In this document: one piece after another, positions 1 to 64,000 of the stretch | How positions within the stretch are numbered: the first letter of the stretch is position 1 | Layout of the letters: each line of letters starts with the position of its first letter | Assembly (NCBI RefSeq): GCF_003704095.1 | Contig: NW_020846655.1 | Coordinates: 62,001 to 126,000 of the forward strand | DNA from: Pocillopora damicornis | Taxonomy: Eukaryota | Reading direction: 5' to 3' | Length of the DNA: 64,000 nucleotides | Made by a program: the position numbers and the translations under genes | Notes under the pieces: generated by a model | Database searches by the model: none | What the model saw: only the letters and a program-made list of their open reading frames with translations | What the model was told of the DNA's origin: nothing

Positions 1-20
1 CACTTTCTCGTGATTGTATT

Positions 21-560
21 ATACGTCGATCAAGTCGAAGCTTCAACATAATTCCCCGAGGATTTAAACTTTTAAAGAGTGGTTCTTTCAAATTCTCGCC
101 CCCCTGCGTCAAAATTGTTTTCAAATGCCTTAGCCAAGTGCCGGATTTGATGGTCAAATTTTTGTAAAAGGCAAGATTCGCGACCGTGACTTTTTCGTAG
201 ACCTTTTCTTCTGAGCTATCCGCTCGCAAAAGTGAACTTTTTACCTTCGAACACCTTCAAAACCTATATGAGCCTTCATGGCTTCTTGAGACTTCCTCGC
301 CTTTTCCCTTTTCTATTTTATATTTTCCATGTATTATCTATGTAGAGTAGCTTTTTTTCCCTTTTATCATGTAATAAAGGCAAATGATTTTTTAAAAAAG
401 TGTAAAAAAGATAAAACACGTCTATTTTACTAGGCGGGAGAGACTTCACAACTCTTACGGTTCAAATTTCCACCCCGCCCAGGTAAGGTTTAAATTCCCC
501 ATGGGGGGGGGCTGGGTACGGACGACAGGGGATGTTAAAGCTTCGAATTGATCGGTGCAT
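21..560. mobile_element. Non-autonomous DNA transposon/MITE in a DNMT1 intron
   Basis: Imperfect 29-bp terminal inverted repeats: atacgtcgatcaagtcgaagcttcaacat (21-49) vs atgttaaagcttcgaattgatcggtgcat (532-560), 24/29 match. No coding capacity. Confidence 0.6.
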
Positions 561-632
561 TGCATTACTGAAAAATTGCAGGAAGTTTTCCCGTAGGATT
601 TCTTTGTACTCACACTATGGTATTTCCCACAG

Positions 633-3600
633 GCGTATAACAGTGAAACAAAAGAGTTTGAAGAGCCTCCAATCGCGGCGCGTAATGCTGCAATGAAAGG
701 AAAGGTTGGTATCATGGCCATAAAACACGGAAACCTGACAGTTTAGGTAAAATGTGAAAATTTCTTCTGCCTCGGTCATTTTATAAAATCAGACTTCTTT
801 GTCGATAAAAGAAATTGGTTTGAAGCGACGAGATTATCGCAACTTCGTGACGTTGCCGTCGGCGCAGTTGTTGAAAATTCAATTGTGCACATAACAAGAC
901 TGAGTGAAACTCATTTCTACCCGCTTATCTTGTAAATTTATTTTCAGGGTAAAGGCAAGGGGAAAGGTAAAGGAAAAGGGAAGGCTTCTGCTGAAACAGA
1001 TAATCAGAGCTCAAAGAAAGATTTTAATGGTACAGCGAATGAAACAGTCGCTAAACTGCGGTGTCTTGATGTTTTTGCCGGCTGCGGCGGTGAGTGAAAA
1101 TTTTGCGAAAGAGTTACTGTCTGTAGGCGTATTGCCAAATGGTTTATTGTCGGCATCTGTATTTGTCCCAGGTCTGTCAGAGGGTCTTCATGAAGCAGGC
1201 GTGGCTGAGTCCTGTTGGGCCATTGAGAAGGAGGAGCCTGCAGCAAGCGCCTTCAGTTTGAACAATCCCGGATGTACTGTGTTCACTGATGACTGTAACT
1301 CTCTTTTGAAGCTTGTGATGGATGTAAGCCAAGTCATGCGACCATCTGTTTTACTGTCGTTTCGATACAAAGTCGTTTCGATGCAGGTCTATTAGATACA
1401 TCGACAAAGTAGAAAAACGTTGAAAAGTCGTGTCGGTACGACTTCAGTTTGTATCGAAACGACTTTGTATGGAAACGACCGGACTCTAATCATCTATTGA
1501 TCGCAATTGAACGTTCTGTCGTTGATGAGAGATGTACATATTTTCAATGAAGCACAAGTGCCACAGCTATTTGCTAGAGTTTCAATTTTATTGCCTTTGC
1601 ATTCTCAGGGTGAAAAGAAGAATCCAAAAGGACAGACACTACCCCAGAAGGGAGATGTAGAGCTGTTGTGCGGCGGCCCCCCCTGCCAAGGATTCAGTGG
1701 AATGAACCGTTTCAGTTCAAGAGACTACTCCAAATTTAAGGTGAACAACAAATCTTATTCAAATACATACAGTCATCTAGTATCAACGAGAGTTCGCTGA
1801 CCATTTACGCGCCGTCCGGAAAGTATCACTGTTGTCATGGTGCATGAGAGAAACAGAAAAAATTCTTATTGTATACATGTTACGTTACACTTGTTGGTCT
1901 GGTTGCTCTTTCAATCCCACGTTTAATTGTTTCTTTTTGTAGAATTCTCTGGTGGCATCTTACCTCAGTTACTGTGATTACTACCGGCCGAAGTTTTTCA
2001 TTTTGGAAAATGTTCGCAACTTTGTGTCATTCAAGCGAAGCATGGTGCTGAAATTAACTCTACGATGCCTTCTTAAGATGGGATATCAGGTTAGTTGGTT
2101 ACCAGGTTACCACGGATTTTTATAAATCTCCCCCTTGATTAATATTGTTGGTTTTATGCCCCGTCTGGTCATCGCACTGTTCGACTGGAAAAAAACTGTT
2201 TAGTTTACTCAGTTAATAAGTTTCTTCTTCCGGTGAAAAAGCAACTATTAGGTCATATTTTTCAATCCTGTTTATAATGAGACCTTTTCTCTGAATCCCT
2301 GTTTTTTCTGCATGTGACTGGTTACGCACATTTACCTGTTCCTTTGGCAATAGAGTGTATTTCATTTAAATTTTCCTTGACTCGCTCTACAATTTATCTT
2401 GGATGAAATTACAGAGAGTTTTCACTGAAATATACTCTAGGGTGTTCTACCATTTCCTTAGTGATTTTCACGCCATCCTCACAAGCCTAAACGCGCAAAC
2501 AAAAATCGGATTAATATCAGTATCTGGGCAACTGCCCACCTACCCCTCCCCTAACCCAACATTAACCTTAAGTTGTTGTCAATTGACTGTTGTTGAGTTA
2601 GGGGAGGGGTAGGTGGGCAGTTGCCCAGATACTGATATTGATCCCGAAAATCGATGGCGACTTTCCCAAGCGAATTTTCCAGTTCAGTTCGCCTGATAAC
2701 CCATTCACACCAGCTAAACATATTGAGTCAAACCGGGTTTAATGTCATCGAGACACAAAGAAATTAATCTTCTATGGAATACATTGATTCATTCACGCCG
2801 GTTATCGCTAACTTGTATTTTCAATGTCACGGTGCTACATTTAAAGTCGACAAGCATCGGTTTAGGCAGCTTCTATAAAGAAATATTGTAAACTGTGTTT
2901 AACGAAACATTTTTAAGCTTTGGTATGAATAGGACGTGAGTTTTATTTGGCTCGGTTGTGGTTACTTTGGCTCTGTTAAGGGGTGTTACCATGGTCAATT
3001 GACACCGTTACTTTCTTGTTTACTTTCTGTGCAGTGTACATTTGGTGTCCTACAGGCTGGTTGTTATGGCGTTCCACAGACTAGGCGGAGGTGAACTAAG
3101 ACTTTTCATTTTTTATCAAAATCATTTTTCATTCTCTACGTTTGGGTTGTTTCTATTCTTGGTGAAATGTTACACCATAATTAAATGATGAAGAGATGTT
3201 CTCAATCAACACATCAATCCATTGGTGGAACGTTGTGAATGGTAATGTGTTAAACTTAAAAGTTGTTGTTGTTGATGATGAAGCTTGTACGTCTGTGTAT
3301 TTGCTAGCGTGAATTAGAGGGTGTGTTTTAAACTTGCTTTTATGTCATATTTCAGGGCCATTATTATGGCAGCTGCTCCAGGTGAAGTGTTACCGCTGTA
3401 CCCTGAGCCGACACACTGCTTTTCTCCTCGGGCCATTCAACTCACGGTCATGGTGGACGATAAGAAAGTAATTACATCTTGCATTGATTCATTTTTATGC
3501 GACAAAATACAGTGCACTGTGCCTCCCCTAACCTCTAGCGCCTTTGTCTCTTTCTTCCAGTTCCAATCGAACATTACTCGGCTATCGTCGGCTCCCTACC

Positions 3601-6600
3601 GAACAATCACTGTACGGGACGCCATGTCAGATCTTCCGGAGATAAGGAATGGCGCGTCTAATGATGAGATCTCTTACAATGGCGATTCGATTTCTCATTT
3701 TCAAAGACAAGTAAGAGTTTTGACACTTTCTCCTCTATGTTGTATACATTTCACACCTACGCTTTTTTAGTTGTATGGAATTTAATAAAAGAAAATTTTC
3801 AACAAGTGTGGAAAATTGAAACATGATTAATGCATGAAGATAGTGCAAGTTTTCAACCAGTCACAGAGCAACCTGAACAGCAAGTCCAGATCTTGATTTA
3901 AGGCAGTTTAATTTTTTTGAAATATATGAATTTCTCTCTTACTTTCTTAGTTTGTATTACCTAAAGAAAATAAAACTTATTATTCCAAGGCTTCTCAATG
4001 AGAATAATTTACATGGCAACGGAGGACTCTGTCCAAACGAAGGAAATCGTACAGAGATTTCCCTATGCATGATGAGGCATGCAATACTGTTACACCCACA
4101 TTTGAGAATTGTGTGCAACATTCGTTTATTACTTCTCAGATGCGCGGCCGTCAAGACCAGCCAGTTCTTCGAGATCACATTTGTAAGGAAATGAATCCTC
4201 TAGTTGCTGCACGCATGCGTCACATTCCTACTGCCCCAGGATCAGACTGGAGAGATTTGCCGAATAATATCGTCCGTCTGTCCGACGGTACTTACACCAG
4301 CAAACTGTGAGTTATGGGTTCTATTGTTTTTTTTTTTGTTTTTTTTTTGTGAGTTATGGGTTCTATTGTTTTTTGATGGTCTTTCTTCAATCTTTCCACT
4401 GGATTGCAAAAACTTTGACAATTGAAAGTATGAACGATGAGCACTAGGACCTGATTGCTTTTTTTGTCAGTATTTGTTTATTTACAGAAACACATATTTA
4501 CTTTTCCCATTCTTTATGGCAAATCTTTTTCATGATAATTCTCTCCTTTTGGGAAAGCTTGGATAGTTTTCACCATTCATCGCACACTACCAACTGAGGT
4601 CATCATTGAGGTTATGTAAACTCATAATGCCGTTGGGTGTCATCGTTTATGGTCAACACTTCTTTTTTTTGCAAACACCTGCATATACTCTCTGACTATT
4701 AAGTTGAGTCGAGAGGATATTCTTTTGGTTGAATAAGACTATCACAATACCTCGCTCTCTGCTAGGTATCAGTCGTAGGTTTCTCTGTTAATTCAAAGCG
4801 ACTTAGATTACCAGAATGACGACTTAAGCGGTCTGGAGGGTGCCCATTGTCTGCCGTTTTAAATTTTTCTTCCTGTCTACTTTTTAAATCTTGAAATCCT
4901 GTGACGGAACAGGCTGTCTGTACCAACATGAAGCTGTTCCACCAAATTCCTAGCCTGCTTTGAGGGTAGAACAAGTTCTACCCATTCTAATATGTGTGGT
5001 ATCACTCGTTGCAGAGCTTATACGCACGATGACAAGAAAAACGGTCGGTCATCCAACGATGAATTACGAGGAGTTTGTTCGTGCGCAGAGCGCAAGCCAT
5101 GTGACCCGGCTGACCGTCAGGTCAACACTCTTATACCATGGTGTCTTCCACATACGGGAAACCGCCATAATCACTGGGCGGGGCTGTACGGTAGACTGGA
5201 GTGGGACGGGTACTTCAGTACAACCATCACGAATCCTGAGCCCATGGGAAAGCAGGTCGGCAGGTGCATTTACGATACAATCAGAACAGAGAAATTCCTT
5301 TGAGTACTTATGACCACTTTTCTGTTTGCGTTGTAAATTAGGAATGTCCGATCTTCTTTCTTTCTTCTGATTAGGGCCGAGTCCTTCATCCACAGCAACA
5401 CAGAGTTGTCAGTGTGAGAGAATGTGCTAGGTCCCAGGGATTCCCCGACGCTTATCGATTCTATGGAAGCATCATCGACAAACATCGACAGGTGAGTGGT
5501 AAAATAGAACATGTAAAATCCGAAGGCGTCTAACAGTTTAGAATAAAACGTGAAAAGATAAGAAGAGAATGATTGTTCAACCACATTTTGGTTTATATAT
5601 TTTGCCATCATATATAGAATTTCTGAAAGCTTAGAACAGATAAAAAAAAGAAGATGGATTTCGAACGCGGTCGCGGAATGAAGTGAGATGTTTATTCTAT
5701 CGGATGAACTAAGAATAAGTTCTTATCTCATTTACTGATTTACTTTAATGTACCGGCCTAATTGACCTTAACCTAAGTTGTACCATTGTTTAGATCCGCC
5801 GAGGAGATTTGTAAAAACCTTTCTTAAAGCGAAAAAAATCATTTGACCTCACAATACTATGCCTCGCCTCTTTCAATCTCCAGAGGGCATACAAGTGAAT
5901 TATTCCTTCTCGGTAGATAAAAGACACGTTTTTTGGGTTTCTTCAAAGACAATATCCGTCAAGGCAAACGAGTTTAGTTGTAGTCTCATTATAAGGGATT
6001 TCCGGATAAATGAATACGGCCGTGCGTTTGTCATCAAGATTGTGGTGTATGAAAATCAAGCTAGGTCACAGGAAGTAGCGTATCTTAGAAATTACCCAGT
6101 TTGGCGGCGAACCAAAATAAGCCTTAAACTCTTCCGGACAGAACCGATGTTTTTGTTGTTTCTATTATCACAGCCGCGAACATACTTGCTTTGCAACTCT
6201 TAAGTTACGTATTTTTGTTTTTTTTAAAGCGTTAATTCTTAAAAGTAGCTTTGCTGGCTTAATTCACGAAAGGGGAAATCGTGAGTCACAGTAAATTGGA
6301 TGACCCAACTAACAAAGTATTTAAATGAATTTCCTGTTAGTCCGAGGCAAAATAAAAATAACCTCCTTGAATCAATCCAAGCGATGGAAAAACTACACAA
6401 GATGACTTAAATTATTCTAATAGGTATAAAAACAAATCTGAAGCTTCTTTCGAGAGAATGAAAACATCAAATATTTTAGACGATTTAGGGTCACAGAAAC
6501 GAACGTGACAGCAAAGCTTCCCTCAGGGGATGGCGTCCGTAAATATGGAATCCACGTCATTCTGGTGGGCGCTCCCTAGTGGTTTTTCCTTGGGTGATAT

Positions 6601-6967
6601 AAACACGCAGTCTGTCAATTATTCCTTGTTATTAATTGAAAACGCTGTTGCGTCATTTGTGCGCTTCCAAACGTTCTTATATTGACTATTAGAACCCTGA
6701 AAACCGTGGTTTATCTATAGACGGCATGTTTATTTATTTATTTATTTTAATTCTGACTGTACCAAATGCGTTTCTATGCGTAGCAGATAGCCCACTTTTT
6801 GAGGACTTAATCTCACGTAGTCAGCTTGACCACCTGTCATGCACTAATATTGTTGATCCTCTCCCCGTTAGGTCGGAAATGCGGTGCCACCGCCCCTAGC
6901 GGCCGCTATTGGCCGTGAAATAAGAAAATGTTTAACTCCTGAATCCAAGTCCAAATCGCCTGAGTAA
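633..6967 (+). CDS. DNMT1: DNA (cytosine-5)-methyltransferase 1, 3' portion (end of BAH2, KG linker, catalytic domain); 5' exons lie upstream of the window
   Basis: Frame-consistent GT-AG exons: 633-704, 948-1089, 1172-1323, 1609-1740, 1943-2089, 3035-3090, 3356-3467, 3561-3710, 4140-4306, 5015-5255, 5375-5491, 6872-6967 (TAA). Translation shows [13 protein letters not shown], the (KG)n linker, motif [10 protein letters not shown], catalytic [45 protein letters not shown], motif [13 protein letters not shown] and motif [11 protein letters not shown]. Confidence 0.97.
1356..1479. mobile_element. Short inverted-repeat MITE in a DNMT1 intron
   Basis: Left end gtcgtttcgatacaaagtcgtttcgatgca is the near reverse complement of right end tgtatcgaaacgactttgtatggaaacgac, with internal sub-repeats. 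Confidence 0.6.
2508..2644. mobile_element. Hairpin MITE with ~48-bp TIRs and a probable 8-bp TSD
   Basis: ggattaatatcagtatctgggcaactgcccacctacccctcccctaac ... gttaggggaggggtaggtgggcagttgcccagatactgatattgatcc. Flanks are caaaaatc (2500-2507) and cgaaaatc (2645-2652). Confidence 0.85.
4306..4374 (+). repeat. 27-bp direct duplication of a DNMT1 splice donor region separated by poly-T
   Basis: tgtgagttatgggttctattgtttttt at 4306-4332 and 4348-4374. Confidence 0.85.
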
Positions 6968-8739
6968 AGACCACGCAGTGCACGCTGGCCGTGTATACCT
7001 TTTTTTTTCGATCCTTGCCGCGTCAAGACGTCACATAGGATTTGTGCAAACAGTATTTGCACTCTATACACTCAAATCTTCCTCGAATATATATACATGT
7101 ACACATATAAATCAGCGTTTCACTCGTATGCCTTGGGATTAACACAACCACCGGTTGAGTCGGAAGCCACGTGTTTTTGAGAGCTATACCGAGCCTACTA
7201 AGTATTTATTTCACGATATATCACACTCTGCCCCAGTTCTGGCAGCGGATAGTTTGGCCCATTTCGTAACAAGTCATTCTAACGTTCAATAATATCTAGT
7301 GATATCTCGTAATTCCCTTTGTGGTGTATTTCTCCGCAACTATGAATGTCCTCGAAGCAGTGTTGTCCCTGTTCCAAAACTGCTCTAATAAGCTAAGTCT
7401 CCGACTCGCATTAAAGTCCCCTTTGGAAGTAAAACCACATTCAGATGGCTTTGTAAAGCTACACCCCTTCTCCGTTTCTCCATTACCGACAGATTTAGTC
7501 GAAAATGGGATTACCAGTGAAAAGTAATCTCAAAAGCGGATTCATTAGCCGCCACGCGAAGAAAGTCTCCAACAAGAAAATGAATATTATGAAAATTCTG
7601 TAAATTTTACGGTAAGCGTTATACGAATAATTTGACAAGCTGCAAAAAGACTAACTTGCCTGTACCGAAGAAGCTTTGCTGAGATATTTAGACGTATTTC
7701 TGCAAATTCAAAAGCGAACGACAGAGAAAAAACCCATATTACTTGCTGTGATGGGTGGGTGGGATGAATAAACTCGTGAGGAATGGGAACGACTCGGGAT
7801 GGAAAAGATTTCTCAAATTTCAAAAAAGTTTTAGTTAAATTTGCAAAGATACTCATACTACAGCGTAGATGCTTTATTTTTCGAACATTCGAAATAAAAC
7901 TCAAGTTAGATGACATGTTTATGTTAGGATAGTCATATCTAAAAGGTTCGTTGTCAATAACACATCACCCAGCAAAATGTATTGTACAATAATGATGCCA
8001 AAAAAATAAAAAATATACAAAGAACATCATTCTTGACCTGACTTGCGGATAAATATCAAACGGCATTTTAATTTCAAATATTCAATAAAGAGACAAAATT
8101 CCAACAAATCAAACAAAATGTCTCTCCTTACTTTACAAAAATGAAAAAATAATTTCCCAAGGAACGTTGGGATAACTTTAGTTAAACTCTCAGAACTGCT
8201 ACATCAATATTAGCTAAATGGTGTAACCTTGATCTAACATCAAATTCACTTCACTCATTTTGGAGGACATGTATAAGAGCCAGAGGGGAGAATTTCTAGG
8301 ACAATCTTGGGGGTAAGAGGGTTCAAAACATCAACATAAATGATCATGCCCATTGTTATAAACGTTCGCCAAATTACTCCTGTTTTCTTAAAAGACTGAT
8401 TGGCAATAAAACAATTTATTATCGTCACAGCATTCTTGAGGGACCTCGCTTTCCCGTTCACGATTCGAAATCTATGATCCAAAAAAAATTGTCAAAAAAA
8501 TTTGGGCTTTGAAGACAATTATCCAACCCAGTAGAACCGAATGTTTCACTTGTTGGTCTAGGTTTGTCTCCAAGGCAATCATATCTTGGCTGCGCAAAGT
8601 CAGGACTACTGCTTTGATGACGGGACCATTTCTAAATACTAGCATTCGGTCCGGCTACGTGAACAGAGTTAACAACAAACTGTTCGGCGCACATCAAAAC
8701 TGTCCTCTGGTACTCGAACATCAACCCTTTCTGTGCACT

Positions 8740-11700
8740 TTAACATTCCATACTGACTTCACTGAGTCGCACACGCTCTGCTATACTGCTGTGTAGTTCC
8801 ATGAAAGAGGGTCTCTCCTCCATTTCTCTTGTCCAACAGCGGCACATGACCTGGTACAGATCGTCTGGACATGTCTTCGGCTGAGGTAACCGAGTGGAGG
8901 GCGTACCCGTTCCATGGAAAATCTTCTGCGCGTTATCAATGACTTCCTCGTCGGTGAGTTCCGAGTAAGGATATTCTTTAGCAAGAGTGAGTATCTCCCA
9001 TAGAGTGACTCCGAACGCCCACACATCACTAGACGTTGTAAAACGACCTGAAAATATCGACACATATGTGAAATGAATGTAAATGAAATAAGGAAAAAAC
9101 AAGTGAGATGAATCTCTTTCTCCTCCGCATTTATCTAGTTGAAACTTGTGCGCCTCTGGTATGCGTCGTAAGGGTTCCCTGGAGCCCATCCTCGGCATGT
9201 CTCGTTTTCTTTCAGAAAATATCGTCCGATCTCAGTAAACCTCACGCTTCTCTGTAAAATTGGTCGTAACCAACCACCTAAATTACCGTTCCATATTAAC
9301 ACCTCCCATCGAACGAGTGCCTCTCCTATCGACCAAAATTCAAAATATACACCCCACCCCCTCTAAAACAACTACCTCCTTTGCTCCCACAGTATAATGG
9401 CCAAACGCTCAGACAATAACAAACGTATAACAACGGCGAATTTCCTCAATTTCGTCCACCCTTGCAAAGTTATACCGAATATGATCCACTTGGTAACACC
9501 TTGAGTTTAGAGAACTAATTACGAGTCCCAATTGAGCCGCTGTGAAACTTAAGAATCCGCAGTTAGTATCAATACACCGCTTTTGCTGTCGTTGACGCTG
9601 TATCACAAAAAACGATCACATCTGAACCCCCCGTCTTACCCTAAATTCGAGATAAACCCCAGGCACTAATCCGAGGACTCGTGGTATACTATGCCACCAC
9701 CTCTTACCTTGTAGAATACATTCGGGCGCCATCCATCGTATTGGCAAAATCACACGTCCCTCGACGCGATAATAATGTTTAGAGTACAAGTTCCTTGACA
9801 TTCCGAAGTCAGCAATTTTGACGGTGTTTGCGTGTCCCACCAAACAGTTACGCGTGGCCAGATCACGATGCACATAATTTAACGAAGATATGTATTTCAT
9901 TCCTGCGGCCACTTGCTTTGCCATGTAAAACAGAGCTTGAGATGAGATATACTGTCCGGCATCTTGCCACCCCTCGCTTTCATTCAAGCTGGGCGTATGC
10001 TCTTTTTCTTTCAGGAACTGATTTAAGTCGCCATTGGCCATGTACTCAACTATCATACACATGGGATCATCCCGACACACACCTAACAACCGAATCACAT
10101 TTGAGTGCTTCAGCCCCGCCATGGCTTTCACTTCTTTAAAGAAATCATCCTTAATGTTCTTATCAACGTTCAGCTTGAGAGTTTTAATAGCCACTGTTGT
10201 ACGAAAACTGTTTTTGAACTCCCCGCCCAGAATGTCTCCCAATCGCTCAACCTCTCCAATATGCACCTCACCGAATTGTCCATCACCGATCTTTTCTTTG
10301 AAGTGAAGCTTGTGACGAGGCAGTTCCTTGAATGTGTCCAGTCTGGGTCTAAAGTTTAGCTCCTCGTCAGGATTACAATACAAACTGGTGCCCGATACGC
10401 CCTGAAATGGCTCGGAGTAAATCTCCTCGTAAATAGGATTTGGGAAAGTAGTCACTGATGTGGGAGAAATGACATCGATAGGATCAGCATACCCGCTAAC
10501 AACTCTAGGTTTGGGAGAATCCGGTATCAAGCGATTTTTTTCGCATGGGGAGTCCGGCTCGGCATAGTCATTATATGCAACATCTGATTCCTCTGTTACG
10601 TCTACTTGAGGAAGACTTTGGGCTGTTGCGGCTTTGGGAGATCCACCATTTGTAGGTGAAGGTAAAAGAGGAGTGTTAGGTTCGGCGTAAATTACCTCTG
10701 AAAGAGGCTCAGGCGGCTTCAGTGGGGGTGGTATGGGAGGTTTAACTGCAGAGAGACAAGGACAAAAATAGATGATGAACAGTATAGAGTATTCACAGAC
10801 TTTCTTTTTCTCTTAAAACATGGCCTTCCGCGCGAGTGTTGTAAGGAACGCGAACGCAATGGGAAGGAGATTTGAATTACTAACGTACAAACAATTTTTA
10901 TTTGGTTGGCAACACCGTTAACATAGTTCCCCGTAACTTAGCTTTGAGAATTGGTTTATATTTCAAAATACCACCCGCAGTTCAGTTTTTTGCTACTCAT
11001 CAATTCATTATGGGATAATGTCCTGATACCGTGGAGGGAAGAAACTTATTCCTTCCAGCAGATAAAGGGTTAATATTTTCTATACACACCTTTCTTTGAA
11101 GACTTGTGTTCAGAGTAAAGTCTTTCACCCTTTGGTATGTTGTTCTGTTCGTCGCTTTTCATAGTGCCTTTGTTCAGATCACCCTGTATACTAGCATATA
11201 TAGGACATATGGTAACCTCTGCACCACTCTTTCCACCCGCCTCATTGTACACATTGTTCTTGAAGCTGTACCTCTTTTCTTCGTTTTCACTTGCTGTACT
11301 ATCAAGTCGAGAAACGCGCTGCGGCGTCTGGTGACGCGCGTACGGCTTAACTTCGACTTTGATGAAGGAGTTGAATGGCTTTTCACGCTGAGAGAACCAG
11401 TGAGGGTAACGCTTGCAGCAAATGAACAAAGCAACAGCAACTAGGACTGCTACGACGGCACAGATGATTGCCGCAATTACACCACCGCTTAATGAACCCT
11501 TTCTAGTACCAGTCTCTCCTCCTAAATATCAAAGAAAACACTTCCGATTAGTATCTTTTCTCAAGTACATGTTGCATGTCTACTTTAGCAGTATGACCAT
11601 TTGTTTTATGCAGGGAGGGGGGGGGGGGTCCTAGTCGGCAAGAACAGCACAGGGTTCATTTCCGCTGGCTGATTTGAGTCAGGAGGTCAAAATCTGCCAG

Positions 11701-14700
11701 CGGAAATGGCCCGGGAGGTGGTGGTTCAAATCTGCTAGGTCACCAGTCTAGTCGTGTGAGGAAAGCAGAGGGCTCGGCACTTTCCCGCTGCTTCGTGCAA
11801 ACGGAAAATACAGCATTCTGTCAGGCTTTTTTTGGGCACTTCCATACGTAATAACTTCAAACAAGGTACATAATCGGATGTAGGAAAGAAAAGATATTAT
11901 CAAACCTGTATTTCCTTCATCGCTAACTGATGGGCTGCTGCTGGTGATTACACCTCTTTGGCCAGTGGGAGATTTTGTGGACAAGGGAGGAATCGAAGCA
12001 CACACGGGTATTGGGGGTGAGTTTTCATCAAGAGGATCTGACGTAAATAAAAAAGTTACGAGCATGTACACTAAGTCAACAAAGAAACTCAAGCTCAAAC
12101 ACCACAACAAAGATTACCTAAAGCTTCAACAAAAGGGAAAAACCTTAACACAAAAATACAATTGATATAGAGGAGGTGAAGATGGAAGGACTCAGAAAAC
12201 AACAAGGACACTTCTCCCCCACCTCCATGAGCTTCCAATTTCTTCACACGTTTTTCATTTTCCTTTAAATCTACTAAATAATTAAATAATTATATCAGTT
12301 TTAGAGGCATAAAGGACACACTAAAAAAGTTGTGCAAAACATGATACAATTATATAGCCCAGTATATATAATATAGTTATGTAAATCGTCTGAAAAGTAC
12401 AGCTTTCCTGGGTGAAAAAAAATTCAGAATACAAATGCTAATGTTTAAACAGAGTAGATTTCAAGGAAGCAGAGCAATCAATGGAAAATAGCTTTGAGTG
12501 AGTATCATATATCACTTAAGATATTTCACAGAAATACCAACACACTTGGTTCACCGTGGTATCACGCTATGGAACAATATCAAACCCAAAAGGTGCAAAA
12601 TAAAATCCCAATAGTGAAGCGGGACTGCACTTTCACTGGAAGAAGACAGTTCAGTGACAGTCTTTCAACAACACAAATCTTTGAACTTACTTGAATTGAA
12701 AGTAATTTCACTGATCAATATCCAATGTCCAGCATAAGTAAATTTTAACTCCATGAACTTCCCAACATGTTTGCACAAGTCAATTGTAACATTATAATTT
12801 TCCCATCTTATTCCACTTGAAATTTGCTTTGATTTGAAAGACAGTGTCTTGTCAAATGTAGCACCATCTTCACCAAATCTTACTGTAACATTAGAAAACA
12901 ACATGACACTTGCTTCATCCCTGACATTACAGTGAATGGTCACTGAATGGAAGATTCTTGTGTTCAAAAACTCAAACATAATGTAAGGATCTGGAGTATC
13001 CTTAGCATTCCAGCCAATCCAACCCACTCCATCAGTGTTGGCATAATTAACAGGAGCCAGATGACCATCAGTTAGCATTCCAAGGCCAGAGGACAGAGAG
13101 TTGCCTTTGACCAAACCATCATAACTTGAATCAGTGAAATTGTACCTTCCTTCCATTGAATTACCTTGAAGAGTCTTATATGTGACAAGTCCTGAGTAAA
13201 AGGAAGAAATTTCAAGTCAAATCAAGTTAGACAGCCAGTCATGAGAATAAAAAGAGGTATCATGGATGTACAGTTCAGTGGATGAACAACTAAGACCAAT
13301 GAATTTGTGTCCAAGGACTGGTTTGGTATACTTCACGTGCAAACGCAAGGAAACTGAGATACACAAGCTCAGCAGAGGTATTTTTCCAAGATGGCCAATT
13401 ATGATGAAACTTTTTCGTCACAGAGTTTACTGCAATATGTTATATCATTCATTATTGTTGGGAGAGTTCTGAGGAGAAATTACAGTTTACTCAATGGTTT
13501 GAGAAACATTTTATTATTGCATCAATGTACCAGTATATGCTGTATATTTATATTCTTTCATTAAACATACTGTTCTTTTTGGCCCACTTCTCTGCCCAAA
13601 TCTTTCCAAGCAAGACTCTCCTTTGATTTGTCTTAAAATTTGTGTCCAAAAGTACAGAAAATTTCCTCAGCTCTCAACCAGTTTTTTTTTCTGAAATAGA
13701 CGTCTATGCCATTTTGTTTTTCACATTACGTTTGCATTTGCATTGGCATTGCCCCAGTTCACACATGTAGGAAGCAAATACAAATGCAAGAAAATGAAAT
13801 TTGTTTCATTCCTCACATTGATGCTTGTGCTTGCACTTGCGTTATTGTAGTTCATACTTATGTTTCCTTGCATTGGCATCATATCAGTTTTAACTTCTTA
13901 ATTCTAATTAGACAATAATGTGTCAATCAGCATTTGAACTTTCGAAGATTGCCCTGTTCAAATTCCTTTATATTGTGGGTTTTACCATTTTCCTTTATGA
14001 TGTGCTCTTCTGACAAAACTAGAAGGCCAGAGTTGACAAGATACAGTTGAGCATTTTCACAAATTTATTTTGATTGCAAACCTCAGATTTACAACAACAA
14101 AAGATTATTTGTTGCATAATAACTATGAGTAGCCAAAAGCTAAAGCAGGTTTTCAAAAGACAAAATCAAATAGCCGATAAATTGGTGCTGAAACCATAAA
14201 TTACCATTTTTAAGAGGACAGCCAAGGATTTCAAGCCTCAGACACACTTGTGTTTTTGGATCTATTGTTGGAGCAATTCTGATTGCATCTGCAACAATTG
14301 GTGGCCTCAGTATGTTTTCCTGATCATTATTGTTCTTGTTACCTTCAAAGGCCTGTTAGCAAAGAAATAAAGAACAAGAGTTAATGAAGGCCACCAACCA
14401 CATAATAATCAAAGTTAATTGAGATTTGTGAGAGTTCACTTAAAATGGTAGCTAAGGCCAACAAAATTCTGTTCCTTCAGCAGCTATTTGTAATGATGGA
14501 AGCTGCATAACTCAAGCATTGGATTAAATTCATCGCTCTCAAAACTACTTGTTCAAACAAAGTTTCACACAATCTTTCAATTATTGTGAAAATACAAACA
14601 CACTACTGACCAGTAGCAATAAACATGCTGATTCTGAATAAAAAACTGATGATATAATGAAAATTGGCAACCATTGCCAACCAGGATTTTTTGACAACCA

Positions 14701-17145
14701 TTATTTCTGTAAATACTTTCAAATAAAATTTTTTTTTTGGGAAAGATGTGGTAAATATTCTAAAGAGCAAATGAGCAGACAGCAAGAATACTTTCTTTTC
14801 TCAGTGAATAAAATTCAATCACAGCATATCAGTATTGGTGACCACAGCCACCATGGAGCTTTTCAGGGTCAATGAGGCATAAAACAAAAGGTTTCAAGTA
14901 AAAGAAAAAAACTGGGAGGATGTCATATTAATTGGCCTTGTAAAGGGCACAAAAAAGAAAAAATAGGGTGAGTGAGGAGGTGGATGGCTTAGGTTTGCAG
15001 CCATCACATCACAAATCTACCAGCCTGTTCCCTAACCAGTCCACCATGTTACCTCCTCAAATTGTCTGGCTCACATTTACTGTATACAAAATTTTATCAA
15101 GTGTGTCTGATAATTTATTAGTACATACCTTTGGTCGAGGGTTTTCACCATCATAATACCAATCATAGGTCAGTTTCTTTTCTTTAGAATAACTAATCCA
15201 GTACTGTTCTACTTTTTCTACTCCTTCATGACGGCCCTGTGTCACAATGCCTTTGATTCGCAAAGAAGTGTCAAACTGAACTTGTATGAACTCTTTGTGA
15301 ATTGTAGCTGTATCATTTTCATATGGCCTCTGATCAGGGCACCACCCACCATATCCATCAATATGATTCAACCTAGCATAAGTAGCCATACTTAGTGGTC
15401 GAGAAGAAGTGGCACGAATGTTTTCATCCTTGATAAGACCATTTTCCATTCCCAAAGGCAACAAACAATCTATAAAGAATGATAAAAGAAGTGACTAGGA
15501 TCATCATATTTTCCCCTTACATGACAGGTCTGCTCTCATTACATGGTAAAGCACAGTTCCTATACAAAGAGCTAGCAGTTGTCACTATCATATTTAAAAA
15601 CTATTCCATGAGTGCGTGTTGAATATTAGATGGTAACTACAGTAGCCATTGAGGTGCTTATTGCCAAGTTGGCCAAAACCACTCAGATCAAACAATTGAG
15701 AGTGAATTGGATATAGAAGCAATCCTTGCAGTTATGAACACTACTGAACTAGTAATTGAAATAAGGCCTAAAAAAAATTCAGGCCTATACGGGATTTGAA
15801 CCTATGACCTCTGTGATACCAGTGCAGCACTCTAGCAACAGAGCTAACAAGCCAACTGGGAACTGGTCATTATTTTGAATTCAAATAAACCTTCCAAGTG
15901 GTGAATAATGAATGTAAATATATGAAAATCATATATGTGTACTGAGGTTGAAGAAACAGATATAGAAGCAATCCTCGCAGTTATGAACACTACTGAACTA
16001 GTAGTTAAAACAAATATTTCAACTTTCCAATATTGCTTTAAGAGCTCACTAAACTTGATTTCACTCTGAAAAATTGTTATAAATTAAAATGACAGGTAGC
16101 CCATTTTACTTCTCCCACAAAAATGGCAAAATAATCACATGACATGTTACACTGAAGTGTAGTGTTGTGTGAAGAGTGTTAATGATACATGTATTTAGTC
16201 AAGAGTGGGATGTCATATTTTAATCTGGCTAATAAGGGTTATGTGAAAGTGAAAGAACCATATTATATGGAGAACAAGAGAAATATGTAAATCACATGTA
16301 TCTAACTACCCCATCTCTTAAGTTCTTCAGATTTACTGGTAGTTTGCAACATGAAACTGCATCGATTGTTGGGAGTGTTATCATTATTGATTTTTAACCT
16401 TTAAGCCCTCTTCTTTCCAGTTGAGTATTCTTCTGCAAATTGCCTCCTTGTTTGTGAGGCGCTAGGAGGATTTATTTTTATCAAGGATGGAGAAAAAAAG
16501 AAGGAAAAATGAGCTAGATCATTTCAGCCTACAGCCCAACTACAGACAGAATTTTGAATTATGTTGATAATTCTTCTATGTACTCAAGAAGAAATTTTGG
16601 CCTATGTTCCACCCCCTGATATTTGAACAGAAGACAATAGCAGGACTATGGGGACAAAAGCAAATCTTGCAGTAGGGGAGGCAGGGGATAATGTGTTTGA
16701 TCCAAGTTTTAATGCATAAATTAATTTTCCAATAGATAAAATTCAAATAAGTGAGTAAGTGAGTAAGTGAGTGAATTTTCCTTCCATACCTAAACCTGTA
16801 AATGTAGCTATCACATACATGTCAGTTAAACAAAGTCAAGCTTATTTGTTCTTCATATGTTCCTTTCTAGAGAAACACATTTACCTTAGTTCCTGTTTTA
16901 AATTAGTGAATCAGACCACATTTGTATCAAACTTTGCAAAGATGAACAAAACTGTGGGTCTAATTGTTGATCTTCAGGTCTTAGTATCAAGAAAGCTGTA
17001 TAAAGAGAATACATACAAATAAAACTGGGAATACAATGCAGTTAGTTGTCTGAGATGATCCAAAACAGAACTTACCTTCCTGACACCCTCCAGAAATAAA
17101 AAAGGCACTTGCCAAAAGTAACATTTTCCACAAAGAAACAATCAT
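8740..17145 (-). CDS. DDR2: Discoidin domain receptor tyrosine kinase (DDR1/DDR2-like), ~989 aa
   Basis: Coding exons in transcript order: 17145-17076 (signal peptide MIVSLWKMLLLASAFFISGGCQE); 15469-15129 and 14352-14205 (F5/8C discoidin: CLLPLGME..GGWCP..TQGRH..CLRLEILGC); 13191-12691 (DS-like domain); 12037-11906; 11521-11090 (TM GGVIAAIICAVVAVLVAVALFICC); 10745-9708 (GDGQFGEV, VAIKTLK, HRDLATRNCLV, DFGMSRNLYSKHYYRV); 9047-8740 (SDVWAFGVTLWE, TAA). All phases are consistent. The donor at 11090 is the least certain. The symbol denotes the family; orthology to DDR1 vs DDR2 cannot be resolved. Confidence 0.93.
15711..16003 (-). mobile_element. tRNA-derived SINE-like repeat with ~43-bp direct repeats at both ends
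   Basis: The minus strand of 15781-15853 reads ggcttgttagctctgttgctagagtgctgcactggtatcacagaggtcataggttcaaatcccgtataggcct (degenerate A box, B box ggttcaaatcc). atatagaagcaatcct(t/c)gcagttatgaacactactgaactagta occurs at 15711 and 15960. Confidence 0.7.
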
Positions 17146-20100
17146 CTTTGCCTTTTAATAATTAAACCATTCTACAAAGCAAAACAAAAACAAAGACTTT
17201 TGTTATCATGTGCTACATAATATTTGAATCCACCTTAATCAAGCTACACACTGTTTATAGAGAAAATAAAATTAATACAGTGGACAAGAATTAGCCACAA
17301 AGCAGTCTTACACAACTACTAAATAAACAAAAACATTTGCAATTGATGCTTTGAATAACAGTCAAAATAGATCACATTCCTCACCAAATACCAAACATGC
17401 ATAATTTCCTGCCTCACAGACAACAGTTTTCCTGTTGTTCACTTCTTCAAACACAACTGAACCAAATAATATGCAAAAGAGAGTAACATTTGGTAATAAA
17501 GTTGTTTCCAAGCTTTGAAAGATTCCTTGTAAGTATGTTGCCATTTTGCTTATCAATTACCATATTACTGTCTTATTAATCAAGTCTCAACAACACATTT
17601 TTTTCTGAAAGCCAAGTATCAACACTTATCATGATTGCATGAATGTTGACATCTTCAAATCGACACAATCACATTTGGTAAAATTCTCACTTATTATAAC
17701 CTTACTTTTGCCCACACTCAAGTATGTGCATTTTTTTAAACATCCACATTAAAAAATATTCCAAGTCTAGTATTCTTTGTAGTTCAATATTTGCTTTCTC
17801 CAAACTTTCCCAAACCAGTTTACCCTACATATTTCTAGGTTTCAAGGTAATGACAGTCAAGATACAAAACAAAGAAACATCAAAATCAAAATAGTTTAAT
17901 AAATCAAAAGCCAATGAAATATATAAACCACAATTATTTGTATCTATAATGTCTGGAGATGGTTAAATCAGACATGGTGGGCTGCTATCCTATCTAGTCC
18001 TCTCTGGGAGGAGAGATACATTGTAACTGGGCTCTAAAGAATGACAGAAATCAAGCCTAACTTGTGTTTCTGTTATCATATTTTTATCAACTATTCAGTA
18101 GGTTGTAGAGCACAAGAGAGGTACAAAGGAAGCTAAAACTCCTCCAAATTTGAAATTAGGGGGGGCAGGGCCCCACATTTTGAAATAGAAATTTACAAAA
18201 GTGTAGCAAAACTGGGAAATGTTCAGCCTTGCAAGTTTTTCACAAATTGATTCATCGCAAACACAATGAACAAAATAAAAAACCTCATAAAAGTTAGCTG
18301 GTACTTGAACAGGTACTAAGGAGGTCAAACATCAGTTAGCAATGTACATGTATTGGACACTATTGAAATTGTAAAGAAACTTAAAATTAGAAATTTTCCA
18401 AAATATCAGTGGGTTTTGGCTTGGAAAATGAAGAACTCTCCCCTTCCTTCCCCCTCCTACTTTGCCTCTGCTTCCCAAGAAATTGTTGAACGGCCATTGA
18501 ACAACCTACTTAAACTGTTCGTAGACATGCAATTAGTCGTGTCAAATTGGCAATGTCAAATTCCAACCAAGTCTAACAGATAATATCTAAGCTTGAACTG
18601 CTCTATGAAAGATTTAGTGGTACAAAGACCACATAATATGACAAAAATTGTTCTTTTTCTTTCTCCCAAGGCTTCATTTCATTTTGGAAGGGATTTCGTA
18701 TTTCTAATGGTACAACATGTACTTTGCTTAAAAATAGATGTCCCACAACATTTCTCACAAGCAATTTTCCTCCTTGACAACCTGTTCTGAGAACATTTTA
18801 AAGCAGTGATCCCTTCTTGCTCCATAGTCAACCAGGATAAATCATACAGTATTCAAATTCTATTATTATTTTTATTATTATTGGTCCTTATCAAAAGGCC
18901 TACTTATACTAACAAATACCAGCAGAACAAAGCTGACAAACATTGACATAATGACAAAAGGCCTTTCCACTCTAGCCAAAAAGTCGTTTGTTTAGACAAA
19001 TTCTCTGTCCTTGTGAACATTCACAAGTGGGATGATTTGTTGCAACTTGACAGATTTTGGCCAGAGAAGACAAGTCCTCAACGCACCAGTAACATAATTT
19101 GTCCAAGGTGAAAACCAGACAAAATTGAATAAACAAACAAAACCATGATAAACTTGATCATTTGTAGTAAAAGCTACTACCAGCATGTAATTGAACTGAA
19201 ATCTGTTTACTAGAAAGGTTAAAATTGCCTCAAGTTGCATGACTCAGGGATTCTAAAATTTTAAATGACCTAGGATAAATCCTGGAAACTAGAGATGGAA
19301 TCCTTTGACAAACTATGCTGGCCAGTCTTATGAACAGACCAAGTATTGACAGAATTTTACAGCTTTGAAATTTTCAATGCAGATGCAACAGAGGAAATGA
19401 AAATTTGTCATGGCAAAATTTGTCCCTTGATTTTGTCAGGAAAATTCTAGTTTTCGCAAGTGCAGAAAAGCCCAAAGGCAGACCAGAGACTAACAATTAT
19501 TTCTGCAATCTGATCTAGACAAGTGGAATCTGGAATCCAGGCCAAAATTTCTCCCATTCATATAATTTTTTGAGCCCAAGAATCTTACACTACAATACGC
19601 ATTCGCTATGAACAACCTCAAAGTAAATTCTATGATTCAACCTTCCCTTGAACATTCTTTATCAATGTGCTGGTATGACATCATTCTGACATTTGATTTC
19701 AATTTCTGAGGTGATGTAAGATGTTAAAATTAAAAAAAGTAATTAAAAGCAAACAGTAACTTTTCTTTAATAAAACATTCTTTATCCTTGATTTCATGAT
19801 GTCAGAGTACTAAGTGACTAAAGCTTATATCAGAATACTGATAAAAACACGTAGTGACTTATGTTTCCTTAAAATTTCTGCTATGTCTGGGAAAGACAGA
19901 TGTGAAGATCTGACGAGAGAGATAGACTTGGTTTGTTAATTTGTGTACCAGGGTAATTAGAGTCATCCAATACGTTTGAAAGCATAAATAACGTCAGCTG
20001 AAAATTCATGAATAATCATAAACATACAGAATTTCCCTTTTAAGGAGGTGAACGAGGTAACACCACTGCTATAAATAACCTCGTTCTCCATGAAATGGTG

Positions 20101-21186
20101 GGCGAGAACCCAAAAGAAACCAAAACAATATAACTACCATCGTTAAGTCCTCGCCAAAATAATATGATCACCAACAAATCGTATTCCACCTTTGTTGACC
20201 TCTTTTCGCATGAGAAACTTTCATTTTCGTGCGCTCACATTGAAGCTGTAAAAATTGTCGACTTCTTCACACGCAAATTCTCAGAGTAAATATTTTCCGA
20301 ATAATATTGTGTTCTTGAATACAAAATTAAAATTTTCCACAGCGTGCTATTTGCTCGTTGTGGGCTCTGGGAAGATTGCTTATGTTGAAAGAGTCAGCTT
20401 CATTCTCGAATCCCTTTAAACCCTCGATTAGATCAGTTTAAGGTCAGATAAAGCCGTGAACAAATATAAATATGCAGTGAATAAGACAAGTTTTGTGGCA
20501 CTTATCATGACTCTCACAGAAAAATGAAATATTCGCGGTTACAATTAGCAAGTTACAATTTAACGTTTTTTCAACGCAAGACACGCAAACATGATTCTTG
20601 TTCGTGCAAATAAAAGCATGGAAATTAAACCCAAAATAGTTTCAGAGACAATCTTCCTCGCACGAGATAATCCCGAGAAGAGAACGGAAAAAAACAATAA
20701 CAAAAACTCTCAGTTTCAGGACAACTTCGGTCAGAAACAAAAGCCAACTGAAGCACTTCAATTTGGGCATTTTAAGCCTCCTGTAGGTAAACGTCAATAT
20801 TGGCAAAAGAACAAATTGATTTTATGTCAACTTGTTTTTGAACGCGCTAAGCATTTTACGAACAAAAATTTGTTTAACAATACTGCAAGTATTTTGGTTT
20901 TGTTTTTAACACCAGCATCTTGTGACAAGAATGTGATCTATATTATTTACTTTAAAAAACTTCATGAAAGACAAAAAGTCGACACAAGGGGATAACAGCT
21001 GGAAGTGAGATCAAAAGTAGAAGCGATCAAGCAAAAGCCAAATTTGATTTTCTGCGCATCTGTAGTTGATCAAGTATCTTCTAGCCTATGGCTTCCAAAG
21101 ACGGGGCTTATTCAAAGATTAAAGGGTAAAAATATACCACCCTGAAAGAACACACGGCACATTAAGTTATTTACTTTACCGCATAC

Positions 21187-21440
21187 CTTCACCACAAGTC
21201 GTTCACAGTGAAAAGATTTGTGCGCGCTCAAAACATCACATGCCACGGGAAGGAGGTCGAGAGAACTGAATTATAACATGTTCCAGAAGCCAAAGACTAT
21301 CATAGAGTGGTGTGATGGAAATATAGGCAAGCTTTTCTCTTCAGCGACTGTAATCTCCGCTACTTCCTACAAAACTGAAAGCTTAGTCCCGTGATCCCTT
21401 GCGGAATGCACCGGAAGTGAGATTGAAATCTGGAATAAGG
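21187..21440. promoter_or_regulatory. Putative DDR non-coding first exon and CpG-retaining (possibly bidirectional) promoter
   Basis: Minus-strand donor aag|gtatgc at 21187/21186 could splice to the acceptor at 17171 just upstream of the DDR ATG. ETS motif ccggaagtg at 21411-21419. CpGs are locally retained. Confidence 0.45.
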
Positions 21441-23838
21441 TCAGTATTGTTACGCTGCACCCAAAAGTGCGTCTTATTATCTCTTTGTATTTCCAGACAT
21501 TGAGTCTACCTCGTTGTTAAATTTTGATTTTGACCATACATAGAGTGGTTGTGGCAAAAGATTTTCCTCTGTGCCATGCTGGGATGGATTGTAGTGTTAA
21601 GTGTTTACTGCAAGTAATCTTTATTAACATCCATCTAACAAGGAAAGTTTTCGGTTTTGAATTATACACTCATCTCACTCTTTTGAAATTTCACTTTCCC
21701 GCATTGCCTAAAGCCCCACACAAATCTGTATCTATTCATTTTATTCATTTTATCATGATAAAAGGCTTCTTTTGTTCAAGATAAGTTTCTTGTGTTTCTT
21801 GTGTGATGTACTGTACTAAGGTAATGGTGATGATACACATTAATTTGAACCTAAGTAGGGTATGGTGGGAAAAGGAACACAATATCTTTATATTTTTTAC
21901 TGTATCAGTCTCAATGGGAGGGGTACCCTCCTCGTTCAGCCTAAACTGGTATATGCCAGTGAACAGAGAAACAGGGTGTAAAATTTCACATTTAGTTTCT
22001 TGAACAGGGAGCCTATCTGGACTAAACAGGTTTTGTATGATAGCAGCACATGGTCCCCTCCCAACAAATAACACTCATTTTAGGGTTTAAAGGGACTTGA
22101 CACACCCCTCCTACCTCCTTCCCCACCATTTCTTTGTTTTGTTTGGGGTCAATCTATATTTCTAGTTTGGCTAATTTTTTTTCCTTTCTTTCCTTTAATT
22201 TTTCATTGTCTCCTATTCTACCTATAAATACAAGAATGTGGCTAAATGTCAGTCATTTTAAGTGAAAGGCAGTAACTTGTCACTTCTATATGACAGTGCT
22301 GAGTTCTCAAATGAAGGAAGTCTTGACTTTAAGTGGTAATTTTCCCAATATTTGCACTCTGGCTGAATGCCACATGATCTTGGGATTTCTTGAATTCATG
22401 CAACTTCAGCAGCAAATTTCATCAATTACCATAACAAACTGTTCCATATTAGGCCTTTAATGGAAAATGACTGATTATACAAGTTTAAAACAGGAATGGG
22501 AATCAAGTAAACTCATAATGTTTTATAATTATCACAAAAGACATAGAAGATCTGAAAAATGCAAGAATGACAAGTCCAAGATGTCAATTCCAACCTATAA
22601 ATAACAGGGCATTTATGCAATGAAGTTGTGTATCTTGGCCAATAAAGGTTTTTTTCTCTACCAAAGACAGGATATGAACAAAGGTTCACTTCCCCTCACC
22701 TATGCTATTGAACAAACCACAAACAACACTGGGTACATGTAGGTATTCATAGAAAGAAGGTCTTTAATCAACGCAATGAAAACTGGATAATACTCTTAAA
22801 TCCTTTCAAAGACTAAAATTGTAATTGCCCCCCAGGTTCATGTAGTAGTTTCTTTTAGTATTTGAAAAATTTCCTCTGTGGTTAGTTACTCCAATTTTTC
22901 TAAAAACATTGAATTCTCACACAAGTAAAATCAGGGAGAGATAATGTTGGCCTAACAAAAAACCAAAGAAGGAAATTCCAAGGTGTGTTCAAGGGCCCCA
23001 ACAAATTTAAAGACTTAACCTCAAATAGCTCAATTAAGTTTTCTCCCATAGTGTACCATGACAATAAACCCTTCTGTTCCTTTCTCTGCCCTTTTAACCA
23101 CCAGGGCCTCACAACTGCCTTTCCATCACCTTCCATGTTTTTTTATGAATAGTTACTTTTAGACAGAGTGACTAACTTGAACACAATTACATGAAACAAA
23201 ACTAAGTATTGTGCTGAGTCAGTCTTTCATTCTGCTGTAACACAACATTCTGATGTTATGGCATTGGCAAAAGATTGAATTTTTTTTTTTTTTTACATTA
23301 ATGTACAATCCACATTATAACAAAAAAGGTTGATTGTTTCAAACATTTATGAACAATCCATATATTTAATTATTAAAACACCCCTTTCTACAAGTGATAG
23401 ACAGGGACACCATAATAGACCACAGGTGATATATCACTCTTTAATGAAGTCTTTGTCTCCAAATTTTGATTCCTGCATAGTGGATGCATTGTTCTCTATA
23501 TTTTTTAATGACAAAAAATGAAAAATTAGTATCTGAATTAAATAAACAATTATCTAAAAATTGAATGCAATATGCACATAAATAATACAGACACATTTAT
23601 TAAAAATTTCTATACAGCAAAAGGAAACAAAATATTATAATCAAAAATTATACTGGTTGTGCAAACTGGCCTCTTTTGAAATTGTATTTTGTCCTTCCAT
23701 GAAAAAAAATTTTTAGTTTTTCAGTTTTTCTGTCCTTCGTGGTTTGCAGTTTTCTTAACTTTCTATGCATTTTTGTATTTGGTTGGATACCAATTTAAGG
23801 TGTTAGTCAGATGGAACATTAAACGTAGTTTCTTGTTC

Positions 23839-26800
23839 TTAATTAAATGAAAATTTCTTAAAAGAGACTTTTTCTCTTATATTAGCCAAGCCTAATGGGT
23901 TTGTGGTTGTCTCTTTGGATATAGGACCACTAAGCAAAGGCCTGGAACAAAAGGTCATGCACAAAATGAGGAAGAAGGACTTAAGCAAACCATTATGGAC
24001 TGGGAAATTTTCTTTCATGAAGAACAGAAAGGTGGTAACTTAAAAGTTTAACAAAAGGTTACCTAAACTTACCTAATGACTGACTGATGTCTGGAACAGC
24101 AGAACCCACATCAGATGGAGAGGAAGACCTCATAATTCTGTGTGAAACATACCAACCAGAGCAAGCTCCAGCAGCTATAAACAAAAAAGAATGTCAATCT
24201 TAAAGGAAGAAAAGTAAAAAAAGGCTGTGCCAAATCAATTTAATGACTACATTTTTACATGAAGTGTAATCATTTTTCTCACATTGTAAACAATTCTGAT
24301 CCATGTCAGATGTGATTACATTATGAGACAAATGAATATACTTCAAATATAGGAAAAAATATTTTTCATGCTTAGAGCAGTACCTTTTCAGAAATAAAAG
24401 TTGTTTATGTCCAGTGATTTCTTTAATATTCTTAATCTGGGTTAAAACTACGGGAATAAATGAGGTTCTGAGCTCAAAAGAAACCCTTTACTCATGGGGT
24501 TTTCTACCTAAAACACACTAAAGTAAGTTTTTCAGTTGACTAGCACATTCAAGAACAGAACTGATATGCTGGGAGGCATTTCTAATAAAAGAGGAAAATG
24601 ACATTCCATAGACAGAATCATCTTTAAGATATGCCTGAACACAGCCTGTTACACTGAGTGACAAAGTTAATGGTAACCAGCATTGGCAAACAGCACTTGG
24701 ATCTTAGATTAAACTTCATCATTTTGTTGGAATGGAAGTTCATGAGGATTGAAAAGTAATTTGCATAGAACATCTGCAACTTTATATAATATTGTGAAAC
24801 AAGAAATTACTGAGAATGTTTCAAATCAAACTAAGTACAACTTAAATGTGTGCTTTTTCTGTTATTATGATAAGCAAATGATGCTTTTCATGAAATCACA
24901 CCCATATTCTTCCAATTTTGTCGCTCTTGTGAGTATACAACTGTATTATATATACATCAGAGTGAATTTTCAGTCATGATATAAAAGGAAAATGAACTTT
25001 TGATATCTCATATATCGATAAAACCCTTATATTAACACATACTTAGAGACAAAAGTGGAATGTACTTCTTGGGTATTTGCAGCCGGAAGAACGAAAGGCC
25101 TGAAAAAGTCACGCTACTACCTAAAAGTTGAAACAAAGAAATAATTCTGTATGTACTTACTAAATAGACAAAACCACTAAAAGTAATATTGAGGAAGTAC
25201 CACCCCCTCACCTCTACTGGTAGAGGTGAGGGGGTATCTGAGTCTGGCCCCCTTCTAAAAGAAACAATCAAATTTACACCAGAAATGGAACAGATTTCCA
25301 AAATGGGCAAAATTTCTGCAGCTTTCTGTCCATATCAATATAAGAAGAGATTCCTTCACTTCTTGCACTGCATAAGATATTCAATACATGTCATTCATGA
25401 AATATATTAAAGTTCACACGGCAACCAGGTGGACAATCAGACATTCATGTTTAGTATGTGCCAATAGATGTTGTCTCATCAGCACATTTGTCATAATATT
25501 CAACAATAATTATTCACCGAGGTGGAGGTAACTAGATGTATCTTATAAGACATTTTTGTGTGTAGTATTGCCGAGTATTCTTGCAAGTTGTGCCATATTT
25601 TAACAAGCACGTAGGGTGACTCAAAATACAAACAAGTAGAAATACTCAGCGATACTAAACACCAAAACGTCTAATAAGTTATTTATTATCCAACCGCTTT
25701 TTTTCTGCTAAGTCTTTCTGCTCACTTCTCATAAGGCAGGAAAAGCAAAGTAGATAGAGAAGTGTAGCACACACAGCTGACTGGTTAAACAGGCTTATTT
25801 TCAGTACAAAATAACCAACTGTCCAAACAACCATCCAATATCGCAGGATATTTGTACTCTATTCACCCATTATTTGTTGTCTACTTTGTGCAGTTGGATA
25901 ATAATAGTGCATATTTCCAAAGTTGCAAGGTAAATATCCACCACTTTCACAGACACTGCATCAGGATGAATAATTGTTTTATAATAAACAACACAGATAT
26001 GAAAAACTAGCTTATTTGCATCACTATACTGAAAAATGGTCAGAAAATTAATCTTTTGATATGCGATTTTGTCTCATCCACTCCTTAGAGGTGAATAGTA
26101 CTTCCTATTCACTTCTCAACTTGCCAATCAGCATGTGCAAAAAGCACTATTCACTTGCGTGGCATATACTAAATATATATACTGTTCTCAGAAGTTACTC
26201 CATGATCCTACAGTACTAGGTTCTGTTTAAAATGTTTATTGACAAAGAAAATTCAGTGATCAAAAGCACACACCACAGGTTATGTCATTTATCAGTGCCT
26301 TACAGATCAATCATTAGCCTCAGTCTTTGGCTGCAAAGGTTTCTACCAACAGATCACAGTTTTCTCAAAAGCAACCTTGTCCATTATCTTTGATTGGTGG
26401 AAAACAATTAACTGTTCCTCAAAACTGATCAACAAGTGCAACATCTATTGCGTCATGAAGATTTTTACGGACTAATTCCCTCTACTAACTCTTCTTTAGG
26501 TAAGATATGCACAAGAACAAAACTTTTATCAGAATTCTTAAGTTTAAAAATTATATATAAAGAGGCTTGCTTGTACAAGCTTACCTATTATTATTGACCA
26601 AAGGCCATACCATGCTGCCTTCCCTTGACGCTTTCTCCACTCCAATAAATCCTGTAACATCAACAGAAAATGACGCCAGGATCACAAATAAAGGACTGGC
26701 CCCGATTTTAATAACAACCCATGACATAAATAGTAATATAATTGAAACAAATATAAGTAAGATGGCCGACGTACACAAAAAATACCATTACTAACACTGC

Positions 26801-26919
26801 ATACAACATGACTTGCAGTTTATCCCATTTTTAGGAAAAAAACAAAAGACAGAAAAAAAAAAAAGATTAAGTCCACTTACAGGGCGTTCATGGGCTGTTT
26901 GTCGATTGACCCAATCCAT
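23839..26919 (-). CDS. Uncharacterised small single-pass membrane protein (4 coding exons, 85 or 106 aa)
   Basis: Exons 26919-26881, 26651-26585, 24174-24073 (or 24063) and 23941-23892 (or 23839), with canonical cag/tag acceptors and gtaag/gtaac donors, all in frame: MDWVNRQTAHERP-DLLEWRKRQGKAAWYGLWSIII-AAGACSGWYVSHRIMRSSSPSDVGSAVPDISQSL-G... There is a ~21-aa hydrophobic segment, a minus-strand AATAAA near 23600 and a CpG-rich promoter at ~27.0 kb. Confidence 0.7.
25505..26170. repeat. Nested interspersed repeats in intron 2 of the small gene
   Basis: A palindromic element (aataattattcaccgaggtggagg ... gtaaatatccaccactttcacagacact..gaataattgtttt) appears to be split by a ~375-bp second element (~25530-25905). 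Confidence 0.45.
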
Positions 26920-27046
26920 GACACAAAAATGGTGGGTACGAACTACATCACAGAGAACCCTAGAGAACCCTAGCTGCTCGAAACCCGGAGTATCATTTCG
27001 TTTCCAGTTTTAACCGCGAGAAGTCAGGTCTTCGTTTACATCGTGC

Positions 27047-27056
27047 TGCGCATGCG
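27047..27056. promoter_or_regulatory. NRF1-type palindrome TGCGCATGCG in the promoter of the small gene
   Basis: Match to the NRF1 core (GCGCATGCG) about 130 bp upstream of the ATG at 26919, within a CpG-rich patch. Confidence 0.45.
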
Positions 27057-27079
27057 AAAGATCATATGACATGACGGGA

Positions 27080-27510
27080 TATGGCGACGGAAGGGCGAAG
27101 AGCTTGTGGCGGAGACCTTTTGAGAAGCTAAAAGTTTCCATTGAACGAGGTTTGACGAGGTCCGAAACTTTAACGAGGTTTAGAACTAAGAGAAATTAAG
27201 GTCGGATTCGCCGTTGCCGTGGCCTCAAATGAGCTACGGCGATGTTTTGCATTGTCTCAGGAGTAGTTCTGGCGATTTCACGGCGGAGAAGTTTAAGTCC
27301 TATAAGAATCTTAAAGCTCACGGTTACTCTGTTTCAAGGAAAATTGGGTCGATTAAAAACTTTACAGTAAACTTCAACCCAGACATATACGCAGCACTAA
27401 AAGCCTAAGACCTGTTAAGCCTGGATCCAAGTGAGAATCTCATCTTCCTTGCCCTTAGTATCACAAAGGAGGGTGGGGATCGTAGATATATAACGGCGTA
27501 ATATGTGACT
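27080..27510 (+). pseudogene. Decayed transposon-associated ORF (N-terminal region of SWIM/YqaJ-type proteins, as in ISL2EU/Harbinger-group elements)
   Basis: WPQMSYGDVLHCLRSSSGDFTAEKFKSYKNLKAHGYSVS...AALKA resembles the recurring WPx(I/V)xYGDIxxYL...LKAYKSLxAYxYFxSG..LKAKV motif. It continues through stops and frameshifts into VKPG..SHLP..ITKEVGIV. Recognised from memory only. Confidence 0.5.
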
Positions 27511-29138
27511 AACACAATCTATAGACTGTACGAATTTACGCTACAAATAGACACTGGGGTTTATTAAAAGCAGGGTACGGTTCTTCTATGCTTTTCTTGA
27601 ATGTGCTTTTGTGGTAAAGTCATGGTGTATATGCTGTTTGAGGAAGTTGTTTACTCTAATGCTGTAGTTCAGTCTTGGGGAGTCATGCAGTCAAGATGCT
27701 GCTTTGATCTGACGTTCTGAGTTGAGGAAAAACAGCTGCCTCTGCCAGCGAGGCTTGTAGTTAATTTTACCCCAGCTAATACTTGAACATGAAAAAAACT
27801 GTGTCGGACCTTAACAACCACAAGGACTAAATGCACAAATGTTATGAAAGGGATTTTTTTTATTGGGGAATCCCCTCTCAAAAGTCATGCAGTACATCTG
27901 TTGTGCTCAATTAAGTATGAATTTTTCATTCACTTTGGTCACAAGGGGAAATTTTATTTTTATTTTTTTGTTCAATAGCAATAAAAATTATGGATTAATC
28001 ATAATATGGCTGGTCAGTTGGAAATAAGGACTATTTTTAACAAGGGTCAGATCTGAAATCTGAATTGAGGAAATTACGTGTATGTTAGTTTTAAAACAGA
28101 TAAGAGTGCGAAGTGCGATGCAAGATTGCTGTATATAAGGCCTAAGAAAAAAGAATTATTGATCTTCATGTCAGTGGATTACCTCACCACTTTAAATATT
28201 CATCAATATGCACCAGTGAAAAATTGTTAATTGGCATATGTATACATAAGTGAATCGTGCTGATTGGGCTGATTGGCTAGTTCAGAAGAGAATAGCAAGT
28301 ACTATTCACAAAGCAGACAGTATCGTTGGTATGTATACAGCCATTTGCAGAAAAGTTGTCCTAAAAAAGAAGAAAGTGCATGTAACAATCTCAGAAGGTA
28401 ATCTGGCTATCCGGTAATCAATGAATTCTAATAAGTGGAACAAATTAACATGTTCAAAAAGACTAATGAACAATGGATAAATACCGACATGCACATGAAT
28501 ATGAGAGAAAAAAACAATATAATAGTAAGATCGCTTACTATGTTGGAAAGAACCCATGGATTTTGGCGAGTTATTCATTTCTAGGTTTACTACATAAGAA
28601 AAGGCCTCATGTTGAAGACCGCTTAACTTAACAGTGCTTGATAACCTTATATTTCGTAATTCAAATCACGTTAAAGTATCAATATCGATTCGGAAAATCC
28701 TCAAAACTTGCGATTCAGCGCACACGATAACGTGCCGAATTTACTGCGTGAGGAAGAGTAAATAGCCGTGGCAGTGAAAATATGCCGAAATTTTCCGAAA
28801 TTTAGTGTGGAAGAGTGAAAAAATATTTGTGGGAGAAAGGCATTTAGTTACTTGATGGCGTGATGGATAATGGCGGCAAAGGAAAGAAAAAAAGTGGTTA
28901 ATACATGCATGAAAGCTGCAGCAAAGAAACAAATCAAACTAGCCTCTCATACCGAAGATCGCAATAAGCAAAAAGCTGTCTGAGGAGAAATTACAGACAA
29001 GTGAGGGCATATTTCCAATACCTAAAATTTTGAATGCTTGGGCGTTCAACTTCTCTGACTCTCCAGAGTTCTCTGACCTCAGTTGCTTTTATGTCATATT
29101 TGTTTACATTGTTGTTTTTTCTTGCGGATTCGAAGCGA

Positions 29139-29716
29139 GGGCTTTTGTAATTTGCGAAACGAAACAAAACGAAATGGAAAGCTGTAATTTGCTGAAAGAA
29201 AATCTGTAATTTGCGAAACGAGTATCAGTTCAGTGAATTCCACCGGCTGAAAGGATGGATCGGTCAGTTCACCACATGCATAGATTTCATACGCAACCTC
29301 GCAAATAATATCAACTATTATTAATACTTTAACCCCAACCTAAACTTTTTTTCTGCTTTCACGCCATCATCGAAGATTTTTGTTGTAAAAAAAGGACAAT
29401 GGAATGAGATTACTGCTGAGGAGGAATGCGTGACGCTTTCAATTCGGGGAAAGTGTCGCGTCACGCATTCCGATAATTCATCGCAAACGTACAAGATTTC
29501 GCAAAGTACACAACGAAGATTTTCCTTTGGCACTTTTCCTAGTTGTTATAAATTGCTGTAATCCACATTTATAGTGAATTGATCGGTTGAGTCTTCCCGC
29601 CGGTGGCCATAGTTTTGCGCACTTCTTGTTTGCAAATTACAGATATTTCGAGTTCATTTCGCAAATTACATATTTCAATTTTGTTTCGTTTGGTGTCATT
29701 CGTAAATTAAAGAAAG
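29139..29716. mobile_element. Non-autonomous DNA transposon with subterminal inverted repeats
   Basis: Left end carries repeated tgtaatttgcgaaacgaaac units; right end carries the complementary tttcgcaaattaca / gtttcgttt units. Confidence 0.6.
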
Positions 29717-29851
29717 TGTAACAGAGTGAACTAAGACTTGTGTTACTTAGAACTGCGTGACGATATAGTCATTTGGTTAAAGAATTTTTGTAGGGTTTCG
29801 TAACTTTAGTCTTTGTAATGGAAGCCCTTGAGGTTTCGTGTCACAGTTCTT

Positions 29852-30047
29852 CTGAGATTTCTGCTTCTGTCTCGTGAACTCCGAGTCGTACGAACTGTAA
29901 AGTTCATTCACAGTTTTACTGAGATTTTTGCTTCTGTCTCGTGTACTCCGAGTCGTACGAACTGTAAAGTTCATTTACAATTCTACTGAGATTTTTGCTT
30001 CTGTCTCGTGTACTTCGAGTCGCACAAACAGTAGAGCACATTTACAG
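29852..30047. repeat. 67-bp tandem repeat, ~3 copies
   Basis: Unit ctgagattt(c/t)tgcttctgtctcgtg(a/t)actccgagtcgtacgaactgtaaagttcatt.aca.... starts at 29852, 29919 and 29986. Confidence 0.9.
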
Positions 30048-30321
30048 AAAATAAACGCCGATGGGTTTTAAGAGGAATTCGAGATTCTTGATGAACCCAC
30101 TGCCATATAAGCTCTCGCTACGAACCAGCAGGAAAAAAAAGCAATGGATAAATTATGTAAACAAGAGCTCTAGAACGTCAGGTCTTCTGCTTCTTTCCGG
30201 CGACCTTCTTGCATAGATCGATCAGTTCTGCCTTTTTCTTTCCTTTTCTGCTTTCACTTAAGTGATTACCTCTCTCCCACATTTTCCACTACCACAACTC
30301 TTCATTCTTGACACCGACCAA

Positions 30322-30495
30322 TCTCGAGCCCAGGGTCATTTTAGCTCCTTGTCAGTGATATGGTCGCCAAATTCCTTGGTAAATCATGTATGAGAAATTA
30401 TTATAGGACATTATATGGACATAATATGTATTGTGGATAATAATTCCCCATGACCATACCACTCACGAGGAGCCAAAATGACCCTGGGCTCGAGA
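30322..30495. mobile_element. MITE with ~44-bp TIRs
   Basis: tctcgagcccagggtcattttagctccttgtcagtgatatggtc ... gaccataccactcacgaggagccaaaatgaccctgggctcgaga. Confidence 0.8.
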
Positions 30496-31474
30496 AGGCA
30501 ACTTCGCACCAAGCCTAGTTCTTGTGCTTGGATCGCGAGAACAAGAAAATGGCCCTCTGGTTAGCCTCAACATCACACCAGTGACGTCACAACGTCAACA
30601 TGCAGAAGTGTCAGCACAATAATAATATTCCCTCTTTATTTGGCAATATCATCATTTAGAGTAAGGTCAATCCGTGTTAGAGAATCTTGACCTTGGTCGC
30701 CTGTACAGATTTCTCGGAGTAATTGCGGAATGCCCTGCCACTTTGATCCACCTCATTTACATGTGTCGTGTGGCTTTCAAGAACGAGGCATAGCACAATA
30801 GAATCTATTATTATTCAATGACATGTAACTGAGTAGCAGGTTATTCTGCAGTTAGCCGAATCGTGGCTTCAGCACCCATAAGATTTGTTACGGCGTTGTA
30901 GTAAACCGAACATGAAGAAGCACAAGTAATTGTTCCTGTCTCCGTTGTTTAATAAGTTGCACATATCGCTGCTAAGCTCTTTTCTTTGTCTCCACATCTC
31001 GTGAGTTTCTAGAATAGTCAATTTGAACGTAAGGAATGATCTTGGTGAAAATGATACGAGTCGGGTTTACCTAAAGAACAAATCACAACTTCAGTAAAAT
31101 TGTCGAAATAAGTATGCACTCAAGCAGGGCGCTGGTCAATCCTCTTTGCTGTGTTTAGAACAAGGTTGTTTTTAAAAAGATAGTTGTGCGCCTTACCATG
31201 ACGAGCGATGCAAACTAATTATAAGGAGCTCGGCGTCCACGGGCAAGGTTACTACCACCATTTAACCACCTCTGTTGTTTCGGAGCATCCATAGTAACCT
31301 AAAAAAGAAACTTTATCATCCACACTCCATGCAACACAGCGAGGTTTAACCACTGTTTAATGAAAATAGCAACTGAGCAACACGTTCTTCTCAATAGGGT
31401 TAGAAACATTCCCACGATGCATTGCAAGGAACATTGATTTGACTTGAAGTTATCCGACCAAAAAATTAAGAACT

Positions 31475-32806
31475 ATGGCTAGAGTCAGTGAGGATCTCGT
31501 CAGGTCGGATCTCGTCAGGTCGGATCTTTACGACTACGCTCCTGCCTCAAACTTACTATTGAACGAGAAGGTGAAAGAGCTTATGGCATCTGGAAAGCCA
31601 GTATATCATCTAGCGTTCGGTCAGTCACCATTTCCAGTAATGGAGTCAGCTCGCTTGGTTCTCGCACAGAACGCCGAGAAGAATGCTTACCTTCCCGTGG
31701 CTGGAATCTCGCAGCTGAGGAACGCCATCTGTGAATTTCATCGAGAATTTGACGGTTTTGAAGTTTTGCCAGACAACGTTATTGTTGGACCAGGCTCTAA
31801 GGAACTGATCTTCCTCCTCCTCGCGGTTTTCAGTGGTGATGTCTTTGTTTTGTCTCCTACGTGGACAACATTCAAGCCCCAAGCTCGCCTTGCGCACCAC
31901 GATGCCATAGTTATTACAACTGAGTATCGGCACGACTGGCGGGTCACTCCGGACATATTAGATCGAGCTCTTAGCCGATCATCCGCGAAAAACAAAATCA
32001 TCGTTTTGGTCAACCCCGATAATCCTACGGGAACTGCTTACACTCAGGAACACTGGAAAGAATTACTGCCGGTCCTTATAAAACACAATGCCATCGTACT
32101 GTCCGATGAGATTTATGGACGTTTGAACTTTGCAGACTCTCACTGTTCATTGGTAAAGTTTTATCCAGAAGGAACCATTCTGAGTTCAGGTTTGTCTAAG
32201 TGGGCCAGTGTAGGTGGTTGGAGGGTAGGCTATCAGATCTACCCAGCTCAATTGAGACCCTTGTTAGATGCTGTCAAAAGTGCTGCAAGCCATTCTTACT
32301 CATGTGCGGCTGCACCCATGCAGTATGCTGCTGTAACTTGCTTTACTCCATCCAAAGAGTCAAAAGCTTACATAGCCCATGAATGCCGCATCCTGGCAGC
32401 CATAGCTGATTATAGTTATCAGCACCTTACAGAAGTAGGGGTGAGAGCTGTGAAACCTCAGGGTGGCTTCTACATGTTCCCTGATTTTGAAGTCATCAGA
32501 TGTGCACTTTCCAATCGGGGTATCACCACTGCACAGCAAATGTGTGATGCAATCTTTGAAGAGGTGTCAGTCGCACTCATGCCTGGAGGTCCAGCATTCC
32601 TTAGACCTTCAACAGAACTCACTGTTCGCTTGTGTTTTGTTAATTTTGACGGCAGTGTTGCATTGAAGGCCAGTATGGCCATTGGACTTCACAAACCACT
32701 TCCTGAAGGATTTGTGGAGGAACACTGTGTGCTGACAGTAGGTGGAATCCAGGCTCTCAAACAATGGACTCTTAATCAAAAGGCTAGTGTGTCTCATGAC
32801 TTGTAA
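31475..32806 (+). CDS. Intronless PLP-dependent class I/II (aspartate aminotransferase-like) aminotransferase, 443 aa
   Basis: Uninterrupted ORF with fold-type I motifs: HLAFGQSPFPV, YLPVAGISQLRNAI, IVGPGSKELI, LVNPDNPTG, LSDEIY, SGLSKWASVGGWRVGY (PLP lysine), PQGGFYMFPD, VRLCF. A 15-nt tandem duplication at 31492-31527 gives DLVRS-DLVRS-DL. Confidence 0.92.
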   Translation: MARVSEDLVRSDLVRSDLYDYAPASNLLLNEKVKELMASGKPVYHLAFGQSPFPVMESARLVLAQNAEKNAYLPVAGISQLRNAICEFHREFDGFEVLPDNVIVGPGSKELIFLLLAVFSGDVFVLSPTWTTFKPQARLAHHDAIVITTEYRHDWRVTPDILDRALSRSSAKNKIIVLVNPDNPTGTAYTQEHWKELLPVLIKHNAIVLSDEIYGRLNFADSHCSLVKFYPEGTILSSGLSKWASVGGWRVGYQIYPAQLRPLLDAVKSAASHSYSCAAAPMQYAAVTCFTPSKESKAYIAHECRILAAIADYSYQHLTEVGVRAVKPQGGFYMFPDFEVIRCALSNRGITTAQQMCDAIFEEVSVALMPGGPAFLRPSTELTVRLCFVNFDGSVALKASMAIGLHKPLPEGFVEEHCVLTVGGIQALKQWTLNQKASVSHDL

Positions 32807-35800
32807 AGCCTTTCTAACTAAAATAAGTTTGGTATGGAGTCCTTCATTATAACCTTCCTTTTTAAAGTACAACTTTATTATCAAAGCAAGTGTTCAGTGC
32901 TTAAAAAAATTTTTGAAACATACCATTTTCTTTTTTAGCAATTTTGTTAAGCAAGCTGAACATGATTGACGAAAAACTTTTTTGCCCCTTCTTTGGGACA
33001 TTTTTCTGTTCAATTTAGCATACTGGACTGACTTGCACAGTTCCTAGAGCTTGTGCAGTTCCTGAATAAACCCTATCAGGAATACTGCCTCTCCAGGGAC
33101 AGTGTGGCCTATTTTCAATGTGAAGGTTATGAAAGTAAAGGAAATTATTACCATTCAAGAAGTTCCTGACTGTCCTTGTCAGTGCAGTAGGAAATGTAAA
33201 ACAACAGTGTGGAGGTTATGAATACTGTGTTATGGTGTTAAGTGTTAAGAATGAAAATCCAGACCTTTCAACTAAAGTTCAGGATATTCTAATATTAATG
33301 CTGGACTCAAAAGTCCACTGTGTGGCACAGTGTTTCACCATATCAAATTAATTTTCCCTGAAGGTGTTCATTCCACAGTACATACCAAAGTTTCTGAGAT
33401 CAGACATCTTACAAGGTGGGAGGGGTGGAAGGCTGATGTTAATCAGTGTACCTCAGATTTTTAAGAGGCTTTAGTAAGGAATCTTGACTTCAGGCCCATA
33501 AAATAATGATAGTGGTTGTAATAGTGAGTGTGATGATTATTGTAATAGTAGTAATGATAATGATAAGAAAAATTTTAATATGCAATGACAGTATTAAAAT
33601 TGTAATTCTTTACCATTAGTGCTCTTGCCCACAGTTTTACTTTTTAAGTAAGTTCATCATTTGCTAGGAATTGGGAGGGATATTTCAACACAGAATTTAT
33701 TTATTAATGAATAGAGTTCTCAATGTAGCTAGCTTTTTTCACAAGCATGGATCAAAAGGCTGAGTGCCCAATGATTTTTGCCTGACATGAAGTGATTATT
33801 ACTATAATAGTACAAGTCCATCACTGGGTGTTGAGCAGCAGATTATGTCCCTGGTTCAGGTTGAGGAGAAATATTGTGGAAATAAAGCCTCCAACCCAAA
33901 GAACACAGCAAATTGACCTCAGCTTGGCTAAAAGTCATGCATTTTACTTTAAACCCAGTGTAACAGTCACAAGAATACCCCTATCCCATAAAAGAGATTT
34001 TGAATTCATGCGGCTATAAAAGATGCATGGTTTGCTTTCAATTTGCACCTATCCTTATTTATATCAGTATAACTGCTTGTTTGATTTCAGAGATGCACTT
34101 GCTCTGATTGTTTGAGGATTGCACTATATCATGCTTCAATTACTTAGTTCAAAGTGATCATAGTGCAGCAGCACAAGCACATCTTAATACTATCAAAAAT
34201 AGATTTTAAATGCATGCAACTGTTTTAGGATCTGGTAATATGATGTACATGCAAACTGCACTTAAGTTAACTTCACTTGAATTAGATCAATTTTCAATTT
34301 AGTGTTGAAAGTAAACCCAGGTTGCATAGGTTTTGCCTTGCTCAACTTGGTGACTGGTCTAGTAAACTTGCATCACTTACTCTCAATAATAAAAGAAAAA
34401 AGCAGGGGCATTTTCAGACTGAACTAGCCTTTATTGTCTTTATTTTAGAAGATTAACCCATAAAACTCTCTTTGAAATGTACATTGACACATTCACTACA
34501 TGTTGTCCGGTTAAATTCAGTTTTTGGTTCTGTCATGTGCAGTTCACAGATTGAACATGTGGTCTACTCACCAGAATCCACATGTTCATTTCCTTGGTGT
34601 GTCACAAATTGGAAGCAAAGGAAGAGAATGTTTTTCCTATCACAACACTTATTTGCCTCAGGCTCGGTGAACATTGTTGAATAATTAGTGGGGGTTTCAG
34701 CTAACTTTTGTTAAATATTAAAACCCATACACCACAGGTTGTCCTCCTGTTGTCCATGTGCACTGTGTGTCCCCCTTAGGAACGAATTAAGTGTGATACC
34801 ATCCTCTGCATATCATTTGGCCACATATGTCTGTGCGAGTTCTCGTATCTGAAATAATTTTCAAATTTTCCAACACAAGGTAGTGCCATAAGTTTAGCCT
34901 TTTTTACAAGTTTCAACTATTTTTTACCCTTTTAAAACTTTTTATCATTTTATTTTGCAACAAGATATCGTATGTGATTTTTATCTTATGAAATTTAAGA
35001 CTATTACCACTACTTATGAGAAATGGTAATGATATCAATAAAAAGTAATATTTCAAGAAAAAGATAAGTACAAAAAAATAACAATTCCAAAAAAACATAG
35101 AAAAAGCTTCAGGTATCCTTTACAGTTAACAGATTCTTTTCAGCAGCAGCCTTCATCACAACATGGAATGTGTTACCTGCAACTCAAAAATTAGTTTTTT
35201 GTCCCAAGTCCATCAGCCAGGCTAACAACAAGGACTTCCCACAACAGTGGACCTTTTACAGGCAGGCACAGGATTAGTCTGACCAGTAAGAGTTGGATAT
35301 CAAGGCATATTGGAACAAGAAAATTAAATTCAATCAATCAGTCGATGAGCTTTAGCTGTTTTTACAGCTTACCTTTCACTTTAAATCGAAGAAAATCGTA
35401 ACGATTGGTAGCTCCAGGTTTGTACCAAACCCCCCCCCTTTTTTTTTTTTTTTTTGTTACTCGAAAGATAATATTTAAAGCTAAGAAAAGGCTGTAAAGC
35501 GTAGTTTTTGAGGGCAAATTCGCATGTTAAAGGTGACAAATATTTGAAAGATTTCTAGTAAATCTTGAAATGTATTGGTGTTCTTTACGATCGCTCTGAA
35601 AACTTCCAGAGAGTCTTAGACTAAATACATACATACCCAATTGCGTGATTGTTACTTGCTTTACAAAAAGTGAAATGGTGTAGTAAAACTTAAGAAAATA
35701 AACTCTTTCTTGCGATATGTTTTTTTCCCTCTTGAATGTTCCATCACTTCCAAACGTCTTTCATTTCGAGACCCACTCCTTCCTTAATTTCCGTCTCCGC

Positions 35801-36207
35801 GTAGAGGTTCCGCCATTGAGAGGTGTCGCTAAAACTCAGATCTGCGGAAAGATTTAAGAAAATTGCGGAGTTCTTGATTAAAATATAGAATAGAGCTTGC
35901 ATATTCCTTGAAAGGTCAGTAAATTAACCTTTGACTGGGGTAAAAGCGCCTTATTTGACAGTATAAATAGTCATATTTTCACCAAAATGATCAATTTTGG
36001 TACCTCGTGGAGCTCTTTCCGGTGGCTCCACCCACCCAAGCTGTATGAGCCCGCACATTCTTGTACCTCCGGTTCTCCATATGCTAATGAGAGTGCCATC
36101 GCATCCTGACATGTAGTACGTTCGAGTATACGCGAGGTAGTCTGGCTTCATTTCTAGATCTGTAGATTACGGACATTTCTTGAAGTCTCGTTGTATTGAT
36201 TGTTAAA

Positions 36208-39200
36208 ATGACCTGGGGTTTAGAGCTTTGGGTAAGTGATCAAGGGCTTGAGTGCTCGCTTGTCTTGTCGCAGCTTGTGTTCTGGTATTGTCCGACATCA
36301 GTGATTCAACTGCGCGATATTCAACATTCTCCTGCGATGAAACTAACACTTGCACATTTTCTCTATGGTTTCTAGGATCAGTTTGATCTCATTGCCAACC
36401 ATACGTCTTCTGGAATCGATTTCGTGGAAAAGGTAGCGAAGTTCGTGAAGGAAAGGTGTGAAATCGAATCGCGGTATGCGAGGGACTTACGGTAAGAGAG
36501 AAAGGAATTTCATTTTACGAAATCGAAATTCTTTATATGTCGTAACAGAATGACTGGTATATTGTCCTTGTACCATCAAATTATTACTTGACTCCGTTGG
36601 AGCTTAAGTGTAAAATATGTGTAAACAATTTGGCATTTTTGGTGAGTTTCATGTGGATCTCTTCTATGTTGCTCTGAGCATGTTTCCTAACAGACAGCTG
36701 ATTGGTGTCATCCTTTATAATAATCATATACGCTCAAATTTTTCTTCCGCGCTTGCATGACTGTTCTTACTGCGTGTCGCTGTCCTTGAGAAATACTATC
36801 CGTGTTTCTACTTTCGCTGATTAGAACATACTTTTAATTCAGGATCAAGGAGACCATCTGTTAAATTGCAGGGATCGAAACAGAAAACCATATTTATGAC
36901 GTTTATTGATTATTTGCCGTAGTTTAGAACGACAAACTAATGATTTTCAGTCATCGAATTTCACTTTTCGACCTCAAATTTTAACAGGGACAGTTGTCAG
37001 ATATTTAAAACATTGACAACCACATCAACTTTTAATTCAAAATCCACATTATCAAAAAGGATTCGCTCGATTTTTGTTTTTGAAGAAAGAGCTGTTTATT
37101 TTTTCAGTGGAGTCACTTGACATCACGTAATATTGACACTCAGTTTCAGAGGCCCATTGTGTTATCCGTATTTCATTTCCTCATGAAGAATTCAGCATTA
37201 ATTACTCAAATCAAAAGAAGTATTTCAAAATATTCCATCGTGACACAATGCAAACCCAAACATAATTTCACAGTAGGTTGCATTGAAATACTTAATCATT
37301 TCAGTTACTAGACCTGAAAATTAGCAATCTTCAGGGATTCTCCTGTCTCCATTTCTCTGCTATTAAAAATTCAAAATCATACACAATCATTATTTCTTTC
37401 ATGTATAGAGTTACAAAAGTTCTTATCACATGATACAAGTTTAGTCCCAATCTTCTTCATGCAATGAGGAACTTTCATTTCTTTGTCCGGGTTGACAGTT
37501 GTCTGAGTCCTCATCAACTTTCTTCTCTGACAGTAAATTGAAATTTTCAAAGTAAAGATATATTCTTATATAAAAAAAATTTATATGTACTCTGTAGTTC
37601 TTAAGAAATGGTTAAGAACTGGTTAGAAAGACCTACAAAATTATTAAGAGAATTTTGAATCCCTTGTAGGATTAGCAATAAATTATGACTTTCATGTCCA
37701 ATTCTTTTAACTTGGTGTAATACATGTATGTATAAACAATTAGTTTCCTTTCTCAAGCAGTGGGAGGAACGTTTATTAGATAATCATTGTTCTTAATGTT
37801 TAGACTCACATTTTAAACTACTTTGTGTAACTTCACAGACAACTGGTAAAGAAATTCAACCCAAAGAAGAAGGAAGATGAACATATGTGAGTTGACTCTT
37901 CATTTTTTCCTCTTTCAATCCCTTAAAGTGACTAGCATCTATTTCCTTGTTATAATATCACCCCTGGATCAAACATTAAGTTCATGAGAATAAAGGAAAA
38001 GATCACCTGTTAAAAAAGCTCTAGGTTGTTAAACAAATTCTCCTTGTCAGTACCACAGGAATCTTTTAGAGAACAGTATGGAGAATATGCATAATGATGT
38101 TGGGGTGTAGAGAGTTAACTATGGATTGTCATAATACCACAATACAATTGATAATTTTTGTGCATCCAAAATTCTGTATCTATCATTTGTCACAAGCTTG
38201 CTACATATATTGTTATAGTTTATGAAAGCCGTAGATCATTTGTACCATAGTTTGCACCAGATCTCATCATGTTATCTTATACTTGACAGTATAAATCATA
38301 GATTCATACTATGATATTTATCAGAAGGAATTAAAAATAAAATCATGTTCACCCATTGACTAACAAGATCTGATAGTTAATTCTCTCCTCTAAATGCACT
38401 ATATTTCCTTGTAAATTTGTTACAAGAATTTGGTTTAGATCAGGCTAACAGCCTTTACCTTAGTGTAAACAGTTTGATGATTCTCATCACCTGTTTGCTG
38501 GATGATGCTTAGATATTATGGAGAGAAAATATGTGTTTATCACTTTTGAGAGTTGACAAGTTAAAAGAGATCAGTACCTGTGGTCCATTGACTGATTCAC
38601 CATTGTCCTTTATCCAGACATTTTTGTATTATAGGCATAACTTTGGCCTCTACATTTGCATACTCCACTACTTAAATGTTGAAGAAGACAGCCATTAGAC
38701 TTCTACTAATGTCTTATGAGAAAAGGTTTCTATAAATTGAACAACTGAAATAGTTAAAAGAAGAATTGTTGTGGGATCATGGCTTGTGGTGAACATTTAT
38801 GCTCTGACAGCCTGACTTATCACTCAGTCAGTGAACTTTTGAATCTGCAAGTTTTTTACCATTTGACATTATACAATTTGACCATTTTACACTGTAATGG
38901 ATTTGAAATGACATGTTAATCTCACATGAAGCTGTCTGTTTTATACAGGTTTTTAATGAGAACGATGCTGTATTTTGGATTATCATCCAAATAACAGTGG
39001 TGTCCTTGTACCTCAAAATGTGACTTAAGACAAAGATGTGTTTGAGATGTGGGCTGATTTCCACCAAACCCCTTTACTCCCAAGTGATCATTTGCTTTCT
39101 ACCCATTAAGTTTTACACTGTTTTGCAATTTTTATTTTGGATCAATTAATAATCCCCTTATTGACTTACAAAGGATATAGCATGGCCATGAAGAGATACA

Positions 39201-42200
39201 AAATTTCTCTGTGAGTGTTAAAAAATGTACTGAAATATTTTCAACACGAGAAGCTAAATTTCATATCTCCAAGTGGCCATTTGATATTCTATTTATTTAT
39301 TTATTATATGAGCACCAATGAAATACCAATCATTTCACTTAAAAATGTTTTTAAAAGTACTTCATGTGTGAAGATATCATGTTTTCATGTGAACACTCAC
39401 TTGGTATTTATGTTGTAATTTCCCTTATTCTTGTCACTTGTCTGCTTGATATTGTATTGATATCAACGGATATCAACCCTTTAACCCTTTAATTCCCAAG
39501 AGTAATCAAGACAGAATTTCTCCTTACAGTATCAATACAATGTCAAGCAGATGGGTAATGAGAATAAAGAAAAATATCAATTAATGGATTATTACTTGAT
39601 CCAATAACAAATTCTCTAAACTACCATCACAAGAACTATATGGCAGACAGTAAGGAGAATTGCTAATGAGATCTTGGGAGTTTAAGGGTGAACTCAGGGG
39701 GTTGTAGGATTGATATCAGGTGTTGTGTTTGCTTCATACAGGTTTAACTTCATGATTATCAGCAAAAATAAGTAATTTAATATTTCATTTTACAGATTTA
39801 CTTTTCAAAAGGCTTTCATTGGTGTCGTGAAAGAGACAGATGATGTGGCAGGACAGCATGAGCTGATATCAGAGAGTTTAACTGAAAAGATTTGGAAGGA
39901 ATTACATTTATTGCATAATGAACTTAAGACAGAGAGAAGAAAGGTGAAACTTTTTACGCTGTAGATGTTGATTCCTTTTTTTTATAAGTTTTTGGAGGTT
40001 CTTGGGAGTAAAAATTGCAATTTGTAACAAAACATGATAGGTTGTATCAATAGGCCAGCAGCAATTACAAGAACAAATTTGGAATTGCTTGTTTATTTTT
40101 TACTTTTTTTTTTGGTGTTTTGTTTTCCATTTTTTTTTTCAGCAAGTAGGAGTCTCTTCCTCAGAGACTAAGATGATACTTATTTTTACTCCTCAAATGC
40201 TCATGGAATTGACAGAATTAATGCTATTCACATCAGTCTTCAAAAGGTTCCACTTCCAGCTGCCTATACTAGAAACAGAGCATTGCATACATGTAACTGA
40301 TTCATTTTCAAGAAAATACGTTTTAAAACTTAAGTCTTTGTTTTGATTCTGTCAGTGTCATTGCTCATTTTGGAGTTAGTGATAGGTAAAAAACTTTTCA
40401 AAAAGATTGTGGAATGTGTTGTTAAAGAAAAATGCATTTGCAAATAGGTCTAGAAATGTACTGTTGGAAGCTCATTGACTTGACTTATTAAAATCTATTT
40501 TTATGATTATTGTAATTTCCAGCATCTGTCTGATGGTAAAAAAGTTCAAGAACAACTAGAACAGTCAATAAAAGCTATGGAAGTTGTAAGTATTAGTGGC
40601 ATCAGCCCTTTCATTCACAAGATATCATTTATTTAGTGATTCTCCATAGTGCATGCGATACAATTCTTAGTATGTTACTTTGAAGAATTTGGTATTGGAT
40701 CAACTAATAATCCCCTAATTGATATTTTTTATATTCTCGTCACTTATCTGCTTGCTATTGTATGGGTATTCGAAGGAGAAATTCTGTCTTGGTCATTCAT
40801 AGGAGTTAGAGGGATAGTTATTATAAGTTTAGGGTGTTGTTTAAATTAATAGCTTAAGCCACTTGTTATAAATAACAATTTCTGCCCCTTGCAGAGTAAA
40901 AGAGCTTATATGAAGGCAAGTGAAGAAGCTGAGCAAGCCCTTCAAGCATTCCAGAAAGCTGATCAAGACATGGCTAACTCTAGATTGCAGATTGAAAAGG
41001 TGAAATAAAGTTGTACAGTTTTAACCATTATCACTCCATAGAACAGGTCCTAATTTATCAATTGAGCTATTATTGTGGAAAAAATGCTATCTACTCAAAG
41101 TCTGGACAAAAATCCAGGGAGCTGTTTTTCTAAGAAACAGTTCGCAACTTGAACACTTCTACTCATGGAATATTTTGACCATAACTCATTTTTTCCTTTG
41201 GGAGTAACCACTCTTCATTTAAAGTATCAGCTGTGTGAATATTCAGTTTCACATCATGTGGGCTGATGTTTAAAACTGGCTAACAGAAATTATGATTTTG
41301 ACTTCTATACCATGAAGTGTAGCATATGGATGTTAACAATTTCCCTTGAGAAGGAGAGCATCATTTATAAAATTAAGTATAGTTTAAGGAAGGAAAGCAA
41401 ATAATTATACTCCCTTACATCAGCATATATATTTTCCAAACAAATTATAATAAACTGATTGTGATGTTTTTGCTATTTTAGCACAAAAATATATCGGTTG
41501 AGAAGGGCCAGGCATGTGAGAGGGCAAAGGATGAATACAGAAACCAACTTCAACAGACAAATAGCAAGCAAGCCTTACACTACAGCAATGAAATGCCAGC
41601 GGTGTTCGATGTACGTATGTCAGAAACTAAATTTTCTATGGCACAATGATACTTAATATTAAATGTTAGATTCAACTTAAGTATGGCAATAGATAGATAC
41701 AATAATAGTTATCAAAAAGTTTAGGAATATAGAAGTTTTTAATTGCTTCTGATTATTGCAATTTAATTCATTGACATATTTTTGCATGAACTGAATTTTG
41801 TCCTGTGCAAGTCCCTTAAAAATCCTCTACCACGTTGCATTGCTAAACCAGAATCCCTCAAGCACGGAGCTTGCTGTAACTCAAATTGGGGCAGTCTTCT
41901 AGTGACCAAGTGCTTTTTTGTGTGAAGAGGATGTTGGTCTCTCACCTCAGAGCACAACACAATAACACAAACAAGAGTTCAAATCTAAACTGGCAGGTTG
42001 AAGTCTGAATCAGGCCCTTGCCGCTTGCTACTCACACACATTTTGTAATCAACTGGTGTTTTGGAATACTCTTACTTCAGCTGTCTTCCCTTGTGAGGAG
42101 TAACAAAAGATCTTTGTCAATCCTTTAACTAGCATCTAATTTCTCCTTAAAATATAACCCCTGAATTAAAATTAAGGTTTGGAGAATTAAAAGAAATGAT

Positions 42201-45200
42201 GACAAACTTAAGGAGATTTTTGTTGTTAAACAAATTCTCCTTGTTAGCACCTTAGGAAATGTATAGAGAACAGTATGGAGAATATGCATACTGATGTTAG
42301 AGTGTAGAATGTTAAGAGGTCACAACAGGAAAGTAAGTTGCTCCAGAAACTGAAAAGGGAATCCCATTAGTGTGATTTTCGTATCACTTTGGAAAGGAGT
42401 CAGTAACAAAATTAATTAGTTCTTAGAGCTGAATAGCCCTAAATACCTTTGTTAAATCTTCAGGAACTACAGAAAATGGATGAGCGAAGAATAAAGAGAA
42501 CTGGTGAATTATTAGAGGAGTATGCAAATATAGAGGCCAAAGTTATGCCTATAATACAAAAATGTCTGGATAACATGAAGGACAATGGAAAATCAGTCAA
42601 TGGACAACAGGTATTGATCTCTTTTTAACTCTTCAACTCCCGGAAGTGATTAACATGTATTTTCTCCCCATAATATTCATGTATTATCCAGCAAACAGGT
42701 GATGAGAATACTCAAATTTGTCAGGTAGAAGTTGTTGTCTTGATCTAACATCAAGTTCTCATAACTAATTTACAAGGCAATGTGTAGCAGCTAGAGGGGA
42801 GAATTATCACTCAGATCTCAAGATTTAAGAGATGTCCAACATGATCCAAACAGTCTTTTGCTAATTTACATTGTGCAATTCAGTGTGAAGAACATAGCTA
42901 CACAGTAATATGATAATTTGATAATTTTCAATAATATGAAAAAGATGACCCTGGCTAATACCTGTACATGGCTCAAACACAAAAACTATTGTTCCTTGAA
43001 GGAAGATTACCCCAGCAAGAAAGTGAGATAACCTCACCCCTAGTACATCTCCTTACCTTTAGATAAACAGAACCAGGAAAAACAACAGAAAGCAGGGTTA
43101 CCTAGCTATAGGTGTTTCCCCCATATCCATGTAGATAAAGCCTAGTGAAAGATATTTTTTGCAACATCAGGACAGCAAACTCCTGTGTGATCAACATAAA
43201 ACTGAGTACAAGCCACCTCAAGATATCCAGTTTGAGGAATATGGCAGCAAACACACTCTCCCCAGACAGCCTGCTAGTGAAACCAAGGGCAAAAAAGGGA
43301 AGAGTATCTTTACTGGAAATAAAAAAAAGAAAAAGGTATGAAGCAAGCCATTGACCAGTATTGAAAATGAAATTGAATGGTCAAATGCAGTAAACTTCAA
43401 AATTAACAATTTAGTTGCTTTCACTTTGTGGGTTTATTTGCAAATTTTGAAATTCATAATAGGTTTGAAGGTATGGTATTCATTCAATTAAGCACCCAGG
43501 GATAATTACTTGTCAAATTTTTAGACCTTGAGAGAGGGTGCCTACTTGAGATGCATGCTTATTCAAGGCTGGGCACTTATCACATTTTCATCATTTTCAG
43601 CAGGTAGTACATTTACTTTGAAACACAAGAAAAGTTGTAAATTATCCTAAACCCTAGCTTTAATTGTGTGTGAAGCTTGTTGAAGATTGTCATTGGGGGC
43701 AAAGGATTTGTATTTATAGATCTTTCCTTTATTAATGACAGTCCTTCAAAATTTTGACTTAAGAATCACTGATATTTGGAACCAACAGAGAACATATGTA
43801 GTTGACATAATAAATGCAATATCTGCAGGAGATATTGTATTTATTATGTCGAGTTCAGAGTCAGCCTTGTTTCCAAGACCCTTGTCCATGTAGTTTTCAC
43901 AAACTTATATAAACTCAGAGAGGAATTCAAAATGGCTGAATGCTTTTAAAAAGTGTATAATGAAACAATTATAAGAGAATTGAATTATTAAAAATCAGCT
44001 TATATGTAAATGAATGAATGAATCAAATGTCATGTTTGTATTATTTGCCTCAGCCTTCACATTTCAGCAGATAACTCAGATGTTGGTTTTGATAATTCAT
44101 AAAATCTTGCTCAACCTCATCCAATGATTGGTTATTACCTTATCTTCTTTCTTTTTCTTCAGAATGTTGATAACGGATTAGATGGTAATGATCAAACATT
44201 GACACCAGGACAGAAGATTCGCACTTCTAAAAAGAAGGTGCAGCAGTTAGAGGCACAAGTGGCACAGCTCAAGAACTCCAGGTACCTAGCCCTGTTGTCA
44301 CTCTGTATTTTTTTTTCTAAATATTGTGATTTATATACTTTTGTGTTGGACTGGAGAGAGGGGGGGTTCAGAAAAGTTACCTGAAGTTTGTCATTGTTGT
44401 GTCAAGTTGTTACACTCAGAAATGTATTAAGAAAGTTATAGGAGGATGGACCATGAGACAGATAGACATAGATAGTCAGACTGACTGACTGACTGACTCA
44501 CTGAGTGTCTGAATGTCTGCTTGAGGGACTGTTTCACCCTTAAACTCCCATGAGTGACCAAGACAGAATTTTTGCTTACAATATCAATGCAATATCAAGC
44601 AGTCAAGAGATAAGAATACACAAAAATATTAATCAGGGGATTATAAGGTGATTCAATAACCATTTTTTTCTATATAAAAAATACAAATCGTATGGCAGAC
44701 AGTAACAAGAACTGCTCATGAGATTTAAGGAGTTGAAAGGTGACTGACTGAACTTCTAACAGAGATACAGAGAGGGATAATGAGAAATGGATAGAGAGAG
44801 AGAACATCGACAGACGAGCACAAATACAAGCAGATTGCTATCCTTTTCAGAAAATAGCTAGACAAAAACTTGCGATGAAAGGACGAGGAGAATCAAAATT
44901 TTTTTAATTCCCTTAACCCTTCAACCCCTAAAAGTGACTAACATCTAATTTCTCCCTACAATATCACTCCCACAAATCACACATTAAGGTATTGAGACTA
45001 AAGGAAATGATCACCAACTTAAAAGGTTCTTGACTGTTAAACAAAGTCTCCTTGTCAGCACCTCGAGAAATGTATAGAGAACAGTGTGGAGGATATGCAT
45101 ACTGATGTTCGAGTGTAAAGGGTTAAGGTGTGCTGGAAGTCCTCTACAAGTTGTCGGCCACATTTTATTGGTTTTCCGTCACAGTTCAGCGGTACTCATC

Positions 45201-46615
45201 TCTACTCCAAGTTCAAAAGAACACTGGCTGGGGTTTAGTCTTGTTCCTTTGTTTCTTTTTTTCAGGGAGGGTATGGAAAAAATGATTGATGTGTACAGGC
45301 AGAATCCTTCACTTGGTGACCCAGCCACTATTGAACAAAACCTCAGTGATAATGCTAAGGAGCTGGATGCTCTTAATGTTGACCTCCACAGATATCAGGT
45401 TAGAGACTATTGCTTTGCTATGTTATCTACTAGACATGAGTTCTGCAGCAGACACTTTGAACCAGACCCCCCTCCACAAATATCAGTTTAGAGACTACTG
45501 CTCTGTGATGATATCTGCTAGACATGAGTTCTGCTGCAGAGACTTCTAAACCAAAGCCCTCATAAATTTGAGCAACTTAATGAACTGAATCCCAACCACT
45601 GTAGAGAATTAATTTTAAGTGCAAAAGTTCCCCTGAATTCCCTTATACTGTCAACGATATAGTGTGATTCCTTAGAGGGGTGGAGATTACCGTAAATACC
45701 TTAAAGACGGTTTAAAGAGTTTTGAATGGTTGATCAGTTTTCATACTAAATATCTGGAAATATCCAAAATACTTTGGTTGTTATGCAAAAATACTTCTGG
45801 ATCAATGTGAGTATCTTAGTAACTGCGTACCTACCCCTCCCCTAATCCAATATTAACCCCATTAACGACATTGATCCAAAATTTTGATGAAACCTCTTAA
45901 TGCTAATTTCTAGTGCTACCTGGCTGCTTTGGAGAACAGAGATGCCCCACCGCCTCCTGAGGTCTACTCGAAAACTGGCAGCTCCCAATCACCACCGGCA
46001 CCAAGCAGCAGTGTACCAGACGGGGCCCCATCCAATGTCCCTCCCCCTCCTGAACCTGCACCTGCACCTGCACCTCCCCCCGCTATGTTAGTACCACCGG
46101 TTGAAGAAGATGATGAGTTTGAGGAAGACGAGCCTCACTGTCGAGTTATTTACGATTTCCAAGGTAACACAAGCCTTTTCTCTTTCCTTTAGGTATTACT
46201 TGGCGTCTTTACTGTCTGATTGTTGATCAAACTCCCATTTGACTGTGTACCTACCACTCAAAACATGGTTACTGCTGTGCATGCGCAAAGGCTTCAATAA
46301 AAGCCAGTTGCTACCTATTTCACAATCGGCAGCCGCTTATGATAAAAGTTGTTAAAACCCTTGGGATGCTCTGTGAACAACGCGTTTCGAAAACTCAACA
46401 TTTGCATCTTAACTTAAGCCATCCCAATTCTTTTTTGCATCTTAACTTAAGCCATCCCAATTCTTTTTTCAGCAACAAATGATGGTGAACTCACCGTTGT
46501 TGAAGGAGATGAGCTGGTTGTTTTGGAACAAGACACAGATAACAGTGGTTGGACGAAAGTGTTAAAAGACGATGAGGAAGGATATGTTCCGTCCACTTAT
46601 ATTGAATATGTGTAG
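36208..46615 (+). CDS. FNBP1L: F-BAR + HR1 + SH3 protein (FNBP1/FNBP1L-TOCA1/CIP4 family), 529 aa
   Basis: 13 frame-consistent exons: 36208-36231, 36376-36491, 37839-37886, 39796-39943, 40523-40585, 40895-40999, 41482-41610, 42464-42610, 43171-43335, 44163-44281, 45266-45398, 45914-46163, 46473-46615. N-terminus [48 protein letters not shown]1 [21 protein letters not shown]3 [30 protein letters not shown]. The symbol denotes the family. Confidence 0.93.
37905..38117. mobile_element. ~200-bp TTAA-type (piggyBac-like) MITE, same family as 42115-42315 and 44913-45126
   Basis: Shared core ttaaacaaattctccttgtcag...agaacagtatggagaatatgcata.tgatgtt; ends gagttaa. Confidence 0.75.
38348..38564. mobile_element. 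TTAA-type MITE, inverse-orientation relative of 42625-42830 (partial copy also near 8225-8325)
   Basis: Shared agatctga..gttaattctc.cctcta...tttccttgtaaatt.gtta..agaatttgg..tagatca core with the reverse complement of 42625-42830. Confidence 0.7.
39066..39692. mobile_element. MITE cluster: a MITE (39066-39465) interrupted by a ~250-bp repeat (~39166-39420), followed by an intact MITE (39481-39692)
   Basis: The halves ..ttggatcaattaataatcccc | ttattcttgtcacttgtctgcttgatattgt.. are nearly contiguous in the related copy at 40602-40816. 39481 begins ttaaccctttaattcccaagagt..caagacagaatttctccttac and ends gggagtttaagggtgaa. Confidence 0.7.
40602..40816. mobile_element. TTAA-type MITE
   Basis: Degenerate ccctt...aggg termini; internal gaatttggtattggatcaactaataatcccc shared with the 39066 copy. 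Confidence 0.65.
42115..42315. mobile_element. TTAA-type MITE
   Basis: Homologous to 37905-38117 and 44913-45126. Confidence 0.7.
42625..42830. mobile_element. TTAA-type MITE
   Basis: Begins ttaactcttcaactcccggaagtgattaac; reverse-complement homologue of 38348-38564. Confidence 0.7.
44533..44743. mobile_element. TTAA-type MITE (family of 39481 and 47176)
   Basis: cccttaaactcccatgagtgaccaagacagaattt...tatggcagacagtaa...ggagttgaaagg. Confidence 0.75.
44913..45126. mobile_element. Intact piggyBac-like MITE
   Basis: TTAA-CCCTT ... AAGGG-TTAA termini with the TTAA target duplication on both sides. Confidence 0.85.
45383..45560 (+). repeat. 88-bp tandem duplication spanning the end of F-BAR gene exon 11 and its donor
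   Basis: cctccacagatatcag|gttagagactat... at 45383 and cctccacaaatatcagtttagagactac... at 45471. Confidence 0.85.
45799..45877. mobile_element. Internally deleted relative of the 2508-2644 hairpin MITE
   Basis: ggatcaatgtgagtatct..aactgc..acctacccctcccctaa...acattgatcc retains both termini. Confidence 0.65.
46401..46469 (+). repeat. 33-bp perfect tandem duplication of the branch point/polypyrimidine tract before the last F-BAR gene exon
   Basis: tttgcatcttaacttaagccatcccaattcttt x2, followed by tttcag|caacaaat. Confidence 0.9.
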
Positions 46616-47175
46616 GAGAAACAATGTTCACAAATTAGTGAGTGTAACACAACTAAAATAATATTGAATGGTTAAAATTTTGGGAAAGTCCGTTGTCAAT
46701 AAGAAAATGCGTCGTCATTTTCACCGCTTTCGGTTTGTAAACAGTGAGAAAGACAGCATTGTGGGTGAGGGGTTTGGTCCTCCAGCCCACCTCACCTCCT
46801 CCTCACCCCCCTCCCACCACCACCTCCTCTAATTTGTCCTATTGTCTCTTGTATTGATTATTCAGCTACTGAATTTGGTTGGTTGTCTGCTCGCAAGGTT
46901 TGGCCGAAACTTTTCCCGCGAAAGAAACAACCCATCAGATAGACTATATCGCACGGTGCTTAACTGGACAGTAGTGTATACCGTCATTTTACTTGAATTT
47001 GTCCTTAGACAGATGGTAACATTATTGACTGGATGGAAATCTTATGAAAATATATAGTGAAGGTTAACCATATCATTAAAAGTTTGATGTTGGACTTACT
47101 GATGCGAATTTCTCGCGAAGGATATGAAAAAAAATCAATGCGTATCTGTTAGCAGAATAGAGGAGTGAAGGGGGC

Positions 47176-47386
47176 CTAACTCTTAAACTCCCGTGAGTGA
47201 CCAAGACAGAATTTCTCCTTACTACATCTATACAATATCACGCAGACAAGTGATCAGAATAAAGAAAAATATCAATTATGGAATTACTAATTGATCCGAT
47301 ACCAAATTCTCCAAACTAATATAATAAGAATCGTTTGGCAGACAGTAAGGAGAACTACCAATGAGGTCTTGGGAGTTTAGGGTTAA
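47176..47386. mobile_element. TTAA-type MITE in or after the F-BAR gene 3' UTR
   Basis: aactcccgtgagtgaccaagacagaatttctccttac...gggagtttagggttaa; homologous to 39481 and 44533. Confidence 0.8.
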
Positions 47387-50300
47387 TGTTAATTTTTACG
47401 TAAGATGTTGCTTAACAATGCGAAATAAGAGGTTACTGGAGGCTCCAATTGACGAGAATATTTTATTTTTCGGTCGCGTTTAAGTAGCTTTAAGTAAGTT
47501 GACAATTTATAAGGAGTATTAATCTAGTATAGCTTTGTGTTTAATATTTCTTACAATACAGGGCTTTGTTGCTCTCGAAATGAAATCAAGAAATTTTCTT
47601 ACTATGGGCTTTTTTTGTTTTTGTTAACTTTTTTTTAAAGAAATACGTATGTTGTCAGTGTTATTTTCTGCACTCACTTGACAAATGTATGCTTAAAAAA
47701 ATATGAGTATTTTTCTTCTCCTTTTTTTAACATACAACACAAATTAGGTGTCGGTAGAAATGTACCACAGCGTGTTATTTAGAAGCTTGATATTAGTGTT
47801 GGTGAGATAGTACTTTGTTTGATTTTTTTTATTGGTGTATGGATTACAACAAATTAGTTTGTTAACAAAATAAGAAATAGCTCTAGAGTATAGGTCAAGA
47901 GCGGCCGCTTTTTCGACTGTGAGGCAAAATATCGGAATTCAGTATAGGAGTAATTGTTAGAATTCAACAGGCTAACACTAGAAGTAATTAAAATTAATCG
48001 TGAATGTTGATCATGTGTCTGATTGTATTTCGTCTTTATTCATGATTGTGTACAGTTAAGGTCCCTTCTGTGTAAGCTTCCGGGTCGTTGTATTGAAGCT
48101 CGTGGTTCGTAATATGCAAGGTTTAGAACCAAGGCCTTTTTTTGTTGAGGAATGCCAGCCCCCTCCCTCTCCTCCCCGAGATTAGGGGAAAAATTCTTGT
48201 CGCGTTCGGATGAAATGCAGTAGCCAGGCACGGAATGCCTGGGCCGTCTGACTCGTGCTCGACATCTTCCCCCCCCCCCCTCCTCCCACAGATCAGTAGA
48301 TCAACTATCGCACAAAAAGAACTACGTATCATCTTCGAGCGTTGAACATTGTCAAAATTAAATTAACTTGGTATTGTAGGTGCAGACAATCAAATAACAT
48401 CCCAGTTTCCTTTTGCGTCAAAGGTATATTCTTTTCCCGGGTTAATTATTATGCGAGGTCCACAACCCAACCTACTTCCATATCTATGACGTTCGTAATG
48501 GATTATATTTCTCATTGCGGACTGAATAGTAATTACTAATATATACCTTTTCTTTCGAAATCACATTAAAGAGAGAGTTTTTCTCCTCAACAGACAGCTA
48601 GACCTGAGCTTGAACTGCGTTCACAGATGTTTGAGCCCTGCAGCCATTGTTTAGGTATTTCACTGAGTCTGTTACTGGGGATGAAAGTTACGAAGGATAT
48701 GAATTTCCAAGAAGTTTCTGTCGCCCAGAGAGCCCTCAGCTCTTACCTTCACTGGTGCGGCCGCCAATTTGGTCACAAGGCTTTCACGGATCACGCTGAG
48801 GAAATTCTTTTAAAAGAAGTCAGTTCAAGAGCCTAAGAGGTGCATCTGCACTTAGCGAAAACCTAGGAATGGCTAATAAATCCAAGCATGTAGCCGGTTT
48901 AGGGCCATAGAACAGATACCTTCAATAGAAGCTGATGAAGCTAGAAGGATCTAAAGAGATAAACCTATGGCAAAAAAGAGTATTTCGCAACTGAAAGCAA
49001 TGCATGCACGCTCAAGTTAAGTTAACAGCAACTAATTTCGGGCTTACTTCACTGAGAGCTTTTTCACGAAATGTTTATCTTTGCCCCTGCAAATTAACAT
49101 TTTCGGAATGAAACTGTTTTATTGAGTATTTCATGCAAATTCGTATTTTTATCAAATGTAATTCTGATAACGCTGACAGGGTCAAAGGGTACTCAAATGC
49201 TATCTTTTTGAAGCATGGCTGCTTTCACGTACTTTCGAAAATACTTATGCCGATAACATTGACATGTAAGGATATGGAATTCCAAATAATAATAGGAACC
49301 AAAACTGATTTTTTAAAATGACAGAGTAAACCGTAACACATACCTAGATAGTTTGTGTAAACTGAATGAGAAGAAAAACTGTCAAAAACCCAACCATTAA
49401 GCTTGCGAGAACTGATGATGTAATGCTCAATGGCGTCAAAAATGTCTACACCGTTGTTATCTTCCTCTGATTCTCTGTTCTTCCCATATAACTGACATTG
49501 ATAAAGTTGAGTCCAGAAAATTAATGAATTTTAGTTTCAAAATGGTTTAGCCCAAACATACCAAATGAAGCTGAGCGCAAGAGTTCAGCCACTTCAGAAA
49601 CAGGAGCTTTATCTCGATCACCCCAACTCACCGGTGCACATGAACTTCCTTGCTAACTTGTCTTTCGTAAAGTATACGTATTTTGACCGACGGAAAAGGA
49701 ATCCAGCGATCCACCCAAACCATCGAGAGTGTATGGTTTTCTTAGTTTTATTTGTATCTGTGTTTATTTCATTTTTTTTATTCATCCGATATTCTTTTTT
49801 ATATATCTATTAATGGTTGGCAAGTTTATCTTTCTTGCTTTCTTTTCTAGTCAACGGATTTACGTCAACAGGCACCACGAGACTTTCTATTTATTTCTGC
49901 TCGGAAAAACGCAGCGTTCCCTCGTTCAAATTATTTTTAGTTTGTTTGTGTATTGTCAAAATAGAATCCAGGGGTGTTCCGAATGATATTAGAAGGCTTT
50001 CTAGGATTACTTTTGTGGGTGTTCCAGATTGTTACAGTGTTCCCAAAAATAATACATTTCTGTTCTCGACGTAGTTCACACTAACGCGGTTACGATAATC
50101 CTTTTAAGCAGTTTAGATCACCGCCTCGGAATTTTGTTAAGGATTTACGATAAATAATAACCAAGTGGGAAAGCAGTTGCACCCTTCCACACCCGAAAAC
50201 GACAAACAGTGCAAAATCAGGCAGGGAAAGCTTATGAGTCATTGTCCTGGAAACATAAGCTCAACTGCGCATAAACCGCAACTAATAGAAACCTTGTTGA

Positions 50301-50689
50301 TCACTTGAGGCTTTTCTTTGATCGTTGGACCCCCTGTGTATAACAATTAACTGTCTATGCCCTCTTGCCTAAAACGACTTTAGCACCGAATGGAACAAGC
50401 AATATTCTTGATTTTACCACCTGTCTCCCTATCATTTGCTCAGGAAGCTATTCAGTAGTAATTTGATTAGCCTGATGATCAAGCAAATTACCTAATTAAG
50501 TGAACTTTGGGACCTGAAAAGATTCAAAATTTAAAAGACGCCCTTAGGGTAAGTCGACAAACAGTAACCGTTCTGATGTTGTTTCCATTTGCCAACCGCG
50601 TCCTCGCGTCGATGAAAATCTAAATTCGTTCGTTTCCATACGTGAAAACCCGAACATTGTCGTCAAAATTTCCGTTTGTGGCAATTTTT

Positions 50690-50930
50690 ACGAATGATGA
50701 CGTCTCTCGAACTTTCGACACGTCGTAATCAAGTGGGCAGACATTGGCGTTGACAAAGCCGTATTGTATTTCACCAATCACAAATGAGTGACAAAGTCGT
50801 GTTGTATTGGACCAATCACCATTGTTCTATTATTAACTGCGTAAACCCTTGTTCTGTGATCAATCGTGCGTTTCAATGAATCTTGTTTATTACAGCGAGC
50901 AGGGATAGATGATTTCGAATATTTCAGGTA
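50690..50930 (+). promoter_or_regulatory. Possible upstream promoter/first non-coding exon of the NSP gene
   Basis: CpG-rich stretch with tgacgt (~50698), CCAAT boxes (ccaatca ~50774 and ~50812; attgg ~50743) and a strong donor cag|gtaaga near 50927. A second candidate has the ETS site cacttccgg (~52103) and donor aat|gtgagt (~52402). Confidence 0.3.
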
Positions 50931-53835
50931 AGAATTACTCTTAAGCTTTTGTTCTTTTGAGATGAGAAAACTTCGGGGCATCACACTAAGGTCTTCTGCT
51001 CTTTTGTGACCTATCACAAGGTTAGTATTTCGTGACACAGAAGCGGAATTTCTGTTCCACAACACCATAATTCGTAGAGAGGTGTTTTCGATCGTTCCTT
51101 GAGTTTATCTACAAGCTTTTCATACCTGCTTTAGTCTTTTCAAAATGTAAAGTATCATCTGTCAACAATTCGAACACGCAAGGCTTTTAATGTTCGTGAG
51201 CACATGTGGAAGTTTAATGTAAAACTCAGCGGTATAACTTGATCGTTTTGTAATCTCCTGTATGAATTACATGCATCAAGAGTGATCGCCAATACTTGGA
51301 AAGCCTTGTTTTTCTGATGAAAAATTTGAATGTGCCAAATCTTGTATCAAGTTAAAGAGGATGATTTCGCTGTTTCAATGAACCCTTGCGATTCGTTAAG
51401 AAGACGCGGCTATAAGTACACATTCGTCTTTATTTCGTTTACTCTGCCAGTTGCTTGTGTACTTACCTTCCATATTCTTTGTTTTAATTGATTTCATTTC
51501 GTATTCTGTATGCGCTCATTGTGTTCGAGGTATCAACTAATGTACATAATATAGTGGTTAAACAACTCATAATTGTGTATCTGAAGAAATTTTAGAAAAC
51601 TGATTTCTGCTTTGTGACAGGAGAGCTAAAGGAGCTGAGGCAATTATGTTTTAGCTATAAATAATGTTTAATAGTCTTTGGAGTACTTCATTAGCTGAAT
51701 TTACATGCAAATTGCTCGCTGAACATCATTAATTGCCATTCTTCGAGACGAACTCTTTTACATATAGCGCCGCATATTCCGGTTGTAACACACTATTGAA
51801 TAGAGGTTACCGAGTGTAAATAACAAAATTGCCCTGTAAATTGGCAAAATTTTCGCTGGTGTCTGCGGCTTAGCACTCGGTTTCAGCTGATTGACTGGCC
51901 TTGCTGAGAGTAAAATTCTATGCATGTTAAGAGCTAAGAGCTGGTAATAGGATCCTAGGGCAGGGCAAAGTCTTGAGCTTTTTCCAATTGCAGAGTTCTT
52001 CGTTCAGTTGAAAGATGGCACCGTATACGCTTGGCTTTGGTGAAATACGTTTCCAGTAAGCACTGACAATGCATTTTAACTCGAAAAACCGGTCGAAAAC
52101 GTCACTTCCGGTGGGTTAAGTGTATGAAAATAAAACTCATGGCTATTCATATTCATTTGATTTGTAGAGATCGTCTAGACAAAAATGTTTGAACACGTTT
52201 TTTGATTTATCCTCGGGGCAAGTTCTTCAAATTTCGGTGGATTTCGATACTTCCGAGTGGGACCCCACATTCGACGGCTCATTAGCAGACTTGTGCGAGA
52301 ACACTGGAAATTGAAGAAGAGACACCCAAATTAATAGACAAACGTCAACATTTTTTATCGTAAAATAATCTTACTTTGGTTGGTATTGGACTTCAGAAAA
52401 TGTGAGTTGCTTCTTTACCTGCTGAGAGACTAATGTTCACCAAATTATCCTGAAGAACAGAATAATTGTGTCACGTTCATTTCGTGTTGGATTAGCGATC
52501 CATGACTTTTAAAGATGATTCGGAAGGGTGTGAAATGCCATTATGCTTTTCACATTGTGAGGGTGATTAATTATTTTCTGGTCATCAGCTTCTTTAGCAC
52601 AATCTGCATTGTTTCACTTCGCTCTCGGTTATGCCACTTTCTACGCTCATCGGAAAAATCATTGCAGCATAAGTAAAGTACTTTGAAGGTTTCACTTCTT
52701 GACAAAGTTCCGGCCAGCGCTTGTATATTGTTTGTTTATCGGAAAACCTAATGAAGTAACCAGAATATTTACCGCGAGAATATACGTCAGAAAGTAAGTA
52801 TCGGTAAACCGCGGAAGATATTTGATATTTTTTTAGTATGATTCATGTTCTTCTATATTCGCCTTACACGTGCTAAATGTTTCGTTCCTTGTTGAAGGAA
52901 CCGGCCTCAACGAGTGTCGGTACGTGGTGTCTTCTGTAATAGACTCCAGGCGGAGCTTTTCATAATTTGGTATTCATCGGTAAAATCGCATTACTCAAGC
53001 ATTCTTCTTGTATAGTTTGAATATCGATAACGTTTACTTAATTTGTGGAACAGGATACTTTTTTTTTCTTTTTGCTAAAGAGCTACTAGTGACAATAGCA
53101 AGGATCAGAAACTTCCGTTTAGAACAAAGCTGTCTCCTGAGGTTTCTTATGAGTCAAGGGAAAAGAAAATCGTAGCAGACATACAGAAGTTGAATTGCTT
53201 AAACTTTCACCTTTCAGATCCGATCTCGTAATATTCTGACAGCAATGTGAAAAGTGGTCTAAATAATAGAGGAAAAATCGTCTGTGAAGACAAAAGTAAT
53301 CCTGTCAGAATCGAAAGCGAATAAGTTAATACTCTCTGCTTTTTTTCCCGGCAATGTATTGATTACTCTCTCAGTCATTTCGTCGTAAGTTATGAGTGTA
53401 ATTGGTTTAATTATCCTTTCTGATCCAAAGCAGAAGGTGCCAGTGTTCTGTTCAATGCGTGTACACGCGATATTCTAAAGCCACACTAGTTACCATAGCA
53501 ATTATCGAGCTCCTATTTAGTTAAGATTTAAAACATGTCAGAGTAAAAGACAAATAGCAAACGGGACCGTGGATTCCTGAAGTACACACTGTTGTTTGCT
53601 CTGTTTTGCGTCTCTGTTTCTTTCAAAGCGGCATCTATCGACCTCTCTCGACCGTATCATAGCAGCTAATCGGTACGGTTTCAATGGCGCCTGATTAAGT
53701 GACTTAGGCGCTCACAGCACGTATTTAGAACAAGAATGCTCTGTGAATGTTTTGCTGAATGTGTACTCAGTTGAAATTTTCTTTCAGCTTCCTGATCTCC
53801 GGTTAAGAACCGCGAACGAAAGCAAGAAGTTAGCT

Positions 53836-56800
53836 ATGTCATCGTCATCACAGACAGCCTTTCGAAGCCGGAGCAAGACTCTGCCATTGCCTTCCAGAGT
53901 TAAGATCGAGAAAAAGATTGTACAAGAGCCCAAAACAAGGTCGCCACTTTCCTTCAGAAGGTTAGTTAGGTTATCAATACTATTGTGGTGTGAACTGAAA
54001 ATATGTCCTATGCAATGGTGTCGTATCTCGTAAATTTACGTGTTCTGCATAAAATAGTTTTATCATTGAATTGTTTAATTAAGATGCGCACCGTTTAGTG
54101 GTAATGTTATCTACTAATTTTACAGACACAATTGAAATACTAAGAGGTCTTGTGTATATTACGTTAGCGGCAAATCAGTTACTGAATTTCGTAATAGATA
54201 CTAAACAAACGAAGAAACACGATAGTTTGCAGATAAGCACTGTGTGTTATTAGATAAACGTCTGGGTCTTATTTGGAAACAGCGTTTGTTTCGAAATATT
54301 TATTTTATTCCCTTTCGACGACTTTCCTCGTTCCTTCCTTGGTAAAATAAACAGATTACCTTGGAAAAAAATTGTCGCCTACATCCATGTGGTTTTGACG
54401 TAGAGGTCATAACTATTTAAATTGCCGTGACTTTTTAAACTAGTTTGAAACAAATCTTGTTTATTTTGGGGACTTAATAGCTGCACTATCAATTATTTCT
54501 CAATATAAAGTTATTTTTATTTCTTTACGTGTCACACATCTGTCAGCCTTGCGTGACAACTTAACTGCACTGCACTTTTTTAACAGTGATGTACAGGATT
54601 ATATTGACTATGCTCTTTTGTTTACAGATTAGCGGATCTTTTGAAAAGGAAGAAAAAGCGAAGTAAAGGAGCTTCTGATTCATTCAATGTGCCCTTAGAA
54701 AGGCAAACCTGGTTTCATGGAAAGATCACAGCAGATTTTGCAGAGCGTTACTTACGGCGAGACGGAAACTTCTTGGTGCGTGAAGACCCCGCAAAACCAG
54801 GCAGCTGTTTTATCGTGGTGCGCCACAAACGGTCAGCGGTTCACATACCAATTGTCAAAGTAAACTCATCCAAAGGAACAAGAATAAAGTATAGGACAGA
54901 GGAATCTGAGAACAGTTTCGATTCCATATGCGAGTTAATTCACTACTATGTAACAGAAAAGAAACCATTAACCCCGAACACTTCAGCAGTAATCACTCAT
55001 GCTGTCAGCCGCGATGCAACACTTTTGTCATCAGACGATTTAAAAAGTATGAACTCCAATCATCATAACAGGTATGTAACAAACACTGTTCCTGCTAATG
55101 CCTGTCCGCTCAATCCCCCTGGGACTGGTCCCCTGCGTCAAAGACGAATCGACAAACCTACTCGCAAGAACAGTGATCCCGGATTACATCTTGAGGTTAA
55201 CACAAATGGCGTCAAAATGCGACATTTTACAATGGATTCTCAGGTGAAAATAAATGTTCCCTCCTCCCCAGAAAAATTATCATGGACAATTCAGCCGAAA
55301 CAACGGGAGAAAATTCCCGAAGCATTCCTTGCAAAGGCCGAGAAAGAGGAAAATTTGCCATTTTATGAGACACCGTTAGGAGAAAAGAAAGTCGAGGATC
55401 TGAAGGAAACTTTACAAACGTCGGAGCCATTTTATGAAGATCCTAATGAAAAGGAAAGTTTGGAAAATTACTATGACAAACCTGGAGAAAAGGAAAAGTC
55501 ACCAACGTCAGTTGGTGACATGGAGAAAATAAAACCTTCTGATGAAAAAGAGGAGCTGGAAAAGAATGATGGCTACTACGACAGACCTGCGAATGGGATT
55601 AACGACCAAGATTTTTATGATAAACCGTCTCCCATAGAAAGCTCGGAAGAACACTACGACAAACCACCGAGACAATCCAGCCAAGCAAGCCTGTCGAACA
55701 CTTCCAGAGAACAAAGTCAGGAAGATGTTTATGATAAGCCACGACGTAGCATTGATTGCCTGTACGACACACCACGGGCCAGTCAGGATAACCTATACGA
55801 CAAACCACCCCCCAAACCAAAAAGGACTGAGTCTTTCAGGAACTCAGATCCAACTGTTTCTTCGAAAATTCCTCCCAAACTCGTGTCACGATGCAGTGCA
55901 CCTGCATTGCGGACCTATGATTCTGACGCATCTGCCCGCCGGGGTCCTTCCTTTGAAGCTCTTCCGGAGAAAAGGCATTCAGGGGCTGAGGTTTTCTTGA
56001 GGAAAGCCACTTCCAAGAATTCATCTCCAGGTGGAGTTAGCTTAGAGTCTGAAGCTTACTACTCTACGCCTCCATCAAGGCAAACAGAAAGTCCTCTATC
56101 ATCAAAATCTGACCTCGGCTCGCCTGAGAATCTAGACATATATGACGTACCAACTGAATCTGGCGCTATTTCGGAACAGGAGCTGACACCATCAAAGCCA
56201 ACTGATGGCGAGAAAGAGAACCAAACGAGTCCAAACGTGGCAGATAACAGACCTAAGCGTTCAGGTTCTGTGGACAAACAGGGAATCTTTTTAAATGTGA
56301 TGAAAAAGATTGGCGAGAACTTGCTTTCTCCGTTCCTAGAGATTGATTGCCTCGCCCTTGCGAGACACTTGACTCGGGTGGATCTGATACAACTATGGGG
56401 CGAGGAGCCGCAACGTCAGTCTTGGAGCATTGAGGATGGCACTGGAGGAGCCAAAGGCCTGGAAATTCTTACGCTTCCTCAAGGAAGGGACCAAAGGGCA
56501 CAATTACTTTCAAGGTTCGCATCTGTTAGATATAAGAATTAGAACTTAAAATCAGTTTTGCCTAAGTTTTAGGTTACTCCACCATCCTAGTCTATCAAAA
56601 GAATGTCTTCCTTCCTAAGGACGGAAACGTTATGTGTATTGATTAAGGGAAAGACTTCGTCGCACATTGATAAGGGAGCATCTTTTACGTCCCAACGAGC
56701 ACGCTACTACTCTGACCTACCTTTGTTCCTCTCATCATGTAGTTATCACTGTTCTTATCATCATGTAGTCATCATTGTTCTTATCATCTCGTAGTCATCA

Positions 56801-58374
56801 AATGAACATCCCACAAGTGTACCATACTGGTATCTCTACATATTTCTCTGTGGGGTTATTAAGCATCGCATTAGGAATAAAAACTAAGGGGGGGATAGAA
56901 GAACCACAACAGCTTTGACAGTTAACATGACAACTTACTCTTCTCTTCTCGCCATATGGCTTATCCTTCGTTTTTTTTTCACCTTCGTGCATGTTTTGAA
57001 GAATTTAACTTCCCATCAAGATATAAAAAAATCAAATATATTTGAGAAAAGTAAGAGACCTTCGTCACTCTGGTTGCCATAATTTCGTTCACTTTTCAGG
57101 GAGGAAAAAATACTTAAGCCCGACAGAGTGTTTTCTTTTTAACCGTAAACCATCGGTTATTACTCTCGCCTTTCCTCTTTTTTTTAGATTTTCTAATGTG
57201 AGACACTGGGTAGCGACATTAGTCGTGGCTGCGGGTGACCTGGGCACCAGAGGCAAAGTTCTCAAAAAGCTGATTGAGTTGGCTGACGTTCTGAGCGACA
57301 AACTTGGTAACCTGGTGTCATTTATGGCTGTTATGGAAGGACTCTCCTTACCTCAGGTACTTTTTCGTCCTGATTCACCCGTTTAGTGTACAGAAGGGAG
57401 CGTGAGCAACGGCAACAACATACGAAACGTCAACGTTGACTGAAAAAAATTGACATATATTTTAGAGCAGTCTGCAACGTATTTGGTGTGTAATAAAGTT
57501 TGCTCAAAGACTGTGCAAAATTATGAAAAAAAAGGAGACTGAGAAGAAAGGAGGTTTGATAGTTTTGAAGATTTAGTGTCGTCTTATATTGCCAGTAATT
57601 TTTCATTCATGGTTAAATTCCTGTCGAATCATCTCAAATGAAAGAATCGATGGCTTAAATTACGCCCTTGGTAAAAAATATGTTGAGTTTCTTTCTTTCC
57701 TTTCTTGCCAGCTTGAGTGATGAAATTTTGTGGCCAGTTTGTGCCGCAGTCTTTAAATATTAGGTTGATGGATGCGTGCGTGCGTGCGCGCGCGAGCTTG
57801 AGTGAGTGCGTGTGTGAGTGTGCTCTTGTGTCTCTGTTTCCTTGAATCTGTAAATCCCTAAATCGTGGTTTATCTTTAGGTAACGCGACTTCACCACGCG
57901 TGGTCATGCCTTCATCGCCAGTGCAGTTCTACCGCGATTCTCTACCACAGCACTCTCAAGCCTTTGGCGGGGCTCTTGAGCTCAGGGGCTCCTAGCCCTT
58001 TTCCCGGAGTGAGCCTTCCTTATATCATACCCTTGGTCAGGTACCTGGAAATGACCCCGGAAGAAATTCTCAGTGACTGGACACATGCTGAGGTAGACCT
58101 TGGGTTAGAAACAATATCGGCACATTTGGACTCTGGGCGCATTCTGACGCAGCAGCTTGAAGAGTTCCGCGTAGAAGCAATTAATCATCTACGCAAAGAT
58201 GACTTTGTAGTCGATGCTAAACTCATTGATTATTTCCAAGAGAAAGTCAACATTGGAAATGTGTTAGGACTGGGTCCTGATTCCACCAACCGGACAAATA
58301 AATTAAGGACTTTGCTGCAATGGCTCTCGGAAAACGCGGAACATCTCACTAGTGCAGAGACTTCTGGAGTGTAG
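53836..58374 (+). CDS. BCAR3: NSP-family adaptor (BCAR3/SH2D3C/SH2D3A-like): SH2, Ser/Pro/Tyr-rich linker, C-terminal Cdc25/RasGEF-like domain, ~891 aa
   Basis: Exons 53836-53960, 54628-56514, 57188-57356 and 57880-58374 (TAG), phase-consistent. SH2 WFHGKI..AERYLRRDGNFLVRE..FDSICELIHYYV; GEF-like LARHLTRVD..GLEILTLPQG, HWVATLVV..RGKVLKKLIELA..LGNLVSFMAVMEGLSLPQVTRLHHAWSCL. The start could lie in a further upstream exon (acceptor at 53787). The symbol denotes the family. Confidence 0.85.
57772..57822. repeat. Alternating purine-pyrimidine microsatellite (GCGT)n/(GC)n/(GT)n
   Basis: atgcgtgcgtgcgtgcgcgcgcgagcttgagtgagtgcgtgtgtgagtgtg, about 60 bp upstream of the last NSP exon acceptor. Confidence 0.7.
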
Positions 58375-61300
58375 AGAAGGGAACTTTGTACATTTATCTT
58401 ACAAGTTAGTGTTCCTGTGATCTGCTGCTGTTAGTTCATGGTTGTTGGGATGCCATTTCATATGTTTCTGTTAGGTCGTTACGAGAACACGGTTGTCGAT
58501 CTTTCAATCATGAAATTATTCTAAATTGTAATTCTGTATACTCTGGACTCTGTTTTGATTTTTTATTTACAAAGTTGGAGTTTTTTTTTTTTTTTTATGG
58601 CCAGAAAAGGGTTTTCGTTGACATGGTAATTTTCACATGTACAGTCCTTTATCTTACACTATGTGTAGTCATTTTCCACAGATCACAGGTTTCTTTTCGA
58701 AAAGTTTTTTTTTCTACTAAAGAAAAATGAGAAGATAAGCGAATATCTTTCTAATTGTAAATAAATCACCTGAATTGGACCTTGTACTGAGTTTTAATTC
58801 CGACAGTCAGAGAACTTTTCTATATATACATGAATAAAATAATTCTGTAATCTAGAAAGAAAATAAGCAATAAGAGAGAAGAAGGTGTCTCACTCTGCAG
58901 TTATTCCATAATTGCACAGTTATGCTTAAAAGAATGACTGCGTATCGGTCTTGGAAAATGTTAAAGTGAAGCCTAGAGTTGAACTCAGTGCAAATTTTGG
59001 AAACATCAAGGGTTTATTTTAAATTTTTTTTTGTAAATTTTTTAAAAATTCATTCTAGATGAAAGAATTTTATTTCAGTGTTGAAGTTCTAGCTTGTCTG
59101 GACCTCGACTTGAAAATTTTATGAATTCTGTTGATGCCGAGAACATAAGATGTTGTACACAATTGAGTTTTGAACCAGGTACTTGTAAATATCAACAGTT
59201 TTTGGTAAGAAGCTGAGAAGTAAATTAAAGAGCTTTGTGAGTTACCACTGACTGAATTTGATTGAAGCGATGCTCTATATAGCGTTTCATATCTTTCAAC
59301 TCTGCCCTTTCATTTGACTCCACTTTTAAAATTCAGTGCTATTTTAAGCCTGTACCTTAAAACCCTCCTGTGTGGTAGTGAAAGCCATTGAAACCTATTA
59401 GTTGCGTCTCCATGTCGATCTGTTTGTTATGCTGTTGCAAGCAGTTGTTCCAATTTGTACTTTAAACGAAATCGTAGTGTGTGACCTTTTATCTCAAAGC
59501 TATTAAGCAGTGCAGTTCCATGTGGTGCCGTTTATTGGGCTCTTCATGAGATGGATGAGGGTCATCTAAGACTGAACACAAACTTAGCGTGCGATCAATA
59601 ATATAACAGTGAAAACGTGATAGGAAATCCTTTTCATGTGGAGTCAATATTTGTTTTCTTGAACAAGCGGTAGCTCTAACTTTGAAGTTTTGTACAAAAA
59701 AAAAACCCCAAGTGTTCGTTTGTGTGACCATTCAAATGAATGCTATTGAGTAAGCAGTGCCTTCATGAAAATTCACCGCCCAGTTAAAAGGCTTTGTGCT
59801 GAACGCAACCCTTACCAAGGATCTGATTTGAACATCAAATCTGCCCAACAGTACTTTCCTTTACTTTGATCCTTTTAAATTGATTTTATCACCTTGGAAT
59901 TAAAACATTCGGTCATTTCAGTATTTCGCCATGCAAGAGGATAAAGGGGAAATTTTTAATTTAGTTTTATTGAAATTGGTGTGTGAAGCTTTTCTTTAAC
60001 AATTGCACCTGCTGAAAGTCTCGGCTAGCCTTTGTTCTTTATACCTAGAGTACGTTTTTAGGTGAATAATTTGAGAGAAATGAAACTGTCTTTAAAATAG
60101 CAGGATTACTCGGTAGCTAACGGTGAATTCCCAGGTTAAAACACTAAATTAATTGCTGCAACGTAGTCAAAATTCAATTTGGGACAGCACACAGTATATC
60201 ACGTGAATTCAATTGTTTTTTTTTTCTTCCCAGCTTAGAATTTATGATAACAGAGCTTTACGGTCTAGGTAGGTTAGAGAAAGGTTAGAATCAGGATTTG
60301 TTCTATCCATTCAACACGCCGAACCTTGAGGAAAGGGTACTCTTCGAGGTTATTTCTGATCGAAACGCTGACTTCCCTGGGAGCCTTGCACTTTTATTCA
60401 GAATTCCTCTTCGGTAAACTAGCGACCTATCGCTCTTCAAGGTCTTTTATGTTATTGTAGGAGGTATTGTCCCTGATTACAAAATGGGTGGCAAGCAGAA
60501 AAGTAAACTTGTCTAATTCTGATCAGTGATGAATAAATCACTTTTAATTGTTTTCACTGGTGTTTTTCGAAAATATGGAGTTACTGTTCTAGCTGGATGG
60601 GATAAAATCATTTCAGTAATTATAAAGTTGAAGGATAATTTTCTCCTTTGAAAATCAGTTGTAACTTAAGCCGCAAAAAATGAGAAGACTTTTAAGAGAC
60701 TGTCGACACGGGTACATCTTTCTAGTTTTGACAGGTCTCAGAGATCGATCTTTGGATGAAGGTTTGAAACTTCATACCCGCAATTAAGCATGTCATTAGA
60801 CACCAACTAGTTGAATTGTCACTCTGTCTCTCAAAAAAAGAAGTAGCCAAGCTGTTGCACGTGCTTCACGGCCGCATCTTTCAAACTGACAAACTCGTCC
60901 AAGTTTACATTGAGTGCAGAAATCAACTCAAGTTTCATGGCAGACTATTCCCAATTAATATTTTAACACCTCTCAGTCTTTCAATGCTTTCAACATTTGT
61001 CATTTTACTTGATTTAATCCTCGTTATCGATCCAAAACTGCCTAGAAATCGATTAACCTCATCTTTCAGAGTTTCTCATCTCCTCTACACGTGTTGTTGT
61101 TGAGATCAGTCCAGAGGAGTTACATGAAACCCTACCCACAATTCTATGGCAGAATACTCCGAAAAAAAAAAATCAAGCACTTGTCACCTTTTGGCATTTC
61201 GCGCTCTTTATGTGAGACAACCTTAAAAAGTTCGCAGGGAAAAGGTCACGGTACACGATATGAACAAATAGTGAAACGGATGGGCAAAGTGCGTCACAGA

Positions 61301-64000
61301 ATTTTGCAGACTTTCTCCTTACAAGTTGGCAAACACCGAAAGAGTACTATTTCAATCTAACTTTTAAAAGTTGTTTGACGTAATACTTAGCAAACTTCGC
61401 TCGGATAATTATCCCAAAATGTCCATAAATATTGTCGTAAAGCTTTCGATATTTACACTCGTTTGTATGGAAATGGCGCAAAATTAGACATAAAAACCAT
61501 TTCTCATTCCGACTCAGGTGTTGACAGGCAAATTCGCGAGGGTTAAGACATAAAGAGAAAACCGCTCTATTTTGGTTACATTTAAAATTCGGTCAAATTT
61601 TTGTAACTATCTGAAGACATAGGTAACCACACTCTACCTGCGGCAGGCTTCTTTTCCTTTTCTTTCGCAGAGCTTTGTTTTACAAGTTAACTACTTAATA
61701 AACTACGACGGTGATGAATAGGGTTGGTAATTAAAAGAAAAGGTGCGTGTTCACCTTACAACTGTATGTGTTTTTCGACTCTTTGTTGACATTTATCGAT
61801 AACCAGTTTTGTGTTTTCACGTGTGCGTTCTGAAGATGTTATCTACAGCAATTAGTTAGGACGGGTTCGATGATCACGACAAAGTTAAGGAAGTAAATCC
61901 TTTCATTTACCTTAAAGTGTATGAACGCTGTATATTGTCAAAACATCATAATAGAACTGTCTACCAGTCCAACATAATTAACTTAGCCAAAGCGGTTTAT
62001 CTGAATAGTATTCAATAGGAATACTATAATCATATATAAAGTCCATTATTCAAACTCCAATTAACTGCATTTAGTGTTCATCGTTATAGAGATTTCCACA
62101 GAACCGTTTTTTTTTCCGATTTTGACGGCTCATTCTCGTTTTTGATTCGCCTAGACAGTGATTCCAGAGGCGTGAAGTATATCAGCATTTCTCATGCAGA
62201 ATTCTGGAAGATTATTTACCGAGTATTTTCCCTTTTAACCTAGAAAATCATGAGGTAATGTCTAATTCAAAAGAGTTATAACGATTAAATTTCAATTTGT
62301 AAGAATTTCAATGGATTCAAGCATGGTAAAAGAAAATATATATTTTACTACAAACAGCGTTTAAATTGATTGGGTGTACCTTGCTTACTGTAAGTTGCGC
62401 TTCTCTGTGAAGCAATCTACACATCCAAAAACGTAACATTATAACAACACAAGTCAATCGTTTACAAAAGGTGGTGTCGATTCATGAACAAATCGCTAAT
62501 CTCGCAATCGCAGATCTTATCTTTAAGTCATACTTGGCTAGGCACCTGAACTTTCCATTCGAACGCGCGTGGCTGATCAACAAGTTTGTGAAGTGCTTTA
62601 AAATAGCAAGTCGTAGCTTAAGGCGACATGGTCATTCTTAACAAATCAATTTCGAGCTGATTATAAATTATTACGCAATTCATAGTCACTTAAAATAGGA
62701 GGAAAAATTTTCCTGATCGGCTCAGTTATTAAACAAAGAAACGCAGAAATAAGATAGCACTTCAGATATCAGCATTTCACGGAGACATCTCATTTCGCAA
62801 GTTTCCTCCTCAAGAACTAGTTGTATATGTAAACAAAATCTACTCGATTGAATATCTTGCTAAAAGAATTCTGTTTTATTTTTACCTCTGCTGGATCCCC
62901 TACCGAACAAAATGACAAAAGCTTTTGTTCAAGAGATCTTACAGTGACTTTAATAAAAATGCTATGTTTATCGCTAACAAAAAACCAAAAACATCGAGCA
63001 CACAAAAGCTTGGATAATTAGGAAAACTCTGAAATCTGTGTTTATAACGTTTAAATACACGCCAAGATTTCTCCTTTATTTAGGTGTAAAGTCAAACATT
63101 TTGCCCCTGTTTACAAAATGATCACAGCTCCTTGACAAAAGCGATAAACTATAGGGTTCTTTTGTACCAGCATTTCATAATTTACCAAGAATCGAACACA
63201 TTTATTCAGTAATGTAATGTCAATATGCGGCTCTATTAAACCTCTTTGTTTCAGATAAAACCATGTAATTCCGCTACGACCATTTTTGTTTTAAACGCCA
63301 TTTAAAAAACGAATATTGAGGTGGTTAAAGAACAAGTGGCAGGGGTAGATATGAATTTAAACATGTTATAAGTCGATTTACTTTTTTTGCATAAACAATA
63401 TCACTGTCGATGAATGTTTCGTAACTCATATCCCGGCTTAAACAGTGACGCAATATGATTTAAAATTGGAAAAACTCTTAAAAAAAACACTTTTTAATAC
63501 CAGGGAATGGAGCTTAAATCTTCAAAAGAACACTTGTAGCGAGAAAACTGGAATAAAATTAGTAATTGCGATCTTTGCTTTTAATGCGAGGTTGAAAAAA
63601 AACATACCGTTTCGTGAAAAAAGTTTTTTGCTATTAGGCTTCTTAAGACTAAAATTCTTTAGTTTAGTGGTGGAGGCGTACAAGCAGCAATAAATCAAAT
63701 AATTTGCGACTATTAATAAGCCTAAAATATCATGTCGAAAAGACATTAATGCGAACAAAAACATTCGAACCGAGATGGTTCAATTTTAACACCATTGCAC
63801 TCACAGAAAGTAGACGTCGTTAACAACTTTTACCAATCATAGCGCAGGTTGTTAACTTACAAGAAACCCCAATGGTCTATTGGCCGGCTTAGCTTGAATA
63901 TTCACTGTCATTAACAACAGAAGCTATTCGAACTTGTAAATTATTCATCAAAGTTTCCATTGATTGGCTTCCAATTGGTTTAGTATTGTTTCAGAATAAT

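What the first reader, a model, noticed from the sequence alone, without database searches (positions are those of the whole stretch)
23839..26919. Hidden four-exon microprotein gene invisible to the ORF track
Seen: four short minus-strand exons with strong splice sites join in frame to MDWVNRQTAHERPDLLEWRKRQGKAAWYGLWSIIIAAGACSGWYVSHRIMRSSSPSDVGSAVPDISQSLG... It has a basic patch, one TM-length hydrophobic segment and a Ser-rich tail. There is an NRF1-like palindrome in a CpG-rich promoter, a YY1-like aagatggc in intron 1, a CpG-depleted body and a poly(A) signal. I do not recognise the family. Inference: a housekeeping single-pass microprotein. The architecture and NRF1 site are compatible with a mitochondrial SMIM-type protein, but this is unproven.
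Basis: partly seen in the sequence, partly recalled or inferred. Interest (0 to 1): 0.7.

Follow-up and report, generated by a model that had tools for sequence, protein, structure and literature searches.

The report
Coral TMEM141-like two-helix membrane protein gene
This is a real, spliced five-exon coral gene that databases already list as an unnamed 115-residue protein; it is related to human TMEM141 and likely acts as a small two-helix helper protein of the mitochondrial inner membrane, so it is ordinary apart from gaining a family name.

Summary
RNA contigs show a missed 78-nt exon (25043-25120; both flanking joints in 4 of 4 runs). The last exon starts at 23495 (joint in 1 of 4 runs), not 23941. 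The five-exon product (115 aa) is identical to RefSeq XP_027052796.1 (Pocillopora damicornis LOC113680002 X1), so it is not hidden. It is predicted to be a two-helix hairpin, not single-pass. Anthozoan-only profiles find human TMEM141 (PDB 2LOR) as the only significant hit (E 1.6e-4), and profile-profile comparison to TMEM141 proteins above the Pfam cut-off gives 96.6%. The protein itself stays under the cut-off (15.1 vs 27 bits). Mitochondrial inner-membrane location and a respiratory-chain accessory role are inferred from mammalian TMEM141 and untested in coral. The CpG pattern and NRF1-like site are present. The YY1-like motif is at chance level, and the cited poly(A) signal is intronic.

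The parts
27001..27500 (.). CpG-rich promoter region
   Evidence: CpG o/e 1.21, GC 0.45
27047..27056 (.). NRF1-like palindrome about 60 nt upstream of the inferred start of transcription; binding untested; consensus recalled
26920..26986 (-). 5' UTR; 5' end inferred near 26986
   Evidence: X5 contig stops at 26986 with a loose end that I recognise from recall as a template-switch adaptor (tables 7-8); one run only, and contig ends are weak evidence
26881..26919 (-). Exon 1 coding part (39 nt, aa 1-13), phase-0 intron follows
   Evidence: RNA cover in 4 of 4 runs; identical to P0016
26585..26651 (-). Exon 2 (67 nt, aa 14-35), first half of predicted membrane helix 1
25043..25120 (-).
   Evidence: both joints in 4 of 4 RNA runs
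24073..24174 (-). Exon 4 (102 nt, aa 62-95): end of helix 2 and variable linker
23434..23495 (-). Exon 5 coding part with conserved K[FY]GD tail motif and stop
   Evidence: joint in 1 of 4 runs; gives the database C-terminus
23320..23433 (-). 3' UTR as far as one RNA contig reaches; candidate poly(A) signal ATTAAA at 23365-23370
   Evidence: X5 record 9; cleavage site not shown
23839..23941 (-).
   Evidence: no joint among those shown; 0 of 58 proteins match

Best explanation
A single-copy, five-exon, spliced gene encodes a 115-aa protein related to TMEM141 (likely its coral orthologue) that is predicted to fold as a two-helix membrane hairpin and likely works as a small accessory protein of the mitochondrial inner membrane that tunes respiratory-chain (complex I) activity and ROS output. 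Shown: exon structure, expression as spliced RNA, identity to the RefSeq protein, conservation across stony corals, anemones and octocorals, and sequence homology to TMEM141. Predicted: short N-terminal helix, helices 13-46 and 53-78, a three-basic-residue loop and a disordered linker. Inferred from mammals: location and function; the N-terminus (6 basic, 4 acidic residues in aa 1-24) does not look like a cleavable presequence, so import would use internal signals. The conserved K[FY]GD tail is likely a partner-binding motif. My odds: gene model 0.97, TMEM141 homology 0.92, one-to-one orthology 0.8, inner-membrane respiratory accessory role 0.6.
For: Joints. Five-exon translation identical to P0016 = XP_027052796.1. 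Named homologues in Stylophora, Oculina, Montipora, Acropora, Exaiptasia, Nematostella, Xenia, Dendronephthya, Paramuricea. PF15110 hit in 21 of 41 proteins scanned, best hit in 19, over the cut-off in 4; OCIA in 0 of 41. A 6-sequence stony-coral profile run on 1.84 billion proteins retrieves two proteins above the PF15110 cut-off (P0038 E 2.3e-6, P0039 E 4.7e-6). Human TMEM141 2LOR is the only PDB hit with E<0.1 for coral-only and anthozoan-only profiles (E 1.6e-4). hhalign probability 96.6%, E 5.7e-10. An HMM of 3 above-cut-off TMEM141s scores the protein 9.9 bits against at most 3.8 for 500 shuffles, and its 4 stony-coral relatives 22.9-34.3. K[FY]GD tail in 10 of the 11 A5 rows printed, including the 3 strong TMEM141s. 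The Atlas ranks TMEM141 clusters first for both queries (0.91, 0.92). One locus in the own genome. Mouse liver and human-cell TMEM141 is in the inner membrane, ER and plasma membrane, and its loss cuts complex I activity by 45% (PMC13486791 sections 9, 10).
Against: The protein itself scores 15.1 bits against the 27-bit Pfam cut-off; single-sequence phmmer to 2LOR gives E 0.86. Helix 2 is weakly hydrophobic in this species (best 19-residue Kyte-Doolittle mean 0.75; 1.07-1.97 in relatives). The model is of modest confidence (pLDDT 63, pTM 0.36), and fold search puts 2LOR only at rank 9, E 4.1. OCIA-domain clusters rank 2nd-3rd in the Atlas with nearly equal scores, and only 5 of the 10 best named hits share a family. 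The mammalian complex I link rests on one paper whose ND1 contact is a docking model and whose co-IP lists 1,542 proteins. No localisation or function data for any cnidarian.
Confidence: 0.75

Rival explanations
1. One reading: a four-exon single-pass microprotein of unknown (SMIM-type) family ending in 23839-23941.
For: The joins are in frame and the splice sites look canonical. The exon 2-to-4 join exists as RefSeq isoform X2 in two species (P0004, P0006).
Against: Exon-3 inclusion joints in 4 of 4 runs; neither the skip joint nor the 23941 acceptor is among 15 of 45 joints shown. Last-exon frames match 0 of 58 proteins. The X2 clusters have 1 member each, NCBI-derived only, against 7 members for the full form.
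Confidence: 0.03
2. The gene is an OCIAD (asrij)-type or other sister two-helix mitochondrial protein, not the TMEM141 orthologue, and would act as a prohibitin-associated assembly factor.
For: OCIA clusters score 0.89-0.91 in the Atlas, and one carries PF15110 on 14% of its members. OCIAD1 is a two-helix inner-membrane protein with both termini in the intermembrane space (PMC8154037 passages). From recall only, OCIAD1 ends in a similar short tail motif. No separate OCIA gene was found in the genome, but those searches are insensitive.
Against: OCIA appears in 0 of 41 Pfam scans and PF15110 in 21; profile searches lead to TMEM141s above the cut-off that carry the same tail.
Confidence: 0.08
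3. It is the TMEM141 orthologue, but its main job in coral is outside mitochondria (ER or plasma membrane) or unrelated to complex I.
For: Mouse TMEM141 also fractionates with ER and plasma membrane (PMC13486791 section 9). The coral protein has diverged strongly and has a tail that did not align to the human chain (aligned 7-88 of 108).
Against: Low helix hydrophobicity and look-alikes that are mostly mitochondrial inner-membrane families. TMEM141 is used as a mitochondrial membrane marker in PMC8664129.
Confidence: 0.14

Closest known systems
Pocillopora damicornis LOC113680002 isoforms X1 (XP_027052796.1) and X2 (XP_027052797.1)
   Same: X1 is identical to the five-exon product; X2 is identical to the exon-3-skipped product.
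   Different: Annotated only as 'uncharacterized'; no family name given by the source.
TMEM141 (Pfam PF15110; human PDB 2LOR, 108 aa)
   Same: Homologous core of about 75 residues, similar length, N-terminal helix plus two membrane helices; the exon ends fall in aligned core positions.
   Different: Below the Pfam cut-off on its own. Pocillopora has Arg where 10 of the other 11 A5 rows have a conserved Cys (position 21). It carries a variable linker and a K[FY]GD tail that did not align to the human chain.
OCIAD1/OCIAD2 (Pfam PF07051)
   Same: Two-helix inner-membrane architecture (PMC8154037); near-equal language-model feature scores; similar tail motif (recalled, not tested).
   Different: No HMM match in 41 scans; no alignment could be made because no OCIAD sequence was held.

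Membership tests
TMEM141 | Significant sequence homology over the N-terminal core to established members | tested here: met
   Profiles hit 2LOR at E 1.6e-4; hhalign 96.6%; reverse HMM beats 500 of 500 shuffles
TMEM141 | PF15110 score at or above the curated 27-bit cut-off for this protein | tested here: not met
   15.1 bits; closest relative P0005 26.8. Hence filed as TMEM141-like / likely orthologue, not as a formal Pfam member
TMEM141 | Two membrane helices in a protein of about 110 aa | tested here: inconclusive
   Model shows helices 13-46 and 53-78 at pLDDT 68-82; hydropathy of helix 2 is weak here (0.75) but 1.07-1.97 in relatives; insertion not tested
TMEM141 | Fold match to the solved human structure | tested here: inconclusive
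   Foldseek rank 9, E 4.1, TM 0.30; not in the 50 VIA rows shown; helical hairpins do not discriminate
TMEM141 | One-to-one orthology (single copy, tree with sister families) | tested here: inconclusive
   One locus found with its own protein; no other PF15110 locus over the cut-off, but that search also missed this gene; no tree with outgroups built
TMEM141 | Intron positions shared with bilaterian TMEM141 | tested here: inconclusive
   P0058 leaves P0038 (an above-cut-off, unnamed member) at the position of the coral intron 2, as a read-through would; bilaterian gene structures not available
TMEM141 | Mitochondrial inner-membrane location and effect on complex I | not testable with these tools
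   Known only for mouse and human cells (PMC13486791)
OCIAD1/2 | OCIA domain (PF07051) | tested here: not met
   0 of 41 proteins scanned
Single-pass SMIM-type microprotein | One membrane helix in a protein of at most about 100 aa (usual definition, recalled) | tested here: not met
   Main form is 115 aa with two predicted helices; only isoform X2 (89 aa) would fit

The most novel reading that the evidence does not exclude
In-frame skipping of exon 3, annotated in both Pocillopora and Stylophora, is a regulated topology switch. It fuses the halves of the two helices into one membrane span and flips the conserved K[FY]GD tail to the other side of the inner membrane. That tail is an ancestral docking motif kept in anthozoan and echinoderm TMEM141 (and possibly shared with OCIAD1), giving corals a splice-controlled dial on mitochondrial ROS that could matter in heat stress.
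Probability: 0.07. Interest if true: 0.6.

Novelty: new member of a known kind. Interest (0 to 1): 0.2.

Why it matters
Modest. It names an 'uncharacterized' anthozoan gene family as divergent TMEM141, extends that family to cnidarians, and points to a conserved C-terminal K[FY]GD motif that lies beyond the part matched by the 91-position Pfam model. Since mammalian TMEM141 was recently tied to complex I activity and ROS, the gene is a reasonable candidate to check in coral heat-stress data and is testable in Nematostella (LOC125570089). No cnidarian TMEM141 paper turned up: TMEM141+cnidaria 0 papers; TMEM141+coral 3 papers, none on corals by title or abstract start. Subscription journals are mostly not in the library.

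Tried and rejected
Pfam on single-exon translations: 0 of 5 hit; too short. PF15110 on the own genome: 2 weak matches elsewhere (17 bits, under the cut-off), and this gene was missed, so the search is insensitive. PF07051 on the own genome: nothing, and nothing in the controls either; uninformative. Sea-cucumber TMEM141 (P0056) on the own genome: no match; not evidence of absence. Looking for a separate OCIAD gene with two short tail patterns: 0 and 9 matches (controls 1 and 14). One duplicated site on contig C335 had the motif just before a stop, but the ORFs in about 10 kb upstream on each side looked like GPCR genes by eye and showed no OCIA-like frame (not HMM-scanned); dead end. Fold searches: no Foldseek match at E<=0.001; best VIA Z 8.3 and 8.0 with rmsd above 6, within background for helical hairpins. 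(2LOR at E 7e-10) is partly circular, because that profile holds P0038 and P0039; I rely. P0001, P0002, P0012-P0014, P0025-P0028 and P0040-P0045, P0047 are intron read-through gene calls, and P0046 is a repeat-protein chance hit; all left out of the profiles used for homology (P0014 was in A1 only). Low-depth intronic contigs (2-20) occur in introns 2, 3 and 4 alike and may be pre-mRNA or DNA, so they were not taken as evidence of intron retention. A second laying of RNA runs was not obtained, so the last-exon joint rests on 1 of 4 runs plus database proteins. Literature searches gave nothing that bears on corals or on an OCIAD-TMEM141 link (listings only). Earlier findings of this scan: none.

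Full report
1. Observation. The promoter is CpG-rich (o/e 1.21) and the 3' gene body CpG-poor (0.0-0.19; 0.26-0.45 in intron 2). From established knowledge, that pattern fits gene-body methylation of constitutively expressed invertebrate genes. An NRF1-like palindrome sits at 27047-27056 (core 8-mer 2 found, 0.20 expected; chosen post hoc; the other copy is at 4212). The YY1-like 8-mer is at chance.

2. Real structure. 23 runs hold part of the region; four from four studies were laid, all as contigs. All four join exon 2 to a 78-nt exon at 25120-25043 (1,464-nt intron) and that exon to 24174 (868-nt intron), both GT-AG. One of four (X5) joins exon 4 to 23495 across a 577-nt intron, with one substituted base at the exon end. 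The other three show no deep cover of the last exon, which the tool warns proves nothing. The exon 1/2 joint was not displayed either; zero depth in the intron-1 bin in 4 of 4 runs and the layout of X5 record 16 support it indirectly. The five exons give 115 aa with the stop ending at 23434, identical to RefSeq XP_027052796.1 of Pocillopora damicornis and one residue from a P. meandrina protein. The locus is single-copy in the own genome.

3. The skipped isoform. Leaving out exon 3 keeps the frame and gives 89 aa, identical to RefSeq isoform X2 (XP_027052797.1); Stylophora has the same annotated skip. It removes aa 36-61 and would leave one weakly hydrophobic span (best mean 1.16). Both X2 entries are single-member clusters from NCBI-derived sources only, whereas the full form has 7 members including 4 seen in Logan. 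I read X2 as a minor form; its level was not measured.

4. Family. Homologues occur in stony corals (53-64% identity outside Pocillopora), anemones and octocorals. All named anthozoan entries are called uncharacterized or hypothetical, except one UniRef label 'Transmembrane protein'; only the Oculina entry carries a precomputed PF15110. Conservation is high in exons 1-3, helix 2 and the last 14 residues, and low in the Ser-rich linker. PF15110 (TMEM141) was hit by 21 of 41 proteins scanned, as best hit in 19 and over the cut-off in 4; the window's own protein scores 15.1 bits, under the cut-off. A profile of six stony-coral sequences found 26 proteins at E<=0.001 among 1.84 billion, two of them above the PF15110 cut-off. 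Coral-only and anthozoan-only profiles give human TMEM141 (2LOR) as the only PDB hit under E 0.1. Anthozoan against three above-cut-off members (one named from sea cucumber) gives 96.6% by hhalign, and those three end in the same K[FY]GD motif. The Atlas ranks TMEM141 first but OCIA-domain clusters almost level, so a sister-family reading is kept as a small rival; I could not find or exclude a separate coral OCIAD gene.

5. Structure. AlphaFold2 on a 14-row alignment gives helices 2-11, 13-46 and 53-78 and a disordered tail (mean pLDDT 63). Fold searches are uninformative for such a hairpin.

6. Mechanism. Shown: gene, splicing, conservation, homology. Inferred: membrane hairpin with both ends on one side and a basic loop on the other; inner-membrane location; accessory action on respiratory complexes. 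The basis is PMC13486791 (abstract, introduction, sections 9 and 10, discussion read; supplements not read). It reports TMEM141 in the inner membrane, ER and plasma membrane, co-migrating with complexes I, II, V and a supercomplex, with a 45% loss of complex I activity and lower ROS on knockout; the ND1 contact is a docking model. PMC8664129 (two passages) uses TMEM141 as a mitochondrial membrane protein marker. PMC8154037 (12 passages) gives the OCIAD1 topology used for the rival.

7. Verdict. An ordinary, already annotated coral gene, corrected to five exons and assigned as a divergent TMEM141-like protein. New member of a known kind; interest 0.2. The residual novelty is the conserved tail motif and the possible topology-switching skip isoform (probability about 0.07).

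Noticed in passing
window 27088-27278: A 1,216-nt RNA contig in run X6 (depth 113) matches 191 nt just upstream of the promoter with no differences, then leaves the stretch at a place with no obvious splice donor. The DNA is single-copy. Possibly a divergent transcript from a bidirectional promoter, with the NRF1-like site between the two starts.
   Followed up: partly
window 26943-26948 (-): A start-stop mini-uORF (ATG directly followed by TAG) in the inferred 5' UTR, in weak context; the main ATG has G at -3 and +4.
   Followed up: no
window 26951-26970: A 10-nt tandem duplication in the 5' UTR; run X5 lacks one copy (table 4).
   Followed up: no
window 25400-26200: Intron 2 holds a dispersed repeat: many 85-95% alike RNA contigs with loose ends pile up there.
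   Followed up: no
model of P0016: A 98-aa chain of Tetrahymena complex IV (8b6h_EG) ranks 1st in Foldseek (E 0.8) and 2nd in VIA (Z 8.0, rmsd 6.5), and an unnamed, mostly ciliate cluster scores 0.90 in the Atlas. Not significant, but a lead that a distant relative is a respiratory-complex subunit.
   Followed up: partly
window 8740-15494 (-), 31448-32806 (+), 45078-45491 (+), 54608-58374 (+), 904-5303 (+): Neighbours: discoidin-domain receptor tyrosine kinase, intronless class I/II aminotransferase, TOCA-family HR1 protein and SH2 protein; DNMT1-like exons at the left end (recalled resemblance; the one exon scanned gave no Pfam hit).
   Followed up: partly
L005, L006, L013, L014 (G000:C335:100200-123400): An inverted duplication lying in a cluster of single-exon GPCR-like ORFs (by eye), found while looking for an OCIAD gene.
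   Followed up: no

What the first reader, a model, noticed from the sequence alone, without database searches (positions are those of the whole stretch)
55364..56152. NSP-family adaptor carries its own Cas-like substrate domain: 11 YxxP motifs
Seen: between SH2 and the GEF-like domain lie YETP, YEDP, YDKP, YDRP, YDKP, YDKP, YDKP, YDTP, YDKP, YSTP and YDVP, mostly preceded by acidic residues and in part spaced 11-14 aa apart, all within one 1887-bp exon. Established: vertebrate NSP proteins (BCAR3, SH2D3C) recruit p130Cas/NEDD9 via the Cdc25-like domain, and it is Cas that provides the YxxP array phosphorylated by Src/Abl to bind Crk/Nck and act as a stretch sensor. I do not recall such an array in vertebrate NSP linkers. 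Inference: this protein may merge NSP and Cas functions in one chain, giving a direct receptor-to-Crk (possibly mechanosensitive) scaffold in an early-branching animal.
Basis: partly seen in the sequence, partly recalled or inferred. Interest (0 to 1): 0.75.

Follow-up and report, generated by a model that had tools for sequence, protein, structure and literature searches.

The report
Coral NSP adaptor with YDKP array
A stony-coral signalling adaptor of the BCAR3/SH2D3C (NSP) family carries, between its two usual domains, a conserved row of eleven tyrosine motifs of the kind normally found on its partner protein Cas, so corals seem to have added a second docking platform to a cell-adhesion pathway.

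Summary
The 1887-nt exon 54628-56514 (+) of a stony-coral NSP/BCAR3-family gene encodes an SH2 domain, a roughly 420-aa disordered-type linker and the start of the Cdc25-like domain. The linker has 11 YxxP motifs at the stated coordinates (8 YDxP). Shuffling gives 1.7 on average and never more than 8 in 100,000 trials. Spliced RNA contigs from 4 studies cover the exon.

The motifs are conserved position by position in stony-coral relatives: motif Y 0.91 and P 0.95 identity, against 0.48 for the rest of the linker. The array is not typical of the family. Two named sea anemones have 3 motifs, 101 other NSP representatives (sponges to vertebrates) have 0-4, and 120 vertebrate SH2D3C proteins have 0-3.

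The "merger with Cas" reading is only partly right. The same genome keeps a normal Cas gene (SH3, 7 YxxP, Serine_rich, CAS_C) and a Crk gene. The coral NSP also keeps the Leu/Arg pair that BCAR3 needs to bind Cas.

Most likely this is a lineage-specific Src/Abl-phosphorylated array that docks Crk-type SH2 domains, added to NSP and working alongside Cas. No phosphorylation or binding has been shown. I found no paper describing it.

Verdict: a new variant of a known kind, of moderate interest.

The parts
53836..53960 (+). First coding exon (ATG at 53836, about 41 codons, donor after 53960). An upstream alternative start is possible.
   Evidence: The loose ends of RNA contigs left of 54626 match 53929-53958, followed by AG|GTTAGT. 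ATG position. The translation matches the N-terminus of relatives P0002 and P0039.
54628..56514 (+). 1887-nt exon encoding SH2, linker and the start of the Cdc25-like domain.
   Evidence: Contigs of 4 RNA runs from 4 studies span 54626-56514. Acceptor ag lies at 54626-54627 and donor GT after 56514.
54710..54949 (+). SH2 domain, with the FLVRE phosphotyrosine-binding arginine motif starting at 54770.
   Evidence: Pfam PF00017, E 1.8e-11, residues 24-103. FLVRE position. F-L-V-R-E-D is invariant in 10 anthozoan proteins.
55364..56152 (+). Array of 11 YxxP motifs. The consensus in stony corals is [D/E]-x-[F/L/Y/V]-Y-D-K-P.
   Evidence: count and shuffles; conservation; consensus; disordered-type composition; no DNA tandem repeat.
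55808..55825 (+). PPKPKR, a class-II-like PxxPx[KR] motif directly after the ninth YDKP.
   Evidence: Regex hit, coordinates. Similar YDKPP(A/V/P)(K/R)PKR is seen in relatives. SH3 binding is not tested.
56276..56514 (+). Start of the Cdc25-homology (RasGEF-like) domain.
   Evidence: Aligns to the conserved KKGIFLNVMKK... block of relatives. Orthologue P0002 matches PDB SH2D3C 3t6g from this point.
57188..57356 (+). Exon 3, middle of the RasGEF-like domain.
   Evidence: Joint 56512>57186 (GT..AG) in 4 of 4 RNA runs. Pfam RasGEF E 1.7e-8 on the enclosing open frame. Frame.
57880..58374 (+). Last coding exon (stop at 58372-58374), the C-terminal part of the GEF-like domain. HLDSGR at 58123-58140 corresponds to BCAR3 L744/R748.
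   Evidence: Joint 57354>57878 in 4 of 4 RNA runs. Translation. HLDSGR coordinates. Alignment of orthologue P0002 to BCAR3 chain 3t6a.

Best explanation
This is the single NSP (BCAR3/SH2D3C-type) adaptor gene of a stony coral. Its SH2 domain and its Cas-binding Cdc25-like domain are conventional. The disordered linker between them has evolved a conserved array of about 9-11 [acidic]-x-[hydrophobic/aromatic]-Y-D-(K/T/R/V)-P sites in stony corals.

Inferred mechanism: tyrosine kinases of the Src/Abl type phosphorylate these sites. Each pY-D-x-P then docks the SH2 domain of a Crk-type adaptor, or another pYxxP reader such as Nck. The NSP itself thereby becomes a multivalent docking platform, working like the substrate domain of Cas.

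The coral keeps its own Cas and the NSP keeps the Cas-binding residues. The array therefore most likely adds a second arm to the NSP-Cas complex (11 + 7 sites) and does not replace Cas.

Shown: the array, its expression, its conservation, its rarity in other NSPs, and the presence of Cas and Crk genes.
For: - Array and statistics: 11 motifs against 1.7 expected, and 0 of 100,000 shuffles reach 11.
- Expression and splicing: 4 of 4 RNA runs from 4 studies.
- Selection on the motifs: each of the 11 is kept in 23/32 to 30/31 of the non-redundant cnidarian relatives that cover it. In 17 stony-coral-like rows, motif Y is 0.91 and motif P 0.95 identical, against 0.48 for other linker columns, 0.46 for non-motif Y and 0.55 for non-motif P.
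- Variation in RNA contigs: of the 24 listed differences in this exon, 13 change linker residues. Only one falls in a motif, at an x position (R>T). None touches a motif Y or P.
- The linker lies on the disordered side of the charge-hydropathy boundary. The SH2 and GEF parts lie on the folded side.
- Reader and partner exist in the same genome. A Crk gene lies on contig C750: its second SH2 half best matches the CRK-II SH2 (4.9e-12) and its SH3 best matches CrkL (1.3e-16). A Cas gene lies on C2604.
- Crk SH2 recognition of pYxxP, including pYDVP peptides, predates animals, and cnidarians have crk and bcar1 orthologues (PMC5043372, passages).
- The BCAR3 L744E/R748E mutant does not bind Cas (PMC8266394, passages). 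These two residues align to the L and R of coral HLDSGR and are invariant in 10 anthozoans.
- A basic residue at +2 is said to disfavour Src-family SH2 binding (PMC8266394 discussion). This would steer pYDKP towards non-Src readers.
Against: - There are no phosphorylation or binding data for any cnidarian NSP.
- My recollection that the Crk SH2 optimum is pY-D-H-P was not checked in any call.
- Similarity between the NSP linker and the coral Cas substrate exon is confined to the motifs (BLASTP E 0.015), so common descent is not shown.
- Cas binding rests on two aligned residues. HLxxxR is found in only 66 of 87 other NSP representatives.
Confidence: 0.6

Rival explanations
1. The array is a phosphotyrosine docking platform, but its main reader is not Crk. 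It could be another pYxxP/pYDxP-type SH2 (Nck, Abl, RasGAP, a cnidarian-specific SH2 scaffold) or the NSP's own SH2 domain. In the last case the result would be autoinhibition or head-to-tail chains.
For: - The conserved Lys at +2 distinguishes these sites from the coral Cas YD[VI]P sites.
- The genome has at least 36 SH2 matches.
- The NSP SH2 keeps its FLVRE arginine.
Against: - No specificity data exist for any coral SH2.
- YDxP is the classic Crk-type motif in Cas (PMC5043372 and PMC8266394).
- A Crk gene is present.
Confidence: 0.22
2. One reading: the coral NSP has taken over the Cas role (NSP and Cas merged in one chain), so that Cas is dispensable or lost.
For: The NSP array (11) is larger than the array in the coral's Cas substrate exon (7).
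Against: - A complete single-copy Cas gene with SH3, YxxP array, Serine_rich (1.2e-27) and CAS_C (5.5e-39) is present.
- The NSP has no SH3, Serine_rich or CAS_C domain.
- The NSP retains the Cas-binding L/R pair.
Confidence: 0.04
3. The motifs act without phosphorylation, for example as a proline-containing ligand for some other domain or as a spacer. Alternatively they are a neutral by-product of an old, decayed repeat.
For: - No phosphorylation evidence exists.
- The linker is Pro/Ser/Glu/Lys-rich.
- The spacing of 11-13 residues hints at an ancient repeat unit.
Against: - Motif Tyr and Pro are conserved at 0.91 and 0.95, against 0.46 and 0.55 for other linker Tyr and Pro.
- There is no repeat at the DNA level.
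- Codons differ between motifs.
- The acidic/hydrophobic flanks fit tyrosine-kinase sites (my knowledge, not a call).
Confidence: 0.12
4. Artefact: a mis-called open frame, an intron read as coding sequence, or contamination.
For: None found.
Against: - Spliced RNA contigs in 4 of 4 runs, with exon depth about 10-fold above intron depth.
- Full-length relatives carry the same linker between SH2 and GEF.
- The gene is single-copy in its own genome.
Confidence: 0.01

Closest known systems
Vertebrate NSP proteins (BCAR3/NSP2, SH2D3C/NSP3/SHEP1, SH2D3A/NSP1)
   Same: - Same architecture: SH2, unstructured linker, Cdc25-like domain.
- The orthologue matches PDB 3t6g (SH2D3C, 2.2e-28) and 3t6a (BCAR3, 7.8e-28).
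- The L/R Cas-binding pair and the SH2 arginine are conserved.
   Different: - Vertebrate linkers have 0-3 YxxP. Of 120 SH2D3C proteins, 10 have none, 91 have one, 18 have two and 1 has three. BCAR3-type proteins of a teleost, a lamprey and a hagfish have 0, and SH2D3A of a shrew and a trout have 0.
- The human BCAR3 phosphosites shown in PMC8266394 are YVKF (Y117) and YGTS (Y266), which are not YxxP.
- No full-length mammalian BCAR3 was examined here.
Substrate domain of Cas proteins (p130Cas/BCAR1, NEDD9)
   Same: - A disordered array of many YxxP (mostly YDxP) sites with acidic flanks.
- Its size lies within the 6-25 range reported for Cas orthologues (PMC5043372).
- It is tethered on both sides by binding domains.
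   Different: - A different protein family: no SH3, Serine_rich or CAS_C domain.
- No sequence similarity beyond the motifs.
- The +2 residue is mostly Lys here, against Val/Ile in the coral's own Cas.
Choanoflagellate transmembrane proteins with cytosolic YxxP repeats, some with SH2-like domains (PMC5043372)
   Same: They combine a YxxP repeat array with an SH2-type domain in one chain, outside the Cas family (passages).
   Different: - They are transmembrane proteins without a Cdc25-like domain.
- Their taxa are unrelated.
- Relatedness to the coral linker was not tested.
NSP proteins of other invertebrates
   Same: Many carry one or two YD[IV/T]P sites 40-100 residues before the GEF-like domain, for example Lingula, Owenia and several unnamed proteins. 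This is where the coral and sea-anemone YDVP sits (44-49 residues before the GEF-like domain).
   Different: They have one to four sites and never an array. Of 101 proteins, 50 have none.

Membership tests
NSP (BCAR3/SH2D3C/SH2D3A) adaptors | SH2 domain ahead of the linker | tested here: met
   Pfam PF00017, E 1.8e-11, residues 24-103 of the exon product. FLVRE arginine motif present.
NSP (BCAR3/SH2D3C/SH2D3A) adaptors | C-terminal Cdc25-homology (RasGEF-like) domain related to those of BCAR3/SH2D3C | tested here: met
   Pfam RasGEF E 1.7e-8 on exon 3. The orthologue P0002 hits PDB 3t6g_A and 3t6a_A as its best two matches. Exons were searched one by one.
NSP (BCAR3/SH2D3C/SH2D3A) adaptors | Cas-binding surface (BCAR3 L744/R748 equivalents) | tested here: met
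   The L and R of coral HLDSGR align to chain residues 244/248 of 3t6a, which fit L744/R748 at an offset of 500 (my count on the alignment). They are invariant in 10 anthozoans and present in window exon 4. Only two residues were checked.
NSP (BCAR3/SH2D3C/SH2D3A) adaptors | Closed, catalytically inactive GEF fold and physical binding to Cas | not testable with these tools
Binding needs an experiment.
Cas (p130Cas/BCAR1) scaffolds | Array of multiple YxxP sites (substrate domain) | tested here: met
   11 YxxP, 8 of them YDxP.
Cas (p130Cas/BCAR1) scaffolds | N-terminal SH3 domain | tested here: not met
   No SH3 hit in any exon product. The coral's SH3-bearing Cas is a separate gene on contig C2604.
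Cas (p130Cas/BCAR1) scaffolds | Serine-rich bundle and C-terminal FAT-like CAS_C domain | tested here: not met
   Absent from the window gene. PF08824 and PF12026 each match once in the genome, both at C2604.

The most novel reading that the evidence does not exclude
In stony corals the NSP-Cas module has been rebuilt into a two-armed platform of about 18 sites. The NSP arm is held taut between a receptor-bound SH2 domain and a Cas-bound GEF-like domain. It acts as a second stretch- or kinase-gated substrate with its own private code (pY-D-K-P, Lys at +2), read by a different SH2 protein or written by a different kinase than the Cas arm (pY-D-V-P). If so, this would be a natural example of one adhesion scaffold's function being split and re-coded across two partner proteins.
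Probability: 0.15. Interest if true: 0.7.

Novelty: new variant of a known kind. Interest (0 to 1): 0.5.

Why it matters
[quoted passage not shown] In the vertebrate model, all the multivalent Crk docking sits on Cas. A lineage in which the NSP partner carries an equally large, strongly conserved YDxP array shows that this division of labour is not fixed.

It also gives a natural test case for three questions:
- how multivalent phosphotyrosine platforms arise in disordered linkers;
- whether the residue at +2 (Lys against Val) encodes reader or kinase choice;
- how adhesion signalling is wired in reef-building corals.

It is directly testable with peptides, recombinant SH2 domains and kinases.

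Tried and rejected
**Chance.** Rejected by the shuffles.

**Gene-model artefact.** Rejected by the spliced RNA contigs.

**Recent tandem duplication.** Tandem Repeats Finder found nothing at minimum score 30 in 55200-56300, and the codons differ between motifs.

**Array borrowed from Cas.** BLASTP of the linker against the coral Cas substrate exon gave only motif-level matches (E 0.015 for a single comparison), so homology is not shown.

**A second, array-less NSP paralogue in the genome.** Only the self match was found.

**Word search from the Nematostella C-terminal domain.** It reached cnidarians only (20 proteins). The profile search of the 50%-identity library was therefore used.

**Taxa of the unnamed relatives.** Their taxa stay unknown.

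**Language-model look-alikes of the linker.** No usable hit.

**Papers.**
- Searches found no paper on a cnidarian NSP or on a YxxP array in an NSP linker. For these I saw listings only.
- Exceptions, of which I read passages: PMC8266394, PMC5043372 and PMC10532290.
- The find in PMC2192828 returned nothing.
- One search was badly designed: with a minimum of 2 terms it matched coral names only, and it is not used.
- The NSP reviews and structure papers PMC3513790, PMC4036165, PMC2948029 and PMC3230775 are not held. The interface residues therefore rest on the L744E/R748E statement in PMC8266394.
- Supplements were not opened. Supplementary tables of PMC5043372 (proteins with multiple YxxP hits) may bear on whether NSPs were ever flagged.

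**Rows left out.**
- One search counted only proteins in which both domain profiles matched (177 of the 218 then stored).
- The tree used 77 rows whose GEF match covered at least 200 profile positions. It is the quick tree, because the careful search did not finish.
- collapsed 78 sequences to 35 at 95% identity.
- One search used the first 17 of the 23 rows of A2, leaving out the 6 most distant.
- Of the 101 'other' NSP representatives, 24 are named. Seventy were placed outside the anthozoan clade in the tree. The other 31 are unplaced fragments and could include other cnidarians.
Full report
**What is in the sequence.**
- The open frame 54641-56542 (+) translates to 633 residues.
- It has an SH2 domain at residues 24-103 (Pfam E 1.8e-11).
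- It ends in the first helices of a Cdc25-like domain.
- Two further open frames downstream hold the rest of that domain: Pfam RasGEF E 1.7e-8 on 57042-57383, and a C-terminal piece with the stop at 58372-58374.
- They account for 11 of the 16 tyrosines between the SH2 domain and the GEF-like start. Eight are YDxP and ten are Y[DE]xP.
- Shuffling the 440-residue stretch 100,000 times gave a mean of 1.7 motifs (sd 1.2) and a maximum of 8, never 11.
- Position -1 is hydrophobic or aromatic in 10 of 11 motifs. Ten of 11 have an acidic residue within -4 to -1 (read from the table).
- Five of the ten gaps between motifs are 11-13 residues.

**The gene model.**
- Logan contigs of four RNA libraries from four studies were laid on 54400-58500.
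- All four carry a contig over 54626-56514.
- All four carry the same two joints, 56512>57186 and 57354>57878, both GT..AG. Exon depth is about ten times intron depth.
- An upstream coding exon ends at 53960 and has its ATG at 53836.
- The length of about 891 residues is a count only.
- The contigs come from RNA libraries, which can contain DNA. It is the intron-skipping joints that show spliced RNA.

**Whose gene it is.**
- The word search with the exon product found 74 proteins.
- The named ones are from Stylophora pistillata, Porites (four species), Desmophyllum pertusum and Nematostella vectensis. Sources call them 'SH2 domain-containing protein 3C' or 'breast cancer anti-estrogen resistance protein 3 homolog'.
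- The best match is an unnamed 98%-identical protein. An 87%-identical full-length protein (P0002) is nearly the same as the Stylophora model.
- The window therefore comes from a stony coral close to Stylophora.
- The genome has 234 Mb in 4393 contigs. I recall a similar size for a published Pocillopora assembly, but I did not test that.
- P0002 matches only two non-SH2 PDB entries, and they are its two best hits: SH2D3C (3t6g, 2.2e-28) and BCAR3 (3t6a, 7.8e-28).
- The gene is single-copy here. Its last exon finds only itself in the genome.

**Conservation of the array.**
- After collapsing near-duplicates (78 sequences to 35 at 95% identity), each of the eleven motifs is kept as Y..P at the aligned columns in 23/32, 30/34, 25/34, 26/30, 24/29, 28/31, 30/31, 24/27, 27/31, 27/34 and 26/32 of the relatives that cover it.
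- In the 17 rows of alignment A2 that are at least 52% identical to the window protein, motif Tyr columns are 0.91 and motif Pro columns 0.95 identical to the window. Other linker columns are 0.48, the five other linker Tyr 0.46, and the 34 other linker Pro 0.55.
- The consensus over 257 motifs in 25 stony-coral-like proteins is [F/L/Y/V]-Y-D-K-P: D at +1 in 180 and K at +2 in 114.
- The named corals include Stylophora and Desmophyllum on one side and Porites on the other. From memory these belong to the two deep branches of stony corals, so the array would be old. That dating is recalled, not computed.
- Among the 24 listed base differences in this exon in the RNA contigs, 13 change linker residues. 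Only one lies in a motif, at an x position (R>T). None touches a motif Tyr or Pro. Eighteen further differences were not shown by the tool.
- There is no tandem repeat at the DNA level, and the motif codons differ.
- The linker is rich in Ser, Pro, Glu, Lys and Asp and falls on the disordered side of the charge-hydropathy boundary. The SH2 and GEF parts fall on the folded side.

**Is such an array typical of NSP proteins? No.**
- A profile of ten anthozoan proteins was searched against 1.84 billion representatives. It gave 1350 hits at E<=0.001, 96 at E<=1e-30, and 150 listed.
- Domain boundaries were set with SH2 and GEF profiles cut from the alignment, and YxxP motifs were counted between them.
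- Stony-coral-type proteins have 8-11.
- Nematostella and Actinia have 3.
- Six unnamed proteins, cnidarian-like by score, have 3-10: P0070 has 6, P0071 has 7, P0073 has 6, P0074 has 10, P0076 has 3 and P0077 has 5.
- The 101 remaining representatives have none (50), one (30), two (15), three (4) or four (2). That is 0.30 per 100 linker residues, against 2.6 here.
- Named examples:
  - 0 motifs: the sponges Oscarella and Sycon, Tubulanus, a spider, a millipede, lamprey, hagfish and teleost BCAR3-type proteins, Erpetoichthys, Callorhinchus SH2D3C, and shrew and trout SH2D3A.
  - 1 motif: Apostichopus, Asterias, Nucella, Saccostrea, a tick, Diabrotica, Embiotoca and Aulostomus.
  - 2 motifs: Lingula and Seriola.
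  - 3 motifs: Owenia.
  - 4 motifs: Dallia.
- A further word search gave 120 vertebrate SH2D3C proteins from sharks to primates. Ten have none, 91 have one (mostly YSDP), 18 have two and 1 has three.
- No full-length mammalian BCAR3 was examined. The two human BCAR3 phosphosites whose sequences are printed in PMC8266394 read YVKF and YGTS.
- Only 24 of the 101 representatives are named. Seventy sit outside the anthozoan clade in a quick tree. The other 31 are unplaced fragments.

**A likely ancestral seed.** Many invertebrate NSPs carry one or two YD[I/V/T]P sites 40-100 residues before the GEF-like domain: Lingula YDIP, Owenia YDVP and YDTP, and several unnamed proteins. The YDVP of corals and sea anemones sits in the same place, 44-49 residues before the domain. 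The coral array therefore looks like an expansion of a site type that NSPs already had, and not like an invention from nothing. Vertebrates and arthropods mostly lack it.

**Partners in the same genome.**
- The Pfam families CAS_C (5.5e-39) and Serine_rich (1.2e-27) each match once, side by side on contig C2604.
- The exon before them encodes an SH3 domain, recognised by eye from its sequence because Pfam returned no family for this exon product. It also encodes seven YxxP: YDIP, YAVP and five YDVP.
- So the coral has an ordinary Cas. Its array is smaller than that of its NSP and has Val/Ile at +2, not Lys.
- Among the 36 SH2 matches in the genome, one on contig C750 is followed by frames whose best PDB matches are the CRK-II SH2 (4.9e-12) and CrkL/CRK SH3 (1.3e-16 and 5.5e-13). 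The first half of that SH2 alone was ambiguous, with SHP2 scoring above CRK. This is a Crk orthologue.
- PMC5043372 (passages read) reports three things. Crk SH2 recognition of pYxxP predates animals. Cnidarians have crk and bcar1 orthologues, with 10 YxxP in Nematostella bcar1. Substrate domains range from 6 to 25 YxxP.
- The BCAR3 double mutant L744E/R748E does not bind Cas (PMC8266394).
- On the alignment, the only L-x-x-x-R in that helix of chain 3t6a is at chain positions 244/248. That fits an offset of 500, and it aligns with the L and R of coral HLDSGR.
- Both residues are invariant in ten anthozoans and present in the window's last exon (58123-58140).

**Reading.** The protein is a member of the NSP family and not of the Cas family. 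Its linker works, by inference, like a Cas substrate domain.
- Acidic and hydrophobic flanks with Pro at +3 fit Src/Abl-type kinase sites (my knowledge).
- pY-D-x-P is the Crk-type SH2 ligand.
- Cas is retained and the Cas-binding pair is conserved. The simplest model is therefore an NSP-Cas complex with two arrays (11 + 7 sites).
- The NSP arm is brought to activated receptors by its SH2 domain, and both arms recruit Crk-type adaptors.
- The conserved Lys at +2 is the main unexplained feature. PMC8266394 notes that a basic residue at +2 is predicted to disfavour Src-family SH2 domains. The Lys may steer the sites to a distinct reader or kinase.
- A PPKPKR motif directly after the ninth site (55808-55825) could add an SH3 contact. 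This is untested.
- Mechanosensing is possible in principle, because the array is tethered at both ends, but nothing here bears on it.

**Novelty and score.** I found no paper describing a cnidarian NSP or a YxxP array in an NSP linker. The library lacks most subscription papers, and the key NSP reviews were not held. The finding is a lineage-specific, strongly conserved variant of a known adaptor that borrows the logic of its partner. It is interesting to people who work on Cas/NSP/Crk signalling and on the evolution of phosphotyrosine networks, and it is easy to test. It is not a new kind of system. Interest 0.5.

Noticed in passing
window 8740-15464, minus strand: A discoidin-domain-receptor-type receptor tyrosine kinase gene lies about 40 kb upstream of the NSP gene. 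Its exon products hit PK_Tyr_Ser-Thr (9.2e-59 and 2.4e-23), DDR1-2_DS-like (3.6e-31) and F5_F8_type_C (6.3e-8).
   Followed up: partly
window 31475-32806, plus strand: A 443-aa uninterrupted open frame hits Aminotran_1_2 (1.1e-51).
   Followed up: no
window 55808-55825: PPKPKR (PxxPx[KR]) follows the ninth YDKP directly, and relatives keep it as YDKPP(A/V/P)(K/R)PKR. It may form a paired pTyr plus SH3 docking site.
   Followed up: no
G000 contig C750, about 447100-453000, minus strand (L035): Crk orthologue of this coral. It has the SH2 in two exons, SH3N, a proline-rich linker and an SH3C-like frame. The best PDB matches are CRK-II SH2 and CrkL SH3.
   Followed up: partly
G000 contig C2604, about 74550-77850, plus strand (L004 4554-7847): Single Cas/BCAR1 orthologue. 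It has SH3 plus 7 YxxP (6 of them YD[IV]P) in one exon, then Serine_rich and CAS_C. It has an RSPPAPPQRK motif but no YDYV-type motif in the two exons read.
   Followed up: partly
proteins P0004 (Stylophora pistillata, NCBI) and P0039 (Desmophyllum pertusum, NCBI): The public gene models look faulty in the linker. P0004 lacks about 74 residues, with two motifs, that the near-identical 926-aa P0002 has. P0039 reads out-of-frame-like text where motifs 2-3 and part of the GEF domain should be.
   Followed up: no
proteins P0070, P0071, P0073, P0074, P0077 (unnamed): More distant relatives, cnidarian-like by score, have arrays of their own. P0070 and P0071 have five and six very regular ED[LF]YDKP units. 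P0074 has 10 YxxP, mostly Y[KM]TP. This suggests repeated or divergent expansions. Their taxa could not be found.
   Followed up: partly
non-cnidarian NSP representatives (for example P0085 Lingula, P0098 Owenia, P0197, P0210, P0214): One or two YD[I/V/T]P sites recur 40-100 residues before the GEF-like domain in many invertebrate NSPs. They are mostly absent in the vertebrate and arthropod proteins examined, which suggests an ancestral Crk-type site in the family.
   Followed up: partly
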